Source: a virus
Length of the DNA: 64,000 nucleotides
Strand: one strand, 5' to 3'
Virus record (IMG/VR): IMGVR_UViG_3300025816_000002
In this document: piece after piece, positions 1-64,000 of the stretch
How the letters are laid out: every line of letters begins with the position of its first letter
How positions within the stretch are numbered: position 1 is the first letter of the stretch
Notes under the pieces: generated by a model
What the model saw: the letters and a program-made list of their open reading frames with translations, nothing else
Database searches by the model: none
Told to the model about the DNA's origin: nothing
Position numbers and translations under genes: made by a program

Positions 1-85
1 CAGCCATGATGCTGTTGATCTTTGTCATAATGTTTGTTAATCGTTTCATTGTTATTAAGTATTTATTTGTTATTGTTAAATTCAT
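1..85 (-). CDS. 5' part of an early gene running off the left edge (MNLTITNKYLITMKRLTNIMTKINSIMA...)
   Basis: ATG at 85 (or 49) directly behind an early promoter motif; frame open to position 1 and continues in frame at 64000 if the ends are joined. Confidence 0.6.
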   Translation of the reverse strand, partial: MNLTITNKYLITMKRLTNIMTKINSIMA

Positions 86-120
86 ATATATTATCGTATG
101 AGAGTCGTGTTAATGTTGTA
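81..120 (-). promoter_or_regulatory. Early promoter motif copy 1
   Basis: TACAA-N6-CACGA-N8-CGATAATATATATG on - strand; one of six copies with identical spacing. Confidence 0.8.
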
Positions 121-356
121 GGTATGTGAAGTGTATTGTGAGGATCCAAACGGAGTAGCCTGATCCGGTAGCTAGGGCCCGCGATAGAAAGCCTAAACCT
201 GGGCTGTAAACTGCATGGAAAAGCTGAAACCGTGCAGGAAAGCCGAAAAAAGGACAGGGGGCTGGGCAAAATGAAACGCGTTTCTGTATAGGATTAGCAA
301 GGTGAATTAAGTACGCAACCCCATCTCTCTCTATTGGTAATAATTTTAAAAAACAG

Positions 357-399
357 TGACGTTAGCCTAGTATAATATAATAATAGGGGGCTATTGTCG
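357..399. promoter_or_regulatory. Inverted-repeat element copy 1
   Basis: TGACGTTAGC-N23(AT-rich)-GCTATTGTCG; similar elements at 24709 and 56566. Confidence 0.7.
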
Positions 400-411
400 C
401 ACTTCTACAAT

Positions 412-440
412 GTAAAATAGGGTGTTTACACGTAAGTATA
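412..440 (+). promoter_or_regulatory. Putative late (phage sigma) promoter copy 1
   Basis: GTAAAA-N14-GTAAGTATA upstream of the first + strand gene; same spacing at five other operon starts. Confidence 0.6.
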
Positions 441-452
441 TAGGTATATAAA

Positions 453-725
453 ATGATTATGGCAAAACCAAAGAAGAAAGGCGGACCGAAGCAACAATTG
501 AGTCCCTTGGCAGCTAGAAAAAAGGCTAGAAGAGACTATTTGTATGCAATGACACCTAGGCGTAGGAGAATGAAGGCTGAGAGTCAAAGAAAAAACTGCC
601 CTGATGGCTATGATTATGATCATAACAAGAAAGCTTGTGTAAAATCGTCTATAAACAGAGGTGGTACTCAGAGTAGTAGTAAGAAAGATGGTACAAAAGC
701 GGAATATAAACAAAATAGGAAATAA
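453..725 (+). CDS. Small basic protein, possible capsid-internal protein
   Basis: 90 aa, very K/R-rich, SPL motif. Confidence 0.7.
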   Translation: MIMAKPKKKGGPKQQLSPLAARKKARRDYLYAMTPRRRRMKAESQRKNCPDGYDYDHNKKACVKSSINRGGTQSSSKKDGTKAEYKQNRK

Positions 726-728
726 AAC

Positions 729-3700
729 ATGGCAATAATATATTCATACCCTGAGATACCTGATGTACAAGGAGGAGATTTACTACTTATAAGTGACACA
801 GGGGCCCCTAACAAGCCGACCAGGAGTGTGGACATAGATGACCTAGCTGCTTATATAGGTACGGTTGTGGGTGTTGTACAGAATTTACAATCAGTACTTA
901 CAGTTGGTAACACATATGTTAGCCCCGATGGATATGGTACGTTTACTTTAAATGATATTGCGAACAATGATGGTAGTATAAAGTTTGCAAATACAGATGA
1001 AGGATGGGGGTATCAAATTAGTGCAGAGGAGGGTTTTAACATTACTGATGGCCACGAAACTAACTTAATGTCCATTTATTCCTCAGGACTATCAATAAGA
1101 AATGGTGCTCAGATAATGAACATTGGTACTAATGCGTTAACCGCAACTAGAAATGTATACTTTCCAGACGCTTCAGGAACAATAGCATTAGAAAATGTAT
1201 CTGAATGGTATAATGTCACTGGTTCTAGAGGTTTAGGTAATTTATTGGTTAAAATAGGTGATTACGACAACTCTGGCAATGGCACTTTTCTTTCAATAGA
1301 CGATGCAGACCAGTCTATAATTTTTACAAAAGGAGGAGTGGTTGAAAGTAAGTTTGTATTTGCCGCTACTCAAGATAGAGATTACACGTTTCCTAACGCG
1401 GACGGAACAATTGCATTGACAAGTGATATACCAGCTCCTGGGCCTGGCGGATCTGGTACAACTAATTACACAGCTAGATGGACAAATGCTAGTACTTTAG
1501 GTATTGGTGCGTTATATGATAACGGTACTAATGTAGGTATTGGAACTACAAACCCAACACAAAAACTCGAAGTTAATGGTACCGTGTTACTTAGCACTTT
1601 ACCGAACAATAACGGAAGGCTATGTCTAGGTGATGTCAGTACTAACCTTTTCAGTAATGCCGCAAGCGGTCATTTGTATATTTCAACTAACAATTCTTCT
1701 AGAATGACTATTCTCAACAACGGCAATGTAGGGATCGGGACGACTAGTCCTGGTTTCAAGCTAGATGTTGCTGGAAATGCTAAAGTATCTTCTAATTTTT
1801 ACATAGGAAATGTGGATGCTGTAACAACAGCTACAGAGGTTTTAGTTAGACAAAGTGATAGAGTTAGAGGTATAACGCCTGCTAATTTAATAAACGCTTC
1901 TGGTGGTCCTTTCTTACCACTAGCTGGTGGTGCAATGACTGGAAATACAAACCACAGCGATAACGTAAAAGATAGATACGGAACAGGTAACGACTTCCAG
2001 ATATGGCATGATGGTTCAAATACTTTCTTAAGCAATGAAGGTGAGGGACATTTAAACATAATAAACACAGGTGACGACAGAGATATAATATTTAAGACAG
2101 ACGATGGTTCTGGAGCTACTACTTCATACATGGTAATTGATGGAAGCGCTGAGCAAACAAGGTTTTATAAAGACACTAGGTATACTGACGGTATAAAAGC
2201 AAATTTTGGTGACAGTAATGATTTACAAATATATCATAGTGGTTCCCACAGTTATATAAAAGACACAGGGACCGGCTCTTTATATTTACAAACAAATGGT
2301 TCGGCTATATACCTACAGGATACAGATGGTAATGCTATGGCTCAATTCACCGATGGTGGTGGTAGTTTTTTATTTTACAATGGTAATTTAAAATTATCAA
2401 CTACAAACACAGGTGTTACTGTAACGGGTGCAGCTACTGCAACTACTTTTTTAGGTGATTTAAACGGTACAATAAATACAGCAACTACAGCTGTAACAAA
2501 AGCAAACGCTACAAACGACACTACAGTAGCTACTACGGCTTTTGTACAAAACTTAATAGGTACAATACCTGCAGGTTTAGTATTTCAAGGTACGTGGAAC
2601 GCTGCAACAAACACACCAACTCTTACAAGCGGATCTGGTACAACAGGTCATTTCTATATAGTATCAACGGATGGTTCAACAAATCTAGACGGTATCACTG
2701 ACTGGAAAGTTGGTGACTGGGCTGTATTTGTAGAACAAGGTGCTAGCGATCAATGGGAAAAAGTAGATAACTCTTCTGTATTAGATGGATCTGGTACAGG
2801 TGGATCAATAGCTGGATGGGCAGGGTCTGGAACTTCAAACACACTAACCAATGCTCCTATAACATTCTCAGGTAATAATACAACTTTTGCAGGTAATATT
2901 ACTACAAATACTGGATTATTAGATTTAAATATTGGCACTACAAATATTGGAATTGAAGTAAAATCTACTGATGCTGGTTCATATATAAGATTTGATGATG
3001 GTGATAATGCTGACAGATGGTACTTAGGTGTACAAAGTGGGGATTTTGGAATTTACAATAATGCCAATGAAAAACCTTTTCAAATAGATTCATCTAAAAA
3101 CGCTACTTTTACAGGAAATATAAGCTTTGGTGATTCACATTTTATAGGTGATGATGCAAATGATAATTTATTAATCCAAGGTTCTGCTAGCGAAAATGTT
3201 ATCATAAGGTCAGAAGATGGTTTGTACTTTAGAACTGGCGGTAATAACACAAGGTTAAGTATCAATAGCTCTGGCAACGTCGGGATCGGAACTACCAGTC
3301 CTACAGCAAACCTTCATGTTACAGGCATCTCTTCTAGCGGTAATCTACCAATAGCTAAAATAGAATCCACAGGAAACATTAGTTATCTTAAATTCTTTAA
3401 TTCCTCAACTGGAACTGGATCCTCAGATGGCACGTATATAGGAATGAATGGCGGTACTGCTTATTTGATTAATAAAGAAGCTGGTAATTTGTATTTAGGA
3501 ACTGGCGACGATATTAATTTAACTTTACAAAACGGAGGTAATGTAGGGATCGGGACTACTAGTCCCTCTAGACCATTAAGTGTTTATAGAAGCACAGCAG
3601 GTTCAGCTGCAAACTTCCTACATTATACAGATGCTACAGCATTTGCTGGGCTATATATTGATGTTGATAATGTAAATAATATAGTAGAGCTTAATGCCAG

Positions 3701-5126
3701 CGGGGATACAGCGTCAACAATGGCTTTCCAAACAGGAAACGCTGAGAGAATGCGTATAACTACAACAGGTAACGTCGGGATTGGGACGACTAGTCCTGGT
3801 CATAAGTTATCGGTTATAGGTGGTCATATACAGACAGATGGTAATGTGTACACTAATGTTATTAGAGATAATACAGGAGGAAATGTTTCTATTCAAGACA
3901 ACGGAGGTAACGTAGGTATTGGAACTGCTAGTCCAGCGTATAAGTTAGATATTTATGGAGGAAATATTCAAATTAACAATGGAGGTGCTACTTGGCTCGG
4001 AAGTGATTCAACTGGTGGATTTGCTAGAACATTTAATGGTAACACATTTAGGTTTATAAGTTCATCTAATTCTGAAACCGTGAGAATTGATAATGCAACA
4101 GGTAACGTCGGTATCGGGGTGACTAGCCCAGCAACAGTAGGTGGAACCGCTAAGTTAACAGTAAATGTAGGAAGCGGAACCTCATCGCCAGTATCTATAG
4201 TAAACGGTACTACAGATGGTATGTATATTAGGAGGTATGCTGTGAATGGGCAATATCAAATTCAAACAACTTCTGGTAGCGGGAATAGTGGTAATTTATC
4301 TCTTCAATCATACGGAGGTAACGTAGGTATCGGGACGACTAATCCTGGAGGTAATCTACATGTTGTTGGTAGAGCAGGGCAAGCGGGGCAAATATATTTA
4401 TCAGATATTGACAACGGAAGTGGAACTGGCGATGCTTTGCTTATTTCTAAATCTGGTAATAATGCTTTTGTTTATAATAGAGATAGCGGTAGTTTATCTT
4501 TTGGTTCAAACAATACTAGTAACTATTTAAATATCACCTCTTCAGGCAACGTAGGTATTGGTACGACTAGTCCAGCTAACAAACTCGATGTTGTTGGTAT
4601 TTCTAGGTTTACACACTCTTCTTCAACATCTTATAGAGGAGCTATCGAAACAGTAACAGACAATGCATATCCTACTTGGGAAATTGGTTGGGTTCACACT
4701 AGAACTACCAGTAGTACTTATGGTACCATAGCACGTTTTAACAATCAAACCGGAACTTCAATAGGTGGTATTGTTTATAGCGGTTCTTCAGGAACTAGCT
4801 TTGTTACTACTTCAGACTACAGATTAAAGGAAAATATTAAAGAAATAAGAGACAGTATAAGTAGAGTCAAAAAACTCAAGCCGTGTAGATTTAATTTTGC
4901 TGCAGAGAAGAATAGGATTATAGATGGTTTTATAGCTCACGAAGTTCAAGAAGTAGTTCCTGAAGCTGTTCACGGTGAAAAAGATGCTCTGCAAAAAGAC
5001 GGGTCAATCGATGCTCAAACACTGGAGGTGTCTAGGTTGATTCCAGTACTTACAAAAGCGTTACAAGAAGCTATAAATAAAATAGAAGAACTAGAGTTAA
5101 GAATACAAACAATAGAAAACAATTAA
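729..5126 (+). CDS. Tail fibre with C-terminal intramolecular chaperone (peptidase S74)
   Basis: Nine (G/T)NVGIG(T/V)(T/A)(S/N)P repeats; C-terminal TSDYRLKENI...GFIAHEVQEVVPEAV and coiled-coil end. Confidence 0.9.
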   Translation: MAIIYSYPEIPDVQGGDLLLISDTGAPNKPTRSVDIDDLAAYIGTVVGVVQNLQSVLTVGNTYVSPDGYGTFTLNDIANNDGSIKFANTDEGWGYQISAEEGFNITDGHETNLMSIYSSGLSIRNGAQIMNIGTNALTATRNVYFPDASGTIALENVSEWYNVTGSRGLGNLLVKIGDYDNSGNGTFLSIDDADQSIIFTKGGVVESKFVFAATQDRDYTFPNADGTIALTSDIPAPGPGGSGTTNYTARWTNASTLGIGALYDNGTNVGIGTTNPTQKLEVNGTVLLSTLPNNNGRLCLGDVSTNLFSNAASGHLYISTNNSSRMTILNNGNVGIGTTSPGFKLDVAGNAKVSSNFYIGNVDAVTTATEVLVRQSDRVRGITPANLINASGGPFLPLAGGAMTGNTNHSDNVKDRYGTGNDFQIWHDGSNTFLSNEGEGHLNIINTGDDRDIIFKTDDGSGATTSYMVIDGSAEQTRFYKDTRYTDGIKANFGDSNDLQIYHSGSHSYIKDTGTGSLYLQTNGSAIYLQDTDGNAMAQFTDGGGSFLFYNGNLKLSTTNTGVTVTGAATATTFLGDLNGTINTATTAVTKANATNDTTVATTAFVQNLIGTIPAGLVFQGTWNAATNTPTLTSGSGTTGHFYIVSTDGSTNLDGITDWKVGDWAVFVEQGASDQWEKVDNSSVLDGSGTGGSIAGWAGSGTSNTLTNAPITFSGNNTTFAGNITTNTGLLDLNIGTTNIGIEVKSTDAGSYIRFDDGDNADRWYLGVQSGDFGIYNNANEKPFQIDSSKNATFTGNISFGDSHFIGDDANDNLLIQGSASENVIIRSEDGLYFRTGGNNTRLSINSSGNVGIGTTSPTANLHVTGISSSGNLPIAKIESTGNISYLKFFNSSTGTGSSDGTYIGMNGGTAYLINKEAGNLYLGTGDDINLTLQNGGNVGIGTTSPSRPLSVYRSTAGSAANFLHYTDATAFAGLYIDVDNVNNIVELNASGDTASTMAFQTGNAERMRITTTGNVGIGTTSPGHKLSVIGGHIQTDGNVYTNVIRDNTGGNVSIQDNGGNVGIGTASPAYKLDIYGGNIQINNGGATWLGSDSTGGFARTFNGNTFRFISSSNSETVRIDNATGNVGIGVTSPATVGGTAKLTVNVGSGTSSPVSIVNGTTDGMYIRRYAVNGQYQIQTTSGSGNSGNLSLQSYGGNVGIGTTNPGGNLHVVGRAGQAGQIYLSDIDNGSGTGDALLISKSGNNAFVYNRDSGSLSFGSNNTSNYLNITSSGNVGIGTTSPANKLDVVGISRFTHSSSTSYRGAIETVTDNAYPTWEIGWVHTRTTSSTYGTIARFNNQTGTSIGGIVYSGSSGTSFVTTSDYRLKENIKEIRDSISRVKKLKPCRFNFAAEKNRIIDGFIAHEVQEVVPEAVHGEKDALQKDGSIDAQTLEVSRLIPVLTKALQEAINKIEELELRIQTIENN

Positions 5127-5146
5127 ACAATTAAACAATTAGAAAA

Positions 5147-5512
5147 ATGGCAACAACTTATAACTGGAATTGCAAAACAGTGGATGCTTATCCACAAGAT
5201 GGAGATTATACTGACTTAGTGTACAACGTGCATTGGATAGTTACCGGTATATCAAGCGAATTAGACTCTCAAGGTGTAGCTTACAATGTAACCAACATTG
5301 GAACACAAACACTAGATACTAGTGAGGTAACAGATTTTATCCCATTTGAGGATTTAACAAACGACGAGGTTGTTGCTTGGACTAAAGGAGCTATGGGTAA
5401 CGAGCAAGTTGCAGAGATTGAGGCTAGTATTGAAAAACAAATACAAGATTTAATAACGCCTACAAGTATTACATTGGTAATCGGTGAACCTGTACCACCT
5501 GTTGAAGAATAA
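5147..5512 (+). CDS. Tail-fibre-associated assembly/partner protein
   Basis: 121-aa acidic ORF directly after the fibre gene; typical position for such partners. Confidence 0.6.
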   Translation: MATTYNWNCKTVDAYPQDGDYTDLVYNVHWIVTGISSELDSQGVAYNVTNIGTQTLDTSEVTDFIPFEDLTNDEVVAWTKGAMGNEQVAEIEASIEKQIQDLITPTSITLVIGEPVPPVEE

Positions 5513-5516
5513 ATAG

Positions 5517-5545
5517 GTAAAAAAACCATAAACCAGGTAATAATA
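5517..5545 (+). promoter_or_regulatory. Putative late promoter copy 2
   Basis: GTAAAA-N14-GTAATAATA upstream of groEL. Confidence 0.6.
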
Positions 5546-5592
5546 CAATTGTATCAGAAGATATAAATCAAATCTAATTAAATAAAATAAAC

Positions 5593-7146
5593 ATGGATGC
5601 AATTGTTAAAAACCTAAACTTCGGAGAAGAAGCCAGGGTTAATGTATTTAAAGGTATAGAAAAACTTACAAATGCCGTTAGCTCCACATTAGGAGCTAGT
5701 GGTAAATGTGTAATGTTAGAAGACCACGCTGGAAACCCTATTATAACAAAAGATGGCGTTACAGTGGCTGATTCTATAATATTGAGAGACCCTGTAGAAA
5801 ATATGGGTGCTACTCTTTTAAAAGAAGCTGCAAGAAAGACTGTCCGAGAAGCAGGTGATGGTACCACCACGGCTACAGTACTTGCTCATGCAATTTTACA
5901 GGAGGCATATAAAGTTTCAGATAAAAAGAACTCAAGGGAATTAAAAGACGGTATAAATTCAGCTACGCAGAAAGTAGTTAAATACTTACAGTCTATAGCA
6001 GTGGGCGTTAAAGGTGATATGATAGATCAAATAGCTACGATATCAACAAACAACGACCCAGAGCTCGGTAAGATAATAGCTGATGCTTTTAGAGCAGTAG
6101 ATAACACAGGTGTTGTAATGATGGAAACATCAGCGGACGGTAAAACATCGGTGGAAATTGTTGATGGCGTACAATACAACAAGGGATTAACAAATTCTCA
6201 TTTCATAACAAACCAGCAAACAAAAACAGCTGAATTAGAAAACCCGTTGATTTTACTTATAGAATCTCCGGTTGACACAATAAGACAGATACAATCTGTA
6301 CTAGAGTATGTAATAAAAAACAATAAACCTTTGCTTATTATAGGCGATTTAGAACAAGGTGTTTTATCTGCTCTAGCTATGAATAAGAATAAAGGTAATA
6401 TAAAGGTTAATGTGGTTAATGCACCTACTTACGGTGTTAGCAAACAGGAAGTTTTAGAAGACTTATCTTTATTAACAGGTGCTACGGTGATAAATGAAGA
6501 TCTAGGGGATGATATGGATATGATCCAAGTTGAATACTTAGGCACTTGTTTAAAAAGCGTCACCTCTCACGAAGACACCATTATTCAAGTAAAAGAGTCA
6601 AGTGATGAAATCTTAAGCATCATAGATGACATTAAGAAAAAAATAGCAGAAGCTAAACAACCACATGAAGTGGTGAAACTAGAAAAGAGATTAGCCATGC
6701 TAGCAGCTAAAATAGCTATTGTAAAAATAGGTGCTGACTCAGAAGTCGAACTGAAAGAAAAAACCGACAGAGTAGAAGATGCTATTTGCGCAACCAAAGC
6801 CGCAATTAAAGAAGGAATTGTTCCCGGAGGAGGAATTGCGCTACTAAATGCTTCTACAAATATAGCGTCTAAGTCTGAAGGTGAAGCAGTGCTCCTGGAA
6901 GCAATTAGGGCGCCATATAAGACAATATTGGATAACGCCGGCATAATAGACTACGAAACTCATAAAGTTAAAGGAAGAGGCCTTAATGTGGTTACTGGAA
7001 AAACAGTGAATATGATTAAGTCTGGGATTATAGATCCTTTGCTAGTTACAAAAAGTGCATTGAGAAATGCAGCATCGGTAGCTACTACTATTTTATCAAC
7101 TGATTGTGTAATCAATAACTTGAGAATAGATGAGAGCGGTAGGTAA
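5593..7146 (+). CDS. groEL: Phage chaperonin GroEL
   Basis: ITKDGVTVA, AGDGTTTATVLA, GIVPGGGIAL, GIIDPLLVTKSAL; no GGM tail. Confidence 0.97.
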   Translation: MDAIVKNLNFGEEARVNVFKGIEKLTNAVSSTLGASGKCVMLEDHAGNPIITKDGVTVADSIILRDPVENMGATLLKEAARKTVREAGDGTTTATVLAHAILQEAYKVSDKKNSRELKDGINSATQKVVKYLQSIAVGVKGDMIDQIATISTNNDPELGKIIADAFRAVDNTGVVMMETSADGKTSVEIVDGVQYNKGLTNSHFITNQQTKTAELENPLILLIESPVDTIRQIQSVLEYVIKNNKPLLIIGDLEQGVLSALAMNKNKGNIKVNVVNAPTYGVSKQEVLEDLSLLTGATVINEDLGDDMDMIQVEYLGTCLKSVTSHEDTIIQVKESSDEILSIIDDIKKKIAEAKQPHEVVKLEKRLAMLAAKIAIVKIGADSEVELKEKTDRVEDAICATKAAIKEGIVPGGGIALLNASTNIASKSEGEAVLLEAIRAPYKTILDNAGIIDYETHKVKGRGLNVVTGKTVNMIKSGIIDPLLVTKSALRNAASVATTILSTDCVINNLRIDESGR

Positions 7147-7390
7147 TAATATTATAATAAAAAAGCTAAAAGAAGGAACCGCTGAAACAAAAGGCGGTTT
7201 ACTTCTAGCTGAAAATCACAGGGAAGATATAAGATATACTGAAGCTAAAGTTATAAGTGTCGGCGAAGCCGTGCAGGGGATTAATGAACTTGATTGTATA
7301 TTTTTTGATAGACATGCTGGTCATAAAATAGAGTATAAAAAAGAAGTATACCATATTATAAAAAATAAAGATGTAGTTGTTGTTTTATGA
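7130..7390 (+). CDS. groES: Co-chaperonin GroES
   Basis: IIIK...TKGGLLL mobile loop, AKVISVGE, YHIIKNKDVVVVL; overlaps the end of groEL. Confidence 0.9.
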   Translation: MRAVGNNIIIKKLKEGTAETKGGLLLAENHREDIRYTEAKVISVGEAVQGINELDCIFFDRHAGHKIEYKKEVYHIIKNKDVVVVL

Positions 7391-7830
7391 GAAGGCTAGA
7401 GGCGAGGGATATTAAAGATATGAACTTGTTAAAACATTATCGCATAATACGTAAATGGGCTTGCAAAAACAATAACTTAAACGACGCTGATTTAGAATTG
7501 TTAGTTTATTTCGATTGTATGGATTACTTTACAAAGCATGACTTTATGGAAGGTACTTATTCTTACAGTTGGGATAACAGGCGTTGGAATAGATTGCTAA
7601 AAGAAGGTTGGATAGTTGTATGGAGGAAAAGAAACAGAACAACGCAGAAATACCATATATATAAAGTATCTTTTAAGTGTAAACAATTAATAAGTAGAAT
7701 GTATCGAATGATGTTAGGTGAAGAAGATATACCTACGAGTAGAAGAAACAGAATAATGAAAGGTTTGACGTACACTGATAAAGTTTTAAAAAAAGCAATA
7801 GAAATAGTTAATAAAGACAAAAATAGATAG
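7387..7830 (+). CDS. Putative winged-helix (MarR-like) protein
   Basis: LNDADLELLVY...WNRLLKEGWIVVW...YKVSFKCKQL pattern resembles a wHTH. Confidence 0.45.
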   Translation: MRRLEARDIKDMNLLKHYRIIRKWACKNNNLNDADLELLVYFDCMDYFTKHDFMEGTYSYSWDNRRWNRLLKEGWIVVWRKRNRTTQKYHIYKVSFKCKQLISRMYRMMLGEEDIPTSRRNRIMKGLTYTDKVLKKAIEIVNKDKNR

Positions 7831-7831
7831 T

Positions 7832-8344
7832 ATGGATACACCATTAGATAAAAAACTTATTGGAAATCAGGACAAGCTTCCTGAGGCTTTAAAGACTAAA
7901 ATTGAAGCCGCTCCAGAAAGCCCAGTTAAATTTATGGGTGGATTAGCAGCCACTGCTGCTAGATCAAGTTCTGGTGGAGGAACCGGCTCACTTGGTGATA
8001 TGAGTAAAGGAATTTTAGGTATAACACAAAAAATGCTAGCAAAGCAAGAGCAGGAGCAATATAGAGCCAATGCTAATGTAGGAGATCCATTTTTTAAACC
8101 AGGCGTAGAAAGAATTAAGCCAGAACAAAGAACTGATTCAGCTAGCTACGGCAATAAATCTGTTTTTTCTCCTTCGCAGAATTCAAATGGTGAGTTTGTA
8201 TTTGGCAGTCAAGAACAAAGGCAAAGAAGCATGCCCGTTAGAGGAAATGTCGAAGGTCCTTTAGCTATGAAAGATCAAAACGGCGACGGCGAAATTACAC
8301 GCGCTGACGTTATAAAAGCTAGAATAGAAGGCTATAAGGAATAA
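7832..8344 (+). CDS. Low-complexity hypothetical, possible internal virion protein
   Basis: 170 aa; TPL/SPV/GPL motifs; C-terminal DQNGDGEITRAD EF-hand-like loop. Confidence 0.7.
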   Translation: MDTPLDKKLIGNQDKLPEALKTKIEAAPESPVKFMGGLAATAARSSSGGGTGSLGDMSKGILGITQKMLAKQEQEQYRANANVGDPFFKPGVERIKPEQRTDSASYGNKSVFSPSQNSNGEFVFGSQEQRQRSMPVRGNVEGPLAMKDQNGDGEITRADVIKARIEGYKE

Positions 8345-8366
8345 ACATTTTAAAAATATAAATATT

Positions 8367-8570
8367 ATGGATAAAGATAAAGCAGTTTTAAGTAACTCAA
8401 AGTTTAAGGGGCAATCAGGAGAAAACTCTTTATGGGATGGGCCCTTGAGTAAAGCGGGATTTCCTATGGGCAAAGGCTCTAGTTCAGGAATTAACGGAAT
8501 GCAGGTTAGTAAAGCTGATTGTGGATGCAGTTCATTTAAAGGTCCTATAACTCAACGAGCTAAAGGATAA
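8367..8570 (+). CDS. Small basic hypothetical protein
   Basis: 67 aa, G/K/S-rich, GPL and GPI motifs. Confidence 0.7.
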   Translation: MDKDKAVLSNSKFKGQSGENSLWDGPLSKAGFPMGKGSSSGINGMQVSKADCGCSSFKGPITQRAKG

Positions 8571-8574
8571 TGAT

Positions 8575-8730
8575 ATGACGCTAGGAGACTTCAAACTATA
8601 CACGATAAATACATTGGCATTAGGCGTTACTACATTTACTAAAATAGAAATGGGATTAAAAATATTCTTATTACTAGTTACTATAGGCTACACTATGTCT
8701 AAATGGTTCAAACTTAAAAAGGATAAATAA
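8575..8730 (+). CDS. Small membrane protein, holin-like
   Basis: 51 aa not in the ORF track (MTLGDFKLYTINTLALGVTTFTKIEMGLKIFLLLVTIGYTMSKWFKLKKDK); hydrophobic segments and basic tail; fills the gap. Confidence 0.65.
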   Translation: MTLGDFKLYTINTLALGVTTFTKIEMGLKIFLLLVTIGYTMSKWFKLKKDK

Positions 8731-8732
8731 CT

Positions 8733-9050
8733 ATGGCTTATATTCAATCAAACTCTCCGTTTTTAAAAAAGGGAGACGCACCGTCACGTAAAAAATCAGA
8801 AGGCAACTACGCTAAAGTAAAAAAAGGTGGAGGTACCGGATCTAAAGCTGGCGGAGGTATGACTAGCAAAGGAGTTAAGAAGTATAGAAGAGATAATCCT
8901 GGTAGTAAATTGCAAACAGCGGTTACAACACCTCCTTCTCAATTAAAAAAAGGTAGCAAGGCTGCTAAAAGAAGAAAGTCATTTTGTGCTAGATCAAAAG
9001 GTTGGACTTCTGAAAGAGGAAGAGCTGCTAGAAGAAAATGGAACTGTTAA
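8733..9050 (+). CDS. Small basic protein of a type common in marine phages
   Basis: 105 aa, very basic, N-terminal SPF, C-terminal KSFCAR...RKWNC. Confidence 0.75.
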   Translation: MAYIQSNSPFLKKGDAPSRKKSEGNYAKVKKGGGTGSKAGGGMTSKGVKKYRRDNPGSKLQTAVTTPPSQLKKGSKAAKRRKSFCARSKGWTSERGRAARRKWNC

Positions 9051-9067
9051 TATATAAATAAATAATT

Positions 9068-9376
9068 ATGAACAAATCAAGGAAAAAAATAGCACAAGAT
9101 TATTCTAGGAACGCTATGGCAGACGCTAAATCAAGCAGTGCTAAAATTAGAAAAGAAGGTAAATACGAAGCCAAGGAAGCTGTAAGAGCAGCCTCGGGAG
9201 CTCCTGTAAGAATGGAGTCTTCTAAACAGGAAAAAAAGAACTTAATGAAGGACATGCCGGTTGATAAATCAGCATCTGCTTTAAACAATCTTAACAAAGG
9301 CTATGGAAACCAAGTTAAATCACCTATGAATATGGGAGGTTCTTGGATGTCTAAGCACAGTAAGAGTAGAATGTAA
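9068..9376 (+). CDS. Small basic hypothetical protein
   Basis: 102 aa K/S/M-rich, SPM motif. Confidence 0.7.
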   Translation: MNKSRKKIAQDYSRNAMADAKSSSAKIRKEGKYEAKEAVRAASGAPVRMESSKQEKKNLMKDMPVDKSASALNNLNKGYGNQVKSPMNMGGSWMSKHSKSRM

Positions 9377-9400
9377 AAACAGTAGAGATCTGTAATAAAA
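9373..9400 (+). promoter_or_regulatory. Putative late promoter copy 3
   Basis: GTAAAA-N13-GTAATAAAA. Confidence 0.5.
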
Positions 9401-9412
9401 CTCAAAACGCCA

Positions 9413-9444
9413 AACACTAACACTAACTTAACACTAACACTAAC
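9413..9444 (+). repeat. AACACT short tandem repeat in a 5' leader
   Basis: (AACACT)2AAC TT (AACACT)2AAC just upstream of the ATG at 9449. Confidence 0.7.
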
Positions 9445-9448
9445 AAAA

Positions 9449-9808
9449 ATGGCAAAATTTATTAAATTTGACTTAACGGCTAACAACCCAAGTCCAGAAT
9501 TATTAATTCCACTAGATGCAATTACACACTGCGTAACAGTAAACGGAACTGCAACAGACGTCTTCTTAAGCATTAACAATGCAGCTTCAACTAAATGGAG
9601 AATTACTCACACGACTCCTTTAGTAGCTACGGCTGTATTATCAGCTATTCAAGATGCTCAAAAAGCTAACCCAGGAGGAGTGGTATCTACTGTCGTAGGG
9701 CCTATTCAAACTGCTCAAGTGCCTTTGGCTCAAACAGGATCTGGGCGCCAGGTTATCACTACTGCTGCAAAAAGCGTTACTTTTACGAGTGCCGTATTTA
9801 CAGCATAA
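9449..9808 (+). CDS. Hypothetical structural protein
   Basis: 119 aa A/T/V-rich; has its own promoter motif and terminator. Confidence 0.7.
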   Translation: MAKFIKFDLTANNPSPELLIPLDAITHCVTVNGTATDVFLSINNAASTKWRITHTTPLVATAVLSAIQDAQKANPGGVVSTVVGPIQTAQVPLAQTGSGRQVITTAAKSVTFTSAVFTA

Positions 9809-9820
9809 TTAAACTAATTA

Positions 9821-9856
9821 ATCTTGCGGGTGCAATATCCCGCAGGATTTTTTTTT
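9821..9856 (+). terminator. Intrinsic terminator
   Basis: ATCTTGCGGG-N8-CCCGCAGGAT followed by a T run. Confidence 0.85.
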
Positions 9857-9866
9857 AAAACAATTT

Positions 9867-10175
9867 ATGGCATTTAAAATTTCTCCATTTTATAACATAG
9901 ACAACACTCCTATTTACAATGTAGATATGGAAGACGGAATTTTAGGTAAAGCCAACAACAACGGGACTATAATTTTAAATAAAAATTTAGATCCAAAGAA
10001 AAAAGAAAGTGTAATAGCACACGAAAAAGTACATCTTGATCAGATGAAGCGTGGTGATTTAGACTACGACGATCAAAACGTTTACTGGAAAGGTAAAAAA
10101 TACTCACGTAAACAAATGAAAGAGGGGGCAAAAAACCTACCCTGGGAAAAAGAAGCATATAAAAAAGCAAAGTAA
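9867..10175 (+). CDS. Small zinc metallopeptidase (HExxH)
   Basis: VIAHEKVH motif, distal PWEKEAY; N-terminal MAFKISPF. Confidence 0.7.
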   Translation: MAFKISPFYNIDNTPIYNVDMEDGILGKANNNGTIILNKNLDPKKKESVIAHEKVHLDQMKRGDLDYDDQNVYWKGKKYSRKQMKEGAKNLPWEKEAYKKAK

Positions 10176-10583
10176 ATGAAAAAAATATTAGAATTTTTCA
10201 GTACTAAAGTCTTCAAACAAGTTGGTGATGTGGTTGATAACCTATTCACCAGCGAAGAAGAAAGACTTAACGCTAGAAATGCGATATTTAAAGTGCTACA
10301 AGATGCTCAACTAGAATTGCAAAAAATGCAAACTGAGATCATTGTAGCTGAAGCTAGCGGTAATTGGTTACAAAGAAGTTGGAGACCAATACTGATGCTA
10401 TCATTTGGCTTTATAATCATATATACAAAATTCATATCGCAACTATCAACATACTTAATAACACCTGTTTTAGAACCAGAATTCTGGAGCTTATTAGAAA
10501 TAGGTATTGGAGGTTATGTAATTGGTAGAAGTGGTGAAAAAATCGTGGACAAACTAGGGCCACTATTCAATAAAAATAAATAA
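10176..10583 (+). CDS. Holin (3TM/GTA-holin-like)
   Basis: AEASGNWLQRSWRP, hydrophobic helices, GIGGYVIGRSGEK. Confidence 0.75.
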   Translation: MKKILEFFSTKVFKQVGDVVDNLFTSEEERLNARNAIFKVLQDAQLELQKMQTEIIVAEASGNWLQRSWRPILMLSFGFIIIYTKFISQLSTYLITPVLEPEFWSLLEIGIGGYVIGRSGEKIVDKLGPLFNKNK

Positions 10584-10592
10584 AAATAAATA

Positions 10593-10883
10593 ATGGGACA
10601 ATACGCAAATCAACCAGATTTTGGTACATTCGCTGCTGCTGCAACTAAGAACGATACTATAGGTTCAACTACTAACTTAAAAAGCTCATGTCTGTATATA
10701 GGTACAGGTGGTGATGTTAAGGTAATACTTGCGGGTGTAACAGGAGCTTCTGGATCAGGACTTCCAACGGCTACTGAAGCTGTTGTTTTTAAGAACATTC
10801 CAGATGGATCGTTTCTACCAGTTATTGTAGATTATCTTTTATCTACAGGTACAACTGCATCGGACATAGTAGCTGTAAAGTAA
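10593..10883 (+). CDS. Putative head spike base protein (RcGTA Rcc01079-like)
   Basis: LYIGTGGDVKV...VFKNIPDGSFLPVIVDYLLSTGTTASDIVAV pattern. Confidence 0.6.
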   Translation: MGQYANQPDFGTFAAAATKNDTIGSTTNLKSSCLYIGTGGDVKVILAGVTGASGSGLPTATEAVVFKNIPDGSFLPVIVDYLLSTGTTASDIVAVK

Positions 10884-10884
10884 T

Positions 10885-11040
10885 ATGGGCGGCCAATCTA
10901 TAGGGATAGGTATATGGTGGCCTACCCAATCTTCACTTATACCAGGCTTGATAAAAACTTTATGTGCAAGATCCACATATTGTGAAAACAAGACCTGCAC
11001 CACAGCTATACTTCAAAAACTAGAAAACTGTAAATCATAA
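10885..11040 (+). CDS. 51-aa putative fibre anchor peptide
   Basis: Not in the track: MGGQSIGIGIWWPTQSSLIPGLIKTLCARSTYCENKTCTTAILQKLENCKS; stop overlaps next ATG (TAATG). Confidence 0.7.
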   Translation: MGGQSIGIGIWWPTQSSLIPGLIKTLCARSTYCENKTCTTAILQKLENCKS

Positions 11041-14000
11041 TGAGTAATTTACTGAAAGATGCCTCAATACTTTTAACTCCTACCGCTTATGAAAATGGGC
11101 GTATGAATGCTATTAAGCCTTATAAAGATTTATATGGCCCGGAGCTTGTGACTAATGGAGATTTTGCAACAGATAGTGATTGGACAAAAGGAATTGGATG
11201 GTCAATATCAAGTGGAACTGCAAATGCTAATAGTGCTTCATCATCTTATTTTTATCAAAATATAAATGAGTTAGGGGTTGGTAAAACATACAAAGTTACT
11301 TACACAATCACTTCTTACACTTCTGGAAGTGTCGTTACTGGTATTGGAGACCTTTTAGGTAACAGAGGTGTAATAAGGAATGCTATTGGTACTTACACAG
11401 ACACAATTACGTTTGTTAATAATACCGCAAATAGCTATTTTGGTTTTTTTGCAACAAGTAGTTTTACTGGCTCAATAGACAACGTTTCAGTAGTAGAAGA
11501 TTTAAGTGGAGATTTCCAATTCAGTAGAAATTCTGCTGCAACTAGAGTTAATGCACAAGGTTTAGTAGAGAATGTACAGATAATAAGTCCAGAGTTAGTT
11601 TCAAATGGTAACTTTTCACAGATAGGTACAGAAGAAGTTTCTAATGGTAACTTTTCACAAGAAGGAAGTGAGCTTGTTACAAATGGAGATTTTAGTAATG
11701 GTACTACTGATTGGACTCCTAATGCTTCTGCAACGTTAAGTATAGATACAGGCAGATTAAAAATTGCTATAAGTGGTGAAGCTTCAGGCTATGCAAAACA
11801 AGATATTTTCACAATAGAAAGTGGCAAACAATATAAATGTACAGGGACTGTTGATTTTGGTACTGCATCACAAATGAGATTTTATGTAAGTAATACAGGA
11901 CAATTTTTTGATATAACTCAATCAGGTAATTTTAATTTTACATTTACTTCAACAGGAACATCTACACAAATTAGACTTTATACTTATGGTGATGGTAATT
12001 ATGGTTTTTGGGATAACATCTCAGTAAAAGAAGTCGGACAAGATTGGAGTTTAGGAACTGGATGGAGTATTGGAGATGATAAGGCTGTTGCAACAGACGT
12101 TAATAACGCTTTTTTAGAACAATCAAATATATTAACTATTGGTAAATCATATAAAATAACATATACAATACTAGATTATGTTAGTGGTAATGTTAGATTT
12201 AGAGCAAATTTAGTTAATGGTACTACAAATGGTGGTAATGGCACATATACAGATTATATTGTATCTGCTGGTACAAAATTTGCACTACAAGGATTAAATA
12301 GTTTCAATGGCTCTATAACAAACATCTCAGTTAAAGAAGTAGGGCAAGATTGGAGTTTAGGAAGTGGTTGGAGTATGGGAGATGGAATTGTTGAAGCAAA
12401 TAATACATCTTCATTTATAAGTCAAAGTGGTTTAATTGAAGCATCAAAACTTTATAGGTTAACATTTGAAGCAAGATTAAAAAGTGGAACAAATGGAACT
12501 ATTAATGCTTATATAGGTGGCTCTAATAATAAACAATTTACAATAGCTAATACTGATTGGCAAAGTTTTACTTATGAAAATACAAGGGGTGGTTCAAGTG
12601 CTGATTCTATTTATTTTAACAATAACGGAACAGAATTAGAATTAGACAACATCTCAGTTAAAGAAATAACAGACGATACAGATTTACCAAGAATAAACTA
12701 CGAAGGGTTTAGTTATCAAGATTCTTTAGGGAGTGAGGAAGTTGTGAATGGAGATTTTAGTAATGGAAGTGCTAATTGGACTACTGAGAATACTTGGACT
12801 ATTGAAAATGGAGTTGCTAATGGTAATGGAGCTAATGGAAGTACAGAAGAATTAGTGCAAGTCAATGTTAATACTACTGGTAAAACATATAAAGCAACTT
12901 TTGAAGTATTAAATTACGTTAGTGGTAGTGTTGGGTTTTGGAAAGGAAGTGGGATTGCTTTAACTCAAAGAAATGCTAATGGTACTTATACAGAATACTT
13001 TACAGCTACAAGCGACCAAATAAGATTTAGAGGTATAAACTTCATAGGCTCAATAGACAACGTATCTGTAAAAGAATATCTTGGTCAAGAAGTAGTACCA
13101 GATAGTGGTTGTGGAAGTTGGTTGCTAGAGCCACAGAGTACGAATTTGATAACTTATAGTGAGGATTTTTCAAGTGGAAGTTGGGTTAAAACAGATTGTT
13201 CTGTAGTTTCTAATTTTGGAGTTTCGCCAAGTGGGCAAAACAATGCGTCTAAATTTACATTTACTACCACCAACACAAGTGCAAGGGCGCAATACAATTT
13301 AGGTAGTTTAACAACGGGAAACACATATACGCAATCATACTATATAAAAAGTCTTGGAGCAGATATAACTTTAAGAATAGGAACAAGCGCATCAGCTGTT
13401 GGGGAATTTACTGATATAATTGCCACAAGTGAATGGCAAAGATTTGAATTTACGGGGATTGCATCTGCCACAACTGAATTTCCGAGAGTACAGAATATAA
13501 CAGGTGCTTTAGGTGTTGAAATATTAGTTTGGGGCGCACAACTAGAACAACAATCCTACGCAACCTCATACATTCCAACTAACGGAGCAACAAACACTAG
13601 GCTACAAGATATTGCAACCAATAGTGGTAACTCTACTTTGATAAATAGTACAGAGGGTGTATTGTATGCTGACATAGCAGCTTTGGCTAATGACGGAGGT
13701 TTAAGATTACTGCAATTATCAGATGGAACTAACACTAATAGGGTTTCATTATATTATGATACCGCAATAAATACAATATACTCTAACGTGGTAGTTAATG
13801 GTGTATCAAATCCTTTAAGTAGTAGTGTAGATATCCTTAATTTTACAAAAGTGGCAGTAACTTGGAAACAAAACGATTTTGGTCTTTGGATAAATGGTTT
13901 AAAAGTAGGCACAGATACAAGCGGTTTAAGTTTTCCAAATAACACTTTAAATGATTTAAGTTTTAGTTTAAATGGATTGTATAATTTCTACGGAAAAAAC

Positions 14001-15596
14001 AAAGCACTAGCAGTTTACAAAGAAGCATTAACAGATGCAAATCTAAGATGCCTTACATATCCAAATCCAGTTGCAACAACATTTGATTTAGACTTTGATA
14101 CTATTGCAGAGCAGTTTACATTTACTAGAGGCTCTGAAGCTACGTTTGTAAACGCACAAGGGTTAATTGAAAGTACAAATCAGATAGGTCCAGAATTGGT
14201 GACTAATGGTGATTTTGCAACAGATAGTGATTGGAGTAAAGTAAATGCTACTATTAGTGATGGTAAAGGTAACTTAGATTCAACGAGTTCAACATCTATA
14301 TTATTTCAACAAAACGTATTAACAGTTGGTAAAACATATAAAGCAAACTTTGATGTTTCTAATTACAATGGTTTAGGAACTTGTGCTTTAATCAACAGTT
14401 CAGGCGGTACTCAATTCGAAATAACATCTAATGGGAATAAAGATTTTTATTTTACACAAGGAGGTAGTTCTGCAAACTTATCTTTTAGAGCAGTAGCAAG
14501 TGGTGTTTTCTCAATAGACAACGTTTCAGTAAAAGAAGTAACAACTGCAACTAACACGCCAAGAATAGATTACTCAACTGGTGAAAAAGCATTTTTACTT
14601 GAACCGCAGAGTACAAATTTAGTACCTTATTCAGAGGATTTTAGTGATAGTAGTTGGACTCAAAATTTAGAAATAAGTATTGTGAGTGATAGCGGTATAT
14701 CTCCATCAGGGATATTAAATGCACAAAAGGTAATACCAACTACAAATAATACAAGGCACGGTGTTGGTCGTACAACTCAAGCTATAGTAGGTCATACTTA
14801 TTCTGTTTTTGCTAAAGCTGATGGTTATGATTGGATATTATTGACAAGTCATATATCGTCAGCGCCCGCAGGAAGAGGTACTTTCTTTGATGTTAAAAAT
14901 GGAGTAGTAGGGACAATAGGTACCGCTTCTCAAAACGCTACAATAGAAGATGTAGGTAATGGTTGGTACAGATGTTCTATTGATGAAGGCTCTTCACCAA
15001 GTTCTATTTTTACAGTCATAGTAGCAGAACAAGACAATGTTGATACGTTTGTAGGAGATGGTAGTAAAGGAGTGTTAGTTTGGGGTGCGCAGAGAGAAGC
15101 ATTACCCTACGCAACCTCATACATCCCAACCTCTGTAGCAACAGCTACTAGAAATCAAGAATTATGTAACAATGCAACACCAGTTATTAATAGCGAGGAG
15201 GGAACATTGTATGCAGAATTTCAAGGGCTTTCATCAAGTGTGGGAAATAAAGTAATTTCATTAAATGATGGAACTAATACTAATGCTTTTTGGCTTTATA
15301 TTATTTCATCAAGTAATGGGATTAGAATATATGATGGAGCTACAATCGGAACATATTTTTCAGTAAATGCATTTGAAAACAATAAATTTGCATTGGTTTA
15401 TAATTCAACAAATACAAGGTTATTTATAAATGGTTCTTTAGCTATTACTATTCCTTTTAAATCAATGAGTAATTTAAATAAAATTTCTTTTTCTGATGGA
15501 AATGAAGGGCAAAAATTTGAAGGTAATATAAAAGGTTTAAAATATTATCCAAAAGCATTAGCAGACGTACAATTAGAAGATTTAACAACAATATAA
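11040..15596 (+). CDS. Large head/tail fibre with six CBM-like cassettes and duplicated lectin-like scaffold
   Basis: Six E(L/E)V(T/S/V)NG(D/N)F...(D/T)N(V/I)SV(K/V)E units; two copies of ATxVNAQGL...PRI(N/D)Y...LLEPQSTNL...WGAQ...YATSYIPT. Confidence 0.8.
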   Translation: MSNLLKDASILLTPTAYENGRMNAIKPYKDLYGPELVTNGDFATDSDWTKGIGWSISSGTANANSASSSYFYQNINELGVGKTYKVTYTITSYTSGSVVTGIGDLLGNRGVIRNAIGTYTDTITFVNNTANSYFGFFATSSFTGSIDNVSVVEDLSGDFQFSRNSAATRVNAQGLVENVQIISPELVSNGNFSQIGTEEVSNGNFSQEGSELVTNGDFSNGTTDWTPNASATLSIDTGRLKIAISGEASGYAKQDIFTIESGKQYKCTGTVDFGTASQMRFYVSNTGQFFDITQSGNFNFTFTSTGTSTQIRLYTYGDGNYGFWDNISVKEVGQDWSLGTGWSIGDDKAVATDVNNAFLEQSNILTIGKSYKITYTILDYVSGNVRFRANLVNGTTNGGNGTYTDYIVSAGTKFALQGLNSFNGSITNISVKEVGQDWSLGSGWSMGDGIVEANNTSSFISQSGLIEASKLYRLTFEARLKSGTNGTINAYIGGSNNKQFTIANTDWQSFTYENTRGGSSADSIYFNNNGTELELDNISVKEITDDTDLPRINYEGFSYQDSLGSEEVVNGDFSNGSANWTTENTWTIENGVANGNGANGSTEELVQVNVNTTGKTYKATFEVLNYVSGSVGFWKGSGIALTQRNANGTYTEYFTATSDQIRFRGINFIGSIDNVSVKEYLGQEVVPDSGCGSWLLEPQSTNLITYSEDFSSGSWVKTDCSVVSNFGVSPSGQNNASKFTFTTTNTSARAQYNLGSLTTGNTYTQSYYIKSLGADITLRIGTSASAVGEFTDIIATSEWQRFEFTGIASATTEFPRVQNITGALGVEILVWGAQLEQQSYATSYIPTNGATNTRLQDIATNSGNSTLINSTEGVLYADIAALANDGGLRLLQLSDGTNTNRVSLYYDTAINTIYSNVVVNGVSNPLSSSVDILNFTKVAVTWKQNDFGLWINGLKVGTDTSGLSFPNNTLNDLSFSLNGLYNFYGKNKALAVYKEALTDANLRCLTYPNPVATTFDLDFDTIAEQFTFTRGSEATFVNAQGLIESTNQIGPELVTNGDFATDSDWSKVNATISDGKGNLDSTSSTSILFQQNVLTVGKTYKANFDVSNYNGLGTCALINSSGGTQFEITSNGNKDFYFTQGGSSANLSFRAVASGVFSIDNVSVKEVTTATNTPRIDYSTGEKAFLLEPQSTNLVPYSEDFSDSSWTQNLEISIVSDSGISPSGILNAQKVIPTTNNTRHGVGRTTQAIVGHTYSVFAKADGYDWILLTSHISSAPAGRGTFFDVKNGVVGTIGTASQNATIEDVGNGWYRCSIDEGSSPSSIFTVIVAEQDNVDTFVGDGSKGVLVWGAQREALPYATSYIPTSVATATRNQELCNNATPVINSEEGTLYAEFQGLSSSVGNKVISLNDGTNTNAFWLYIISSSNGIRIYDGATIGTYFSVNAFENNKFALVYNSTNTRLFINGSLAITIPFKSMSNLNKISFSDGNEGQKFEGNIKGLKYYPKALADVQLEDLTTI

Positions 15597-15598
15597 CT

Positions 15599-15964
15599 AT
15601 GAATATTTACAAAACAGTATTTGATACAGAACAACAAGGTAAAGACGTTTTAATACAAAAAGACGTTTGGCAAGAAGTAACAGAAGAAGGTGTTACATCG
15701 ATGCAGTATATCAACGGGACTAAAGCAGTTGTTAATATCGGTAAAGTGGTAAAAACACCTGGTACTTATGATCCAGATGGAAAAGAAATAACTCCACCTG
15801 TATATTACCCAGGATGGGCTTATGATATAATGAGTACAGACGACTTAGACTTTGGCTCAAATGAGGTTTACCCAGGTGATGCTTCAGCGCATCAATTCTA
15901 TGGATTTCCAAGAAATGCAGAGGTTCCACCACCAATTGAAGAGGAAGAAGTAATTTCAGAATAA
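15599..15964 (+). CDS. Fibre-associated partner protein
   Basis: 121 aa directly after the fibre gene, parallel to 5147-5512. Confidence 0.6.
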   Translation: MNIYKTVFDTEQQGKDVLIQKDVWQEVTEEGVTSMQYINGTKAVVNIGKVVKTPGTYDPDGKEITPPVYYPGWAYDIMSTDDLDFGSNEVYPGDASAHQFYGFPRNAEVPPPIEEEEVISE

Positions 15965-15978
15965 ATAGTGTAACTATA
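15950..15978 (+). promoter_or_regulatory. Putative late promoter copy 4
   Basis: GTAATT-N14-GTAACTATA upstream of the packaging/head operon. Confidence 0.55.
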
Positions 15979-16004
15979 ACAATATAACAATTAAATTAAA
16001 TAAA

Positions 16005-16271
16005 ATGTCAGAAGTAAAAAAAATAACAGAAGAGCAATTAAAATTAGTTAAAGAAGGTCAATCAAAAATTAATGCAATATTATTAGAGATTGGTTTTTTA
16101 GAAGCAAAGAAAGCAGAGTTTTTAGGTGCACACTTTGAATCAGTGAAAACACTGGAAGGCGTAAAGTCTGAATTAAAAGAGCAGTATGGAGACATAACTG
16201 TAAACTTAGTTGATGGTACTTACGAAGAAGCTGAACAACCAGAAACAAAAACGCTTGAAGTTGTAGACTAA
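16005..16271 (+). CDS. Coiled-coil hypothetical protein
   Basis: 88 aa acidic, helical heptads. Confidence 0.7.
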   Translation: MSEVKKITEEQLKLVKEGQSKINAILLEIGFLEAKKAEFLGAHFESVKTLEGVKSELKEQYGDITVNLVDGTYEEAEQPETKTLEVVD

Positions 16272-16498
16272 TGAGTTCTATTATAAGAAAAATTAGCATA
16301 GGTTCTGATTACAAGAACGATGCCATGCATTATTCCGTAGGGCAGCAAGTTTACGGGGGGCACATAATCTCCGACATACTGCACGACAATTCTACGAACT
16401 CATACAGTATCTTTATAAAAAAACAAGACGAGGTTATGCCATGGAAGAAATTTAACTCTAACATGGCAATATCCGTTGAGTATGACTTAGAATACTAA
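16271..16498 (+). CDS. Hypothetical protein
   Basis: 75 aa; TAATG coupling at both ends. Confidence 0.75.
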   Translation: MSSIIRKISIGSDYKNDAMHYSVGQQVYGGHIISDILHDNSTNSYSIFIKKQDEVMPWKKFNSNMAISVEYDLEY

Positions 16499-17103
16499 TG
16501 AGAAGCTTGTACGATTTTATCATCAAACCTTTAGGTGATAGATACGAAAACGAATTAAAGCTCGGTAATAAAACTTTAGTTTTAAATACCAAAATAGAAA
16601 GCTTCAAGTCAGTAAATAATTTGGCTGTCGTAGTTGAAACACCGAAAGCTTTTAAAACAAATATAAAGAAGGGCGACATAATAGTTATACACCACAATGT
16701 TTTTAGAGTATTCTACGACATGAAAGGCGTTAAAAAAAATAGCAGATCATTTTTTAAAGACGATTTATATTTTTGTGCTATTGACCAGATATATTTGTAT
16801 AAAAATACAGGGGATTGGAAATCATTTGGAGACAGATGTTTTGTAATGCCTTTGAAAAATAAAGACTCTCTAAGGATAGATAAAGAGCAAAAGCTTATTG
16901 GTATACTAAAATACGGTAATAAGTCCTTAGATGCGCTTAAAATAAGCCCAGGAGATGTAGTAGGCTTTACGCCTAACAGTGAATGGGATTTTATTATAGA
17001 CGATCAAAGAGTTTATTGTATGAAATCTAATGATATTGTAATTAAGTATGAACACGAAGGAAACGAAGAAGAGTATAATCCTAGCTGGGCAAAAAGCGGT
17101 TGA
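16498..17103 (+). CDS. Tandem GroES-like co-chaperonin
   Basis: Two GroES-like halves: FIIKP...AVVVETP...IKKGDIIV and CFVMP...GILKYG...ISPGDVVGF...IDDQRVYCMKSNDIV. Confidence 0.65.
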   Translation: MRSLYDFIIKPLGDRYENELKLGNKTLVLNTKIESFKSVNNLAVVVETPKAFKTNIKKGDIIVIHHNVFRVFYDMKGVKKNSRSFFKDDLYFCAIDQIYLYKNTGDWKSFGDRCFVMPLKNKDSLRIDKEQKLIGILKYGNKSLDALKISPGDVVGFTPNSEWDFIIDDQRVYCMKSNDIVIKYEHEGNEEEYNPSWAKSG

Positions 17104-17323
17104 AGAATTAATTAAAGTAGCTAAAGAAGCTATTGTTGATTCTGGAGACGATATAACAGCTGATAGATTAAAAAACGCTGCAGCTACAAAAAAATTAGCT
17201 ATATTCGATGCTTTTGAAATACTCAACAGAATAGAAGAAGAGGAAGCTTTGTTGAATGATAATCCAAAAGAAGTTAAAGAAGAAAAAACTTTTAGAGGAT
17301 TTGCAGAAGGAAGATCTAGGTAA
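17048..17323 (+). CDS. terS: Probable terminase small subunit
   Basis: 91 aa helical, immediately upstream of and coupled (TAATG) to terL. Confidence 0.5.
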   Translation: MNTKETKKSIILAGQKAVEELIKVAKEAIVDSGDDITADRLKNAAATKKLAIFDAFEILNRIEEEEALLNDNPKEVKEEKTFRGFAEGRSR

Positions 17324-19533
17324 TGTACGAGCAAAGTTTAGTAACGGTATTAAAAGACTATGTAAAACCTAAAGTAATCAATAGATTAAATAGGTATAAG
17401 AAATGGAAATACGGATACAATAAAGAGCATGATCTTATTGTTATAAGTAAGACTGGTGAAATTGGTGAAATATATAATATACAAGGATTAATTATAGGTC
17501 TACCTAAAAAAGAAAATGTAACCGAGTTTGAATCTGACAAATGGGAGTATCAACAGTATCCTAAAGAACTAAGTAAAATTAAATCAGTATTTGATTGGGA
17601 TGAATACCCGGTTGAGTTTAAAGAAAAATGGTATGACTATATTGACACAGAGTTTAAAAGGCGTGAAGAAGGCTTTTGGTTTATTAATAAAGGCAAGCCT
17701 ACTTATATTACTGGCACTAACTACATGTACTTGCAGTGGTCCAAAATTGATGTTGGGCAACCAGACTTTAGGGAATCAAACAGATTATTCTATTTATTCT
17801 GGGAAGCTTGTAAGGCAGATAAACGGTGTTACGGAATGTGTTATCTTAAGAACCGACGGTCAGGTTTCTCTTTCATGGCATCAGGCGAGACGGTTAATCA
17901 GGCAACAATATCCACAGATTCAAGATTTGGCATTTTATCAAAGTCAGGGCCAGACGCCAAAAAGATGTTTACTGATAAGGTCGTCCCCATTTCGGTTAAT
18001 TACCCCTTCTTCTTCAAACCAATCCAGGACGGTATGGACAGGCCGAAGACGGAACTCGCGTACAGGGTACCCGCGTCAAAGTTTACCCGTAAGAAACTCG
18101 ACACCAACGAGAAACTACAGGAGATCACCGGTCTCGATACAACGATCGACTGGAAGAACACCGGGGACAACTCGTACGACGGTGAAAAATTAAAACTACT
18201 AGTACACGACGAAAGTGGAAAGTGGGAAAGACCTACAAATATATTAAACAACTGGAGGGTAACTAAAACTTGTTTAAGATTAGGTTCTAGAATTATAGGT
18301 AAGTGTATGATGGGTTCAACGTCAAATGCTTTAGACAAAGGAGGAGAGAATTTTAAAAAACTTTATTATGATTCAGATGTCGAAAAAAGAAACGCCAATG
18401 GACAGACTCGTTCAGGACTCTATAGTTTGTTCATACCTATGGAATGGAACTACGAAGGATACATTGATTCTTATGGATTTCCTGTATTCAACACGCCGAA
18501 AGATGCAATTGAGGGGCCGCAAGGAGATCTAATAGATCAAGGAGTTATTGATTATTGGCAAAACGAAGTTGATGGCTTAAAGAGTGATCAAGACGGTTTA
18601 AATGAATACTATCGCCAGTTTCCAAGAACAGAGCAACACGCTTTTAGAGATGAAACAAAGCAGTCACTGTTTAATCTTACTAAAATATACGAACAAGTAG
18701 ATTACAATGAAGATCTAAGAAATAGCTCGATAGTAACTACAGGAAGCTTCCAATGGGAAAATGGTATAAAAGATTCTAAGGTTTTATTTATGCCTAACAA
18801 AAATGGTAGATTTAAAATCACGTGGGTTCCTCCGGTTGAATTACAAAACAGAGTAATAACAAAAGGCAACACAAGATATCCTGGTAATGAGCACTGTGGC
18901 GCTTTCGGATGCGATAGTTATGATATATCAGGTACAGTAGATAATAGAGGTTCTAATGGAGCCCTGCATGGTTTAACTAAGTTTAGCATGGAAGATGTTC
19001 CGCCTAATAGATTCTTTTTAGAATATATAGCTAGACCGCAAACAGCTGAAATGTTTTTTGAAGATGTATTAATGGCTTGCGTATTTTACGGTATGCCAAT
19101 ATTAGCAGAAAACAATAAGCCTAGATTGCTTTATCATTTTAAAAGAAGAGGCTACAGGGGTTACTCTATGAATAGACCGGACAAAAAGTACAATAAATTA
19201 TCGATAACCGAAAGAGAGATAGGTGGAATTCCTAATTCAAGTGAAGACATTAAACAGGCCCATGCTGCAGCTATAGAAACATACATAGAAACTTTTGTAG
19301 GCCAAAACAAAGAAGGCTACGGTGATATGTATTTTCAAAGAACACTTGAAGATTGGGCTAAGTTTAATATAAATAACAGGACAAAGCACGATGCTTCTAT
19401 AAGTTCAGGGTTGGCTATAATGGCTTGCAATAAAAATTTATACGCACCAAACAGTCCTGTACATAAGAAAATTTACAATTTAGGATTTAAAAAGTTTGAC
19501 AATAGAGGTTCTTTGTCTAAAATAATAAAATAA
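17323..19533 (+). CDS. terL: Terminase large subunit
   Basis: LKNRRSGFS Walker A region, LLVHDESGK Walker B, GSTSN motif III, GCDSYD nuclease, HDDASISSGLA-like end. Confidence 0.93.
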   Translation: MYEQSLVTVLKDYVKPKVINRLNRYKKWKYGYNKEHDLIVISKTGEIGEIYNIQGLIIGLPKKENVTEFESDKWEYQQYPKELSKIKSVFDWDEYPVEFKEKWYDYIDTEFKRREEGFWFINKGKPTYITGTNYMYLQWSKIDVGQPDFRESNRLFYLFWEACKADKRCYGMCYLKNRRSGFSFMASGETVNQATISTDSRFGILSKSGPDAKKMFTDKVVPISVNYPFFFKPIQDGMDRPKTELAYRVPASKFTRKKLDTNEKLQEITGLDTTIDWKNTGDNSYDGEKLKLLVHDESGKWERPTNILNNWRVTKTCLRLGSRIIGKCMMGSTSNALDKGGENFKKLYYDSDVEKRNANGQTRSGLYSLFIPMEWNYEGYIDSYGFPVFNTPKDAIEGPQGDLIDQGVIDYWQNEVDGLKSDQDGLNEYYRQFPRTEQHAFRDETKQSLFNLTKIYEQVDYNEDLRNSSIVTTGSFQWENGIKDSKVLFMPNKNGRFKITWVPPVELQNRVITKGNTRYPGNEHCGAFGCDSYDISGTVDNRGSNGALHGLTKFSMEDVPPNRFFLEYIARPQTAEMFFEDVLMACVFYGMPILAENNKPRLLYHFKRRGYRGYSMNRPDKKYNKLSITEREIGGIPNSSEDIKQAHAAAIETYIETFVGQNKEGYGDMYFQRTLEDWAKFNINNRTKHDASISSGLAIMACNKNLYAPNSPVHKKIYNLGFKKFDNRGSLSKIIK
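17633..18193 (+). CDS. Candidate nested (+1 frame) lipoprotein inside terL
   Basis: Frame open for 200 codons (17591-18193); basic n-region, hydrophobic LLILLALTT then Cys; GC shift that ends at its stop. Confidence 0.45.
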   Translation: MTILTQSLKGVKKAFGLLIKASLLILLALTTCTCSGPKLMLGNQTLGNQTDYSIYSGKLVRQINGVTECVILRTDGQVSLSWHQARRLIRQQYPQIQDLAFYQSQGQTPKRCLLIRSSPFRLITPSSSNQSRTVWTGRRRNSRTGYPRQSLPVRNSTPTRNYRRSPVSIQRSTGRTPGTTRTTVKN

Positions 19534-21942
19534 ATGAAAATATACACAAACACTAACAGTGCATTTCCTAGCCAAATTGAAAGCAACGAGGTAAAAGCAA
19601 GTAGAGATTACGGTCTACAGGTTTCTCAAGCTATTGAGCAAGAATGGTTTAACCAAGGTAGATCTGGAGGTAATAGATACTTAACAAATTGGAACAATTT
19701 TCATTCACTTAGATTATATGCAAGAGGTGAACAGCCAGTGCAGAAATACAAAGATGAGTTATCTATAAACGGTGATTTGTCATATCTTAATTTAGATTGG
19801 AAGCCTGTTGCGGTAATAGCAAAGTTTGTAGATATTGTCGTAAACGGTATGTCTAATAAATCATACGATATAACAGCTTTTGCTCAAGATCCTTTTTCTG
19901 TAAAAAGCAGAACTGATTACGCTGCTGCCGTAGAACAAGATATGAACACTAAGCAAGCTTTAGTAAACATTAAAGAGAATATTGGTATGGACTTTTCTTT
20001 AACTGGAAACATGGAAGCTTTACCGGAAAGCAGAGAAGAATTGGATGTTCATTTGCAGATGACTTACAAACAAAATGTAGAAATAGCAGAAGAAGAAGTT
20101 ATAAACAATGTCTTAAGTTTTAATAAATACGACGAGATTAAGAAAAGAGTAGCGTACGATTTAACTACTATTGGTATTGGAGCTAATAAAACTAGGTTTA
20201 ATAAAGCAGAGGGCATTGTTACTGAATATGTAGACCCTGCTAATATGGTTTATTCATATACCGAAGATCCTAACTTTGAAGACATATATTATGTAGGTGA
20301 AGTAAAGTCTATATCTTTACCTGAACTTAAAAAAGAATTTCCAAATATATCGGAAGATGAATTAAGAAGAATACAAGAAACCCCTAATAATAGACAATAC
20401 GTAACAGGATGGGGTAATTATGATGAGAATACTGTACAGGTAATGTATTTTGAATACAAAACTTACATGGACCAGGTGTTTAAAATAAAAAAGACAGACC
20501 AAGGGCTGGAAAAAGCATTAGCAAAGCCTGATACATTTAATCCACCTGAAAACGATAATTTTGAAAGAGTATCCAGAACTATAGAGGTGTTATACACCGG
20601 AGCAAAGGTTCTCGGTACAGATCATTTATTAGAGTGGAAAATGGCTGAAAATATGACAAGGCCAACAGCTGACACTACAAAAGTAATGATGAATTACTGT
20701 ATATCAGCGCCTAGAATGTATAAGGGACGCATAGAATCAATAGTTAGTAAAATAACAGGCTTTGCAGATATGATTCAACTGACGCATCTTAAACTGCAAC
20801 AAGTAATGTCTAGAATAGTGCCAGACGGTGTATTTTTAGATATGGACGGTTTAGCCGAAGTTGATTTAGGTAACGGCACAAATTACAATCCAGCTGAAGC
20901 ATTAAATATGTATTTTCAAACTGGTTCCATCGTAGGTAGATCATTAACTCAAGACGGTGAATTAAATAGAGGTAAAGTACCTGTGCAGGAATTATCAACG
21001 TCGTCAGGGCAAGCTAAAATACAAAGTTTAATTGGTACATATCAGTATTATTTACAAATGATTCGTGATGTTACTGGATTAAATGAAGCAAGAGATGGTA
21101 GCGCACCTGCTAAAGATTCACTTGTAGGATTGCAAAAGATGGCTGCTAACGCATCCAATATTGCTACTAAGCATTTGCTAGATTCTTTGCTGTATATTAC
21201 TGTTAGAACTTGCGAAAACATTAGTTTAAAAGTTGCAGACGTATTGCAAAATCCTCTAAATGAAAACGCATTGACAAATGCTATCAGCACATTTAACGCT
21301 AAAACTTTAGAAGAATTAATAAATTTACAAATACACGACTTTGGTATATACTTAGATCTAGAACCTGAGGACGAAGAAAAAGCTGTTTTAGAACAGAATA
21401 TACAAATGGCTCTACAAACAGGAGCAATTGCTTTATCCGATGCTATCGATATTCGACAAATAAAAAATCTAAAACTTGCTAATCAGTTTTTAAAACTTAG
21501 GCAAACGCAAAAGATAAAAAGAGAACAAGAGCAGCAACAAGCAAATATACAAGCCCAAGCACAAGCAAACGCTGAGGCTGCCGAAAAAGCGGCTATGGCT
21601 GAAGTGCAGAAACAACAAGCGTTAACTCAAGAGAAAGTAAGCATAGAGCAAGCTAAGTCGCAGTTTGAAATACAACGTATGCAAACAGAAGCTCAAATAA
21701 AAAGAGAGTTAATGGCTGAAGAGTTTAATTACAATATACAACTAGCTCAGGCTCAGATGGGTGCAACAAAAGCAAAAGAACAAGAAATTGAAGATCGAAA
21801 AGATCAAAGAATAAAACTACAAGGAACACAACAATCTGAATTAATCAACCAAAGACAAACAGAAGGATTACCTAAAAATTTCGAGTCATCCGGGAATGAT
21901 GTTTTAGGTGGGTTTGGTTTAGAAGAGTTTGGTCCTAGTTAG
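19534..21942 (+). CDS. Portal protein
   Basis: 802 aa after terL; VTGLNEARDG motif; Q/A-rich C-terminal barrel helix as in podovirus/crAss-like portals. Confidence 0.85.
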   Translation: MKIYTNTNSAFPSQIESNEVKASRDYGLQVSQAIEQEWFNQGRSGGNRYLTNWNNFHSLRLYARGEQPVQKYKDELSINGDLSYLNLDWKPVAVIAKFVDIVVNGMSNKSYDITAFAQDPFSVKSRTDYAAAVEQDMNTKQALVNIKENIGMDFSLTGNMEALPESREELDVHLQMTYKQNVEIAEEEVINNVLSFNKYDEIKKRVAYDLTTIGIGANKTRFNKAEGIVTEYVDPANMVYSYTEDPNFEDIYYVGEVKSISLPELKKEFPNISEDELRRIQETPNNRQYVTGWGNYDENTVQVMYFEYKTYMDQVFKIKKTDQGLEKALAKPDTFNPPENDNFERVSRTIEVLYTGAKVLGTDHLLEWKMAENMTRPTADTTKVMMNYCISAPRMYKGRIESIVSKITGFADMIQLTHLKLQQVMSRIVPDGVFLDMDGLAEVDLGNGTNYNPAEALNMYFQTGSIVGRSLTQDGELNRGKVPVQELSTSSGQAKIQSLIGTYQYYLQMIRDVTGLNEARDGSAPAKDSLVGLQKMAANASNIATKHLLDSLLYITVRTCENISLKVADVLQNPLNENALTNAISTFNAKTLEELINLQIHDFGIYLDLEPEDEEKAVLEQNIQMALQTGAIALSDAIDIRQIKNLKLANQFLKLRQTQKIKREQEQQQANIQAQAQANAEAAEKAAMAEVQKQQALTQEKVSIEQAKSQFEIQRMQTEAQIKRELMAEEFNYNIQLAQAQMGATKAKEQEIEDRKDQRIKLQGTQQSELINQRQTEGLPKNFESSGNDVLGGFGLEEFGPS

Positions 21943-21974
21943 AATTACAAACAACTATTTAATTATATTATATT

Positions 21975-23174
21975 ATGTCAGAAGTAAAACAAGAAGGCGA
22001 TTTTAGCTTAAAAGGAAAAGCAAAAAAGCCAAAACAATTAGCGAACACGGAACAAGCAACAGTTAAAGTTAGCATCAAGGAACCTTTGGTGGACGTACCT
22101 GATGCTGTTACAAAAGTGGTAATCCCAAAAGATGAATTAAATCAAGATCCAAATGCCATTCAAACACAAAAGACAGATGATAGCAATGCTGTTGTCGAAG
22201 AATCAAAAAACAGTGCAGACAGCGAAGGAGTGGCTCAAGAAGTACGGAAGCCCGAAGAAGAAATAAATTCACCTATACAATTAATTGAAGAAGGTGATGA
22301 CGATACGTCAACAAATAATCAATCGCAAGAAACAGCTGAAGAGCATAAGCAAGTAACTGAGCAAAGAGTTTTACCGGAAAACATAGAAAAGCTTGTTGCT
22401 TTTATGGAAGAAACAGGTGGGACAATAGAGGACTATACTAGGCTAAACGCAGATTATTCAAGCGTTGACGACAAAGCACTATTAAAACAGTATTATAAAA
22501 AAACAAAACCTTATTTAGAATCAGAAGACGTTAATCTAATGTTAGAAGATTACGATTACGACGAAGATATAGATGAGGAAAGAGATATACGCAAAAAGAA
22601 ACTTGCGTTTAAAGAAGAAGTTGCAAAAGCTAAAAGCTTTTTGGAAGAAACCAAGAGTAAATACTACGACGAAATCAAGTTGAGACCCGGCGTAACTCAG
22701 GAACAACAAAAAGCAACAGAGTTTTTCAACCGATACAACGAAGACGCTAAAGTAGCGCAACAACAGCACGAGGATTTTATGTCCAAAACTAATAAATATT
22801 TCGCTGAAGATTTCAAAGGTTTTGATTTTACAGTCAGTGATAAAAAGTTTAGGTATGGAGTTCAAGATCCTGCTAAGGTAGCATCTGAGCAATCAAGCAT
22901 TAACAATTTTGTAAGTAAGTACTTAGACAAGAAAGGTAATGTAACTGATCCTCAGGGTTATCACAAAGCTATTTTTACAGCTACTAATGCGGATAAAATT
23001 ATTAATCATTTTTACGAGCAAGGTAAATCGGATGCTACCAAAGAAATTATAGGTAAATCTAAAAATCCCAGCACGCAAGCAAGGCCAGTAAATGGTTTTA
23101 TTAATGGTTTAAAAGTTAAGTCTGTAACTAGTGGCTCGGATTCTTCAAAACTAAAAATTAAAAAATTTAACTAA
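21975..23174 (+). CDS. Probable capsid scaffolding protein
   Basis: Very acidic, coiled-coil; lies between portal and capsid genes. Confidence 0.65.
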   Translation: MSEVKQEGDFSLKGKAKKPKQLANTEQATVKVSIKEPLVDVPDAVTKVVIPKDELNQDPNAIQTQKTDDSNAVVEESKNSADSEGVAQEVRKPEEEINSPIQLIEEGDDDTSTNNQSQETAEEHKQVTEQRVLPENIEKLVAFMEETGGTIEDYTRLNADYSSVDDKALLKQYYKKTKPYLESEDVNLMLEDYDYDEDIDEERDIRKKKLAFKEEVAKAKSFLEETKSKYYDEIKLRPGVTQEQQKATEFFNRYNEDAKVAQQQHEDFMSKTNKYFAEDFKGFDFTVSDKKFRYGVQDPAKVASEQSSINNFVSKYLDKKGNVTDPQGYHKAIFTATNADKIINHFYEQGKSDATKEIIGKSKNPSTQARPVNGFINGLKVKSVTSGSDSSKLKIKKFN

Positions 23175-23186
23175 AAAACAATTATT

Positions 23187-24647
23187 ATGAGTTTAACTCC
23201 TCAATTTGGTAGCTTAATACCATCTCAAACACAACAGTTGTTATCTACAAACTACCTGCAATTTAATGCAGCTGGTGCTGGTGGAGCAACTTTCGCGCAA
23301 CAATATTTGCCGGAAATTTATGAACAAGAAGTAGAGCGTTATGGAAACAGAACGTTATCTGGATTCTTAAAAATGGTTGGCGCTGAAATGCCAATGACAT
23401 CTGATCAAGTAATTTGGTCTGAGCAAAACAGATTACATATATCTTATCAAGGTATAGGTATCGGAGCTAACGTTGGTACTACTAACGTAATTACTGTTGC
23501 AGCTAACGTAAACAATGTTGTATCTATTAACGATACTGTTGTACTTTTAAATCCTGTAACAGGAGTTGAAGTAAAAGCTATCGTAACAGCTACTGTACCT
23601 GGAGCTGGTGGAAACTTTACAGTTGCGCCTTTTAACGGAGCAGGACTGGTTACTCAGTTTGTAGCAGGAGCTACAGCTGTAGGAGCAATACCTGGTTTAA
23701 AAGTATTTGTATATGGATCTGCTTACACGAAAGGAACTAACTTAGGCGCTGGAGCTGGTAATTCAGCTGCACGTATTAGCGTTGACCCTCAATTAACTCA
23801 GTATTCTAACTCACCTATCATTATCAGAAGCCAATACCAAGTATCAGGTTCTGATATGGCTCAAATTGGATGGGTAGAAGTTGCTACTGAAGACGGAACT
23901 TCTGGATATTTATGGTACTTGAAAGCTGAATCTGAAACAAGATTACGTTTTGAAGACTATTTAGAAATGTCTATGGTAGAAGGTGAGTACAACCAGATTG
24001 CTGCAGGTGTAAATGCTGCTGCTGGATTACCTGGAACGCAAGGTTTATTTTCAGCTATTCAAACTCGTGGAAACGTAGAAGTAGGATTTACTGCTGCTGC
24101 TGGACTTGATGAATTTGATGCTATCTTAAAAAACCTAGATACTCAAGGAGCAATTGAAGAAAACATGCTATTCTTACAAAGACAAACGTCTTTAGATTTT
24201 GATGACATGCTAGCTGCAATCTCTGGAGGTGCTCAAGGTGGTACTGCTTATGGATTATTTGAAAACTCTGAAGAAATGGCATTGAACTTAGGTTTCTCTG
24301 GATTCAGAAGAGGTTCTTATGACTTCTATAAAACTGACTGGAAATACTTAAACGATGCTTCTACTCGTGGAGGTGTTGATGGTATTAGCTCTATCGAAGG
24401 TGTATTAGTACCTGCTGGAACTTCTACAGTATATGACCAAATCTTAGGAACTAACATCAGAAGACCTTTCTTACACGTAAGATATAGAGCTTCTCAATCT
24501 GATGATAGAAGAATGAAGTCTTGGTTAACTGGTTCAGCTGGAGGCGCTGCAACATCTGATTTAGATGCAATGCAAGTAAACTTCCTATCTGAAAGATGTT
24601 TAGTAACTCAAGGTGCTAACAACTTTGTATTATTCAAAGGAATCTAA
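23187..24647 (+). CDS. Major capsid protein
   Basis: 486 aa; QQYLPE...WSEQNRLH, FRRGSYDFYKTDWKYLN, FLSERCL motifs of this capsid family; terminator downstream. Confidence 0.88.
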   Translation: MSLTPQFGSLIPSQTQQLLSTNYLQFNAAGAGGATFAQQYLPEIYEQEVERYGNRTLSGFLKMVGAEMPMTSDQVIWSEQNRLHISYQGIGIGANVGTTNVITVAANVNNVVSINDTVVLLNPVTGVEVKAIVTATVPGAGGNFTVAPFNGAGLVTQFVAGATAVGAIPGLKVFVYGSAYTKGTNLGAGAGNSAARISVDPQLTQYSNSPIIIRSQYQVSGSDMAQIGWVEVATEDGTSGYLWYLKAESETRLRFEDYLEMSMVEGEYNQIAAGVNAAAGLPGTQGLFSAIQTRGNVEVGFTAAAGLDEFDAILKNLDTQGAIEENMLFLQRQTSLDFDDMLAAISGGAQGGTAYGLFENSEEMALNLGFSGFRRGSYDFYKTDWKYLNDASTRGGVDGISSIEGVLVPAGTSTVYDQILGTNIRRPFLHVRYRASQSDDRRMKSWLTGSAGGAATSDLDAMQVNFLSERCLVTQGANNFVLFKGI

Positions 24648-24666
24648 GGATTCAAATTAATGTAAT

Positions 24667-24704
24667 ATTACCCTCGTAATAACTACGGGGGTAATTATTA
24701 CTTT
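24667..24704 (+). terminator. Probable terminator after capsid gene
   Basis: 12-bp stem ATTACCCTCGTA-ATAAC-TACGGGGGTAAT then TATTACTTTT. Confidence 0.7.
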
Positions 24705-24708
24705 TATA

Positions 24709-24750
24709 CGACGATAGCCTACTACTATTATTATATACTAGCTATTGTCA
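24709..24750. promoter_or_regulatory. Inverted-repeat element copy 2
   Basis: CGACGATAGC-N22-GCTATTGTCA. Confidence 0.7.
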
Positions 24751-24780
24751 CACTTACAAACTATTTAATTATATTATATT

Positions 24781-25611
24781 ATGGCTGCAAAAAAAGCACC
24801 AGCAAAAAAAGTTGAGGTTGCTCCTCAGCAAAAAGAAGTGGCTAAAGCCGCTCCAAAAGTAGAACCAACAAAACCAAGTTGGGAAATAAAAGATAGAGTA
24901 TATTTTTTAAAAGGTAATAAATCCCCTTTAACTCTAACGATACCAGGTAGGCATACTAGAAAGCATGCTTTACTTTATTTTGACATAAAATCTGGAAAGC
25001 AAAGAGAGATAAGATATGCTACAAACCAAGAGTCTCCTCTTGTTGATGAACAAAAAGGAGAATGCACTATGGGGCACATAAGATTTCTTGACGGCACATT
25101 AACTGTACCTAAGGAAAAGCAAAATCTACAAAAATTGTTATCCCTATATCATCCTTTAAAAGATAAAATATACCAAGAATTTAGTGCTGTTGAAGAAGCT
25201 GAAGATGAATTAGACATACTAGATATGCAAATTGATGCTTTAAATGCCGCTAGAGAAATGGATATTGATCAAGCTGAAGCTATACTAAGAGTTGAATTAG
25301 GTTCTAAAGTTAGCAATATGAGCTCTAAGGAGTTAAAAAGAGACTTGATGTTGTTTGCTAAAAACAATGCAGCATTATTCATAGACTTAGCAAATGATGA
25401 AAACGTACAGCTAAGAAATGTAGCTATTAGAGCTTCAGAGCTTGGTATTATAATTTTATCACAAGATCAAAGAACATTTACTTGGGGATCCAATGGAAGG
25501 AAGCTAATGACAATTCCTTTTGATGAAAATCCTTACTCTGCGATGGCAGCTTACTTTAAAACCGATGAAGGTGTTGAAGTTTTCAGATCTGTAGAGAAAA
25601 ACTTAAATTAA
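24781..25611 (+). CDS. Conserved hypothetical head-region protein
   Basis: 276 aa after the capsid gene; K/A/P-rich N-terminus. Confidence 0.7.
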   Translation: MAAKKAPAKKVEVAPQQKEVAKAAPKVEPTKPSWEIKDRVYFLKGNKSPLTLTIPGRHTRKHALLYFDIKSGKQREIRYATNQESPLVDEQKGECTMGHIRFLDGTLTVPKEKQNLQKLLSLYHPLKDKIYQEFSAVEEAEDELDILDMQIDALNAAREMDIDQAEAILRVELGSKVSNMSSKELKRDLMLFAKNNAALFIDLANDENVQLRNVAIRASELGIIILSQDQRTFTWGSNGRKLMTIPFDENPYSAMAAYFKTDEGVEVFRSVEKNLN

Positions 25612-25629
25612 CATGTAATCATTAATATA

Positions 25630-25654
25630 GGCCGGCTACTCTAAGTGGTCGGTC
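25630..25654 (+). other. Intergenic RNA hairpin without U-tract
   Basis: GGCCGGCTAC-TCTAA-GTGGTCGGTC, 10 bp with G-U pairs. Confidence 0.55.
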
Positions 25655-25678
25655 ATATTATAACAAAAAAACAAAATA

Positions 25679-26617
25679 ATGGCTATAAACGTAGATTTAG
25701 TTTATAAAACTGTCTTATTAATACTCAATCAACAACAAAGAGGTTATATAACACCTGACGAGTTTAGTAAAGTAGGTAATCAAGTGCAGTTAGGTATATT
25801 TGAAAAATATATGAGCGACTTAAATCAACAGCTTCGTATACCGGAAAACGATAGCGAATATGCCAATAGAGTAAAAAATATTGATGAAAAAATCGATATA
25901 TTTAAAAGAATAGGACCTGCTACGTACAGCGCTCCTTATTTTAACTTACCTACAACAGCGACCACTGCTACTACTACGCAAACATTTACAGTGCCAGCTT
26001 TGCCAAACCCTGCTACAAATAAAATATATAACGTAACTAATTGGTCAGCATCTCAATCACAAGAAGCTGTAATTAAGGTGTATAAAAACGGGGTACTGCA
26101 AACTTCTCCAGCACAGTACTCATTTAATACAACATCGAATAATATAGTTTTTGTTACGGCGCCTGCTATTAATGAAGTTATAGTTGCAGAGTTGTATCCA
26201 TCAGATTTTTATAGACTAGGTACCGTTATATACAATGACACAGTGGAAGCTCAAATGGTAGATAGAAATGAATGGTATAAAATAAAGAAAGCACCGCTAA
26301 TAGCACCTACAACTTCTCAACCGGTGTTCTTATATGAAAATAACAAAATAGAATTATTTCCTACATCTATTACTTCAAATGTACAGGTTTCCTATATAAA
26401 GAAACCTAACCAAGTACAATGGGGATACTCTATTGGATCTTTAGGTCAGTTCTTATATGACCCATCATCCTCTACAAACTTTGAATTGCATACCTCAGAG
26501 CAAGTAGATTTAATAAGCGGTATACTTGTGTACTCTGGAGTTATAATACAGGACCCTACTATAATACAAGTAGCATCTCAACAAGTTCAACAAGAAGACA
26601 TTAACGAAAAATCATAA
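25679..26617 (+). CDS. Tail ring/adaptor protein with inserted beta module
   Basis: Position; KTVLLILNQQQRGYITPDEF start; inserted VYKNGVLQ...Y...IVFVTAP module. Confidence 0.65.
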   Translation: MAINVDLVYKTVLLILNQQQRGYITPDEFSKVGNQVQLGIFEKYMSDLNQQLRIPENDSEYANRVKNIDEKIDIFKRIGPATYSAPYFNLPTTATTATTTQTFTVPALPNPATNKIYNVTNWSASQSQEAVIKVYKNGVLQTSPAQYSFNTTSNNIVFVTAPAINEVIVAELYPSDFYRLGTVIYNDTVEAQMVDRNEWYKIKKAPLIAPTTSQPVFLYENNKIELFPTSITSNVQVSYIKKPNQVQWGYSIGSLGQFLYDPSSSTNFELHTSEQVDLISGILVYSGVIIQDPTIIQVASQQVQQEDINEKS

Positions 26618-26623
26618 TAAACC

Positions 26624-27808
26624 ATGGGTTTAATCACTGAAAATAATCAACAGTATTATGCAGGTTCTCAGCAATTTGTATCTGCTGCAGGAACAAATCA
26701 AAAATTTACAACTACTTTTGATACTAATTTAGTTTTTGGTAGCTACGATCCTTTGCAGGTTAATTATGCTTTAAACAATTTTAAATTATACACAGCTCCA
26801 GCTGGATCATTAACATATACGGAATACGTATCACCTTATACGGTAACTGGTAATGAAATTGAAATAGCCGCTAACTTAGTTTTAAACACCAATGTTGTTG
26901 TTCAATTAAAATCTACAAACGGAGGTAATTATGGTAACAAGGATGCGTTTGGTCAAGCAGTAGAAAACAACTATGATAGCTACTCTTATATTAAATTAGA
27001 TGAATTAATTAATAACTTTCAAATAGCCTACGTGGGAACAGGTAAATTAATACCTAGCTGTAAAAGAACAGATATTATATTTCACGCTAAAAGAGGTTTA
27101 CAAGAATTTAGTTATGATACTTTAAAGAGCATAAAGTCTCAAGAATTAACTATACCTCCAGGGCTTAGTGTAGTTATACCTCAGGACTATGTAAACTACG
27201 TTAAAGTTTCTTGGATAGATAAGTTAGGAATCAAAAGACCTATTTATCCTGCGAACAATTTAACTATAAACCCATACAGTACTCCAACACAGGATAGTCT
27301 AGGCATACCAATACAAGATAGTTTTGGAAACAACATACAAGGGACATCGATAACAGAAGACAGATGGGCTAGTGATCCGGTAATAAATGAAGATCTTTTC
27401 GGATATAACAGAGACGAACTTTTAGGTAGAGGATATGGGTATGGTCAAATGTATGGTATGGATCCACAATATTCTCAAGCAAACGGTTGGTTTACTATAA
27501 ATGACAGGGAAGGTAAAATGTCTTTTTCAAGCAATTTAGCTAATAAGTTAATTGTTTTAGAATACATTTCAGACGGTTTAGCTTATGATATGGATACTAG
27601 AATACCAAAGATGGCAGAAGAAGCTCTATATGCTCATATAAGCCACGCTGTCGTAGCTTCTAGAATAAACCAACCTGAATATATAGTTAGAAGATTAAAA
27701 CAAGATAGAAGCGCTAAATTAAGAAATGCTAAAATAAGATTATCTAACATTAAGCTTGATGAAATAGTTCAAGTAATGAGAGGTAAATCTAAATGGATTA
27801 AACATTAG
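26624..27808 (+). CDS. Tail ring/adaptor protein
   Basis: Position; HAKRGLQEFSYD, PQDYVNYVK, LEYISDGL, PKMAEEALY motifs. Confidence 0.65.
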   Translation: MGLITENNQQYYAGSQQFVSAAGTNQKFTTTFDTNLVFGSYDPLQVNYALNNFKLYTAPAGSLTYTEYVSPYTVTGNEIEIAANLVLNTNVVVQLKSTNGGNYGNKDAFGQAVENNYDSYSYIKLDELINNFQIAYVGTGKLIPSCKRTDIIFHAKRGLQEFSYDTLKSIKSQELTIPPGLSVVIPQDYVNYVKVSWIDKLGIKRPIYPANNLTINPYSTPTQDSLGIPIQDSFGNNIQGTSITEDRWASDPVINEDLFGYNRDELLGRGYGYGQMYGMDPQYSQANGWFTINDREGKMSFSSNLANKLIVLEYISDGLAYDMDTRIPKMAEEALYAHISHAVVASRINQPEYIVRRLKQDRSAKLRNAKIRLSNIKLDEIVQVMRGKSKWIKH

Positions 27809-27814
27809 AATTAA

Positions 27815-30800
27815 ATGGCTGAAATAAAAAACACTTTTCTTAAGGGAAAAATGAATCAAGATCTTGACTCTCGTATTGTACCTAACGGTGAATACAGAGA
27901 AGCTAGAAATTTATCTATAAGTAGATCAGAAGGTTCTACTGTAGGTGAATTTGAAAACGTTTTAGGTAATATAAAAATATCAAGTCTAGGTGATTTAAGC
28001 CCAGCTGCTCCAGCTAATACTGAAATTATAGGTAAATTCATTGATGACAATTCAAGTATGGCTTATTTTATGGCTACTGATTGGAATCCAGGTGATGAAA
28101 CTAGAGCTCCAGGTACCGCTAAGTGTTACATAGTAAGCGTTGACTTGTCTTCTACAAACCCCCCATTAGTACTGGTTCAAGGTAGTTTTTTAAATTTTAA
28201 TCAAGGTTATATAATAACCGGTATAAATTTAATTGAAAATCAATTATTTTGGACAGACAATTTAAACCAGCCAAGAAAAATAAATGTAGCTCTTGCTACT
28301 AGCAATTCATCGCATTACACAACAGAAGATCAAATATCTGTAGCAAAATATGCTCCCTTCGAGCCAATACTAGCTATAGAAAGAGTTCAAACAACTTTAA
28401 ATGGAGACGTTACAGCTTCCGATACTATAGTTGTAGCAGATTCTACCGGTATAAAAGTAGGTGATATTGTTACTGATAAAGTAAAACTTGGCGCACAACA
28501 AATATTAGAATTAGTTACAGTTATAGGAAAACCTGCTGTAGATCCGCTAGCTATTCCTCCTGTTGCAGCAAACACATTAACATTATCTATTCCTGTTACT
28601 ATAATAGATACTACTCCTTTAGATTTCAGCAGACCTTCTATGACTAATAAGAAGGATTTATTTATGTCTAATCATTCTTCAGGGGCTGTTACTATAACTG
28701 GAGGAGGTACACCTAATCCAATAACAGCTGTATACACTATAAGCGCGACCGGAGCTGATGTTGATTTTTTATACAGCGGTAACAACGGAATACCTAAAGT
28801 AGGTGATTTAGTTAGTGGGCCAGGAATATCTGCTGATACTAGGGTTTCTTTTGTTGAAGTAGTAGATAATGATGCGGCTACACCTAAGCAATCTATATCT
28901 ATAAAGCTAAATAAAGAAACTACAACCGTTAATACAAATGTTATATCAATAAGTGATAACCCTGATTACGATGCTAATTGGAAAGGTGATGATAATTTTT
29001 TAGAGGATAAGTTTGTAAGGTTTAGTTATAGGTTTAAATTTGAAGATAACGAATATTCTTTAATGGCGCCTTTTAGCCAACCTATGTTTATACCAAAACA
29101 ATACAGTCAATTTGGCGGAAGTTTATTGTCCCCTACAGAAGATATGGATGATGCTTACAAATCTACCATTATAACGTGGTTTGAAAATAATATAAACAAT
29201 ATACTTTTAAAAATACCTGTAATGTCGAGTACAGCGGCAGGTTTAACGAACAGCTTCAAGATAACCGACATCGACATACTATATAAGGAATCGGATGCGT
29301 TAGCTGTAAAAGTGCTTGACACTGTTGAGATGGCTAATCCATCTCCTACTTTTTCTTCAATAGCATTTCACGATGCTATCCACGGCATAAACACCAAATA
29401 CTTTTTAGACTATGACTACAGCTCCACAAAGCCATACAAAACATTACCTAATAATCAAGTAACAAGAGTATCTGATAAAGTTCCTGTAAGAGCGCTAGCT
29501 CAGGAAGTTATAGGTAATAGAATTGTTTATGGAAACTATTTAGACAGACACACAGGGCCTAACTCAATAGATTTTAGTGCAAATGCTAGTAATAAATCTA
29601 CTAAGTTTGACAATTATACACAATACCCAAAACATCAATTAAAACAAAATAGAACATATCAAGTAGGCTTTGTGCTTTCAGATAGATACGGAAGACAGTC
29701 GGATGTAATTTTATCATCTTACGACAATGTGCCTGGTATATCGGGATCTACTGTTTTTCATCCTTATAATACCTTAGCTGATCAAACTTCTAACGCAATT
29801 TTAGATTGGCTAGGAGATGCCTTGGTCGTTACTTTAAATAAAGCGGTGCAATCAACTTACAATATAGCGTTAGGCACACCTGGTATTTACTCTGCAGATA
29901 ACCCACTTGGATGGTACTCTTATAAAGTAGTTGTAAAACAGACAGAGCAAGAATACTATAATGTTTATTTACCTGGGTTTGTGAATGGATACCCTGTAAC
30001 TCAAAATAACGAAAGAAACAAAAGTTTTTTCACAACTCTTTTAGGCGACAACGTAAACAAGATACCTAGAAATCTAAAAGAAGTAGGGCCTAACGATAGA
30101 GACTATGGAAGTGATGAAAGCTTAAATATTAGAGTTAACAATCCGCTTATAAATAATAAAAGCGGAGCTGTATATCCGAAGACTAAAGCTTGGAACGCTC
30201 AGTACTATCCATCAGGTATAGAACAAGAGGTTATACAAATAGCTACAGTGAGAGATATGGAAATACAAGCCATACCTTTTAAACCAAATGCTGTGAGTGG
30301 AGAATACGGTGAGTCTGCTATATTACAAACTTACAATTACTTTGGAGGCGTAGTGGCTAATGGGGTAGAAAGCGTAAACGAAGTTCCAGAACCTACGGGT
30401 AGAATACCATGGGGTACAACAGGGCCAGACGCTCCTTTGTATAGCGCAGATTCAAACCCTTTTGTTATAAAAGGTAATCAATCTGAAAATATAAACAATC
30501 CGATAGGTGCTTATGTTACTACCTTTTCTGTAAACGCCCCACCTTCGCCTCCTACTCGTCCTGTATTCTCTATGGTGCCTTTTTTATCAGTAGCTGAAAC
30601 AAACCCGGTTGAATCTTTGTTGGATATATTTTGGGAAACATCATTATCTGGAAATTTAGCAGAATTAAATGCTTTGGTTGATTCCCAATACGGAGGGTTG
30701 ACAAGCTCTAACTTTGTAGCTGCTGAATTTTTTGAAAATGTAACAAATCCAACTATAGTAGGAACGCCTTTTAAATTTAAAGACGGAGCTGGAACCGAAA

Positions 30801-31966
30801 TAAATGCTTCTCTTATTACTATAAACAGTATAAGCATAATAGACGCGGACGGAAATGCTTTTGATCCTAATAACCTTCCTTTTACGATAACACCAAATGG
30901 ACAAAACTTTGAAATTAAAACTAACACTACGTTTTTTTATAACACAGATGTTGATACTTCAGGTTCAGGTGTATACACTATAACTGTTAACACAAGTTAC
31001 ACAAGTGGAGCAGGAGATTTTGACGACCCTATAACATTGCCAAATATATCCTTAAAGAACTCAGCTCCAGTAATAGGTTCATTCGTTCAGCCTACAGGCG
31101 TAACGACACAAGCGAACCAAGTTATAATAGATACATTAACAGCTGTAAACGGCAGTGCCAATACAAGTGTTAATACGGAAGAGTTAAAGTGGTCGTTAGA
31201 CCCGATTAGAACGGATTTTTCTATAAACGAAGATACAGGTGATTTAACTTCTACAGAAGAATTAATTGATAACACCCTTTATAATGTAGGTATAAAAGTA
31301 ACTGATCTTAACGGAAACGGCTTATCAGATACAGCAACTTTGACTTTTCAGGTTGGGAACCCTAGAGTAAACAAAGCTTTATGCGAGGGGTGGCAAGCCG
31401 GTTTAACCACTAGGTGCGAAAGTGCTCTTAGGGTTCAGTTTTTTAATGACGCTATAGAGGTAAACGAACAAGCTGAATCTGTTACAAATAATGGATTTAC
31501 AGTTACATACCCTGGAGTAAATCAATCAGATGTATATAATGTTCTTGCGCGCAACCCTACAAGTGTAATTCCTCCAGGTATAACACCTGTAGATAATACA
31601 ACCGGAGCTTTATTACAGGGGGCTTTATTCATAAAGCCAACTCTAGCAAATGTAGGTGGAAGCGCTGGACAAGATGATGATATTATTGGATTTACGATTC
31701 AACATAAACCTGTCGGATCAGGTAGCTGGAGTCAAGCCGTAGACTCTAGTGGATTTACCGTGTATAATGAAACATTGCAAGTAGGTGTTAATGATACTGT
31801 TTTTATAGAAAAGATTTTTGATACACCTGGAGAATATAAAGTTTTAAGCACAAGAATAAGTGGTGGTCAATGCAACTTGTCTCCTCAAAATTTATCAACT
31901 AGCTTTACAGTTGAATTTGGAGACGCAAATTATGTGGGAGATCCATGTGATGATGCTCCGTTGTAA
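27815..31966 (+). CDS. Tail stabilisation/nozzle protein, N-terminal part, with Ig/cadherin-like domains
   Basis: KGKMNQDLDSRIVPNGEYREARN, LFWTDNLNQPRKIN, RFSYRFKFEDNEYS, GNRIVYGNY, RTYQVGFVLSDRYGRQS. Confidence 0.75.
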   Translation: MAEIKNTFLKGKMNQDLDSRIVPNGEYREARNLSISRSEGSTVGEFENVLGNIKISSLGDLSPAAPANTEIIGKFIDDNSSMAYFMATDWNPGDETRAPGTAKCYIVSVDLSSTNPPLVLVQGSFLNFNQGYIITGINLIENQLFWTDNLNQPRKINVALATSNSSHYTTEDQISVAKYAPFEPILAIERVQTTLNGDVTASDTIVVADSTGIKVGDIVTDKVKLGAQQILELVTVIGKPAVDPLAIPPVAANTLTLSIPVTIIDTTPLDFSRPSMTNKKDLFMSNHSSGAVTITGGGTPNPITAVYTISATGADVDFLYSGNNGIPKVGDLVSGPGISADTRVSFVEVVDNDAATPKQSISIKLNKETTTVNTNVISISDNPDYDANWKGDDNFLEDKFVRFSYRFKFEDNEYSLMAPFSQPMFIPKQYSQFGGSLLSPTEDMDDAYKSTIITWFENNINNILLKIPVMSSTAAGLTNSFKITDIDILYKESDALAVKVLDTVEMANPSPTFSSIAFHDAIHGINTKYFLDYDYSSTKPYKTLPNNQVTRVSDKVPVRALAQEVIGNRIVYGNYLDRHTGPNSIDFSANASNKSTKFDNYTQYPKHQLKQNRTYQVGFVLSDRYGRQSDVILSSYDNVPGISGSTVFHPYNTLADQTSNAILDWLGDALVVTLNKAVQSTYNIALGTPGIYSADNPLGWYSYKVVVKQTEQEYYNVYLPGFVNGYPVTQNNERNKSFFTTLLGDNVNKIPRNLKEVGPNDRDYGSDESLNIRVNNPLINNKSGAVYPKTKAWNAQYYPSGIEQEVIQIATVRDMEIQAIPFKPNAVSGEYGESAILQTYNYFGGVVANGVESVNEVPEPTGRIPWGTTGPDAPLYSADSNPFVIKGNQSENINNPIGAYVTTFSVNAPPSPPTRPVFSMVPFLSVAETNPVESLLDIFWETSLSGNLAELNALVDSQYGGLTSSNFVAAEFFENVTNPTIVGTPFKFKDGAGTEINASLITINSISIIDADGNAFDPNNLPFTITPNGQNFEIKTNTTFFYNTDVDTSGSGVYTITVNTSYTSGAGDFDDPITLPNISLKNSAPVIGSFVQPTGVTTQANQVIIDTLTAVNGSANTSVNTEELKWSLDPIRTDFSINEDTGDLTSTEELIDNTLYNVGIKVTDLNGNGLSDTATLTFQVGNPRVNKALCEGWQAGLTTRCESALRVQFFNDAIEVNEQAESVTNNGFTVTYPGVNQSDVYNVLARNPTSVIPPGITPVDNTTGALLQGALFIKPTLANVGGSAGQDDDIIGFTIQHKPVGSGSWSQAVDSSGFTVYNETLQVGVNDTVFIEKIFDTPGEYKVLSTRISGGQCNLSPQNLSTSFTVEFGDANYVGDPCDDAPL

Positions 31967-31991
31967 TAAAAGAAAAAAACAAGTAATAAAT
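31963..31991 (+). promoter_or_regulatory. Putative late promoter copy 5
   Basis: GTAATA-N14-GTAATAAAT. Confidence 0.55.
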
Positions 31992-31996
31992 ATAAT

Positions 31997-33616
31997 ATGC
32001 CAATAACATTAGAAGTAGGATATTTTAACTCATTTTACATGAAGAGATTAGCTGATTTGCCTGCTGGAAACGGTGAGACAGGAAGTGCTAATTATACATC
32101 TCCAACTACTAGTGTAATTCAAGAAGATTGGTACATAGAAGAATCTAGAATACGAGGCGGTTATAATAATACTTCTACTGATTTAGGTGTAAAAGCTTAT
32201 ATCGTAGAAGATAACGATGCCCAGCAGCGTAGAAAAAATTCATTAATATATTCAGGAATATTTAATTCCAGGACAGGCGTAAACCAATCTAATCAATTTA
32301 GTACAGCCGAAGAGATAACTAGAAGTGTTGATCCTTCTGGTGGTAGCATACAAAAGCTTTACGCTGAAGATACTAACTTAATAATATTTCAAGAAGATAA
32401 AGTTAATAGAGCTTTAATAGACAAGGACGCTATATATTCCGCTGAAGGCTCAGCTATAACAACCACAGCCAATTTAGTTATAGGTCAAATAGTTTCATAT
32501 GCTGGAGAGTATGGTATATCTACAAACCCAGAATCTTTTGCTGTTTACGGATATCAAAAATACTTTACTGATCGTAATAGAAACGCAGTTTTAAGACTGT
32601 CAAGAGATGGTATAACTGAAATATCGAATTACGGTATGGTAGATTTCTTTAGAGATAAGCTATCGCTAGTAGGTACTACGGGTAAAATTATTGGTTCTTA
32701 CGATATATATAACAAAAACTATGTAGTATCTTTGCAAGAAAACAACGGCAACTATAATACTTTAGGGTTTGAAGAATCTACTAATGGTTGGATTAGTTTT
32801 TATGACTACAAGCCAAGCAGCGGATTTAGCTCTCAAGGTAAGTTTTTTACAACAAATGGTACATCGGTATGGAAACACTATTCTACAGATGTTAATAGAG
32901 GTAGCTTTTATGGAACAAGCAATAAGTCTTCTGTTAAATTAATATTAAATCCTGACCCTACAAGAGTAAAGACTTTTAAAACAATAGATTACGAAGGTAC
33001 AAATGGATGGGAAGTAATATCTTTAGTTTCAGATGAAACAGGGACTGATTTAGTTAACGGAGTATGGGTTAATAACAGCGAGCAAGGTACTAGCAGTGCT
33101 GATCCAGCTACTTTTACTTTAACTAATCCAGGAAGCGGATTTTACGTTACAGGTAATAACGTAGGAACTTCATCGGATGGCTTTGGTGTTGGAATGAAAG
33201 TTAATATAGTTGCAAGCGGAGGCATAACTCAAATATCAATATCTGACCCTGGATTTGGATATCAACCAGGAGATGTTCAAACAGTATTAGCAAACGGAGG
33301 CGGTGGAGTTGGCGTTAATGCTACATTTGTATTAAATACTTATACCAACGTGTATAGCAGAATATACAGTTATGATGAAGGTATATACTTTGAAAATAAC
33401 ATACCCTACAGAGCAGGGTTTGACAGGAAGCAAAACAGATATGTTGCTGCTATAAGAAATAATTCAACAACTCCTTTAGCGGGTCAAGTTTTAAGTGGAC
33501 CTAGCAACACAGGTATAAAAGCATACTACACAACAGTAACTATGCAAACAGATACTACTACAGATCCCGGTGGATTAAAAGAATTATTCGCGGTAAGTTC
33601 AACATACGGAAGATAA
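31997..33616 (+). CDS. Tail stabilisation/nozzle protein, C-terminal beta-propeller part
   Basis: GSIQKLYAEDTNLIIFQEDKV, GEYGISTNPESFA, YFTDRNRNAVLRLSRDGITEIS. Confidence 0.75.
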   Translation: MPITLEVGYFNSFYMKRLADLPAGNGETGSANYTSPTTSVIQEDWYIEESRIRGGYNNTSTDLGVKAYIVEDNDAQQRRKNSLIYSGIFNSRTGVNQSNQFSTAEEITRSVDPSGGSIQKLYAEDTNLIIFQEDKVNRALIDKDAIYSAEGSAITTTANLVIGQIVSYAGEYGISTNPESFAVYGYQKYFTDRNRNAVLRLSRDGITEISNYGMVDFFRDKLSLVGTTGKIIGSYDIYNKNYVVSLQENNGNYNTLGFEESTNGWISFYDYKPSSGFSSQGKFFTTNGTSVWKHYSTDVNRGSFYGTSNKSSVKLILNPDPTRVKTFKTIDYEGTNGWEVISLVSDETGTDLVNGVWVNNSEQGTSSADPATFTLTNPGSGFYVTGNNVGTSSDGFGVGMKVNIVASGGITQISISDPGFGYQPGDVQTVLANGGGGVGVNATFVLNTYTNVYSRIYSYDEGIYFENNIPYRAGFDRKQNRYVAAIRNNSTTPLAGQVLSGPSNTGIKAYYTTVTMQTDTTTDPGGLKELFAVSSTYGR

Positions 33617-33626
33617 AACAAATAAC

Positions 33627-34571
33627 ATGATAGAATTTTTAGAAATATTTTTATTTGGACAAGGCGATGTTCAAATGGCGGAACCTTTAAGCTTAGGAGC
33701 GGCTGCTTTAATATCAGCGGGTACTCAAATTTTAGGCTCTTTGTTCGGCGGGGGTGCAAGAAGAAGAGCAGAGAGAGATGCTCAACGCAAACAAGCTAGG
33801 CTTCAAAGAAAACTTAGTAACCTAGAAGCTAATAGACAAGCAATAACAAATCCTTACTCAGGTGTTAAAAACTTAAGCGGCTTAGCTGTAGACCTTAGCT
33901 CTAGCTTATCAAACCCTTATGCTAACTTAAGTGTAGCTACTCAAGCCGCTGAAATGCAAGTAGAGCAAGCTGACATATCATTAGCTAATACTTTGGATAC
34001 TATAAGATCTACTGGATCCGGAGCTGGAGGTGCTACTGCCTTAGCGCAAGCTGCTTTACAAAGTAAAAAAGGTGTATCCGCTAGCATTGAGCAACAAGAA
34101 GCAAATAATGAAAGGCTAAGAGCCCAAGGTGAGCAGCAAATGGAACAATTAAAAATGCAAGAAGGAGCTAGAATTCAAGGTATACAAATTGCTGAAGGAG
34201 GCAGAACCCAAGGGCTAGATGCTGCTGGAAAACAATTTATGTTTAGCACAAAAGAGAATAGGGAAATGGCGCAACTGGATAGAGTATCAGCACAGCTAGC
34301 TGGAGCTCAAGGGCAAGCAATGCAAGCATCTGCTGCTAGACAAGCAAATACCGCAGGTTTAATTGGTGGTTTGGCTGGAATTGGAGGTAACCTATTAACA
34401 GGTTTAGCGCAGCAAAATCAACCAGCGAGCGTTGCTAATAATAATTTAACCCTTGGTCAATACCAGCAAGGGCAACAAATGGCTAATAGCGCGGCGAATT
34501 ACGCTATGCAAATAGCAATGAATCCTATGGGTATAAACTTGCCTCCTATAGGAAATTCTTCTGGAAATTAA
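33627..34571 (+). CDS. Putative ejection/pilot protein
   Basis: G/A/Q-rich glycine-zipper N-terminus, coiled coil; position after tail genes. Confidence 0.65.
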   Translation: MIEFLEIFLFGQGDVQMAEPLSLGAAALISAGTQILGSLFGGGARRRAERDAQRKQARLQRKLSNLEANRQAITNPYSGVKNLSGLAVDLSSSLSNPYANLSVATQAAEMQVEQADISLANTLDTIRSTGSGAGGATALAQAALQSKKGVSASIEQQEANNERLRAQGEQQMEQLKMQEGARIQGIQIAEGGRTQGLDAAGKQFMFSTKENREMAQLDRVSAQLAGAQGQAMQASAARQANTAGLIGGLAGIGGNLLTGLAQQNQPASVANNNLTLGQYQQGQQMANSAANYAMQIAMNPMGINLPPIGNSSGN

Positions 34572-34581
34572 AAACAATAAA

Positions 34582-36045
34582 ATGAGTTATAGAGATCCAA
34601 AACAATACATAGATACGCAGTCAATGCAGATTCAGCAGAATCTACAAAAAACACTAGCTAATGTAGGTAGTCAAACGGTTGCTAATATAAATAAAATACA
34701 TGAAGAGAACGCTAAAAAAGTAGAAGCGATTAGAGCAAATGCAGATGCAAGAGTAGAGAAAGCGCAAAACTCAATAATACAAGCGCAATCTAAAAACCCT
34801 ACTGCTGATTTTGGTGACCTAAATACACAGTTGGAAGTTATGAACGGCATACTTTTAAAAGATCCTACTAAAAGAACAGCAAAAGAAAAAACATTCATTA
34901 CGAGCATGCAATCTATAGGAGACACAATGGGTAATATGCTTAAGAATACAGCTATGTCTCAAGAGGTAGTACTTGAACAGGCTAATAAAAAATTAGGTAC
35001 TATGGGGGCTGTAGATCCAAAAGCAGACCCTAAGCTGTACGCTAAGCTATCTGTTTTAGCAAATAGAACATCGGGACGTACCGTAGCTAGATATAAAACA
35101 AATGAAAACGGTCAAGTTGTTTTTTCTTTAGATGTTTATGAAAAAACTAAAGATGGAGAAAGATTTGTAGGTAGCGTTATAAACGACAATGTAGCCACCA
35201 CTCAAATGCCTGATATAATACCTGATGTTAATAAAGAAATGAACGAGTTTATTGCAAATACTATAAATTCAGTTGACCCTACTAGTAAGTTATCTCCAGT
35301 ACTTGATAATGAAAAAAATATACTGTACTATAAAGACAGTATGGGTAGAAGAGTGGATCCAGCTAAGTTTAGAAAAAAATTAGAAGGAGAAAGCATTGGA
35401 GCTTTAGCGGGTTATACCCCTAGAGAAATAAAATCTTTGTTTAACAACGTTCTAAAAGGAAAGGATGATACAGAATTTAGCTACGACGAAGGTCTAACTG
35501 ATGATGAGCGAGATTTAGCTAATGAAAGATTTGTGGATTACATGATGAATCAAGGTAGTGTTAAAAAAGTACTAGGAAACATTGTAGAAGAAACAATAAA
35601 AAATAAAGACGACGATAAAATTGAAGCTGAGGATTATTCAAACATTATAGAAAGTTGGGATAGTAATATTGTTGATAACAAACCCGAAAATTTTGTAAAT
35701 CAAGATATTTCTATTAACGGTAGCAAAAAAACAATAACAGATGCTTTCATTGATCCGAAATCAAATGAATTAGTATTAAAATACAAATCAGGTACTGCTG
35801 ACGAAACAAAAGAAAGAACTTATAAATTAGATGATGATAACATACATATACTTTATAAAGCTTTAGCTGGTGGTTATGATACTAATTTTTCTAAAAGCAT
35901 TATAGCAAAAGCATTAAAAACTCGCAAAAACACCAAGAAAAAAGATCCAGACCAAATAACTAGTGAAAACACAGTACTTTTTACCGAAAACGTAGGAGCT
36001 AAGACTGAAAAAGACCAAGATAGACTAAATAAATTACCACAATAA
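34582..36045 (+). CDS. Putative internal virion/ejection protein
   Basis: 487 aa helical; between pilot protein and giant virion protein. Confidence 0.55.
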   Translation: MSYRDPKQYIDTQSMQIQQNLQKTLANVGSQTVANINKIHEENAKKVEAIRANADARVEKAQNSIIQAQSKNPTADFGDLNTQLEVMNGILLKDPTKRTAKEKTFITSMQSIGDTMGNMLKNTAMSQEVVLEQANKKLGTMGAVDPKADPKLYAKLSVLANRTSGRTVARYKTNENGQVVFSLDVYEKTKDGERFVGSVINDNVATTQMPDIIPDVNKEMNEFIANTINSVDPTSKLSPVLDNEKNILYYKDSMGRRVDPAKFRKKLEGESIGALAGYTPREIKSLFNNVLKGKDDTEFSYDEGLTDDERDLANERFVDYMMNQGSVKKVLGNIVEETIKNKDDDKIEAEDYSNIIESWDSNIVDNKPENFVNQDISINGSKKTITDAFIDPKSNELVLKYKSGTADETKERTYKLDDDNIHILYKALAGGYDTNFSKSIIAKALKTRKNTKKKDPDQITSENTVLFTENVGAKTEKDQDRLNKLPQ

Positions 36046-36059
36046 TTAAATTAAACAAA

Positions 36060-39000
36060 ATGTATATATACGACGGGTCAAAGTACACTGAAGAAGAGAT
36101 TCAAAATGCAGCAGATAAAGCGGGGTTATCCCTTGAAGAGTATACTAGTAAAAATAATATTACTTTTGAAGAAGAAGTAGATTTTCCAACAAGTGCTGTA
36201 GCGGATGCGGATGCAGTACAACAACCAATGACAGCATCACAGGCAGGTTATACGGAACCAAAAGATACGGCATCTTCGTCGGTAGTTGGTTTATCGGACT
36301 CTCGAATTGAGGAAATAGAAAAAAACTTTAAAGTAGGATATTACCATCCTGAACAAAGAGAGGCTTATAAAAACTGGGAGGAAACAGGAAAAGTAGATGG
36401 CTCACTTTTGCCTGATTTTAATGTAGACGATTATAAAAAAACCGAAAGAGTTATAAATGACGATTTTAGAAAAGAAGTTGAAAAAATATATCAAGAATCT
36501 GCTAAAGGAGTTAAGTTAGATAAATTTGGCTCTTTTGATTATGATGATAAAGAATCTATTGCTAATTTTAGAGATAGAGCAATAAATAAGCTTATAAAAG
36601 AAAATAAAACTATTCAAGATAAAATTCTACCACAAGCTACAAGTCAAGCTAAATTTGAATTTGATTCTGCAAACGATAAGTTAAAAGAAAAATACGGAAT
36701 AAACAGTAAAAACGTTAGCCAAGAAAATATAGACAATTATACTAAAGAAGCTACCGCGCAATTCAATGCGTTGGTCAATTCAAAAGTAAATTCTACTCCT
36801 GAGTTTAAGCAGATTATAACAGATTTTAATTCTGTAATGGATGAAACAGGTAGAGTAGGTCTTGAAGCTTTTACTAGAGGTAAAGACTGGGAAGGTTTAA
36901 TGTCTTTAGAAAGAGGCTTGCAAGCGTCTAATAATCCACTAAGTAAACTAGTGTTTAAGTTTATACAGCAAACCTACGCTGGGGGGAAACAAATAAAAGA
37001 TGGATTAGACGAAGCGGGAGTATACGGAGCTATACAAATGAATGAAAGATTTATTTCTCAATTAGATGATTTTAAAGGAAAAGAAACAAACAAAATAAAA
37101 AATAAATACCTCGAAGAAGGTTATACTGAAGAGCAAGCAAGTTTAGGAGCCAACGAAGATATTAAGTCTCAAAAAGGTTGGTGGAGAGAGTCAGAAGATG
37201 ATCTAGCTAATGCTTTTAAGTTCGTTAAAATAACTAGCGAAAATCAAACAATTCCTTCCGGCGTCACAAAAGGAACTTTTCAAGATTATGAAAATAGTGT
37301 AAATAAAAAAACCGAAGCAGAAGATTTATCTATTAGAGGAAGATTAATAGACGTTGCGGATCAGCAATTGGCTACATCTGCTTACGGGACTGACGAGTTT
37401 AAAAACTTTATGAAGGGCGACAATATGCTAGAGAACAGTGTTAGCATGGTTGGAAAACAACTACTTCCTCAAATGGGTATTGCAATACTAACAGCTGGAG
37501 TTGGTAACGCTATTCAAATGGGTAGTGGGATGTATGTTGACGGTATAAATAATAAAATTAGAGAAAAGTACGGCTTAAGCGACGAAGAAGAAATAACTCA
37601 AGACATGCTTAAAAATGTTATTAGCGACGATGAGTTTATTGATGTTTTAGTTACAAAATCTGTTGCAGGTGGTTTTCTAGCTGGACAATTGGAAAGGTTA
37701 GGAGCTGGCAAGCTTTTAAGCAATCTAACGAACGAAGGAGCGGCTTCTATACTAAGAACAGGTATTAAAAGATATGCTCAAAGAGTTGGTGGTCAAACTA
37801 TAAGAAACTTTTCTACAGGCGCTACAGAAGCTATAACAGAGGTTTTACAAGAAGTTCTTTCAGCAAGTGTTGCAGGTGGCGAGTTAGACAAAGAGCAGCT
37901 ATTTGAAGCAGGGGGAACCGGTTTTTTAGTATCAGCAATGACTGGATTAGGTGGTAATGTCATTACTCAAACTGTGCAAGAAGTTAAAACTTTAAATAGG
38001 ATAGTAGCTGGAAAGTTAAACCCTGAAAGCGCTGAAGCTTTTTTTAACACAAAATCAGCAGAAATAGACAATATACTTAAAACCGAAACTAATCCATCTA
38101 AAATACAAGAGCTTAAAGAAAAAAAGCAATCTATATTAGACGCAAGAAACGCTAATTTAAAAATACCTTCCAACTTTTCAACTGCGGCTAAAGAAAAAAT
38201 ATTTAATTTAGTTGAAGAAAAGCAAAATATTGAAAAAGAAATTAAAAACAAAGACCCTGAACTAGTTAGAAATCAAACAGACAGAATCAAAGAGATTAAC
38301 ACCGAATTAAACGTTATATCCAGTTTAGAAACCCAGGTAAAAACGGTAGAAAAACTAACTAAAGATGTGAAAGGGCTAAAAGTTGAATCTCTTGACAATG
38401 CAGAAGCTATATCAAATTTTATTGAAGAAAACAATATTGATGTAGATGGCAAAAAAGCATCACAACAGCAAGGGTTTATTTATCAAGATCCAAAAACAGG
38501 TGAGCAAATAATCATAATAAACAAAGAAGTTGCAGCAAAAGAATATGCTGTTAATGTAGCGGCTCACGAATTTCTACACGGTCTACTATTCCAAACCGTT
38601 AAAAACTCACCTGAAACACAAGTAGCTTTAGGCAAATCTTTGAACGAATATATAAACAAAATTGATGCTACCCAGGTCAAAGATAGCAACTTTGCAAAAA
38701 GGTTAGAAAGCTATAAAGATATGGATGAAGCTACTCAATCTGAAGAAGTTCTAACTTTATTTTCTGATGCTATTGCTACTGGTGATATACAGTTTAATGA
38801 AAGCGTATTTACAAAAATTGGCGATGTTATTCGTAGAACTTTACAAAATTTAGGTGTAAAAGTTAAATTTAATAACGGCAAAGACGTTTATAATTTTGTT
38901 AAAGATTATAACAAAAGTATAGAAAAAGGAAAATTAACTAAAGCTCAAAAAGAAATTAGCAAAAAGGGAGCGACAGGATCGCTTGTTTCAGAGCAAGTTC

Positions 39001-42000
39001 AAGAATCAAAACCTGGAATTAAAGAAAGTAAGCAATTAACACCTGAGCAAGACACTCAACTTAGATCTGATGTTGCTGAAATAAAAGAAGAAGCATCCAA
39101 AGGAGAGGCTTTAGCTAAGCAATTTAATAAAGATTTTGTCAAAGGCGCTAAGCAAACAAGGCTAGAAAACAAAGTACTACAAGAAATTAAACCTGTTGTA
39201 GATAGAGTTGTTACTAATAGAACTAAGGCTTTATATGATCCTATAGCAGAAGATGCTAAAAAGAATGTTAGCAGACAGATGTTTCAAGAATCAATGCGTT
39301 CTGACATTGAGTCTATGGTGTTTGATGAATTTACAGGTAAACAAGATCTTGAAAAGTTTATAGTAAATAGAGCTTTCTTAAGAGCTAACAACTTAGCTGA
39401 AAGATTAGGTATTAAAGGTGTTGAAGAAGGTATTACCAAAGGATTAGAAGCTGCGGAAAAAGTTGCAGTAGAGGAAACAACAGCTCCTAAAGCTGATAAG
39501 CCTAAGTATAGAAATATATTAAAAAGCAATACATTACCTACCGAAACGGTTAATACTATAAAGGATAAAGTACTTAAAACAGTAAGAACTTTAAAGTCTA
39601 AATTAGATACTAAGGTATCTATAAACAAAACTGTAACACCTCTTGTAGCAGAAATTAAAAAGAATATGGGTAAGCAAGCTGACATTGACTTTAAAAAAGC
39701 GATGGGTGGTAAAAAAGATGCTCAACTAAGAAGATTTTTAATTAAGAATAAAAGAGTTGTATTAGAAAATATGACTACAACTTGGCTTATGGGTGCAATG
39801 CCTGGAGCTGTGCAAAAGCAAGTTAATGGTAGTTTTACTTCGGATTGGCAAGGTAAAAAGATTGATCGTGAAAAAACATCGACACAGCAAGCTGGAAGAA
39901 CATCTGGAGCAGAGATCGTTAGAAGACTTCCTAACGCGTTTAAAAACTTAGATGATAAAACATATTTAAGTTATATTATAGACGAGTCTGGAGCGCCTAT
40001 ACGAGGTCGTAAAGAGTCTTTGGCTAAAGCTATGGCAGAAGAATTATCTTTTGATATATTTACTACGGAATTACAAAATGAAAATAGCGATATAAGAAAA
40101 GCGTTTGAGGGTAATCAAGAGGCTTTAGGCGTTGTTTTAGTAGATAATTACATACAAGAAGTTACAAGAGACGTAGAAAGAGGCACGGTTAAGTTCAGTA
40201 AAAGTTTAAGCGCAGAACAAAAGAAAACTGTTTTAGCTGGTGCTGAGAAGTTAAAAAATAAATTGTTAAATGCCAACATTACTTTAACATCAAAAAGTCT
40301 TCTACCTATATTAATAGATACATATCCTTCTATAGACGAAAAAACTTTAAAAGAATTTGCAAAAGAAAGTATTCAAGTTGTTCAAAGATACACAAGCGAT
40401 AAAACAATAGATAGAACAAAAAATGTTGATTTCGGTAAGTTTTTATTCGAAGGTATTTCTTTAAAAGAAAGCAATAGCAATCTAATAAAATTTTTTAATT
40501 TTGCAAAAAATGAAGTTAAATCATTAGGTGGATTATTTAATAATAACAACTTAGTAGCAAAACAAAGAGAGTTAGAATTTACTTATAATAATAATTTAGT
40601 TGAAAAAGAAGGAGCTGATGGCTTAATTAAAATACTAAGGTGGGGGCGAGGGCATCAAGCAACTTCAGGTAAAATTGGAGGTGGTAGAAATCAATCTTAT
40701 GCTGGTAATGGTGATTATATAGCTAATAATTTAAATAATATCCCAGGTGTTGATGTTGTTTGGAATCCTAAAACTAACAGGATAAATGATGTAAAATTTA
40801 ACGGCAAATCAATAGAGGACTGGAAAAAAAGAATAAAGTCTCCTGCTCAAAAAGCTTCAGGCGGCATAGATCAATTTAAAAAAGAAGCTAAAGAAAGAGA
40901 GGACGCCGCTAGAGAAGCTTGGGTATATTTAACAGATTACCTGCAACATGTGAAAGATAATGGAAACGCAATAGACTGGACTATGACTATGATGAGTCTA
41001 AAGTCAAACATGTCTTCCGTCCTTAAAGCAGCGGCTCCTGTAAAATATTATTTTGCTGGAGATGTAAAAGGATCGCTTAGATATGAGCATATGATACCTA
41101 CTGAATATATGGTCTTAAAGTTAACTGACTATTATTTTAATGGTAAAAAGTTTGATTTAAACACTTTAAGAGACAAGTACAATGTTGCTATTATTCCGGT
41201 CAGTATGGATGATAACTTTAATATTCTGACTCAATCTCAAATGAATAGCGCTTTTGACCCCATGACTGATCCTGAATTTGATAGGTATTATAACGAAAAC
41301 ACTTTTGGGTTTCCTAATATGTATGCAATAGAGGCGCTTACGGGAGAATACAAAGGCCAGATTATAGGTAAATCCTGGGTTGATTTTAATAATATATTAA
41401 AACCTCAAGCAGCTAAAATGTCTAAGTCTGTGCAAACAGAGCAAAAAGCTATTGATAATGCTAGGTCTGTTAAATGGTCTAAGTCAACTAAAAAAATACG
41501 TGTATTTGATTTTGATGATACTCTAGCTAGGACTAAAAGTAATGTATTGTATACAATGCCAGGTGAGGTTAGAGTATTTCATGGTGGCGATATAAAATCA
41601 GTTAAAGACATCGATGGCTTTGTGTATTTTTCGGAAGATCAAAAGCAAGCATCAGCGTACGCTAAAGGTAATCAAGGAGAGGTTAGCAGTTTTAAAATAG
41701 ACGAAACTTCTCTTGCAACAGAGGACCAAGTGTTTGATGTTATTAACGCTTTAGGTATTAAGCCAAGAGCTGGTTACGCAGTAGAAGAATCTAGCTTATA
41801 TGAACTTATTGATCCTAGATTTGAGCAATCGTTTTCTAAAAAAGATCTTGAAAAATTAGCAGTAGCGCTTAAAAGAAAGGGAATAAAAGCAGCAAGATTT
41901 ACAGACACTAATATTAGTCAAGGTAAAAATGAAGGAAGAGAAACTGAAAACATTGTAGTATTTGACAAGAAAACAGTACAAGAACAAGCTAAACTTACAG

Positions 42001-44648
42001 CTGCTGAATTTGCTGCTAAAAGCGATGAAATGGCGGCTAAAGGCGCTGATTTTGACTTTATTGAGTTTAGTAAAGTTATGAATGGTCAAGAAGGTCCTTT
42101 ATTGAAAGTAGCTAAAATCATAGCGGAAAAAAGAGGTACTGATGATTTGTTTGTTTTAACTGCTAGGCCGCAAGATGCCGCAGGTCCTATACAAGATTTT
42201 TTAGCTGAACTAGGTTTAGATATTCCATTAGAAAATATTACCGGTTTAGCTGACGGAAACCCTAAAGCAAAAGCTGACTGGATGGTTGGTAAAGTAGCTG
42301 AAGGCTATAATGATTTTTACTTTGCTGATGACCACTTAGGAAATGTCAAAGCTGTTAAAGATGTATTTAATACTTTCGATGTGAAAGGTAAAGTGCAACA
42401 AGCTAAAATTAAATTTAGTAAAGGTTTAGATAAAGGCTTTAATGATATGATTGAGCGTCAAACCGGTACAGAATCTTTTAAAGAATTTTCTAAAGGGGTA
42501 GCGCAAAGAAGAGGTAAAAAGGTTGGAAAGTTTAAAATATTTGTTTCACCTTCGGCTGAAGACTTTAGAGGATTAACTCAATATAAGTTTGCAGGCAAAG
42601 GCAAGCAAGGTGAAGCTGATCAAAAATTCTTTGAAGAAGCGCTTATGGACCCTTATTTTAAAGGTGTTGCCGCACTAGAGTCCGCAAGAGAGGTTATAAA
42701 GAACGACACTAAAGCTCTTTTTAAAATATTTAAACCTGTTAAAAAGAAATTAAATAAGTTAGTTCCAGGTATTGATTTTACTTATGACGGCGCTGTTCGT
42801 GTTTATCTTTGGAATAAGGCAGGTATAGAAATACCAGGTCTTACTAAAAGAGATAACAAAAAACTAAATGATACTGTAGCAAACGATCCAGAGCTTAGCG
42901 CTTTTGCGGATGCTCTATTATTGGTATCCAAACAAGACACGTGGCCTGCGCCTACTGAATACTGGGAAGCAAAAACAACCTTAAGTGATTTAAACACTTT
43001 AACTGAAAAAACTAATAGAAAAGAATACTTACAAGAGTTTATTGAGAACGTTGACATTATATTTAGCGAAAAGAACTTAAATAAAGTTGAAGCTTTATAC
43101 GGTAAAGCATCAAGAACCGCTATTGAAAACGCTATATACGCTATGAAGACAGGTAGCAATAGCCCTAATCAAAACGGAGATGTTATAACAAACAGATGGC
43201 TAAAGTGGGTTAATAACTCTATAGGTACGATAATGTTCTTCAATAGAAGATCAGCATTGTTACAGTTAACATCTGCTACAAACTTTTTAAACTGGTCAGA
43301 TAATAATCCAGCTAAAGCAGCATTGGCTTTTGCTAATCAACCACAATACTGGAAAGATTGGGCTATGATATTTAACTCTGATAAATTAAAACAACGTAGA
43401 AGTGGTTTAAAATCTGATGTTCAAGAATCTGAAATAGCTAACGCAGCTAAAAACACGGAAGATAAAATAGGTTCAATCATAGCTTACTTATTAAAAATAG
43501 GTTTTTCACCAACACAAATAGCGGATAGTATCGCTATATCTTCAGGTGGTGCAACTTTTTATAGAAACAGAGTTAATACTTATAAGAAACAGGGGTTAGA
43601 CGTAAAAGAAGCAGAAGCAAAAGCTTTTGAAGATTTTAGTAAGCTTTCTGACGAAGCACAACAGTCAGGAGATCCTGCTTTAGTTTCTCAACAACAGCGA
43701 AGCGTTGCGGGTCGTCTTATCTTGTCCTTTCAGAATACGACTATGCAATACACTAGATTAATGAAAAAAGCCGGTCAGGACCTTGTAAACAGGCGTGGTG
43801 ATCCAAAGACTCATATATCTAAAATATTATACTATGGCGCTTTACAAAACCTCATATTTAACGCGTTATCTCAAACCGCATTTGCATTAATACCTGGCTT
43901 TGACGAAGAAGAGGATGAAGATGAAGCTAAAAGAGATGAAAAACTTGAAGCAAAGGCGTCTAGAGTTTTAAATGGTATGGTAGATTCTGTTATTAGAGGT
44001 ACCGGTATATACGGGGCTGTTGTCACTACTATAAAAAACACATTCAATACTTGGAAAAGAGAAGCTGATAAAGGTTTTAAAGGTGATCAAGCTAAGACGC
44101 TTCTTGAAGCAGCTAACATATCTCCAGCTATAGGATCTAAACTTAGGAAAATATACTCAGCAATACAAGCATATCAATTTGATAAAGCGGTAATGGAGAA
44201 GCATCCTTGGAGTGTAACTATAGACGGTAAGTTTAATCCTTCAGCTACATACAGCGTAATAGGTAGTTTAGCGTCAGCGACTCTTAACTTGCCATTAGAT
44301 AGAGCTTTAGCAGAAGCTAGAGGCGTAGCTGAAATGTTTGACAACAGGAACAGTGAAATGCAAAGAATAGCGTTAGCCTTAGGGTGGAGAACATGGAATG
44401 TTGGCGCTAAAAATGAAGAGTTTGATCTTATAAAAATGGAAGCTAAAGCTAAAAAGAAAGAAGAAGGCAAAATAAAAGCAAAAGAAACTAGAGCAAAAAA
44501 TAGAAAAATAAAAAAATTAGAAAATGAAAGAAGAGACAAAGCTTTTAATACTTTAAACTCAACTCAGCGTAAAGAAATCTTTCAAATGAATACTACAGAT
44601 AGAAAAGCGTATTTAGACAAAATAGCAAAACAAAAAGGTATAAAATAA
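36060..44648 (+). CDS. Giant polyvalent virion/ejection protein (zincin, HAD, ART-like domains)
   Basis: 2862 aa; AAHEFLH (38565-38579); DFDDT...LTAR...K...FADD HAD motifs (41508-42340) interrupted by an FHG...YFS...IVVF domain. Confidence 0.8.
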   Translation: MYIYDGSKYTEEEIQNAADKAGLSLEEYTSKNNITFEEEVDFPTSAVADADAVQQPMTASQAGYTEPKDTASSSVVGLSDSRIEEIEKNFKVGYYHPEQREAYKNWEETGKVDGSLLPDFNVDDYKKTERVINDDFRKEVEKIYQESAKGVKLDKFGSFDYDDKESIANFRDRAINKLIKENKTIQDKILPQATSQAKFEFDSANDKLKEKYGINSKNVSQENIDNYTKEATAQFNALVNSKVNSTPEFKQIITDFNSVMDETGRVGLEAFTRGKDWEGLMSLERGLQASNNPLSKLVFKFIQQTYAGGKQIKDGLDEAGVYGAIQMNERFISQLDDFKGKETNKIKNKYLEEGYTEEQASLGANEDIKSQKGWWRESEDDLANAFKFVKITSENQTIPSGVTKGTFQDYENSVNKKTEAEDLSIRGRLIDVADQQLATSAYGTDEFKNFMKGDNMLENSVSMVGKQLLPQMGIAILTAGVGNAIQMGSGMYVDGINNKIREKYGLSDEEEITQDMLKNVISDDEFIDVLVTKSVAGGFLAGQLERLGAGKLLSNLTNEGAASILRTGIKRYAQRVGGQTIRNFSTGATEAITEVLQEVLSASVAGGELDKEQLFEAGGTGFLVSAMTGLGGNVITQTVQEVKTLNRIVAGKLNPESAEAFFNTKSAEIDNILKTETNPSKIQELKEKKQSILDARNANLKIPSNFSTAAKEKIFNLVEEKQNIEKEIKNKDPELVRNQTDRIKEINTELNVISSLETQVKTVEKLTKDVKGLKVESLDNAEAISNFIEENNIDVDGKKASQQQGFIYQDPKTGEQIIIINKEVAAKEYAVNVAAHEFLHGLLFQTVKNSPETQVALGKSLNEYINKIDATQVKDSNFAKRLESYKDMDEATQSEEVLTLFSDAIATGDIQFNESVFTKIGDVIRRTLQNLGVKVKFNNGKDVYNFVKDYNKSIEKGKLTKAQKEISKKGATGSLVSEQVQESKPGIKESKQLTPEQDTQLRSDVAEIKEEASKGEALAKQFNKDFVKGAKQTRLENKVLQEIKPVVDRVVTNRTKALYDPIAEDAKKNVSRQMFQESMRSDIESMVFDEFTGKQDLEKFIVNRAFLRANNLAERLGIKGVEEGITKGLEAAEKVAVEETTAPKADKPKYRNILKSNTLPTETVNTIKDKVLKTVRTLKSKLDTKVSINKTVTPLVAEIKKNMGKQADIDFKKAMGGKKDAQLRRFLIKNKRVVLENMTTTWLMGAMPGAVQKQVNGSFTSDWQGKKIDREKTSTQQAGRTSGAEIVRRLPNAFKNLDDKTYLSYIIDESGAPIRGRKESLAKAMAEELSFDIFTTELQNENSDIRKAFEGNQEALGVVLVDNYIQEVTRDVERGTVKFSKSLSAEQKKTVLAGAEKLKNKLLNANITLTSKSLLPILIDTYPSIDEKTLKEFAKESIQVVQRYTSDKTIDRTKNVDFGKFLFEGISLKESNSNLIKFFNFAKNEVKSLGGLFNNNNLVAKQRELEFTYNNNLVEKEGADGLIKILRWGRGHQATSGKIGGGRNQSYAGNGDYIANNLNNIPGVDVVWNPKTNRINDVKFNGKSIEDWKKRIKSPAQKASGGIDQFKKEAKEREDAAREAWVYLTDYLQHVKDNGNAIDWTMTMMSLKSNMSSVLKAAAPVKYYFAGDVKGSLRYEHMIPTEYMVLKLTDYYFNGKKFDLNTLRDKYNVAIIPVSMDDNFNILTQSQMNSAFDPMTDPEFDRYYNENTFGFPNMYAIEALTGEYKGQIIGKSWVDFNNILKPQAAKMSKSVQTEQKAIDNARSVKWSKSTKKIRVFDFDDTLARTKSNVLYTMPGEVRVFHGGDIKSVKDIDGFVYFSEDQKQASAYAKGNQGEVSSFKIDETSLATEDQVFDVINALGIKPRAGYAVEESSLYELIDPRFEQSFSKKDLEKLAVALKRKGIKAARFTDTNISQGKNEGRETENIVVFDKKTVQEQAKLTAAEFAAKSDEMAAKGADFDFIEFSKVMNGQEGPLLKVAKIIAEKRGTDDLFVLTARPQDAAGPIQDFLAELGLDIPLENITGLADGNPKAKADWMVGKVAEGYNDFYFADDHLGNVKAVKDVFNTFDVKGKVQQAKIKFSKGLDKGFNDMIERQTGTESFKEFSKGVAQRRGKKVGKFKIFVSPSAEDFRGLTQYKFAGKGKQGEADQKFFEEALMDPYFKGVAALESAREVIKNDTKALFKIFKPVKKKLNKLVPGIDFTYDGAVRVYLWNKAGIEIPGLTKRDNKKLNDTVANDPELSAFADALLLVSKQDTWPAPTEYWEAKTTLSDLNTLTEKTNRKEYLQEFIENVDIIFSEKNLNKVEALYGKASRTAIENAIYAMKTGSNSPNQNGDVITNRWLKWVNNSIGTIMFFNRRSALLQLTSATNFLNWSDNNPAKAALAFANQPQYWKDWAMIFNSDKLKQRRSGLKSDVQESEIANAAKNTEDKIGSIIAYLLKIGFSPTQIADSIAISSGGATFYRNRVNTYKKQGLDVKEAEAKAFEDFSKLSDEAQQSGDPALVSQQQRSVAGRLILSFQNTTMQYTRLMKKAGQDLVNRRGDPKTHISKILYYGALQNLIFNALSQTAFALIPGFDEEEDEDEAKRDEKLEAKASRVLNGMVDSVIRGTGIYGAVVTTIKNTFNTWKREADKGFKGDQAKTLLEAANISPAIGSKLRKIYSAIQAYQFDKAVMEKHPWSVTIDGKFNPSATYSVIGSLASATLNLPLDRALAEARGVAEMFDNRNSEMQRIALALGWRTWNVGAKNEEFDLIKMEAKAKKKEEGKIKAKETRAKNRKIKKLENERRDKAFNTLNSTQRKEIFQMNTTDRKAYLDKIAKQKGIK

Positions 44649-45007
44649 TGAAGTTTAAATATTTTAATTACGAAGAGTTTGACTCTCCAGACTTAGAGGG
44701 TAGTGGTAAAAATATGAGTGATGAACTTATAAATATGCTAGACATCGTACGTAAAAAGTACAGTAAGTCGGTAGTTATAAATTCTGGCTATAGAACACCT
44801 GAACATAACGAGAAAGTAGGTGGCAAACCTGGTTCATCTCACATAAAAGGTTTAGCTGTTGACATTGCATGCAGTAATTCTACTGACAGGTTTAAACTAG
44901 GAGGTATATTAAGAGAAGTTGGATTTAAAAGAATAGGCATGGGTTCAACATTTATACATGTAGATATAGATAAAGATAAATCACAAAACGTCCTTTGGAC
45001 ATATTAA
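44648..45007 (+). CDS. Endolysin, peptidase M15 family
   Basis: INSGYRTPEHN..VGG...SSHIKGLAVDI...FIHVD. Confidence 0.88.
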   Translation: MKFKYFNYEEFDSPDLEGSGKNMSDELINMLDIVRKKYSKSVVINSGYRTPEHNEKVGGKPGSSHIKGLAVDIACSNSTDRFKLGGILREVGFKRIGMGSTFIHVDIDKDKSQNVLWTY

Positions 45008-45018
45008 AACCAAAAACT

Positions 45019-45162
45019 ATGAATATTAAATGCGGATCACCATTCAAATTGAAAGATGCTTGCTACAAAAAAGTAAAAGCACAGTACAAAGTATTTCCGT
45101 CAGCTTATGCCAGCGGAGCAATAGCTAAGTGTAGAAAAAATAAAGGTAAAAAGAAAAAATAA
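45019..45162 (+). CDS. 47-aa basic protein
   Basis: Not in the track: MNIKCGSPFKLKDACYKKVKAQYKVFPSAYASGAIAKCRKNKGKKKK; TAATG coupling to next gene. Confidence 0.75.
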   Translation: MNIKCGSPFKLKDACYKKVKAQYKVFPSAYASGAIAKCRKNKGKKKK

Positions 45163-45431
45163 TGTATATATCACCATTAAGTAAAGTTAGGAAAAGCGAA
45201 AAAGGCGCAAGTCTGCGAAGATGGTTTAAAGAAGAATGGCAAACACCTAGTGGAGATAAAGACTATAGCGGTGGTGAAAACTTGTTTAGACCTAAGAAGA
45301 GAATAAGCAGTAAAACAGCTACTACCTGGAGCGAGTTAACTCCTGCTGAAAAAAAATCAGCTCAGAGAGAAAAAAATGCTAAAGGTAGAGTTAGTAGATT
45401 TAAAAAGAAAAAGAAAAAAAGTAAATTATGA
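45162..45431 (+). CDS. Small basic protein
   Basis: 89 aa; SPL near N-terminus, LRRWFKEEW, poly-K end. Confidence 0.75.
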   Translation: MYISPLSKVRKSEKGASLRRWFKEEWQTPSGDKDYSGGENLFRPKKRISSKTATTWSELTPAEKKSAQREKNAKGRVSRFKKKKKKSKL

Positions 45432-45546
45432 AAAAGTTAATTGATAAGTTACAGCACCAGTGGAATAGATTAATGTATAAATTAATGTTTCACAAGTACA
45501 AGGAATAACACACTGGGCGTACCATACCCACAAATTCCTGTAAATG

Positions 45547-45578
45547 AAAAGGGCCCTCAATGCGAGAGCCCTTTTTTT
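45547..45578. terminator. Bidirectional intrinsic terminator between the convergent genome halves
   Basis: AAAA-GGGCCCTC-AATGC-GAGAGCCC-TTTTTTT. Confidence 0.85.
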
Positions 45579-45666
45579 AATATGTATAATACGCATGTGT
45601 ATAGCATATTGAGTTTTTTATACACATTAGTTTTTATATGTATAAAAAAGTCATAACTTTTAGCCT

Positions 45667-47385
45667 TTAGCCATCACACGCTAAACAATCTTCATTCATA
45701 GCCTGAGCAGCTATGTCACCACGTAAAACAGATTCTGTCCTAGTGTAATACAAGGTTTTAACACCTTTCTTCCAGGCATCAAAATGAACTTTATTTAACC
45801 ATCTAGGTGTTGCTTCAGAAGGGAATGCTAAATTCAAACTAACTGATTGATCTACATACTCTTGCCTAAGACCTGCTTGATTAACTAACTCCAATTGATT
45901 GATCTCCTTAAAGGTTTTAAAAACTTCCTTGGCGGGTATGTCATGACCCAGGGTAATACCATCAAGCTCACTAATGTTTTGAACACTACCACCGTCAGCC
46001 AATATTTTATCCCATATTTCATTATTATTAATTTTCAGTTTTCTTAATAGCTTTACTAAAGTCGGGTTTTTCCTAATGAAAGTCCCTTTCGCACTTTGCT
46101 CTGTAAAAACATTTGCAGCCCACGGCTCAATACCTGGTGAAACATTACCGCTAAGCTTGCTATTAGAAACAGTAGGAGCAATAGCACGGAGATGAGTATT
46201 ACGCATACCGGTACCAATACACCATAAAGGCTCTCCATAAATTTCTGCAAGATCTCTTGAGGCTCTTTCACTTTCGATTTTAATCTGTGAAAATATTTTC
46301 CTAGTTTCAAACTGAGCAAGTAAACCTTCAAAAGGTAAACCCTTTTCTTGGAGATACGTGTGCCATCCAAGTACACCCAATCCGAGTGCTCTTCCTTTTT
46401 GAGCAGAACGAATGGCATTTTCAAAACCTCTAAGTCCTTTTGCTCTTTGAATAAATTCCTCCATAACCCCATCAAGAAACCACGTGGCGTGGTATATAAG
46501 GTTAGTGTCTTTCCATTCTTCATATTTAGCTAAGTTTAATGATGATAAACAGCATACGAAACTATGATTCTCATCTGTTGTTAATGTTATTTCTGAACAT
46601 ATATTAGTCATATGTACTTTCAGCCCGTTGTCTTTATATGCTTTTGGATTTGCTTTATTAACATTTCCTTTAAACATAATATACGGCTCTCCAGTTGCTT
46701 TTCGCTTTCTAAGTAATTTACTCCATCTAGATCTTGCTTCCTTATCTCCTTGTTCAAGCTTACGCATAAACTTGTCACCAACAATTGCGCACTGATGTAA
46801 GTTAAGCGATTGTCTGTTAACATCTCCTTTAGGTTCCCTGATTTCAAGCCACTCCTCGAAGTCATCATGTTCAATGTTGATATTAACTGAGGCAGCTCCA
46901 CGACGGACACTCCCTTGATTAGTTGCAAGAATTGTTGAGTCATATATCTTGCAGAAAGGTACGACTCCGTCTGATGTTCCATTACCTGTTATTCTAGCGC
47001 CAGCGGGTCTTATTTGATTTATACCGATACCAACTCCACCGCCGTGCTTAGCGAGTAGCATCATTTCTAAGTTCTTACTTCCTATGTCTTGTATAGAGTC
47101 AGCAACGTCGATACCAAAGCAACTGATAGGAAGACCGCGATCTGTACCAGTGTTGGAAAGTACTGGAGAAGCAAGACAAAGCCAACCATTCCAAATATAA
47201 TTAAAAAACGTTTCAGCCATTTCTGGTTTATATAACCTACGAGCAACTGTTTTAGCGACTCTTTGGTATGCTTCTCTAGGCGTTTCTCCGTCGAATAAAT
47301 ATCCCCCGGATATAGTCTTCTTGTATACGTCCGTATTACCCCACGCAGGGTAATCTTCTCCTTTGATCCATTCATTGTTCCACAT
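45667..47385 (-). CDS. nrdA: Class I ribonucleotide reductase alpha subunit, no ATP cone
   Basis: PISCF, TNICSEI, VCCLSSLNL, LYY, C-terminal CLAC; likely start MWNNEW at 47385 (TAATG coupling) rather than 47448. Confidence 0.93.
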   Translation of the reverse strand: MWNNEWIKGEDYPAWGNTDVYKKTISGGYLFDGETPREAYQRVAKTVARRLYKPEMAETFFNYIWNGWLCLASPVLSNTGTDRGLPISCFGIDVADSIQDIGSKNLEMMLLAKHGGGVGIGINQIRPAGARITGNGTSDGVVPFCKIYDSTILATNQGSVRRGAASVNINIEHDDFEEWLEIREPKGDVNRQSLNLHQCAIVGDKFMRKLEQGDKEARSRWSKLLRKRKATGEPYIMFKGNVNKANPKAYKDNGLKVHMTNICSEITLTTDENHSFVCCLSSLNLAKYEEWKDTNLIYHATWFLDGVMEEFIQRAKGLRGFENAIRSAQKGRALGLGVLGWHTYLQEKGLPFEGLLAQFETRKIFSQIKIESERASRDLAEIYGEPLWCIGTGMRNTHLRAIAPTVSNSKLSGNVSPGIEPWAANVFTEQSAKGTFIRKNPTLVKLLRKLKINNNEIWDKILADGGSVQNISELDGITLGHDIPAKEVFKTFKEINQLELVNQAGLRQEYVDQSVSLNLAFPSEATPRWLNKVHFDAWKKGVKTLYYTRTESVLRGDIAAQAMNEDCLACDG

Positions 47386-47651
47386 TATGTTATTGAGTGT
47401 ATTAACCAGGCTATAAGCCCATTTATATTTAAAGCTACTAGGTTCCATTGTTTTCTAGAGCTAGTTTGTATTACTACTAATATAAAACCTATTATGTAAA
47501 GTTTAGGTTCTATAGTCCATTGAGCAGCGATTAAAAAACCACTGCCCATATAACCTGCCCTAGTTGCTAGTCTCTTCCAAGGAGTCAAGCGCTTTTGCCT
47601 CACTAGCTTGTTTAGCAGCTTGTTCCTTAACTCTTTCGATTGCTTTATCAT
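47385..47651 (-). CDS. Small membrane protein
   Basis: Hydrophobic helices GFLIAAQW...LYIIGFILVVI...LVALNINGLIAWLI; true start probably later than 47651. Confidence 0.65.
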   Translation of the reverse strand: MIKQSKELRNKLLNKLVRQKRLTPWKRLATRAGYMGSGFLIAAQWTIEPKLYIIGFILVVIQTSSRKQWNLVALNINGLIAWLIHSIT

Positions 47652-47790
47652 AACCTGGCATGTTTTTTATTGTCTCTAATACTCCTAAAGCTATTGTAGC
47701 TGTTTGATTTAGTTCACTTATTAGTCTTTGATTGATTAACCCAAGGGTTTCAATCTTGTTTTTCATTTCTAGTAAAGTCTGTTCTTTCAT
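47560..47790 (-). CDS. Coiled-coil hypothetical protein
   Basis: 76 aa in operon orientation. Confidence 0.65.
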   Translation of the reverse strand: MKEQTLLEMKNKIETLGLINQRLISELNQTATIALGVLETIKNMPGYDKAIERVKEQAAKQASEAKALDSLEETSN

Positions 47791-47828
47791 ATAATTGTTT
47801 TATAATTTCATTATTGTTTATTGTTATG

Positions 47829-48797
47829 TTACCACATATCCTCAAAGTCTTCTCCTTCGTTCGCTTTCGAATAATCCGTCGGCCTAATAGCGAAGAAATC
47901 AGTATGAGTGACGCCCCCGGTAAGATGGTAAAACCAATCAAGATTACCCGCTGCTTTAGTGTCATACGCGAAATAGTTACCCAAGTCGACGTAACCAAGT
48001 TCCACCAGTTTTTCATTTGTTCTCTTTTTTATAAAGTGTTTTAAATCATTAGACGATATACCTTCTATATCACCCATCTCAAACATTTTGTCTATATACT
48101 TAACTTCAAGATCAACCATTGTTTCAGCAGCTTTTACTACATCTTCTCGACATAAACTCAATAATTGATTGTCTTCTTCGCACATATGACGAAATAATTG
48201 GCAACCCATTTTGCTATGTAATGATTCATCTCTTACAGACCATTTCATTTGCTGGCCGATACCCTTAAGTAAATTACGTAACTGAAAAGAATACAAGACA
48301 GCAAAAGCTGAATATAAACTAACTCCTTCAGCAAAGGCTGAGAATACAGCAAGCGACTTAGCAATACCAATTGAGTTATCACCATCATAAGAAACAAGGT
48401 TGTCAAAACGATCTGCCGTAGCAGGCTCGTGTAAAAATGCTTCATAATCTTCTAATTTTAATGTTTCGTTTAAATAACTATAAGCAACTGCATGAACAGT
48501 TTCTTGCGATCCAAACATCATTGCCATTTGTTGTATTTCGTGTTTAGGAAACCATTTAACAACTTTTTGAGTCCAATAGTCGGACACGGCGCATTCTGTC
48601 TGAGCAAACCCAAGTAAAATGTTTCCGACGAGGTTTTTTTCTTTTTCATTTAGTTTTTCTTTCCAATCTTTAATATCACTTTGCATTGAGATTTCAGTGT
48701 GTAACCAAAATGCTTGTGCTTGTTTCAACCAACCCTCAGTATAATACTCAGGGTATTCAAACGGTTTGTACGCTATGCGCTCATCAAACAAACCCAT
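47829..48797 (-). CDS. nrdB: Class I ribonucleotide reductase beta subunit
   Basis: FAQTE, QETVHAVAY, AEGVSLYSAF, VRDESLH diiron/dimetal motifs. Confidence 0.93.
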   Translation of the reverse strand: MGLFDERIAYKPFEYPEYYTEGWLKQAQAFWLHTEISMQSDIKDWKEKLNEKEKNLVGNILLGFAQTECAVSDYWTQKVVKWFPKHEIQQMAMMFGSQETVHAVAYSYLNETLKLEDYEAFLHEPATADRFDNLVSYDGDNSIGIAKSLAVFSAFAEGVSLYSAFAVLYSFQLRNLLKGIGQQMKWSVRDESLHSKMGCQLFRHMCEEDNQLLSLCREDVVKAAETMVDLEVKYIDKMFEMGDIEGISSNDLKHFIKKRTNEKLVELGYVDLGNYFAYDTKAAGNLDWFYHLTGGVTHTDFFAIRPTDYSKANEGEDFEDMW

Positions 48798-48949
48798 TAC
48801 TTGTAAACCGTTAATGCTAAGTCTACCAATGGCAAATACAATACGTGTATCGTTCTATCTGGATCTTCATACGATCTAAACCCTAACAATACTCCAGGGT
48901 AAAATCCTAATTCTAAACTCCATGCTGATTCATTTTCGTTTTCTTTCAT
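48797..48949 (-). CDS. 50-aa hypothetical protein
   Basis: MKENENESAWSLELGFYPGVLLG...; coupled overlaps on both sides. Confidence 0.6.
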   Translation of the reverse strand: MKENENESAWSLELGFYPGVLLGFRSYEDPDRTIHVLYLPLVDLALTVYK

Positions 48950-49116
48950 GTACAAATTATGTTATATCTTTTATGTAATTGTTCTATATCTATTGATCTT
49001 ACTTTACCTTTAGCTTCCCAGCTCCACTTTACGAACTTATCTATTTGACGTTCAGCGTACTTTTGTCTAGCTATTCGTTTTGCTTCAAAAGGATTAACCT
49101 TACTGTCTCGTCGCAT
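48946..49116 (-). CDS. 56-aa hypothetical protein
   Basis: MRRDSKVNPFEAKRIARQKYAERQIDKFVKWSW...; ATGA coupling to next gene. Confidence 0.55.
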   Translation of the reverse strand: MRRDSKVNPFEAKRIARQKYAERQIDKFVKWSWEAKGKVRSIDIEQLHKRYNIICT

Positions 49117-49532
49117 TCTTTTTGATTTTGTGGTTTATACAATGTTATACCTGGAAATTGTTCTACAATTAATCGTTTAAACAACTTCCATCGCATAGGA
49201 AACGATTCGTTAGCTCTACCTTTAGTTTCAATTATAAATGTATCGCCAATGAAATCAGGTGTATACTTAATAGGTAAGATACGTTTGCATCCTCTATTTT
49301 TGTAATCACCTTTGCCGTTAGCTTGTCTTTCGTATACTTCGTTTTCAAAATGAAAACCCGCATGCAACACAAACGTTTCTCCTTCGTACTTAGCTTTAAT
49401 TTTATTTTTTCTTAAAGCCATATACATATACTTCTCAAGACCCGAAGCAAAGTCGATACCATCATATGATACCTTCTTTGCTCTTACCGGTCCACGCTTT
49501 CCGCTCTTTCTTTTAAATGACTTCCGCATCAT
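49071..49532 (-). CDS. T7 endonuclease I-like junction nuclease
   Basis: FASGLEKY, YTPDF...IIETKG PD-(D/E)XK motifs. Confidence 0.8.
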   Translation of the reverse strand: MMRKSFKRKSGKRGPVRAKKVSYDGIDFASGLEKYMYMALRKNKIKAKYEGETFVLHAGFHFENEVYERQANGKGDYKNRGCKRILPIKYTPDFIGDTFIIETKGRANESFPMRWKLFKRLIVEQFPGITLYKPQNQKECDETVRLILLKQNE

Positions 49533-49773
49533 TTACTTGTAAGTCCATTAATAAATCTTCTTCAAGATCTGTGCTATAAACTTCTTTAGCTTTTTGTAAA
49601 TACAATACAGCATCCATAAGTTCTTCTTGTAAGTGATTAAGCCATTGAAACATTTCAGATGGATCTTTATCAAGAGTTACACCATATTTTTTAAAGCCTA
49701 CATCAGATCTTGACACAAACTTGTCGACTACACGTCTTACAACTGGATCTCTAAATTCTATTTCTTTTTTCAT
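49513..49773 (-). CDS. Small all-alpha NTP-pyrophosphatase-like protein
   Basis: RSDVGFKKYG...WLNHLQEELMDAVLY acidic helix. Confidence 0.5.
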   Translation of the reverse strand: MKKEIEFRDPVVRRVVDKFVSRSDVGFKKYGVTLDKDPSEMFQWLNHLQEELMDAVLYLQKAKEVYSTDLEEDLLMDLQVNDAEVI

Positions 49774-50543
49774 TATAATGTAGTTTTTACAAATGTTCCA
49801 TTAACCATTTTACCTTGCCTAGACTTTATTACGCTGTAAGCCGAAGCAATACACGTTTCTATCTTATGACCTCTAAGAGCTGCTAAGTTTGTTAATACTA
49901 CAACCATATCACCTATAGCATCAATTACTTCAGTCTCATCGTTTTTTAGAATAGCCTGCGCTAATTCACCTGCTTCTTCCATAAGTTTGATGTACTGAGT
50001 TTTAGAATCACCCTTATTATATATTCCTTTTTCATCTGCCCATATACGAATTAAATCGTATATACCAACTTCAGGCTCTTGCTTTTTATCTGTTCTGTTT
50101 TCTACAAATGCTTTAGCAAAAGCTTTGTTGTATACATAAGTTCTTTCAGGGTTAAACATTGACACTCGAGCATTTTTAATTATCCAAGGTATTGTTTTCT
50201 TAGTAATCTTAAAAGATCCAAAGTCAGTTTCCCAAGTTGTATCAATACTATCCATCAGCCTTCCTTTTAATTTATTCATTGGACAAGGAAATGTAGATGT
50301 TTGTTCTGTTGCGTTTATATTCATTTTATTAGATTTGATTAAGTTATTATATTTTTGTCTATCAACTTTGTAGCCATAAGACTTTTGAAGTTCTATTTCC
50401 ATGTCAGATATATAATTAATATCATCGCTAGTAAGTAGAACTTCGTATTCGTCTGGTGCATAGCCTTGCTGCTCCGTAACTCTATTATTAATATTACGTG
50501 TAACACCAATTTTTTTACCAGGAATATGATAAATTGTGTACAT
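49773..50543 (-). CDS. GIY-YIG-like nuclease fused to MazG-like NTP pyrophosphatase
   Basis: N-terminal IY..KIGVT....R...E; C-terminal KLMEEAGELAQA...IDAIGDMVVVLTNLA. Confidence 0.75.
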   Translation of the reverse strand: MYTIYHIPGKKIGVTRNINNRVTEQQGYAPDEYEVLLTSDDINYISDMEIELQKSYGYKVDRQKYNNLIKSNKMNINATEQTSTFPCPMNKLKGRLMDSIDTTWETDFGSFKITKKTIPWIIKNARVSMFNPERTYVYNKAFAKAFVENRTDKKQEPEVGIYDLIRIWADEKGIYNKGDSKTQYIKLMEEAGELAQAILKNDETEVIDAIGDMVVVLTNLAALRGHKIETCIASAYSVIKSRQGKMVNGTFVKTTL

Positions 50544-50551
50544 TATTATTT

Positions 50552-51397
50552 TTATTTACCAACACTTAACTCTGCTTTTATTGCAGGATAAGGATTGTAG
50601 TTAATTAATTCAATCTCAAAGCTATCAGGTATATTCAAGCCACCTAATATATTTGCACTAAGACCTTTGTCTAAGTGTAAAAATGGCAAAGCTCGCTTAG
50701 CTCTTCTTCTATATTCTTTTGCTTGATCTAAATGATTATTATATAAATGACAATCACCGAGTTGACCAATCAATTGACCAGCTTCAAGCCCAGCGCCTTT
50801 AGCTAACATCTCTAACAGTAAACCATACATCGCAATATCGTAAGGTAAACCTAAGAACACATCAGCGGATCTCTGTTGCCACATTAAATCTATAACACCG
50901 TTGTTAATATAAACCTGAAAAGCATAATGACACGGAGGTAAAGCCATATCCTTTAACTCGTGTGGAGCCCATGCGCTAACCATAAGACGTCTAGAGTCTG
51001 GGTTTGTTATTATGCTATACACAAGATTATAAAGCTGATCTACACCGTTAAAATTACGCCACTGTTTTCCGTACACAGGACCTAATGTTTCATCTGTTCT
51101 ACCTGAGCGTTCATAATCCGGTCGCCAGTACTTAACACCGTTATCCTCTAAGTATCTAAGATCTGTTCTACCTTGTAATATCCAAAGCAACTCTGTTCTT
51201 GCAGCATTAAAACTTATTTTCTTTCCTGTGAGTATAGGGAAGCCCAATGACATATCGTGTCTAATCGTTCTTCCGAAGACAGACTTCGTCCCAGTCCCTG
51301 TTCTATCTGATTTATCCAGACCTCTGTCGAGTATTTCTGATAATAATTTTTTGTATTCATTTTCTATGTTTGTCATAATAGTATTTACAATATTCAA
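50552..51397 (-). CDS. thyA: Thymidylate synthase homologue with Asn177->Asp, candidate dCMP (hydroxy)methylase
   Basis: ELLW, LGPVYGKQWR, DSRR, ALPPCH, QRSADVFLGLPYDIAMY, GDCHLY. Confidence 0.9.
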   Translation of the reverse strand: MNIVNTIMTNIENEYKKLLSEILDRGLDKSDRTGTGTKSVFGRTIRHDMSLGFPILTGKKISFNAARTELLWILQGRTDLRYLEDNGVKYWRPDYERSGRTDETLGPVYGKQWRNFNGVDQLYNLVYSIITNPDSRRLMVSAWAPHELKDMALPPCHYAFQVYINNGVIDLMWQQRSADVFLGLPYDIAMYGLLLEMLAKGAGLEAGQLIGQLGDCHLYNNHLDQAKEYRRRAKRALPFLHLDKGLSANILGGLNIPDSFEIELINYNPYPAIKAELSVGK

Positions 51398-51611
51398 ATA
51401 TTTTTAACCATATCTCATTTTTACCGTATGATTCTGGGCTTGTATGAGTTTTACCGTTGTTGATTATATCAACATACCATTCAGTCTTGTTCTTTGCTTT
51501 AGCAGATATACATATGTTATTTTTAACACACCATCTATAAGGTATCCAATCTGATTCTTTATGAGACGGGTTACCCATATTTATAGCTTTCTTTTTTTGA
51601 CCGCTACCCAT
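51357..51611 (-). CDS. Hypothetical protein
   Basis: 84 aa in operon. Confidence 0.65.
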   Translation of the reverse strand: MGSGQKKKAINMGNPSHKESDWIPYRWCVKNNICISAKAKNKTEWYVDIINNGKTHTSPESYGKNEIWLKIFEYCKYYYDKHRK

Positions 51612-53330
51612 CTACTCCCAAGGCATTTTACCGTCTGCTACATCTACAGGTTCGTGAGGAATAAAACAACCTGAGCTTGGCTCCCATTTAAAATGAGCTT
51701 CAGCACCATTCTCGCCTAAGTTTTGAAACTTGACCTTAAGAACTTTAGCTTTAACAGTCTTAGCTTCGTAGTCTCTATGCACTAATATACCATGATAAGA
51801 AGCATCATACCATTCACCACCACCTTTAATATTATACATTGTAGGCTCTTCAATCTTACCGTCTTGTGTTTTATACATCTTAGTTGGATGCGCTACAATA
51901 AACACCAGTACATCGTACTTCTTAGCAAAGATTTCTATCTTTTGTAAGTACTCCATTGTATATCTATTAACATCATCGGAACTTCCAACATCTCTAACTT
52001 TATTAAATGGATCTATTACTAAACACTTAATACCTTTACGTTTAACTAGCTCAGCGCCCTTCTTAAGTACAGACTCTAATGTATACCTCTCCATATCAAT
52101 GTGAAAGTAGTTACTATTGCAATGATCCGCTACTTGATTCCATCTATCGCCGCCAATATCTGCAGACGTAGGCATACCTTGCCAGGTTTTACGCATTAAC
52201 TTATGAGCGTGTAAATATGTTGGTTGATTTTCCGGAGACGCGAAAGCTGTTTTCCAGCCATAGTTAGCATTGTATCCGACAACCATTTGATCCACGAAAT
52301 CCGACTTTCCCGAAGAGGGTATGCCAGTGACAGTAATAAACTGACCAGTGTACGTCGAAAATATATCATCAAAGTTTTGTAAACCAATTTGAAAGCCAGG
52401 CTTAAAACCATTACGAACAAAGTCCGTGACTTCATCTTCGATATCCCTGAACGTCGTAACATTTTCCAACGGTACCGGTTTAGCGCTTGTGATTCTGCTT
52501 GTGAGTTTTTCTTTTCCATGTTTTAATAGATATTCATTAGCATCTTTACAATCTTCAAACGTTGCTATGTGACAAACTTCAGATCCCAACCTTCTAATCA
52601 ACTCTGTCTGTAAAGCTTGACCAGCTTCATCAGAGTCTACGGCTAATATAATCTTTTCTTTGTCTTCGAAATAATCAATACAACTATCTAGATAATCTAG
52701 GTTGTTTGTATTGAGCGTAGCTCCATTAGGTACAGATATTGCGTTTTCAATTCCAGCCTCATGCAATGCTAATACATCCATCTCGCCTTCAACTATAACA
52801 CAATACTCATAGCCTACAGTACTATCTATATTATAAAAGACTTTCTCAGCCCCTTTATATAATTTAAAGTTCTTTCTTCCATCTCGGTATTTAACATTAG
52901 TTAATTCACCGCCCACAAAATAATTGAACTTTATAACATTCTCGGTCTTACCGGTCTGTGGCATCCACTCAGGACCCTCACTAACTTTTAAGTCAATGAG
53001 AGTCTGAGCTGATATACCTCTTGTACTAAACCATTCTATAACCTTATCACCTACAAACTCCGGTCTCTCCGGATCCGCTTTGACTTCAGGTTTAACATAT
53101 ACTTTTTCAGCTTTACCTTTACGCTTATAAGTATGTAGTTGAAATGATTTACTACAGTTGTGACAAGTACCGAGACCCCGTTCCCAGTCATAAGAAGCGC
53201 ATTGCTTTTTATGATTCTTAGGTTTCCTGCAGGAGGCAGAGTCAGGGCATACACCCTGCTTCTTACCTTCTTCAAGCTTATGTACATTGAATTCATCAAT
53301 TACAAATCCATTGATCTCTGTTTCTTGCAT
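51612..53330 (-). CDS. T7 gp4/Twinkle-like primase-helicase
   Basis: Cys zinc-binding domain, VEGEMD and DSDEAG TOPRIM, TGIPSSGKS Walker A, VIDPFN, VAHP. Confidence 0.93.
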   Translation of the reverse strand: MQETEINGFVIDEFNVHKLEEGKKQGVCPDSASCRKPKNHKKQCASYDWERGLGTCHNCSKSFQLHTYKRKGKAEKVYVKPEVKADPERPEFVGDKVIEWFSTRGISAQTLIDLKVSEGPEWMPQTGKTENVIKFNYFVGGELTNVKYRDGRKNFKLYKGAEKVFYNIDSTVGYEYCVIVEGEMDVLALHEAGIENAISVPNGATLNTNNLDYLDSCIDYFEDKEKIILAVDSDEAGQALQTELIRRLGSEVCHIATFEDCKDANEYLLKHGKEKLTSRITSAKPVPLENVTTFRDIEDEVTDFVRNGFKPGFQIGLQNFDDIFSTYTGQFITVTGIPSSGKSDFVDQMVVGYNANYGWKTAFASPENQPTYLHAHKLMRKTWQGMPTSADIGGDRWNQVADHCNSNYFHIDMERYTLESVLKKGAELVKRKGIKCLVIDPFNKVRDVGSSDDVNRYTMEYLQKIEIFAKKYDVLVFIVAHPTKMYKTQDGKIEEPTMYNIKGGGEWYDASYHGILVHRDYEAKTVKAKVLKVKFQNLGENGAEAHFKWEPSSGCFIPHEPVDVADGKMPWE

Positions 53331-53347
53331 TTAATTTAATTTAATTG

Positions 53348-53434
53348 TTAGTCACTATCCCTGCACTCAGGGCATATATCACAAAAATCGTACTCTTCTT
53401 CGGACATGTCGTTCTCGCATATTTCGCAGTTCAT
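53348..53434 (-). CDS. 28-aa zinc-finger micro-protein
   Basis: MNCEICENDMSEEEYDFCDICPECRDSD; TAATG coupling to SSB gene. Confidence 0.65.
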   Translation of the reverse strand: MNCEICENDMSEEEYDFCDICPECRDSD

Positions 53435-53742
53435 TAAAACGGTAGATCATCTTCTTGTTGTGTTAATTGAGGAGCAGCTTGTCTTTGATCATCTCTAGGT
53501 GCAGCGGCTACGTTGTCCCCATTAGTCCATACTACTTTTACGTTACCTAAATAAACCTTTGCAGCTTTCGCTTCACGTTCTTCTTTGGTTTGTTCTACGA
53601 CTATCGGTCCTTGATTACCGAACTGGTCGACTTCATCATTGATTGTAATTGTAACACCTAAGTAGTTACCTTTTTTCCCTTTGTAAATCTTGTCTTTAGG
53701 GATGTCGTTTAAGTTAATGTTTGCTTTAATAATACTTGCCAT
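53434..53742 (-). CDS. ssb: Single-stranded DNA-binding protein
   Basis: Beta-rich core, flexible tail ending EDDLPF. Confidence 0.7.
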   Translation of the reverse strand: MASIIKANINLNDIPKDKIYKGKKGNYLGVTITINDEVDQFGNQGPIVVEQTKEEREAKAAKVYLGNVKVVWTNGDNVAAAPRDDQRQAAPQLTQQEDDLPF

Positions 53743-53754
53743 AATTTCCTTTTG

Positions 53755-54495
53755 TTATAAAGTCTTGTTAATAAAATAATTGTTTGGATCGAAATCCGGG
53801 TTGTCATAAAACAATTTGTATTGTTCTACGGCTTGTTGTACTTTGTCCTTGCCATTCTCATAAAAAGCATCTGAACAATCGAAGATACCAATTTGTCTAG
53901 TTTTCTTATCTATAGCGATAAATACTAAATCATAACCGAATAGCTTGCGATAAATATAAGCTTGACTGTCGTAATTGTAACGAAATGCAGAGCTTCTGAA
54001 TTTTGATATATCACTTGTTGTTTTAAGATCAATAACTAATTTCTCATCGTGATTAACGATATCCGCTTTACCTTTCCACATCATTCCTTCAATCTCACCA
54101 ATTCCAGGTTGTTCATACTCAACATTGATACCATTTATTAGGTCTCTACATACATTATTTGATTGCATTGTATCGATTAATAATTCTAGGTTGTCTACTT
54201 CATGTTGTAATAAACACATTTCGCCGCCTGAAATCTCTCTGTACGCTTTTGTATTCCTTGTAGTTGATTCGACTATTCTATACTTTTTGAGTTTTTCTGG
54301 CTCAAGTATTGCTGTGTGAAAGTAACCCCCAACTAAGAAGTTAATGTTTGGCTTTTGCGGCGTGCCAAGCGCAAGAGGATTTGTTAACAGTGTAGAAATA
54401 TCAGAATTACTTCTAAATTGTCGACCAAAATCACCGTAGTAATCTTCATCGCTTCTAAGCCTATCTAATATTTCTTTTTTGTTAAGGTCTTCCAT
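53755..54495 (-). CDS. PD-(D/E)XK exonuclease (RecE/exo VIII-like)
   Basis: KGKADIV, VIDLKTT, YNYDSQAYIY. Confidence 0.8.
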   Translation of the reverse strand: MEDLNKKEILDRLRSDEDYYGDFGRQFRSNSDISTLLTNPLALGTPQKPNINFLVGGYFHTAILEPEKLKKYRIVESTTRNTKAYREISGGEMCLLQHEVDNLELLIDTMQSNNVCRDLINGINVEYEQPGIGEIEGMMWKGKADIVNHDEKLVIDLKTTSDISKFRSSAFRYNYDSQAYIYRKLFGYDLVFIAIDKKTRQIGIFDCSDAFYENGKDKVQQAVEQYKLFYDNPDFDPNNYFINKTL

Positions 54496-54496
54496 T

Positions 54497-55045
54497 TTAT
54501 AGTGTTGTTAATTTAGTTTCTATTTCTTTTGAAATATTATACTTAGCTTTTATAGCTGATAACTTACCTCCTTTTTTAATAAATTCCACTGCTTTTGGAT
54601 AAGCTGGATCTTTTTCTGAGGTTAATGTGTTTTTTGCTACAGGTGCTTTACCGTGCGAATTTGTTGCATCGCTATCCGCCGTGTCATCAATTAAAAATAA
54701 ATTACCAAGCGCATATTTTTTACCGTAACTGGATGCACTACCAAACTTTTGAGGCATTTGCATACCTTTTTGGTTTAGGTCTACACCTACTATTGCAGTA
54801 GCATGTATAGCATAATCTGCATCGCCGTCGCTTATAGTTGCTGTTGTTTCCATTATTGGAAATGGATCGCTTGCAATTAATTTTTCATTAATTGTTACTG
54901 ATACTTTTAAATCTAATAAGTAAGGTTTAGTTGCTTCTAATATATCTTCAGCACTTCTAAAATTATACTTACCGAACGAGTTGTATCTACTCTTTTTTGA
55001 TTTGAATTTTGTCTGGATTGTTGCCAGCTTTTCGTTTAGTTTCAT
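54497..55045 (-). CDS. ERF-family single-strand annealing protein
   Basis: YNFRSAEDILEA, GSASSYGKKYALGNLF. Confidence 0.8.
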   Translation of the reverse strand: MKLNEKLATIQTKFKSKKSRYNSFGKYNFRSAEDILEATKPYLLDLKVSVTINEKLIASDPFPIMETTATISDGDADYAIHATAIVGVDLNQKGMQMPQKFGSASSYGKKYALGNLFLIDDTADSDATNSHGKAPVAKNTLTSEKDPAYPKAVEFIKKGGKLSAIKAKYNISKEIETKLTTL

Positions 55046-55050
55046 ATTAA

Positions 55051-55079
55051 TATAATTACGTATTTAGTTATTCTTTTAC
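55051..55079 (-). promoter_or_regulatory. Putative phage-sigma promoter copy 6 (replication operon)
   Basis: GTAAAA-N14-GTAATTATA on - strand, just downstream of the sigma gene. Confidence 0.55.
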
Positions 55080-55098
55080 GTTACTCTGTACACTTAAC

Positions 55099-55860
55099 TT
55101 AAAGGTAATCAAGCACTTGCGTGTGATCTACGTTGTCTATTAATGTTTGTACAGCTTTCTTTTTTATCTCAGAAACAGTTACATAATAACGTGTTCCCTT
55201 AATATCTAACAAGCTAGCTATCTCCTTAGCCGAGTGCTTATCGCAGTCTAAACCATAAGATAATCTGAGTACTTCATACTCCTTAGTATCTAAATGTTTT
55301 TGCATTAAGCTTTTCAAATATACATTCATCAACTGTATGTTATAAGGCTCAGAGTCATCAGGTATTTGATAAGCAAAATTCTCAGCATCTTCGTTTTCTT
55401 GATTAATATCTATACTTAAAAATATAGAATTAAAAAACATTTGCACCGCTGCTTTATCTTTTGGGTTTTTTCTTATCTCGTTTAGTTTATGTTCGGGTAT
55501 TCTAATGTTGCCTCTAGCCATATCTATTCGTCTTCTAATAGCTCCTTTGATACGTTTACTTAGAAATGATTTCAATGTTTTTTCAATGTCCTCTGAGGCA
55601 TTTAAAACTTCCCAATCTATTTTGTGTACAGCTTTAATTAAACCTTCAGAACCGCATTGTATTAAATCATTAATACTTAACACACCTGATGCTTGATCTG
55701 ATGTAGAAAACTTACGCGCTAAATTTTCAACTAATGGTAGAAATTTAACTATAAGCTCATCATTTGTATATTCATCCCAAAATTTACCTTCAAGATTTGC
55801 GATAGAGGTTTTAACATCTGCTTTGTACCTTAAATAGTTTTGTATATTATACTTTTTCAT
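55099..55860 (-). CDS. Sigma70-family RNA polymerase sigma factor
   Basis: FLPLVENLARK, DLIQCGSEGLIKAV, RIKGAIRR, IRIP (region 2); EVLRLSYGL...SAKEIASLL (region 4). Confidence 0.88.
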   Translation of the reverse strand: MKKYNIQNYLRYKADVKTSIANLEGKFWDEYTNDELIVKFLPLVENLARKFSTSDQASGVLSINDLIQCGSEGLIKAVHKIDWEVLNASEDIEKTLKSFLSKRIKGAIRRRIDMARGNIRIPEHKLNEIRKNPKDKAAVQMFFNSIFLSIDINQENEDAENFAYQIPDDSEPYNIQLMNVYLKSLMQKHLDTKEYEVLRLSYGLDCDKHSAKEIASLLDIKGTRYYVTVSEIKKKAVQTLIDNVDHTQVLDYL

Positions 55861-55953
55861 ATTGATCTATTTTTTCGAATGCTTCAGCCATAAGATTATC
55901 ATTAGCGTAATATATATTACCTATGCTTGCCATCCATTCATTAAAATCTTTTC

Positions 55954-56571
55954 TCATAATTGTTGGTTTAATAATTCTTTTTCTTTCTTAAGTTCATTAC
56001 TCATGTTTCTATGTATTGTTCTAGAAGAACAGTTAAGTAATGAGGCTAATGCGTTGATAGTGATCTTGTTACCGTCATCATTAATATCTAACATGCATTG
56101 GTATATGTCATCTTCAACTACTGATTTTGATTTACCCACAAGTCTGCCAACTATACTCATTTTTTCTCTAGGATTTAATCCTGAATATTCTTTGAATATA
56201 ATTTTTCTTAGCTTATTTTTAGGTGGAAATTCTAAATCATACATTAAAACATCGTATACCATTTGCTCATAATGCCATGCACTCATCTCAAATGTTACAA
56301 AACCATTTTGTTTATTGCATATAACTTTAGCAACTGTATGAAAGTCGTTTTGATCCATCTGTGGATTGAGATACCATAAAACAATTAAATGCCACTTAAG
56401 ACTTTTATATGTATTTATTTTAGCTTTACTTCTAAATAACTCGTAACACTCATGTGTACCATCCTCATAGTAATCTCCCCAGTCAAATGATTCTGATGGT
56501 TTATCAGTGATCGGAGATCTTCTATATATGATACGTCTCTTGTTTAAAAATTCAAGGTTTCTATGTGACAT
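55954..56571 (-). CDS. DNA-binding protein with C-terminal HTH (Rep/PriCT-like)
   Basis: ITINALASLLNCSSRTIHRNM helix-turn-helix; no catalytic primase motifs seen. Confidence 0.55.
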   Translation of the reverse strand: MSHRNLEFLNKRRIIYRRSPITDKPSESFDWGDYYEDGTHECYELFRSKAKINTYKSLKWHLIVLWYLNPQMDQNDFHTVAKVICNKQNGFVTFEMSAWHYEQMVYDVLMYDLEFPPKNKLRKIIFKEYSGLNPREKMSIVGRLVGKSKSVVEDDIYQCMLDINDDGNKITINALASLLNCSSRTIHRNMSNELKKEKELLNQQL

Positions 56572-56607
56572 TAGCCTACTACTATTATAATTAATTATCT
56601 ACCGTCG
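56566..56607. promoter_or_regulatory. Inverted-repeat element copy 3, overlapping start of the HTH gene
   Basis: TGACATTAGC-N22-TCTACCGTCG. Confidence 0.65.
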
Positions 56608-56713
56608 CATTTTCATGCTTAGCACCTAAAGTCTGGAAATACATTTGATTTATTTTTAATAAATCTTTATGCTGATGCTTTAGTTTTATAATCCACTTAC
56701 TTCTTTTTTCCAT
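56591..56713 (-). CDS. 40-aa hypothetical protein
   Basis: MEKRSKWIIKLKHQHKDLLKINQMYFQTLGAKHENATVDN; fills the gap. Confidence 0.45.
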   Translation of the reverse strand: MEKRSKWIIKLKHQHKDLLKINQMYFQTLGAKHENATVDN

Positions 56714-57177
56714 GGCCTAGTTTTTATACTTTCGTTTTTGTTACGCACACTGTGCTTTTCTTTTTCATAGTAGTTCCAATACGCTGTGACGCTATCACCG
56801 TCTACTTTATACTCGTCAGGCATACATTGAGGTGGTTCTTCAAAACCGTTATCAATCATAGTGCTTGGTGGATACATTAATGCTTCTCGGCATTTGCTTA
56901 TTGTTAAGTGATGTTTATTGTATCTAGCTGTGTATTCTTTGCCTAAGGCTAACATGTGGTCATATAACCAATTGTAATGGTGCACACTGCTTCGTACCCA
57001 TATAGTACTAGGATGATTTAAGTGTGCTTTTTTGTAAGGTACGTTATCACCGTTGTCATACACATGGTGTGCAGTACACAACATTTGAGCACACTCTAGT
57101 ATCATCTTAACCTTATGCTTGTCATAAAAGTAACTTGCCGCTACTTTGGGATCTTCGTGTAAATAAAATATATTCAT
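56686..57177 (-). CDS. Pyrimidine-dimer DNA glycosylase family protein
   Basis: MNIFYL...DKH.VKMILE.AQML...H.NHPSTIWVR...PPQCMP. Confidence 0.75.
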   Translation of the reverse strand: MNIFYLHEDPKVAASYFYDKHKVKMILECAQMLCTAHHVYDNGDNVPYKKAHLNHPSTIWVRSSVHHYNWLYDHMLALGKEYTARYNKHHLTISKCREALMYPPSTMIDNGFEEPPQCMPDEYKVDGDSVTAYWNYYEKEKHSVRNKNESIKTRPWKKEVSGL

Positions 57178-57284
57178 TAATATCTTTTTTTGTTTACTCT
57201 GTTATAATATTCATCTAGCAACATATCTGCTACTTCCATACTTATCATATTTTCGTTATATAATTTCCATATTAATTTACTCAT
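57177..57284 (-). CDS. 35-aa hypothetical protein
   Basis: MSKLIWKLYNENMISMEVADMLLDEYYNRVNKKRY; coupled at both ends. Confidence 0.55.
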   Translation of the reverse strand: MSKLIWKLYNENMISMEVADMLLDEYYNRVNKKRY

Positions 57285-58104
57285 AATTACGTAAAGTTTT
57301 ATACAGTGGATGACGATAGCTATTAGCTTTAGTACGCTCAAAATAAGTGAACGTAGCTCGTTTGCCAATATAGTCGTTAACATTATTTAGTATATCTCTA
57401 CGGTCTTGAAAGTTATAGCCTTTGCCGATAGGGCAACCGAACTCAATACCTTCATCGTCGATCATTAAGAACTTACCGATTAAGCCTGTGAACTTACCTT
57501 TGCCGGGTACATAGCCTACTATCGTCGCTTCGGTATCGTGAAAGTCTTTAAACTTTTGTAAGTTATAAGATCGTTTACATTCGTAAACACCGTTTAAGCG
57601 CAGTATAGAGCCCTCGTAGCCGGAGTCAATCCAGTTCTCGTGTATAGCATTTGCTGCTTGGCGATGTGCAACTCGAAATGTTGGTACATATTTTACACAA
57701 TAAGAATACAACGGAGCTGTAGATAAAAATTTCATACGTTGTTCGAATGAAAGACTAGTGTCTACAAAATCGTAACAGTGAAACTGCACGTAAGCAGATG
57801 ATTCAACTCTGTCTCCAGCTTGCGGTTTAGTCTTACGAACTAATGAAATAATTTTTTCGAAATCATTCTTTAATTCGTGGTTGTATAATTCACCGTCAAG
57901 TATAAGTTCAGGATACGCTTTGAATACCGGTTTTAGATTTTCAAGTATGTGATCTATATTTAGCCAGGGTTTACCTGTACGAGACCACGCACCGTCTTTA
58001 GATATTACACAACGGACACCGTCAAGCTTAGGCTGCATGAATACTTTCTCGGACCAGTCGACAGGTTTCTTGTCTACTTTGTATGCGAGCATAGGTTTTA
58101 TCAT
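57277..58104 (-). CDS. lig: Minimal ATP-dependent DNA ligase
   Basis: QPKLDGVR (motif I), LDGELY, YEGSIL, KFKDFHD, TFTYF. Confidence 0.92.
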   Translation of the reverse strand: MIKPMLAYKVDKKPVDWSEKVFMQPKLDGVRCVISKDGAWSRTGKPWLNIDHILENLKPVFKAYPELILDGELYNHELKNDFEKIISLVRKTKPQAGDRVESSAYVQFHCYDFVDTSLSFEQRMKFLSTAPLYSYCVKYVPTFRVAHRQAANAIHENWIDSGYEGSILRLNGVYECKRSYNLQKFKDFHDTEATIVGYVPGKGKFTGLIGKFLMIDDEGIEFGCPIGKGYNFQDRRDILNNVNDYIGKRATFTYFERTKANSYRHPLYKTLRNYE

Positions 58105-58379
58105 AATTTTTTAATTTGGTTTTTAATGTTAGTTATTTTGTTTTTAGTAATTGAAGCTTTTTCAAATTGCTCAGCTTTTACTTGACGATCCAATTGATTT
58201 TCAAGTTCATTTAGCTCAAGAATAAGCACTTCTTCTTTTGACATAAGAGGTGTTTGCTTCTTCATCTCTTCGAATTCAGCGTAGAATTGCTGATCCCATT
58301 CACGTTGCTTAGCTAGTAAAGCGTCATAAACTTTGTCAGCAATTTTTTTAGCTAAAGAATCTAGTTCGTCTTCACTCAT
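58101..58379 (-). CDS. Hypothetical protein with UVR-like C-terminus
   Basis: LDRQVKAEQFEKASITKNKI. Confidence 0.6.
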   Translation of the reverse strand: MSEDELDSLAKKIADKVYDALLAKQREWDQQFYAEFEEMKKQTPLMSKEEVLILELNELENQLDRQVKAEQFEKASITKNKITNIKNQIKKL

Positions 58380-58609
58380 TAAGCGTAAGTAAATTTATAT
58401 ACAGGTAAAATGTATTTGTTAATAAACTTACCTTTAGATTCAGAAGTACGCAAACCTTCAAATACGTGGTTAGGAACCTTAGTGTAATTGTAGGAATCAC
58501 CGCTGTTAAAGGTTAATTTTAATCTATAAGTTTCATACTCATAAATAGCTGTTGAAATTGCAGTAGAGTTTACTTGTACAATTTGCTTAGGTAATACTAA
58601 TTTGTTCAT
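58379..58609 (-). CDS. KTSC-domain protein
   Basis: VNSTAI...Y...LKLTFNSG..YNY..VP..VFE.L..SESKGKFIN. Confidence 0.85.
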   Translation of the reverse strand: MNKLVLPKQIVQVNSTAISTAIYEYETYRLKLTFNSGDSYNYTKVPNHVFEGLRTSESKGKFINKYILPVYKFTYA

Positions 58610-58630
58610 AATTTAATTTAATTTAGTTTA

Positions 58631-58670
58631 GTTATTATTATTATCGATTTGTATTCGTGTTTGTTTTGTA
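58631..58670 (-). promoter_or_regulatory. Early promoter motif copy 2
   Basis: TACAA-N6-CACGA-N8-CGATAAT. Confidence 0.75.
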
Positions 58671-58674
58671 AATT

Positions 58675-59280
58675 TTAATGGAACACTAATCCTACTTTAT
58701 TTGTCTTGTTAAACCATCTTGTAGCCATCAAGTCAATACTAGAAGCATCCATATAACCGTTGCGTATAAGATCGCTGTGATTAGAAAATATTTTGGTGTG
58801 TCTGTGTTTTCTTTCATCTATTAAATGTTTTTGTTTCCCTGAATCAGAGAAGATTATATCATAATTACTTGGTAATGAAGCTTTTAGCATCATATCGATC
58901 ATGTTGGTGTAACTGTAAAACCGCACGTCCGGATTGTGTATAGCAATCTCAATCCACTTTTTTAGATATGCGCGAGAATAATAATCGCCGCTATCATGGA
59001 CTCTGACGTAATCAGGTTTCTTCTTACGTATTTCAGCGTTCATAGCTTCAACAAACTTGTCAGTCTTGCTGAGTTGATAACGCTTTTCAAACGCAGGTTT
59101 TACGTTACTCCATATGTAAGCTCCTTTCTTGGCGTAACAGAATTTAACACAACTGTCAGCCATGGGGCACGTCAGTTTCCCGCTAGCAGATTTGTAGGCA
59201 GGAATACCGAAGTTAAAGACCCGGAGCCCGAGTTCTTTTGATGTTTTTTTAAGTTTAGTATTTTGAGTTAATAAATTCAT
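58675..59280 (-). CDS. GP88-like, radical-SAM-related protein
   Basis: TCPMADSCVKFCYA, VRVHDSGDYY, RFYSYT. Confidence 0.7.
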   Translation of the reverse strand: MNLLTQNTKLKKTSKELGLRVFNFGIPAYKSASGKLTCPMADSCVKFCYAKKGAYIWSNVKPAFEKRYQLSKTDKFVEAMNAEIRKKKPDYVRVHDSGDYYSRAYLKKWIEIAIHNPDVRFYSYTNMIDMMLKASLPSNYDIIFSDSGKQKHLIDERKHRHTKIFSNHSDLIRNGYMDASSIDLMATRWFNKTNKVGLVFH

Positions 59281-59282
59281 AG

Positions 59283-59546
59283 TTAATCTAATAATACCAT
59301 ATAAGCTTCTACATTATTTTTACGGAACCAGTTCAATGCTTTATGAAAGTCATTAACCTGCTTTTCAGTAACTGATTTAGGTGCCATTTCAAACACTCGC
59401 TGAGATCCCATTATAAAATCGTATATTGAAAGCTCGAGAGCATTCAGTGTATAGCATTCGCCGCTAAAAGGGTTTCGTACCTCTTCACCACTACTGTATA
59501 TCATGCCTTTAAACCATTTAGGTATTGTTTGTTTTTTAGTTTTCAT
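59283..59546 (-). CDS. Hypothetical early protein
   Basis: 87 aa ORF in operon. Confidence 0.7.
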   Translation of the reverse strand: MKTKKQTIPKWFKGMIYSSGEEVRNPFSGECYTLNALELSIYDFIMGSQRVFEMAPKSVTEKQVNDFHKALNWFRKNNVEAYMVLLD

Positions 59547-60201
59547 TTTTTAATTTATTAAAGTGAAGTACTCCTTTTACCGCAGTAGTAATAGTTAGTC
59601 CATAGTGATTAGCTACAACTTCATATCTACTTTTATCTTTAATTATTTGAGTAGCGTGATTTAACCACTTGTACTCATGATCAACGGTAATGTTAATAAA
59701 GCCATCGTATATTTCTTTTGCGCCAGTAAACTGATCATCTTGAGAGATCATCTCTATGTACTGTAATGCGTTTATAGGAGTAACTATTTTATGGTTATAA
59801 CCTTCGTCTAATAGCTCATCTACAACTTCTTCTTCTATTCGGCACAGTAGATCTTCATAGTGCCTAGTGATAGCATCTTCAACGAAGTCATAGTTGTCAC
59901 AGTATATATTATTGTAATCGGGTATCGCGTCATATAATACATCGTTAAGTTCGTTTTCGTAATAGTATACATCTTCGTTAACGTTTATACTTTTATCATC
60001 AGCGGTTGCAATCCATACAGAATAGCCGTCAGCCGTAGATTCTTCGTATATACTGAAATCAGGGTCTCGCCAATGGTCTGTTATCTCGCATTCAAAGTAT
60101 TCAAGCACTTGTTTTTTAGCGTGCTCATCGTCACAGCCTTCGATCCAACCTTTGGATTCCATTCTTTGAGTTATTAACTCGTCAGTTATAAATTTATTCA
60201 T
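59536..60201 (-). CDS. Acidic hypothetical early protein
   Basis: 221 aa ORF in operon. Confidence 0.75.
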   Translation of the reverse strand: MNKFITDELITQRMESKGWIEGCDDEHAKKQVLEYFECEITDHWRDPDFSIYEESTADGYSVWIATADDKSINVNEDVYYYENELNDVLYDAIPDYNNIYCDNYDFVEDAITRHYEDLLCRIEEEVVDELLDEGYNHKIVTPINALQYIEMISQDDQFTGAKEIYDGFINITVDHEYKWLNHATQIIKDKSRYEVVANHYGLTITTAVKGVLHFNKLKNEN

Positions 60202-60211
60202 GTTTAATTAT

Positions 60212-60427
60212 TTATTGGTATATTCTTTGTTCAATCCATTGCCATACTTGTATTTCTCTTTGGCAACTTCTTATTAATAGTTCGTGCTCTTCGACTGTTA
60301 TAGGTCCTGTGGCACCTAGTTTTAAATCGTTCTTTAGATCTTCTAACTCGAAGTCTAGGGTCGTTAGTTTAGCGTTAGCTTTTCGCCTTGCTAGTTCGAT
60401 TACTTCGTTATCTGTTAAGGAAAGCAT
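60212..60427 (-). CDS. Hypothetical early protein
   Basis: 71 aa ORF. Confidence 0.65.
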   Translation of the reverse strand: MLSLTDNEVIELARRKANAKLTTLDFELEDLKNDLKLGATGPITVEEHELLIRSCQREIQVWQWIEQRIYQ

Positions 60428-60608
60428 CGCCTAGGAAATCAATGTTACATATTTTCAGTACGTCGTAAGCGGTTCCGTATCTTACGTTTGTAAAAAACTC
60501 TTCGCTTTTTAATTCAGCTATAATCATATTAGCAGTATGAGGGTATCTTTCCCCGTACTCTTTAATAGCCGCTTTGTTTTCAGGCATTAGTCTTTTGTAT
60601 AAACTCAT
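60408..60608 (-). CDS. Hypothetical early protein
   Basis: 66 aa ORF. Confidence 0.7.
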   Translation of the reverse strand: MSLYKRLMPENKAAIKEYGERYPHTANMIIAELKSEEFFTNVRYGTAYDVLKICNIDFLGDAFLNR

Positions 60609-60626
60609 ATTGTATTAGTTTTTAAA

Positions 60627-60666
60627 TTCATATATATTATCGATCGTTAGTCGTGTTTAGTTTGTA
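60627..60666 (-). promoter_or_regulatory. Early promoter motif copy 3
   Basis: TACAA-N6-CACGA-N8-CGATAATATATATG. Confidence 0.8.
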
Positions 60667-60668
60667 AT

Positions 60669-60839
60669 TTATATTAAATCCCAGAGGTAATCAGGTTCTA
60701 GCCGGTACTCTTCGAATAATATTGTTTCAGCGTCCTCGCCTTTATACACTCTAGATCTTATACCTTTTATTTCTAGATCTGCTTCGATACCGGTCATACC
60801 ATCGCGCTCCATTAATACTTGTTTAAGTTCGTTTCTCAT
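60669..60839 (-). CDS. 56-aa hypothetical protein
   Basis: MRNELKQVLMERDGMTG...LEPDYLWDLI; not in the track. Confidence 0.65.
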   Translation of the reverse strand: MRNELKQVLMERDGMTGIEADLEIKGIRSRVYKGEDAETILFEEYRLEPDYLWDLI

Positions 60840-60846
60840 AATTATT

Positions 60847-61098
60847 TTATATAGTTGTTAATTCTATTTCTTCGTTTATTAAGTTAGCTATTTCATTATA
60901 GTTAGGTAATGCTAAAAACAATCTAGCGTAATCTTCCACGTGATGTGACCCTTGTTTCATTTCATAGTTGTCAAACACCATCTCTGTTGCCATTTCTATT
61001 AAATCGTCAGCAGTGACGGGTTCTGTAAATTCTATATTGTTAAATAGATCAGAGGAAATTCTCCATGTAGCGTAATCTGTATATCCGTTGTAGCTCAT
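60847..61098 (-). CDS. Hypothetical early protein
   Basis: 83 aa, YNGYTDYATW start. Confidence 0.7.
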   Translation of the reverse strand: MSYNGYTDYATWRISSDLFNNIEFTEPVTADDLIEMATEMVFDNYEMKQGSHHVEDYARLFLALPNYNEIANLINEEIELTTI

Positions 61099-61301
61099 TA
61101 GTCTTGGTATTTTTTAAGTGTCATACTATTTACTTTGTCAATGATCTCATTACCTACCATAGTAAAATAACCGGGTGCATATAAAGATCTTTTACCTTCA
61201 GATTCTGTAGCTAGTACATCTGATTCTGCTTCTTGAATAGCGTGTCTTAACGCTGTTTGGATGAAATACTTTTCAAATCCGTTAAATTTTGTTTTACTCA
61301 T
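61098..61301 (-). CDS. Hypothetical early protein
   Basis: 67 aa ORF. Confidence 0.7.
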   Translation of the reverse strand: MSKTKFNGFEKYFIQTALRHAIQEAESDVLATESEGKRSLYAPGYFTMVGNEIIDKVNSMTLKKYQD

Positions 61302-61322
61302 TTTATTTTATTTTAAATTAGG

Positions 61323-61395
61323 TGCGCAGGAAGGATTCGAACCTTCGACCTCGAGTTTATGAGACTCGCGAGATAACCAACTTCTCCACCGCGCC
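61323..61395 (-). tRNA. tRNA with CAT anticodon (Met, initiator-like)
   Basis: Cloverleaf: GGCGCGG acceptor, CGAGT-CTCATAA-ACTCG, GAAGG-TTCGAAT-CCTTC; CCA not encoded. Confidence 0.88.
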
Positions 61396-61409
61396 ATTTG
61401 TTTATTTAG

Positions 61410-61480
61410 TTGACTCACAAGGATTCGAACCTTGAATGACGGTACCAAAAACCGTAGTGTTACCATTACACTATGAGTCA
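61410..61480 (-). tRNA. tRNA-Gln(TTG)
   Basis: TGACTCA/TGAGTCA acceptor (U1-A72), ACGGT-TTTTGGT-ACCGT, CAAGG-TTCGAAT-CCTTG. Confidence 0.92.
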
Positions 61481-61483
61481 TTT

Positions 61484-61775
61484 GTAACTAGTGAGGATTC
61501 GAACCTCATACCCGTCGGTAGCCCATATAATACTACAAGCTCGTGAAAACGTTTACTTGTACAATATTTTTACCTGACCTAGTTTCCAGTAATTAGGTAC
61601 CGCTCTCCACGGTATCTTTACAGCATTCGCCCACCTAACTACTTATCCAGACATTTCCTAACCACATAGTGGAGACGTTATTTATTCGCTGGGTTTATAA
61701 AGAAGCGTGATCGGCGTCTAATACATTTTCGTCATTAGATATACCGGCCGGTCCACCGATGTTTGCTTCTTTATA
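61484..61775 (-). ncRNA. Unassigned structured RNA with tRNA-like 3' domain
   Basis: No long ORF; many predicted helices including an 11-bp and a 10-bp helix; ends in TGAGG-TTCGAAT-CCTCA T-arm plus acceptor-like stem. Confidence 0.65.
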
Positions 61776-61985
61776 TTATCTTCTTCGTTGTGACTTGTGT
61801 ACAAGATCACTTAATTCTTGGCTTACTATTTGAATAGTGTTACCTGTTTTATGATAAGTTATAGGTACATAAGAATATGTTTTTACTTCAGAACATGATG
61901 GACATGTTTTATAACCTAAGTTTAATCGATAAGGGTGGACTTTGTCGCCGCATTTACAATACATAGTTTTATATTTTTTATTCAT
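61776..61985 (-). CDS. C4 zinc-finger protein (DksA/TraR-like finger)
   Basis: CKCGDKVHPYRLNLGYKTCPSC; ATG abuts an early promoter. Confidence 0.65.
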   Translation of the reverse strand: MNKKYKTMYCKCGDKVHPYRLNLGYKTCPSCSEVKTYSYVPITYHKTGNTIQIVSQELSDLVHKSQRRR

Positions 61986-62020
61986 ATATATTATCGAACA
62001 ACATTCGTGTTAGTCTTGTA
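61981..62020 (-). promoter_or_regulatory. Early promoter motif copy 4
   Basis: TACAA-N6-CACGA-N8-CGATAATATATATG. Confidence 0.8.
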
Positions 62021-62255
62021 TCATTGAAGCCGCTAATCCGTCTAGATAAGAGTCATCTTGGTCGTAATACCTTCTTCTAGTAGACATATACATTTTCTCA
62101 ACAGCTAAGAACATTACCATATCGTGTAGATCTTCGTAGTCGTCGCCATCTAAAGGGTAATCCCCTAGTTGCCAATCAATGCTATCATGCATTAGTTCTT
62201 TAGTGACTTCGGCAACACCTTGTGCTATCTCGTCTAGTTCTTTCATTTTACTCAT
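62010..62255 (-). CDS. Acidic hypothetical early protein
   Basis: 81 aa ORF. Confidence 0.7.
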   Translation of the reverse strand: MSKMKELDEIAQGVAEVTKELMHDSIDWQLGDYPLDGDDYEDLHDMVMFLAVEKMYMSTRRRYYDQDDSYLDGLAASMIQD

Positions 62256-62367
62256 CGTAAATCTTTACTTTTAATTCGTTAATTTTTTCGTTTAAATACC
62301 AATCATCTTCGTAATGTAACCTTATATATAAGGCTATTGATTCCATAAGATCCGCTTTACTACTCAT
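62248..62367 (-). CDS. 39-aa hypothetical protein
   Basis: MSSKADLMESIALYIRLHYEDDWYL...; coupled overlaps. Confidence 0.55.
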   Translation of the reverse strand: MSSKADLMESIALYIRLHYEDDWYLNEKINELKVKIYDE

Positions 62368-62645
62368 TACCTACAGTTCATATTATTAAAACTGAATAGA
62401 TGGTTTATTCTATCTCTTTGTAGAGGTATTAGTTCTCTTTTAACATTAAACCAACCTTTACCGTTTTTCATTAAGAAAGGAGTTTTTATTTGTTTATTAA
62501 TTTGGTACATTAGGGTTTTACCATTATTGTAGTTGATACCTTTGGTAGATACTCTTACATATCCACTTGGATAAGTTACACCTAATCTTCCATCGCTCAA
62601 TTTAAAATGTAGAGCTCCACTTTTAGTTACTTTAATTAATTTCAT
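62367..62645 (-). CDS. Basic hypothetical early protein
   Basis: 92 aa ORF. Confidence 0.7.
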   Translation of the reverse strand: MKLIKVTKSGALHFKLSDGRLGVTYPSGYVRVSTKGINYNNGKTLMYQINKQIKTPFLMKNGKGWFNVKRELIPLQRDRINHLFSFNNMNCR

Positions 62646-62647
62646 AG

Positions 62648-62824
62648 TTATACTGGTACATAAGTTAATCCTTTATAATTGAACCATTCGCTGATTCCGT
62701 CCTGATCTTTTTCTGCGTTGTATATAAAACCGAATGTTGATGGTAGATCACCGATCAAGTATGGTTTGTATTGTACGCCATTTAATTTAATTCTTTTTGT
62801 TTTAAGAAATTTTATTTTATTCAT
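62648..62824 (-). CDS. 58-aa hypothetical protein
   Basis: MNKIKFLKTKRIKLNGVQYKPY...WFNYKGLTYVPV; not in the track. Confidence 0.65.
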   Translation of the reverse strand: MNKIKFLKTKRIKLNGVQYKPYLIGDLPSTFGFIYNAEKDQDGISEWFNYKGLTYVPV

Positions 62825-62838
62825 TATATTAATTTTTA

Positions 62839-62878
62839 TTCATATATATTATCGATATATATTCGTATTAGTTTTGTA
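62839..62878 (-). promoter_or_regulatory. Early promoter motif copy 5
   Basis: TACAA-N6-TACGA-N8-CGATAATATATATG. Confidence 0.8.
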
Positions 62879-63107
62879 AAAAATACTTCGTCGCTTCGTA
62901 GTTTAATACTTGTAATTCTTTATGGTATTCTACATTACCTATATAGTAATCGATCGCTTCTTTCATGCGTTTTTCAGTGAATTTCGTAAAGCATGAGGTA
63001 TCTACATGTTCAAGTAAAGCTTCGTCAGAACACTTAAACATCGTTGCACGGTTACCCATGTAATCTTTTACTTGTATTTCTTTATAAAAATATCCTCTAT
63101 ATTCCAT
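62868..63107 (-). CDS. Hypothetical early protein
   Basis: 79 aa ORF. Confidence 0.7.
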   Translation of the reverse strand: MEYRGYFYKEIQVKDYMGNRATMFKCSDEALLEHVDTSCFTKFTEKRMKEAIDYYIGNVEYHKELQVLNYEATKYFLQN

Positions 63108-63351
63108 TATTCATATTTATAGTTACTTCAACCCAGCCTTTCTCGCTGTGACCTGCATATACTCTTAGACCGTCTTTTACTAGTATATCTACTAATTTAT
63201 TTGCCGCTCGCCAAAGACTTGGTTCTGGCATTTCATCGTGTTCGTCGTCGTACATTACTTCGCCTCTACATTGGTAGAACACATCGTCTACGTCATTCTC
63301 TACTAGTTCAAAATCCCAACCGTTTACGGTTATATTTTCACATAATTCCAT
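63097..63351 (-). CDS. Hypothetical early protein
   Basis: Likely start MELCENITVNGW at 63351, after the stop of the upstream ORF. Confidence 0.65.
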   Translation of the reverse strand: MELCENITVNGWDFELVENDVDDVFYQCRGEVMYDDEHDEMPEPSLWRAANKLVDILVKDGLRVYAGHSEKGWVEVTINMNNGI

Positions 63352-63352
63352 A

Positions 63353-63487
63353 TTACTTAAATTTAGCCGCGACTTCGCGTATTTCTTTTTTATCATTTTC
63401 ATCTAAGTTCGCTGTTTGACTAGCGTACATTCTTAGTACATAGTGTACAAAAGTACAATCTCCGTCGGTAAGTTTAATAGTTCTCAT
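63353..63487 (-). CDS. 44-aa hypothetical protein
   Basis: MRTIKLTDGDCTFVHYVLRMY...; tight packing. Confidence 0.6.
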   Translation of the reverse strand: MRTIKLTDGDCTFVHYVLRMYASQTANLDENDKKEIREVAAKFK

Positions 63488-63488
63488 A

Positions 63489-63626
63489 TTATATAGTATT
63501 TGTAGATTTATAAAATTCAATTCTTTCGTTGACTTCGTCTCGAGTTACCTCACCCGTGAGTTGCCTTAGTATGTCGGTAGACATATCGATCCGTTTTCCG
63601 TTAGGACATCTTAGTATAAATTGCAT
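63489..63626 (-). CDS. 45-aa hypothetical protein
   Basis: MQFILRCPNGKRIDMSTDILRQ...; tight packing. Confidence 0.6.
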   Translation of the reverse strand: MQFILRCPNGKRIDMSTDILRQLTGEVTRDEVNERIEFYKSTNTI

Positions 63627-63628
63627 AG

Positions 63629-63727
63629 TTAATTTCTTATTGCCCAAGATGCAGCGGCACCTAGATCGGTTAATACTTTGTTAACTCGTTTTAGTACTAT
63701 AAGTACTTTGTGTGTGAATTTTCTCAT
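63629..63727 (-). CDS. 32-aa hypothetical protein
   Basis: MRKFTHKVLIVLKRVNKVLTDLGAAASWAIRN. Confidence 0.55.
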   Translation of the reverse strand: MRKFTHKVLIVLKRVNKVLTDLGAAASWAIRN

Positions 63728-63742
63728 TTTATTTAGTTTTTA

Positions 63743-63783
63743 TTACATTTATATTATCGATAGGTAATCGTATTTAGTTTGTA
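63743..63783 (-). promoter_or_regulatory. Early promoter motif copy 6
   Basis: TACAA-N6-TACGA-N8-CGATAATATAAATG(TAA). Confidence 0.8.
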
Positions 63784-64000
63784 TACTTTTTATCGTAGTA
63801 CATAGTGTGGATTCTCTCCGATCTATTCTGTCTCTCCCATAGTTTCGTATGCGAATACGATCTACCCTTACTACCCGCACCTTTAGCTCTCACTTGGTAC
63901 TTTTTATACTCTTTTGCAGTTAAACCACTACAGTAATCACCCTTAGTTACGGTTGTACGGTGTATTCTCGCATTTTCACTTTGTTTCGCTTTTACATACG
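63774..64000 (-). CDS. 3' part of an early gene entering from the right edge (YVKAKQSENARIHR...YYDKKYTN)
   Basis: 74 open codons from 63998 to TAA at 63776-63774; its stop lies in the N6 spacer of the next promoter, as for two other early genes. Confidence 0.6.
   Translation of the reverse strand, partial: YVKAKQSENARIHRTTVTKGDYCSGLTAKEYKKYQVRAKGAGSKGRSYSHTKLWERQNRSERIHTMYYDKKYTN

Follow-up and report, generated by a model that had tools for sequence, protein, structure and literature searches.

Evidence for self-nested carbohydrate-binding-like domains in a fibre-like protein of marine phages

A viral DNA stretch of 64,000 nucleotides (IMG/VR record IMGVR_UViG_3300025816_000002; this whole stretch is the window analysed here) carries a long fibre-like gene in which three short cassette starts stand back to back and are followed by three cassette bodies. 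The question raised by this arrangement is how the three starts and the three bodies belong together, and whether the chain leaves each domain after its first strand and returns to it later. A first-pass annotation, made from the sequence alone, proposed that one cassette is inserted in a second, and the second in a third, and that such recursive insertion lengthens and diversifies a receptor-binding fibre. We put the probability that three domains resembling carbohydrate-binding modules (CBMs) are nested in this protein, C in B in A, at about 0.85.

The fibre-like gene and its genome context

The window is a phage genome. Elsewhere it has genes for terminase, portal and structural proteins, a GroEL-like gene, and a gene for a second fibre, which contains an endosialidase-chaperone domain; its large terminase (TerL) is about 45% identical to the counterparts in podophages of Flavobacterium, Cellulophaga and Tenacibaculum. 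The gene of interest (11040..15596, plus strand, as are all the features below) encodes P0001, a fibre/tail-like virion protein of 1518 aa according to the ORF list and its translation. In its C-terminal part, P0001 has a match to phrog_5939, annotated as ‘tail protein’ (E 3.9e-72), and this homology, combined with the phage gene context, identifies P0001 as a phage tail/fibre protein whose site in the virion is putative. The receptor-binding role attached to the fibre in the first-pass annotation follows only from the fold and the PHROG annotation. Relatives are numerous in sequence collections, with 966 word-index matches to the family and 4088 representative clusters at E ≤ 1e-3 (596 of them at E ≤ 1e-30). 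A tblastn search with aa 1-700 against 50,697 cultured-phage records gave no match.

P0001 contains six cassettes, three of them in the nest and three stand-alone. The stand-alone cassettes are contiguous, each with a head, a four-residue loop, DW, a body and a tail, and occupy aa 35-153, 566-679 and 1052-1166. Cassette 1 (11142..11498) is aligned by the family cassette profile from the head region to its end, and cassette 5 (12735..13076), likewise contiguous, is aligned by the same profile. Cassette 5 is followed by ConA/LamG-like host region 1 (aa 680-1029, 13077..14126), which opens with ...SWLLEPQSTNL and matches Laminin_G_3 weakly (E 0.0035); many homologues carry a precomputed PF13385 annotation. 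Next come collar 2 with the single inserted cassette 6 (aa 1030-1166, 14127..14537), a 1-deep version of the same type of site as the nest, and ConA/LamG-like host region 2 (aa 1167-1518, 14538..15593), with a Laminin_G_3 match at E 1.1e-5 and the match to phrog_5939.

Layout of the nest

Three 13-aa head units abut at aa 185, 198 and 211, with an exact period of 39 nt. Head 1 (ELVSNGNFSQIGT, aa 185-197, 11592-11630) is predicted to supply the outermost domain A with its first strand, head 2 (EEVSNGNFSQEGS, aa 198-210, 11631-11669) probably does so for the middle domain B, and head 3 (ELVTNGDFSNGTT, 11670-11708) opens the innermost domain C. Domain C (aa 211-331, 11670..12032) is complete, comprising head 3, a body and the tail DNISVKE, and is recognised by Pfam CBM_4_9. 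It is followed by a VGQ joint with headless body B (aa 332-433, 12033..12338, tail TNISVKE) and by another VGQ joint with headless body A (aa 434-542, 12339..12665, tail DNISVKE), both aligned by the family profile and the latter joined with head 1 in the structural model. Bodies B and A open with VGQ-DWSLG(T/S)GW, without a preceding head. On either side of the nest lie the two halves of its host loop, namely collar 1 upstream (aa 154-184, 11499..11591, ...FSRNSAATRVNAQGLVENVQIISP) and the linker ITDDTDLPRINYEGFSYQDSLGS downstream (aa 543-565, 12666..12734), both nearly invariant among 104 homologues. At the DNA level, the repeat AATGGTAACTTTTCACA occurs at 11604 and 11643 only, and CAAGATTGGAGTTTAGGAA at 12039 and 12345 only, and both joints fall in a 79-nt direct repeat (84% identity). 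On re-check, the cassette strings, coordinates and DNA repeat positions of the first-pass annotation were all correct.

The family profile, built from the contiguous cassettes of relatives, aligns to the stand-alone cassettes from the head onward. It covers body B (hmm 24-129, E 4.9e-27) and body A (hmm 24-129, E 2.2e-14) only from just before DW, which indicates that these two bodies come without a head. The loop lengths point in the same direction. In a stand-alone cassette, four residues separate head and DW strand (NGDF-ATDS-DW), versus NGNF-SQ, the insert and then GQ-DW in the split form, so the split loop is consistent with an insertion into the four-residue loop of a stand-alone cassette. 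Three heads followed by three bodies, with the same 13-aa head spacing, recur in about 180 homologues, the most distant of them with about 40% identity, and the layout is therefore not due to chance.

The host loop itself can be followed from its empty to its most heavily loaded state. At 15 cassette-free sites, the collar ..ATxVNAQGL(V/I)E.. directly abuts PRI(D/N)Y (GLIESTASNDAPRIDY). One cassette is present at 33 sites (including aa 1030-1178 of P0001), two at 8, three at 207, four at 6 and five at 2. Because the same loop holds anything from 0 to 5 cassettes, the nest is itself inserted in the leader segment that precedes a ConA/LamG-like domain. The first-pass annotation had suggested looking among relatives for 1-, 2- and 3-deep versions, and the series exists, with 0, 1, 2, 3, 4 and 5 cassettes at one host loop.

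Predicted structure

We modelled aa 160-700 with AlphaFold2 (AF2), using an alignment with about 104 homologues. The mean pLDDT of this model is 85.8, with values of 86-91 over heads 2 and 3, falling to about 65 where head 1 begins. The topology of the nest was read from the ranges over which VIA-align superposes the predicted model on solved chains. Single-domain chains of CBM16, CBM4, CBM61 and CBM22 modules (142-167 aa) align to model residues 24..384, i.e., aa 183-543, with 119-129 aligned residues, an rmsd of 2.1-2.8 Å, Z scores of 13-14.8 and about 240 residues skipped. Body A by itself has about 109 residues, fewer than the aligned CBM chains cover; since the alignment starts at head 1 and exceeds the length of body A, head 1 and body A are predicted to form one domain. 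Other single chains align to model residues 50..173, which correspond to head 3 plus body C. The CBM16 structure 2zey superposes on the predicted models with Z 14.8-14.9 and an rmsd of 2.1-2.3 Å over 121 of its 144-145 residues (for domain C, Z 14.9 and rmsd 2.3 over 121 residues), and 1gui does so with Z 13.1-13.3. As modelled, a β-jelly-roll fold of the CBM4/16/22 type is present, and the predicted outer domain is discontinuous, with its N-terminal segment split from the rest by complete inserted domains.

For the middle domain, no VIA-align range showed head 2 together with body B in either AF2 model. In the second of these, which spans head 2 to body B (aa 194-436, pLDDT 93.1), every single-domain row fell on domain C, and head 2 was assigned to body B by elimination in the first AF2 model. 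ESMFold models from three viral ESM-Atlas clusters fit the head 2-to-B fragment over 235-239 of its 243 residues (TM 0.79-0.86), so that a second predictor shows the same two-domain arrangement in relatives. The expectation of the first-pass annotation, three jelly rolls with discontinuous chains, was borne out in the model for the discontinuous outer and the contiguous inner domain, the middle pairing being the one reached by elimination.

Sequence profiles recognise the fold in one cassette. Nothing significant was obtained when Pfam was searched with the whole of P0001, and the innermost cassette scored when isolated: CBM_4_9 (PF02018) matches cassette C (aa 211-332) with 32.5 bits and E 1.3e-7, above the gathering cut-off of 25.9 bits, over profile positions 2-130 of 136 and beginning at head 3. 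Bodies B and A and the stand-alone cassettes 1, 5 and 6 gave no PF02018 match even at E 10, and a sequence search of the PDB gave no match. The cassettes other than C are thus CBM-like by predicted fold and by in-family profile only.

Head and body numbers in relatives

Heads and bodies were counted in about 195 proteins between the invariant anchors RVNAQGLVE and (I/V)xDDTxLPRI, by regular expression, and each apparent mismatch was then inspected by eye. Nearly all of the mismatches proved to be motif variants (such as NKVQNGDF, EGITNGDF and ISAIE), and two true ones remained. The ratio of heads to bodies is 2:2 in all eight 2-body proteins, 3:3 in about 180 proteins, 4:4 in six (P0012, P0065, P0082, P0064, P0036 and P0163) and 5:5 in one (P0013). 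It is head 2 that is missing from the eight 2-body relatives. Each depth class, the single 5:5 protein aside, contains several head-sequence types, and so the 2- and 4-deep classes do not represent one clade. The two exceptions are P0005, a singleton on a 3.9-kb contig with 3 heads and 5 bodies, and P0206, with 2 heads and 3 bodies; in these proteins a headless body may be tolerated, or they may be chimeric assemblies. Judged from the sequences, head:body parity across depths 2-5 appears to require a nested topology.

Covariation was calculated for the 170 proteins with a cleanly parsed 3:3 arrangement. The top pair among all combinations of head and tail positions joins residue 1 of head 1 to position 6 of the last tail: where the head residue is N, the tail position is I, L or V in 82 of 90 proteins, and where it is E, the tail position is K in 75 of 82. 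Similarly, position 4 of the heads and the residue preceding W covary, the mutual information (MI) being 0.383 between head 1 and the start of body A and 0.325 between head 2 and the start of body B, with weaker values for the crossed pairs (0.075, and 0.150 for head 2 with the start of A). Proximity on the DNA does not explain the signal of head 1, because its partner is the more distant joint. All of these values are inflated by lineage structure, the family having two major lineages, and the covariation is for this reason treated as no more than supporting evidence. The C in B in A topology of the first-pass annotation has thus gained the outer and inner pairs of the AF2 model, the parity of heads and bodies, and the covariation of head 1 with A and of head 2 with B; the contact between head 2 and body B is its deduced part.

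Alternative explanations

The same order of units could arise from a plain tandem array, with the 13-aa units as a short repeat linker and with B and A as jelly rolls that are truncated at the N terminus and fold alone. The surplus bodies of P0005 and P0206 would suit such an array, as would the absence of a head 2-body B contact from the alignment ranges. However, parity holds in all other proteins at depths 2, 3, 4 and 5, in the AF2 model the last body gets its first strand from head 1, and the covariation between heads and bodies is reciprocal. The exceptions are moreover singletons on short contigs, and assemblies of this family are liable to break at the joints, so that P0005 is perhaps a chimera. 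We therefore consider a tandem array unlikely. Very unlikely is an exchange of strands between subunits, with heads 1 and 2 completing the bodies of neighbouring chains by donor-strand complementation or 3D domain swapping, even though phage fibres are often trimers, three heads and three bodies are found here, and pairing between chains would be invisible to a monomer prediction. Matched heads at depths 2, 4 and 5 misfit a number linked to symmetry, the short split loop (SQ...GQ) puts the start of a body beside its own head in cis, and the monomer model is confident. Trimer symmetry as the source of the number, with three heads for three subunits, was discarded, since the family also has 2-, 4- and 5-deep versions.

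It is extremely unlikely that the joint repeats were mis-joined during assembly and that the true order or number of bodies is different. Logan contigs from four marine runs do break at the joints, where alternative bodies and depth peaks are found, and no independent contig from these runs links unique B sequence to unique A sequence across their joint; since the contigs end at the conserved joints, the exact B-A order is neither confirmed nor refuted by them. Against mis-joining, a 1184-nt contig from run X8 spans the heads, C, joint 1 and B, the identical P0001 protein is encoded on two contigs, the longest of 65 kb, and a near-identical stretch occurs in 14 marine metagenome runs (nine studies), each with at least 82% of its words. 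The architecture has in addition been found in hundreds of independent proteins. The first-pass annotation had named an assembly artefact at the repeats among the things that would overturn its reading; for the architecture as such, this is excluded by hundreds of independent contigs. The read support that it recommended for the junctions extends, through the X8 contig, from the heads to B, and the B-A junction is covered via conserved sequence only.

Exchange of bodies between relatives

Heads, tails and joints are nearly invariant in this family, and the bodies are hypervariable. Among close relatives the heads are 98-100% identical, and the bodies differ one by one. Compared with P0001, P0002 has identical bodies C and A (100% each) and a body B of 54% identity, whereas in P0003 body C is identical (100%), B is 94% identical and A is 38% identical. 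P0008 and P0033 share body B with P0001 at 83-86% and are unlike it in C and A, and the 2-deep P0123 has a body A of 95% identity. Body types are common to stand-alone, innermost, middle and outer positions. For example, stand-alone cassette 6 of P0001 and the innermost cassette in the nest of P0014 are 95% identical, cassette 5 is 71% identical to a middle (headless-position) body of P0183, and a C-like body occupies the outer position in P0092 and P0018.

The conserved NISVKE-VGQDW joints are where near-identical relatives trade single bodies. Contigs from four marine runs have their depth maxima at the joints and carry differing bodies behind one and the same joint sequence, which fits recombination at conserved joints; such recombination would also explain why short-read assemblies break there. 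We infer that the bodies are swapped by homologous recombination at the joints. Diversification at the present day seems to proceed mainly through swaps of headless bodies at these joints, and not through fresh insertions. This qualifies the earlier proposal that recursive insertion is a way to diversify the fibre.

A model for the nested stack

If the domains are nested, aa 185-542 would comprise three CBM4/CBM16-like β-jelly-roll domains with the chain topology A1-B1-C-B2-A2. Each domain would need its own head (x-G-x-E-[EL]-V-x-N-G-x-F), lying next to its own C-terminal strand (...N-I-S-V-K-E). The contiguous domain C would be placed in the four-residue loop of B, between head and DW strand, B together with C would occupy the equivalent head-DW loop of domain A, and the whole stack would be inserted in the loop GLVE...PRINY that leads into the ConA/LamG-like domain. 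Because the stack is inserted in a loop, both chain ends would exit at its base, and it would project as a side arm. Each of the inter-domain joints would be crossed by two chain segments, which may result in a stiffer arm; in the AF2 model, long strands pass through the joints uninterrupted. The bodies are probably ligand-binding surfaces, likely for glycans, to judge from the predicted fold. At the DNA level, the conserved joints could double as recombination sites through which single bodies are exchanged between phages. As to the origin of a new level of nesting, the simplest route would be the insertion of a complete cassette into a head-DW loop. If, alternatively, the 39-nt head and a body were duplicated separately, parity would be broken at an intermediate stage, in forms that would look like P0005 and P0206.

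We advance more tentatively, at a little under even odds, that the invariant heads, tails and joints constitute a ‘bracket grammar’ that is protein scaffold and DNA recombination site in one. If so, a very large family of marine Bacteroidota phages could add, delete and replace single lectin-like modules (to depths of 0-5 at one loop) with every domain still able to fold, which would amount to a natural plug-in diversification of host range, unlike tandem-repeat shuffling and diversity-generating retroelements. If the nesting is real, P0001 and its relatives would represent a common, so far undescribed family of marine phage fibres with an unusual design rule, that of self-nested lectin-like domains whose first strands are generic and interchangeable. 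It would offer a testable model of the module-by-module variation by which uncultured phages of marine Flavobacteriia alter the surfaces that probably bind the host, and would account for broken or chimeric metagenome assemblies inside these genes. It would also serve as a model for how nesting might make an arm stiffer than a beads-on-a-string chain, and as a protein-engineering scaffold in which binding modules are stacked through a fixed loop.

Comparison with known systems

Recursive domain insertion is already known; what is notable here is its abundance, the polymorphism in depth, and the module-by-module exchange. The Si3 insertion of the β' subunit of cyanobacterial RNA polymerase consists of recursively nested sandwich-barrel hybrid motif (SBHM) domains, and recursive self-nesting has also been documented in a domain-insertion survey (PMC13114784). 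Our literature search for nested or discontinuous CBM-type domains in phage fibres found no paper describing them, and returned only the general domain-insertion survey. As in the proposed P0001 nest, one small β-rich fold is inserted in itself at several levels in Si3 (A1-B1-C-B2-A2), and the depth of nesting varies between lineages. Si3 differs in having the SBHM fold rather than a CBM-type jelly roll, and in being part of a cellular enzyme and not of a viral surface fibre. To our knowledge, Si3 is not known to show cassettes swapped body by body, or close relatives whose depth at one loop ranges from 0 to 5.

The CBM4, CBM16, CBM22 and CBM61 modules of glycoside hydrolases (2zey, 2zew, 1gui, 2xom and 1h6y) have the same β-jelly-roll fold that is predicted for the P0001 cassettes, superposing on the P0001 models with Z 13-15 and an rmsd of 2.1-2.8 Å over about 120 residues at 12-19% identity, too low for ligand residues to be assigned. 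Unlike the domains of the nest, these modules are contiguous and are usually strung in tandem; in P0001, on the other hand, five of the six cassettes fall below the Pfam threshold, and sugar binding is putative. Vip3 toxins and the EngBF/GH101 endo-α-N-acetylgalactosaminidases (6tfj, 2zxq and 5a55) resemble P0001 in that at least two CBM4-like jelly rolls are present per chain, and tandem-CBM structures match domains C and B together over 207-221 aligned residues. Their domains, however, are ordinary beads on a string. The rmsd of the two-domain superposition is 15-17 Å (7.8 Å at best), and the mutual arrangement of the domains is therefore not common to P0001 and the Vip3 and EngBF proteins.

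Among phage adhesion devices, the ‘evolved’ Dit and BppA proteins of lactococcal and Oenococcus phages carry inserted CBMs. They are similar to P0001 in that a sugar-binding module sits in a loop of another β-sandwich, in a protein of host recognition. The insertions in evolved Dit and BppA are single-level and heterotypic, whereas in the P0001 family the fold would be nested in itself two to five deep, within a ConA/LamG-like host.

Domain variation within the fibre protein

The second collar of the fibre-like protein P0001, i.e., the upstream half of a host loop that resumes downstream at PRI(D/N)Y, holds one carbohydrate-binding-like cassette (window 14127-14573, aa 1030-1178). At 15 homologous sites no cassette intervenes, and PRIDY follows the collar directly: GLIESTASNDAPRIDY. 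The observation covers this P0001 site and the homologues P0010, P0011, P0018, P0026 and P0033. The site is a clean polymorphism, in which a whole CBM-like domain is present in or absent from the host loop.

In the nest of such domains, the outermost position is taken in several lineages by a body (the cassette without its 13-aa N-terminal head) of a distinct, larger type of about 135 aa, as observed in P0097, P0113, P0059, P0153 and P0036. This type starts with VLQ(N/D)W..DYGAVS.SAVITP and ends with YFY(I/V)D(D/N)(V/F)SV(I/V/K)E. The outer slot thus takes a different jelly roll sub-family.

Among the approximately 195 relatives counted, the numbers of heads and bodies differ only in P0005 (five bodies versus three heads, aa 160-790) and P0206 (three versus two, aa 150-540, the middle body being orphaned). 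These two could be evolutionary intermediates, cases where headless domains are tolerated, or chimeric assemblies.

Joints in marine metagenomes

The summed depth of contigs from four marine metagenome runs rose several-fold at the conserved joints (window 12011-12104, 12293-12386 and 12622-12762). Behind the same joint loose contig ends carried other bodies, one resembling the body with IGTATITENQ found in P0005 and P0013. The joints are therefore common to many variants, and short-read assemblies of this fibre gene family carry a risk of chimeras.

Neighbouring genes

A second large fibre (729-5126, + strand, 1465 aa) has tail-fibre PHROG matches, and its C-terminal part contains an intramolecular chaperone domain of the Peptidase_S74 type (aa 1362-1415, E 9.7e-12); back-to-back head motifs are absent from it. 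This gene and the P0001 gene (11040-15596) flank a phage-encoded GroEL-like chaperonin gene (5593-7146, + strand; phrog_5725, E 1.5e-135). The P0001 gene lies shortly downstream of a gene for a 135-aa protein (10176-10583, + strand) matching Pfam GTA_holin_3TM (PF11351, E 2e-11), a holin type whose name derives from gene transfer agents.

Follow-up and report, generated by a model that had tools for sequence, protein, structure and literature searches.

A probable overprinted gene in the +1 frame of a phage terminase gene, with a possible envelope-acting product

An o-spanin gene nested in the +1 frame of another gene is a known layout, exemplified by Rz1 in Rz of phage lambda. Because gene finders forbid long same-strand overlaps, tailed-phage genomes have, to our knowledge, been assumed to be free of overprinted genes apart from nested spanins. 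In viruses, overprinted accessory genes have a narrow range, high disorder and an unusual, basic composition, and impose constraint on silent sites of the older gene; most documented cases come from small RNA or ssDNA viruses (PMC8227390, PMC6195259). A further relevant system is coliphage phiKT, in which the cationic disruptin gp28, a 56-aa amphipathic helix encoded by a free-standing gene, replaces spanins in outer-membrane disruption (10.1101/515445). Here, we analysed an open +1 frame in the terminase large-subunit gene (terL) of an uncultured marine phage from the IMG/VR collection (IMGVR_UViG_3300025816_000002). The literature searched contained no 186-220-codon terL overprint in a large tailed phage that is polymorphic by intragenic recombination. 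Overall, the data are probably best explained by a gene overprinted on terL whose product may act on the cell envelope.

The window, which is the whole stretch of DNA analysed (64,000 nucleotides), has the gene order GroES-like gene, small ORF, terL, portal, the same as in Cellulophaga phage phi13:2. An earlier note on this DNA had pointed to a 200-codon ORF in the +1 frame of terL at 17591-18193, and we found it exactly as claimed. The product from the ATG at 17633 is 186 aa long, begins as quoted there and contains Cys32, and the GC contents counted by hand proved exact (48.3% in 18061-18120, 55.0% in 18121-18180 and 28.3% in 18241-18300). The features of the locus are as follows.

17323-19533, + strand: terL, large terminase, 736 aa, host of the nested ORF (PHROG 6681 terminase large subunit, E 3e-163)
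17591-18193, + strand: maximal +1-frame ORF with TTG start, 200 aa (ORF listing of the earlier note)
17617-17632, + strand: A-rich stretch without Shine-Dalgarno sequence before the ATG, terL codons Phe-Lys-Glu-Lys-Trp (read directly)
17633-18193, + strand: likeliest nested coding sequence, ATG to TAA, 186 aa (ATG kept in 44 of 47 fully open relatives)
17636-17734, + strand: predicted N-terminal helix, residues 2-34, with a Lys-rich start and then a hydrophobic core (AlphaFold2, pLDDT 53-74)
17726-17740, + strand: Cys-Thr-Cys-Ser-Gly motif, residues 32-36, at the end of the hydrophobic core (allele comparison)
17741-18190, + strand: basic Arg/Ser/Thr/Pro-rich tail, residues 37-186, predicted to be disordered (pLDDT < 50 throughout)
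17950-18192, + strand: GC3 patch, terL recoded synonymously where the tail is most basic (codon-position GC)

From stop to stop, the +1 frame is open for 206 codons, starting at 17573, compared with a longest same-strand alternative-frame run of 80 codons among ten further large late genes in the window. The nested gene overlaps terL codons 104-290, in the conserved ATPase core. Its product is 186-220 aa long in relatives.

The +1 frame was compared across 80 relatives with 77-91% TerL identity and a hold-out set of 15 more relatives; IMG/VR contains more than 600 in all. Frequent +1 stops in relatives, which the earlier note had regarded as speaking against a gene, were seen in 23 of the 80 only (5-13 stops each); 47 have none (fully open alleles) and 10 have a shorter ORF. 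Hereafter, the 57 alleles of the latter two groups are called ORF-bearing and the 23 ORF-less. The hold-out set showed the same pattern, with 7 of 15 stop-free, so the proposed check for stop avoidance across terL homologues came out positive, and for the +1 frame only: each of the other four alternative frames (+2 and three antisense) contains 7-18 stops. Resampling codons from terL's own usage gave an expectation of 10.2 +1 stops, and synonymous shuffling within the region still gave 3.4 for the window's terL; stop-free sequences arose in 0 of 600 trials in both cases. For the relatives, genome-like codon usage predicts about 10 stops, and region-internal shuffles that keep the TerL protein and local codon usage predict 3-6 (P < 0.01 per sequence). 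The same test was neutral in two equal-sized control regions of the same terL genes. Two context counts agree with these results and are not fully independent, because the zero-stop group is partly defined by the absence of stops: the share of xTA codons within the region is 36.5% before C/T and 0% before A/G, compared with 50% in both next-base contexts outside it, and on a tree with a total length of 5.9 substitutions/site, 16 stop-prone columns underwent at least 114 third-base changes, none to A, compared with 107 changes and a share of 37% for A in 16 harmless columns. A clade of 42 fully open alleles, a grouping made without use of the stop count, is present in the outgroup-rooted tree. 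The comparative pattern indicates that the +1 frame is kept open by selection. The relatives are open beyond codon-usage expectation, which bears out the idea of a hidden protein-coding gene to which the GC shift belongs, and we consider it highly likely that the nested frame is a real overprinted gene.

The GC shift resides in a patch where GC3 is 0.65-0.75 across 17953-18190 (about 0.68 over the whole patch), compared with about 0.25 elsewhere in terL and 0.27 downstream; GC1 and GC2 are unchanged across it, the rise being almost entirely at terL third positions. The patch occurs in all fully open alleles and is missing from the ORF-less alleles. Could the frame be open merely because a GC-rich tract was recombined in, or because terL carries an RNA or DNA element, with no gene at all? 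Stop codons are AT-rich, so they are scarcer in a GC3-rich tract; terL is a clear mosaic, in which the region and the downstream part give conflicting trees (at least 10 forced allele-type changes); and the residues of the tail are not conserved. However, the shuffles described above preserve local GC3 and still expect 3-6 stops, with neutral controls, and only one of the five alternative frames shows the effect. Openness also extends over 17633-17950, a stretch with a GC3 of only 0.35-0.45. Moreover, the GC-richer relatives L070 and L072 (GC3 0.45-0.59 throughout) carry 9-10 +1 stops, so GC content alone is insufficient to open the frame, and the codon choices that create Cys34 are unrelated to GC (e.g., TTG for TTA before C). 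An RNA structure in the patch was rejected, since its fold showed no extra stability over shuffles (z = +0.76) and an Rfam search gave no match. A frame without a gene is therefore very improbable, and the patch is best read as the footprint of a constraint on tail openness and composition, left on the silent sites of terL.

In about a quarter to a third of the relatives, terL lacks the nested gene. ORF-bearing and ORF-less terL are equal in length, with no intein insertion, and the TerL protein is unaltered, the distance between the two groups being no greater than that within the ORF-less group. No free-standing copy was found in ORF-less genomes, one of which is 100% complete. These comparisons indicate that the nested gene is accessory. 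Recombination within terL moves the two allele types between lineages. Overprinting of terL is the most likely origin of the nested gene. The outgroup used for rooting, MW202828.1, is an uncultured virome genome with 64% TerL identity and 10 +1 stops; its branch is long (1.1) and support is weak, which is compatible with gain as well as loss. Among cultured relatives, TerL identity to the window phage does not exceed 45% (elemo phages, which have Flavobacterium hosts, and phages of Cellulophaga, Tenacibaculum and Maribacter). In terL of MW202828.1 and phi13:2, we found no alternative-frame ORF of 80 codons or more and no GC3 patch; a "hypothetical protein" listed under the terL match of these two genomes was rejected as a homologue of the nested gene, being merely the upstream neighbour.

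The nested gene is probably translated from the ATG at 17633 on the late mRNA. The A-rich, Shine-Dalgarno-free context of this ATG is of the type found in Bacteroidota (PMC6847099). In many fully open relatives, a stop at 17615 closes the +1 frame just upstream. The ATG is present in 44 of 47 fully open alleles (94%) versus 14 of 23 ORF-less ones (61%). The A-rich context is permissive rather than specific, because conserved TerL residues dictate it in all relatives, and the ATG, likewise dictated by TerL and shared with those 14 ORF-less alleles, is not a specific signal either. Ten relatives have other starts or shorter ORFs, and three have no ATG before 17750. Metatranscriptome contigs from four runs cover the region, and in them the nested gene is inseparable from the terL mRNA. 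The near-absent cover over 17342-17570 was not taken to mark a transcript start, given that the contigs belong to relatives and that terL is least conserved there.

Expression as a frameshift product, in which the N-terminal 100-120 residues of TerL are fused to the +1 sequence by ribosomal +1 or polymerase slippage at the T-run GGT-TTT-TGG (17671-17679), was also considered. UUU-U followed by a single Trp codon is a classic +1-prone pattern, and all 57 ORF-bearing alleles are open by 17651, upstream of the T-run, whatever their ATG status. Fusions of the TerL N-terminus to the nested ORF occur in public protein sets, and two of them, from unrelated contigs (one a MEGAHIT Illumina contig), are joined exactly at the T-run. 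The remaining fusions, however, have their junctions at deletions or at other homopolymers, which is what sequencing errors or defective genomes would produce. The slippery pattern is missing from four fully open alleles (TTC-TGG in L035 and L044, TAT-TGG in L038 and TTT-TCG in L060), and the T-run is not specific, as it is the same in ORF-less alleles. Given these losses, the non-specific T-run and the enrichment of the ATG in ORF-bearing alleles, we rejected a programmed frameshift as the main route and regard this reading as quite improbable.

Translated from the ATG, the product has a leader with Lys9, 12, 13 and 20, followed by Ala-Ser-Leu-Leu-Ile-Leu-Leu-Ala-Leu-Thr-Thr. The hydrophobic core (about residues 14-31, 17672-17725) is 14-21 residues long. 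The charged start and the hydrophobic core of at least 7 residues expected of a lipoprotein are thus present, and the pattern is kept in relatives, nearly all of which have a maximum Kyte-Doolittle 15-mer score of 2.0-2.9. A simple codon-diversity profile showed no drop over the ORF and was set aside for pairwise silent-site divergence, because codon evenness rises with GC3. Among the closest ORF-bearing pairs, terL synonymous divergence over the leader is 0.059 versus 0.113, about half, and no drop is seen in ORF-less pairs. The synonymous-site conservation that the earlier note had proposed looking for is therefore present over the leader, but not over the tail, where divergence is raised. 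Behind the Cys motif, the terL codons TAC-[T/C]TG are invariant in 57 of 57 ORF-bearing alleles and variable in ORF-less ones, and CAG is used at the motif in 44 of 47 fully open alleles. Leu27, Thr33, Cys34 and Ser35 are fixed via free terL codon choices in ORF-bearing alleles only; for Cys34, the choice is NTG in all 57, versus 8 of 23 ORF-less alleles. The earlier note had cautioned that the Cys motif could be a by-product of the TerL sequence. This holds for Cys32, Cys69 and Cys112, which are forced by the terL codon pairs Met-Tyr, Met-Cys and Met-Phe, but fails for Cys34, because it depends on a free Leu codon choice. Cys34 is invariant, as the Cys at a lipoprotein cleavage site would be. 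The codon choices indicate that the leader and the Cys motif are under residue-level constraint.

The tail, of about 150 residues, carries a net charge averaging about +15 in fully open alleles; the whole protein has a pI of 9.3-11.9 and a net charge of +7 to +32 across relatives. Exported proteins do not usually have so basic a tail. Its composition differs between ORF-bearing and ORF-less alleles, with Arg at 15.5 versus 5.6, Ser+Thr+Pro at 40 versus 16 and hydrophobic residues at 43 versus 65. The first 30 residues past the Cys motif are nearly uncharged. No residue-level conservation was found in the tail except at Thr45, Leu72, Ser172 and Thr180. The tail sequence itself is not conserved, because terL silent-site divergence there is unreduced and even raised (0.16-0.23 versus 0.11 in the closest pairs); by these measures, the tail is constrained in openness and composition only. 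Pfam and PHROG searches of the nested protein gave no match, to a nuclease or to any other known domain, and the best look-alikes in a language-model atlas scored 0.76-0.78, in the noise range. A profile search against 1.8 billion representatives apparently recovered only the same ORF family and fragments, with no free-standing relative; 154 clusters (50% identity) in this library seem to be the same ORF, judged by length and match ranges alone. A second search gave 73 matches, none with a name or a Pfam domain. No match was obtained in a near-identity DNA search of phage records.

In the proposed mechanism, the leader would target the product to the cell envelope late in infection, and the cationic tail would act on the envelope, either by helping to breach the outer membrane at lysis or by masking a surface structure. 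This envelope targeting and action is possible, though we place it somewhat short of even. A rival reading, put forward in the earlier note, is an outer-membrane lipoprotein (o-spanin or exclusion factor). Such a product would be lipidated after signal peptidase II cleavage in front of Cys32 or Cys34. The lipobox rule (PROSITE PS51257/DOLOP, [LVI][ASTVI][GAS]-Cys) requires Gly, Ala or Ser at -1. In all relatives, the residue before Cys32 is Thr, Ile or Met and that before Cys34 is Thr, so the lipobox fails and the lipoprotein signal does not stand as stated. A language-model look-alike named "Lipoprotein" scored only 0.77, within noise. Two ORF starts passed a lipobox scan of the 64 kb, an internal in-frame terL ATG near the 3' end and an antisense ORF; neither is gene-like, and the nested ORF is not among them. 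On the other side, the Lys-rich start and hydrophobic core lead directly to the Cys with no polar stretch between, and Cys34 is selected together with the small flanking Thr33 and Ser35. Under the TerL sequence NYMYLQW, the residue before each Cys is limited to Thr or Ile, and Thr precedes Cys34 in 57 of 57 alleles, the nearest approach to a lipobox that this sequence permits; we have kept the lipoprotein reading for this reason. A scan of the 64 kb also agreed with the earlier note that no spanin pair is apparent elsewhere, and nesting in the +1 frame is the o-spanin layout of Rz1. The evidence nevertheless does not favour the spanin reading. The host gene is terL and not an i-spanin, no i-spanin-like partner is seen, and the ORF is neither embedded in nor adjacent to an i-spanin gene of a lysis cassette; the endolysin lies 26 kb away at 44648-45007 and a holin-like ORF at 8575-8730. 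O-spanins are short and Pro-rich, with a periplasmic part of about 40-100 aa, unlike this 186-220-aa, strongly cationic product and its 150-residue basic tail. We consider a lipidated outer-membrane protein unlikely.

The product may instead be a real protein that stays in the cytoplasm and binds nucleic acid through its basic disordered tail, for example as a helper in packaging or charge neutralisation made with the terminase, or as an internal virion protein; its N-terminal helix would then be for oligomerisation or targeting and not for insertion into a membrane. The extreme positive charge and the disorder would suit such a role, co-expression with the packaging enzyme is given by construction, and the late genes of the window encode several further small proteins that are very basic. 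Export of strongly basic stretches is difficult (positive-inside rule), which also favours a cytoplasmic location of the tail. Nevertheless, residue-level constraint is limited to the hydrophobic segment plus the Cys motif and spares the basic tail; the core resembles a signal or anchor, and the nearly uncharged stretch after the motif suits export initiation. A cytoplasmic product is accordingly rated unlikely as well, slightly more so than the lipoprotein.

Returning to the envelope-acting reading, we tentatively propose, as a speculative extension, a young de novo gene over the terL ATPase core in a widespread clade of marine Flavobacteriia podoviruses. Its product may be a cationic, envelope-acting protein of a new class that either disrupts the outer membrane from a lipid or helix anchor or masks a receptor, and recombination in terL would maintain the gene as a presence/absence polymorphism. 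The tail would be under diversifying rather than purifying selection, because change at terL silent sites is up to twofold faster in that part. An overprint on terL would concern one of the most conserved phage genes, with strong comparative support, and the GC3 patch illustrates how silent sites of an essential gene can be recoded for a second product; if the extended reading is true, the patch would be the visible footprint of adaptive recoding of such a gene. Full-ORF, short-ORF and ORF-less alleles coexist and recombine, offering a natural series on gene birth and loss. For Bacteroidota phages, about whose outer-membrane lysis step little is known, the product would be a candidate envelope factor. 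In public databases, the open +1 frame is already a source of mis-called and chimeric "proteins".

Among known systems, lambda Rz1 likewise lies entirely inside a late phage gene, in its +1 frame, and has a hydrophobic leader ending in Cys, followed by an unstructured Ser/Thr/Pro-rich mature part. Here, in contrast, the host encodes a terminase ATPase domain, the -1 residue is Thr, and the product is three times longer and strongly cationic; the gene is also far from the endolysin and missing from many close relatives. Like phiKT gp28, which is a precedent for what a strongly basic late protein might do where no spanin is recognisable, the product is cationic, but it has a hydrophobic leader and a 150-residue tail predicted to be disordered rather than helical, and is three times longer. 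The nested gene shares the range, disorder, basic composition and accessory role of viral overprinted accessory genes; the difference is that its 186-220 codons lie over terL of a large tailed phage. PhiX174 E, and small-phage single-gene lysis proteins in general, offer a further likeness: E is a de novo gene overprinted in the +1 frame on an essential structural/assembly gene (the scaffold gene D), with a constrained N-terminal membrane helix and a basic, poorly conserved C-terminal part. However, E has 91 aa, bears no sequence similarity to the nested product and provides lysis on its own in a tiny ssDNA phage, whereas the nested gene resides in a 60-70 kb dsDNA phage with its own endolysin and holin-like ORF.

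An earlier note had described a long +1-frame ORF inside the terminase gene. ORF listing bore this out, and translation from ATG 17633 agreed with the start of the product described there:

17323-19533, + strand: terL (PHROG 6681, E 3e-163)
17591-18193, + strand: nested +1-frame ORF in terL, 200 codons
17633-18193, + strand: nested product from ATG 17633, 186 aa, Cys32 present

The +1 open run in terL comprises 206 codons and is an outlier within the window, where the longest same-strand alternative-frame run in ten other large late genes is at most 80 codons. The note's hand GC counts were exact on recount. The GC shift matching the nested ORF is present, and splitting GC by codon position confined it to terL third positions: GC3 is 0.65-0.75 over about 17953-18190 versus about 0.25 in the remaining gene, while GC1 and GC2 are flat across the rise. 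The third position of a terL codon coincides with +1 position 2, where G or C gives Arg, Ser, Thr, Pro or Gly and not Lys, Asn, Ile or a stop; this accounts for the patch.

We codon-aligned the best 80 of more than 600 relatives from IMG/VR (TerL identity 77-91%) and tallied +1 stops across the stretch corresponding to 17633-18190. Class counts and means cover the window and 79 relatives free of ambiguous bases; one further relative (L077, with an N) stands outside the counts and is likewise stop-free.

Allele classes by +1 stops
Fully open, n=47: 0 stops; ATG-initiated ORF of 186-220 aa; patch GC3 mostly 0.5-0.65 (three alleles at 0.31-0.36)
Short, n=10: 1-3 stops near the ends; ORF 125-182 aa, starting or ending elsewhere
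ORF-less, n=23: 5-13 stops; without GC3 patch except the loci L070 and L072

Frequent +1 stops in close relatives, which the earlier note had named as a refutation, occur in 23 of the 80 sequences and are absent from the 47 fully open ones. A second scan gave 15 hold-out contigs outside the first set, which repeat its pattern (0 stops in 7, 2-4 in 4, 5-12 in 4). Neither an alternative-frame ORF of at least 80 codons nor a GC3 patch was found in two more distant relatives, the uncultured virome genome MW202828.1 (64% TerL identity) and Cellulophaga phage phi13:2.

Stop avoidance across terL homologues, which the earlier note had proposed as a check, was found in the +1 frame. Within the region, we exchanged synonymous codons between sites that encode one and the same TerL residue, which preserves the protein, local GC3 and positions 1 and 2 of each +1 codon. 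This local shuffle predicted 3-6 +1 stops against 0 in every fully open sequence (P < 0.01 each), a class partly defined by the zero stops themselves; the hold-out is independent of that definition, and in an outgroup-rooted region tree, whose rooting is weak, 42 open alleles fall into a clade that was delimited without regard to stop count. Gene-wide codon usage predicted about 10 stops. Two control regions of equal size, taken from the same genes, gave stop counts close to expectation (median P 0.3-0.66). The depletion is limited to one frame, the +2 and three antisense frames carrying 7-18 stops in the same sequences. L070 and L072, which are uniformly GC-richer (GC3 0.45-0.59 throughout), still hold 9-10 +1 stops. 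Inside the region, xTA codons stand at 36.5% before C/T and 0 before A/G, versus 50% in both contexts outside it. On the region tree of open alleles (5.9 substitutions per site), 16 stop-prone columns underwent at least 114 third-base changes, none to A, whereas 16 harmless columns underwent 107 changes, with A making up 37% there. On several independent lines, the open +1 frame exceeds what composition provides.

Column-by-column comparison revealed eight degenerate terL codons with the third base fixed to at least 90% among open alleles but to no more than 50% among ORF-less ones. Four cluster in the N-terminal leader and encode +1 residues Leu27, Thr33, Cys34 and Ser35; the others are one stop-avoiding site and three positions scattered in the basic tail. 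The terL Tyr-Leu codons at 17728-17733 read TAC-[T/C]TG in all 57 ORF-bearing alleles, whereas the Leu codon is NTG in just 8 of the 23 ORF-less ones, which places Cys34 under selection. The caveat that the Cys motif might be a by-product of terL therefore applies to Cys32, which like Cys69 and Cys112 is forced by terL Met codons, and not to Cys34. Synonymous-site conservation gave a mixed picture: between the closest ORF-bearing pairs, silent-site divergence is reduced in the leader (0.059 versus 0.113 downstream), but between ORF-bearing pairs it is raised over the tail (0.16-0.23). ORF-less pairs exhibit neither effect. Relative to the same frame of ORF-less alleles, Arg is three times as frequent in the tail, Ser+Thr+Pro taken together 2.5 times, and hydrophobic residues are a third fewer; the tail is kept open and compositionally biased rather than sequence-conserved. 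No cost to TerL is visible: its amino-acid distances between unlike allele types match those among like ones, and the part overlapped is the best-conserved stretch of TerL. Further along terL, past the nested ORF, 18400-18470 is a synonymous-constraint island with neither an Rfam match nor a long alternative-frame ORF: codon choice there is nearly fixed in all 80 relatives, of any allele type (Leu TTG 0.94, Phe TTC 0.88, Pro CCT 0.94, Tyr TAC 0.94).

For loci L001-L080, the tree of 17632-18192 groups allele types and is strongly at odds with that of 18301 to the end of terL. The tree downstream of 18300 scatters them with at least 10 forced changes, and in it an open allele (L038) and one with 7 stops (L045) are sisters separated by a short distance. 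This conflict shows terL to be mosaic: its N-terminal part comes as exchangeable allele types, swapped among lineages by intragenic recombination. Given the weak rooting, the ORF-less clade may be either ancestral or the product of a secondary loss; the slightly lower number of +1 stops in ORF-less alleles than in shuffles would fit decay after loss. The nested gene is dispensable, since a search of ORF-less genomes, one of them 100% complete, found no free-standing copy.

The nested product had no match in Pfam, PHROG or atlas searches. Gene callers emit it at times (73 matches, all without a name), and a profile search of 1.8 billion representatives returned 154 clusters that, from length and match ranges, look like the nested ORF or pieces of it. 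AlphaFold2 with a 45-sequence alignment predicted a single helix (residues 2-34, pLDDT 53-74) and disorder elsewhere (mean pLDDT 43). All family members are basic (pI 9.3-11.9, net charge +7 to +32), and nearly all keep a hydrophobic 15-mer before a Cys-Thr-Cys-Ser-Gly motif.

The lysis context comprises two features:

44648-45007: endolysin
8575-8730: holin-like ORF, 51 aa

The 51-aa ORF, which combines a charged C-terminus with two segments of moderate hydrophobicity, is the sole holin-like ORF seen on the late strand; 36 kb separate it from the endolysin gene. Directly after the latter, small, very basic ORFs with Lys-rich ends (45019-45162, 47-55 aa; 45162-45431, 89 aa) are candidate lysis accessory or internal proteins. 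As the earlier note had remarked, the window holds no recognisable spanin. Cationic proteins that disrupt the outer membrane are known to serve in place of spanins (10.1101/515445). Two defining tests speak against the note's proposal of a lipoprotein or o-spanin: the nested product breaks the lipobox rule, and its gene is not in an i-spanin context. A non-canonical lipoprotein is unlikely, even though the leader ends in a selected Cys preceded by the smallest residue that TerL permits. Our best guess from sequence is an accessory protein made late and targeted to the envelope, where its cationic tail would act on the outer layers. The main alternative is that the product may be a cytoplasmic nucleic-acid-binding protein.

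The nested ATG follows an A-rich stretch without a Shine-Dalgarno sequence, a context used for translation starts in flavobacteria (PMC6847099). TerL residues dictate both the ATG and its context, neither of which is peculiar to ORF-bearing alleles; the ATG is nevertheless commoner in them (94% versus 61% of ORF-less alleles). Public protein sets contain several chimeras joining the TerL N-terminus to the nested ORF (e.g. locus L084:350-1219). Expression by frameshifting is a minor rival: the T-run at 17671-17679 reads GGC TTT TGG in the window and GGT TTT TGG in most relatives, and a one-T loss in this run is common to two unrelated contigs, one an Illumina MEGAHIT contig. UUU-U followed by UGG is a pattern prone to +1 slippage. 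However, four open alleles lack it and chimera junctions differ, falling at A- or G-runs or deletions, so the fusions are probably errors or defective genomes exposed by the open frame.

The nested-ORF region is covered by marine metatranscriptome contigs of four studies, which carry no information on translation. For 17000-18700, relatives' contigs occur in six metatranscriptome runs, and near-identical DNA in at least 14 metagenome runs (marine, estuary or sediment) that belong to a dozen studies. This phage group is therefore common at sea and probably active there.

Overprinted genes as such are known, as are nested +1 lysis genes. Our literature search turned up no description of a gene overprinting the core of terL. 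A GroES-like co-chaperonin gene (16498-17103; PHROG 13932, E 4e-22) precedes terL by two genes, and Cellulophaga phage phi13:2 has the same order, with a GroES-like gene two genes before terL.

Follow-up and report, generated by a model that had tools for sequence, protein, structure and literature searches.

Organization of the locus

The locus is a ThyA-family gene in the minus-strand arm (45667-64000) of the window, which here means the whole stretch of 64,000 nucleotides that was analysed (IMG/VR record IMGVR_UViG_3300025816_000002). This arm includes ribonucleotide reductase genes, a DUF1064 nuclease-like gene, an 86-aa ORF, a MazG fusion gene and the ThyA gene (Table 1), as well as a primase-helicase, a PDDEXK exonuclease-like gene, ERF, a sigma-factor-like gene (55099-55860), a DenV-like glycosylase and a ligase. 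A GroEL-like chaperonin of 517 aa (Cpn60 E 1e-56) and an 86-aa GroES-like co-chaperonin are encoded on the plus strand at 5593-7390. Two other plus-strand proteins, of 2862 aa (36060-44648) and 1518 aa (11040-15596), gave no Pfam match. A complete relative of 63.6 kb with terminal repeats is collinear with the window, which therefore holds essentially the whole genome, with a GC content of 35%.

Table 1. Coordinates of the ThyA-family gene, its key codons and the neighbouring genes in the window.
Feature	Coordinates	Strand	Basis
ThyA-family gene, predicted dCMP C5-methyltransferase (5-methyl-dCMP synthase)	50552..51397	-	PF00303, phrog_160 and solved-enzyme matches
Tyr90 codon (E. coli Ile79), beside Trp80, clade-specific	51128..51130	-	aligned-sequence counts
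Ala144 codon (E. coli Asn134), WN-to-WA change	50966..50968	-	SAWAP instead of SAWN(P/V)
Leu153 codon (E. coli Leu143), methyl- versus hydroxymethyl-correlated residue	50939..50941	-	Leu in all family members examined
Catalytic Cys156 codon (E. coli Cys146), in MALPPCH motif	50930..50932	-	invariant in 151/151 aligned sequences
Asp179 codon (E. coli Asp169; Asn in 5-hydroxy-dCMP synthases)	50861..50863	-	Asp in 151/151 aligned sequences
Asp187 codon GAT (E. coli Asn177, pyrimidine-specificity residue)	50837..50839	-	alignment to solved enzymes, homologue counts
MazG/PRA-PH fusion, 256 aa, predicted dCTP pyrophosphatase	49773..50543	-	start 8 nt past the ThyA stop
Conserved 86-aa ORF, syntenic with the cassette	49513..49773	-	present in 75/80 loci
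Class I ribonucleotide reductase, large and small subunits	45667..48797	-	PF02867 E 1.8e-92; PF00268 E 3e-56

The ThyA homologue and its catalytic residues

The ORF has 281 aa when read from a TTG start at 51397; a length of 274 aa is common among close homologues, which makes the ATG at 51376 (274 aa) the more probable start, and this start would move the residue numbering by 7 and leave the Cys-Asp spacing unaffected. The product is a ThyA homologue, as the first-pass annotation had proposed, and it is full-length, matching PF00303 (Thymidylat_synt) end to end (profile positions 2-266 of 266, E 1.6e-84, 283.6 bits against a cut-off of 24.3). It also matches TIGR03284 (275.5 bits against 108) and phrog_160 (E 1e-98) and aligns with solved thymidylate synthases (best E 9e-73), the alignment being gapless across the active site. 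Its identity to cellular enzymes is 43-47%. The strict NCBIfam equivalogs stay under their cut-offs, with 296 bits against 327 for NF002497 and 271 against 325 for NF002496.

In E. coli numbering, the phosphate-binding Arg21, Arg126', Arg127', Arg166 and Ser167 are present together with Cys146, Glu58, Tyr94 and Asp169, and likewise in the family members examined. The window protein also retains Trp80, His147, Gln165, Gly173 and the deoxyribose contacts His207 and Tyr209, and has Ala142 and Leu143 unchanged; Cys168 is replaced by Ala and Asn177 by Asp. The 151 aligned sequences of Table 1 are the query and 150 cluster representatives, the best from an exhaustive search.

Aspartate at the pyrimidine-specificity position

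In dUMP-specific thymidylate synthase (EC 2.1.1.45), Asn177 hydrogen-bonds to O4/N3 of uracil. The window protein has Asp187 here, in the motif QRSADVFLGLPYDIAMY of its translation, and in the gapless alignment with solved thymidylate synthases this residue stands opposite the Asn of PFNIASY. The first reading of the sequence had placed the Asp codon at 50839-50837, 31 residues past the catalytic Cys; both details hold, with a GAT codon and a spacing of 31 from Cys156 in PPCH to Asp187. Asp occupies position 177 in all 121 close proteins (82-97% identity) and at each of the 80 IMG/VR loci fetched (65-92% identity), and the Asn177 that marks the dUMP-specific enzyme is found in none of them. 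Its codon is GAT at 73 of the 80 loci and GAC at 7. Contigs from four independent public runs span the codon, and among the differences listed none falls on it. Because Asp is fixed across 121/121 proteins and 80/80 loci, with both GAT and GAC in use, Asp187 is, judged by its conservation, a selected residue and not a product of chance or assembly error. The residue is thus kept in relatives, and the earlier concern that it could be a one-off variant or an assembly error is ruled out by this conservation and the codon variation.

Predicted substrate and product

The change of Asn177 to Asp turns ThyA into a dCMP methylase, according to mutagenesis as cited in PMC8670742, and the MetaGPA study showed Asp177 homologues to be enriched among cytosine-modified virome contigs (PMC8670742). 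Further residues have been related to the product. Twelve residues surround C5 at up to 6 A; of these, Leu143 is correlated with methyl products, Asp or Glu in its place accompanies hydroxymethyl products, as in T4 gp42 and MilA, and D169N is the mark of flavin-dependent 5-hydroxy-dCMP synthases (PMC13326640). In the alignment made here, T4 gp42 has Asp in column 143, in agreement with that report, and also Asp at the specificity position, as the first-pass annotation had stated.

The window protein has the residue signature of the dCMP C5-methyltransferase of the Xp12 type (EC 2.1.1.54), namely D187, a non-acidic L153 and D179. The features of a T4-type dCMP hydroxymethylase are not found, since position 143 is Leu and the C-terminus is complete, and Asp179 is kept where the 5-hydroxy-dCMP synthases of the RB69 gp48 / DLP3 gp80 type have D169N. 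Because Asp177, Leu143 and Asp169 are all present, a methyl product is predicted, and by the published code the window protein is most likely a 5-methyl-dCMP synthase, neither a hydroxymethylase nor a hydroxylase. An earlier assignment as candidate dCMP methylase/hydroxymethylase is narrowed in this way: its methylase half is supported by the three residues, and its hydroxymethylase half is made unlikely by the lack of an acidic residue at 143.

Activity of such homologues has been demonstrated by expression in E. coli, where 5mdC was formed by the Xp12 protein and by five of seven Asp177 homologues from viromes (bioRxiv 2024.12.05.627091). It is quite likely that the window enzyme methylates dCMP. 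The fuller model proposed here, that the enzyme makes 5-methyl-dCMP and that the phage DNA contains 5mC, is considered probable at a lower level of confidence; the two of the seven predicted virome methylases that yielded no 5mdC (bioRxiv 2024.12.05.627091) count against it.

Phylogenetic placement and lineage-specific features

Position 177 is Asn in 136, Asp in 13 and Ser in 1 of the 150 best cluster representatives. A FastTree phylogeny was built from these representatives, nine family members, Xp12, PaMx74 and T4 gp42. The window protein sits in a 12-row clade in which every sequence has Asp (the family with P0122 and P0172; SH-like support 97), and Xp12 and PaMx74 lie outside it. The Asn and Asp forms are mixed across the tree, with about 11 state changes, at least three of them forced by well-supported branches. 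By this placement, together with the identities of 43-47% to cellular enzymes and 28-30% to the Xp12 and PaMx74 enzymes, the window family is a lineage separate from the characterised methylases and nearer to ordinary ThyA, and its enzyme is predicted to work like that of Xp12 without belonging to the Xp12 lineage.

Two changes accompany Asp in the window clade: Ile79 to Tyr, and a YW.x(D/N)YExSGR loop that replaces the W83 region. Position 79 is Ile in 142 of the 151 aligned sequences, and Tyr here is confined to the query, P0122 and P0172. This substitution and the reshaped 81-89 loop change the folate side of the pocket, which counts against the proposed model.

Two other features that the first-pass annotation had listed with the switch are real and belong to the lineage instead. 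The WN-to-WA change is present in 119 of 121 close proteins and, among the 151 aligned sequences, in the query alone; it is confined to the near subclade, the more distant Asp177 family members retain Asn134, and residue 134 does not belong to the 12-residue shell described around C5 (6 A; PMC13326640). The C-terminus, ...AELSVGK, is two residues longer than the usual ...A.VA(V/I). Nine Asn177 or Ser177 representatives also have an xVG(x) tail, which is missing in the family member L080 (end ...PLAV), P0122 and P0172. Neither the WA change nor the C-terminal GK tail tracks Asp177, and both were rejected as parts of the switch.

The MazG/PRA-PH fusion and neighbouring genes

The fusion gene combines an N-terminal T5orf172/GIY-YIG-like domain with a C-terminal MazG/PRA-PH all-alpha NTP pyrophosphatase domain. 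The latter matches PF03819 (MazG; E 7.9e-6, 26.5 bits against a cut-off of 22) and PF01503 (PRA-PH; E 4e-5, 24.4 against 21.3), and the MazG-like PHROG families phrog_1992 (E 3e-31) and phrog_715 (E 4e-28). Its EEAGE and DAIGD metal motifs, which have the EExxE/DxxxD pattern, are invariant in 13 family members. A search of PDB sequences with the fusion returned one weak MazG-like match, 1vmg, beside spurious repeat matches to the designed 'Pizza' proteins.

The gene lies immediately downstream of ThyA in 77 of 77 loci having room for it, so that D177 and MazG do co-occur, a point that the first reading had set out for checking, and the sister-clade Asp177 genes have a MazG protein within 2-3 kb. 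The co-occurrence of thymidylate synthase and PRA-PH has been reported as typical of modified contigs in the MetaGPA work, and the ThyA-MazG pairing matches this published signature of cytosine-modified virome contigs.

For the N-terminal domain (residues 1-60), the T5orf172/GIY-YIG-like match is weak and does not reach the cut-off (E 0.005); Y2, Y5, H6, G13, R21 and E49 are invariant. By analogy with T4 endonuclease II, this domain may be a nuclease against unmodified DNA.

MazG genes had at first been named in the plural; one neighbour is demonstrably MazG, and the 86-aa ORF next to it has no MazG profile similarity. As a second MazG this ORF was rejected, with an hhalign probability of 0.4% against the fusion and no Pfam or PDB support. 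It has W44, H47, Q49, E50, E51 and D54 invariant; an Atlas search gave unnamed viral clusters only, and no Pfam or PDB relative was found.

The sister-clade contigs (L093:2070-3119 and L095:2976-4022, with ThyA proteins P0172 and P0122) encode upstream of ThyA a protein of about 348 aa with GGACT (gamma-glutamyl cyclotransferase-like) and faint GATase_6 matches, which might be a further base-tailoring enzyme in that clade. No such GGACT protein turned up in the scan of window ORFs.

Gene content for nucleotide metabolism and replication

Each of five complete relatives has exactly one ThyA-family gene, and none of them has a dCMP-family deaminase, DHFR, DNA polymerase A or C5 DNA methyltransferase. 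Similarly, scans of the window found neither a dCMP-family deaminase nor DHFR, and the Pfam scans gave no polymerase domain; the phage apparently replicates with the host polymerase. The sole Walker A motif in the window belongs to the primase-helicase, and the complete relative G003 has this motif and one match inside a giant structural protein. The Walker A search of the window and G003 found no recognisable P-loop dNMP kinase, which counts against the proposed model, as a dedicated dNMP kinase is used by T4 (PMC13326640) and in the published in vivo assays (bioRxiv 2024.12.05.627091). The window ORFs scanned have no Pfam match to a glycosyltransferase, a TET/JBP dioxygenase or a carbamoyltransferase, in keeping with an earlier expectation of an unglycosylated base.

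Relatives and distribution

The phage is podovirus-like, with a P22-like portal and a crAss muzzle C-domain, and the hosts of its nearest cultured relatives (42-50% portal identity) are Flavobacterium, Cellulophaga, Maribacter and Tenacibaculum. It is probably an uncultured marine phage of Flavobacteria-type hosts. The nearest virus record, a 26-kb fragment (G001), has no ThyA gene. A megablast search with 5 kb around the ThyA gene gave no match among GenBank phages, and tblastn of the window protein against phage records gave nothing above 48% identity; by these searches the window ThyA family appears to be absent from cultured phages. The nearest cultured relatives (Elemovirus, Maribacter phage Panino, Cellulophaga phi10:1 and the Manatee Spring podovirus) lack a ThyA-family gene, so no isolate serves as a proxy, and this too counts against the proposed model.

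The protein is encoded in at least 241 IMG/VR loci, and 21 of the public runs listed, from 17 studies and mostly marine metagenomes, contain all or part of the stretch. Runs X16 and X18-X20 carry coded organism names, not metagenome names, and hold 43-45% of the words of the stretch (46001-56000); contigs of X16 and X20 match it at about 90-99% identity. These runs could be host-associated samples or cultures with a relative of the phage.

Comparison with characterised systems

The dCMP C5-methyltransferases of Xp12 and PaMx74 share with the window protein the ThyA fold, Asp177, the catalytic Cys, Glu58, Trp80, Tyr94 and Asp169, and similarly their genes lie in a replication/nucleotide-metabolism arm beside ribonucleotide reductase genes. 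The product of the Xp12 enzyme, 5-methyl-dCMP, is the one predicted for the window enzyme (bioRxiv 2024.12.05.627091). However, the window protein has only 28-30% identity to the two enzymes and falls in a separate clade, and position 147 is His where Xp12 and PaMx74 have Pro; the low identity and this His count against the proposed model. It also lacks their insertion before the catalytic Cys and, unlike them, retains a ThyA-like C-terminus. In Xp12 and PaMx74 a conserved string (L087:44377-46980 and L086:39165-42126) has an annotated hydrolase (HAD-type in Xp12), the ThyA homologue, a dCMP-family deaminase and DHFR, whereas the ThyA neighbour in the window is the MazG fusion. In contrast to Xp12/PaMx74, the window phage lacks a deaminase, a DHFR and a DNA polymerase A, a further point against the model; PaMx74 has an annotated DNA polymerase, and none was found in the window phage.

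The MetaGPA virome homologues (PMC8670742, bioRxiv 2024.12.05.627091) have, like the window, Asp177 and a PRA-PH/MazG-type pyrophosphohydrolase nearby. The tested set was selected for an adjacent dCMP-family deaminase (bioRxiv 2024.12.05.627091), which the window family lacks, and a search of the MetaGPA supplementary files for motif peptides of the window family gave no match.

Like the engineered E. coli ThyA N177D and L. casei TS N229D, which methylate dCMP (as cited in PMC8670742 and PMC13326640), the window protein is an otherwise canonical ThyA with a single Asn-to-Asp change at this position. In contrast to these mutants, it is a natural, long-conserved variant that also has the Ile79-to-Tyr change and the reshaped 81-89 loop, and its near subclade has in addition Asn134 to Ala and the two-residue tail.

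T4 follows the same logic with gp42 and the gp56 dCTPase, a dCMP-specific ThyA homologue and a pyrophosphatase that converts dCTP to dCMP, roles that are predicted for the window pair. T4 gp42 has Asp at the specificity position, as in the window, and differs by its Asp at 143, the absence of the C-terminal segment and an identity of 21%. Furthermore, T4 encodes a dNMP kinase, its own DNA polymerase and glucosyltransferase, none of which was found in the window phage.

Proposed pathway and alternative explanations

Here it is proposed that the phage ribonucleotide reductase would supply deoxycytidine nucleotides and that the MazG-type pyrophosphatase would convert dCTP to dCMP, which would clear the competing canonical nucleotide and feed the methylase. 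The ThyA homologue would then use dCMP and methylene-tetrahydrofolate to produce 5-methyl-dCMP and dihydrofolate, and host kinases or an unrecognised phage kinase would continue to 5-methyl-dCTP. The phage primase-helicase would recruit the replicative polymerase of the host, which would incorporate this nucleotide; 5-methylcytosine would replace much or all of the cytosine, and the resulting DNA would be protected from restriction. The substrate and product of the enzyme, the specificity of the MazG domain and the phosphorylation step are predictions from the genes, as are the presence and extent of 5mC in the virion; genome-wide replacement of cytosine, as suggested in the first-pass annotation, would be the furthest extent.

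The missing deaminase, kinase and polymerase genes make full replacement of cytosine less certain and raise a rival, a cytosine-first thymidylate route, in which 5-methyl-dCMP would be mostly deaminated to dTMP by a host dCMP/dCTP deaminase, with little or no 5mC in the virion. The cassette would divert dCTP towards dTTP to serve a genome that is rich in AT (35% GC), in a phage that has no other thymidylate synthase and no phage kinase found for 5-methyl-dCMP, and deamination of 5-methyl-dC nucleotides to thymidine nucleotides has been proposed for Xp12-type phages (bioRxiv 2024.12.05.627091). However, the deaminase of the published cases is phage-encoded and adjacent, and the five complete relatives have none; the ordinary dUMP route yields the same product and would leave the fixed Asp177 unexplained, and MetaGPA links Asp177 homologues to modified virion DNA (PMC8670742). 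This route is considered unlikely. It is slightly less likely that the gene encodes a working thymidylate synthase, or a dual dUMP/dCMP enzyme, in which Asp177 is tolerated. The cited mutagenesis, in which N177D shifts the preference to dCMP (as given in PMC8670742 and PMC13326640), argues against such an enzyme, as do the invariance of Asp over 80 loci down to 65% identity and the fixed MazG/PRA-PH pairing, which fits the modified-contig signature. Its support comes from the remaining ThyA catalytic residues, canonical down to His147, with 43-47% identity to cellular enzymes, from its being the only ThyA-family gene of the phage, and from the interleaving of Asn and Asp on the tree, where about 11 changes suggest that the switch is easy.

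A dCMP hydroxymethylase, or an enzyme with another C5 product (5hmC, 5hoC) that unrecognised genes might decorate, is very improbable. Asp177 is common to T4 gp42, the many window ORFs without a Pfam match (including those of 1518 and 2862 aa) leave room for tailoring enzymes, and a GATase/GGACT protein lies near the gene on sister-clade contigs. Nevertheless, the window protein has neither the acidic residue (Asp or Glu) of hydroxymethylases at 143, which is Leu, nor the Asn of 5hoC synthases at 169, which is Asp; it has the C-terminal segment absent from T4 gp42, and the window has no Pfam glycosyltransferase, kinase or GGACT protein. The preferred reading is still that of a 5-methyl-dCMP synthase whose product enters phage DNA. 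An extended form of it is doubtful: a two-gene replacement of C by 5mC, in which a ThyA-derived dCMP methylase and a nuclease-like/MazG fusion would work with the CMP kinase, NDP kinase and polymerase of the host, would be the smallest known pre-replicative base-replacement module, separate from that of Xp12 and common in marine Flavobacteriia podoviruses.

Significance for marine phages

The residue code, the enzyme activity and the association with viromes have already been published, enzymes of this kind are known from Xp12, PaMx74 and the MetaGPA homologues, and the window adds no new principle. Its contribution is a further lineage of the switch, separate and ThyA-like, in a large environmental family where the gene set is very small and the fusion partner is fixed. 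If the model is true, ordinary ThyA has undergone the Asn-to-Asp switch on more than one occasion, the switch can work with far fewer genes than in Xp12, and a large, geographically widespread group of marine phages has 5-methylcytosine DNA. This would bear on how these phages escape restriction, as well as on methylation-sensitive library preparation, nanopore base-calling and the reading of 5mC signals in viromes.
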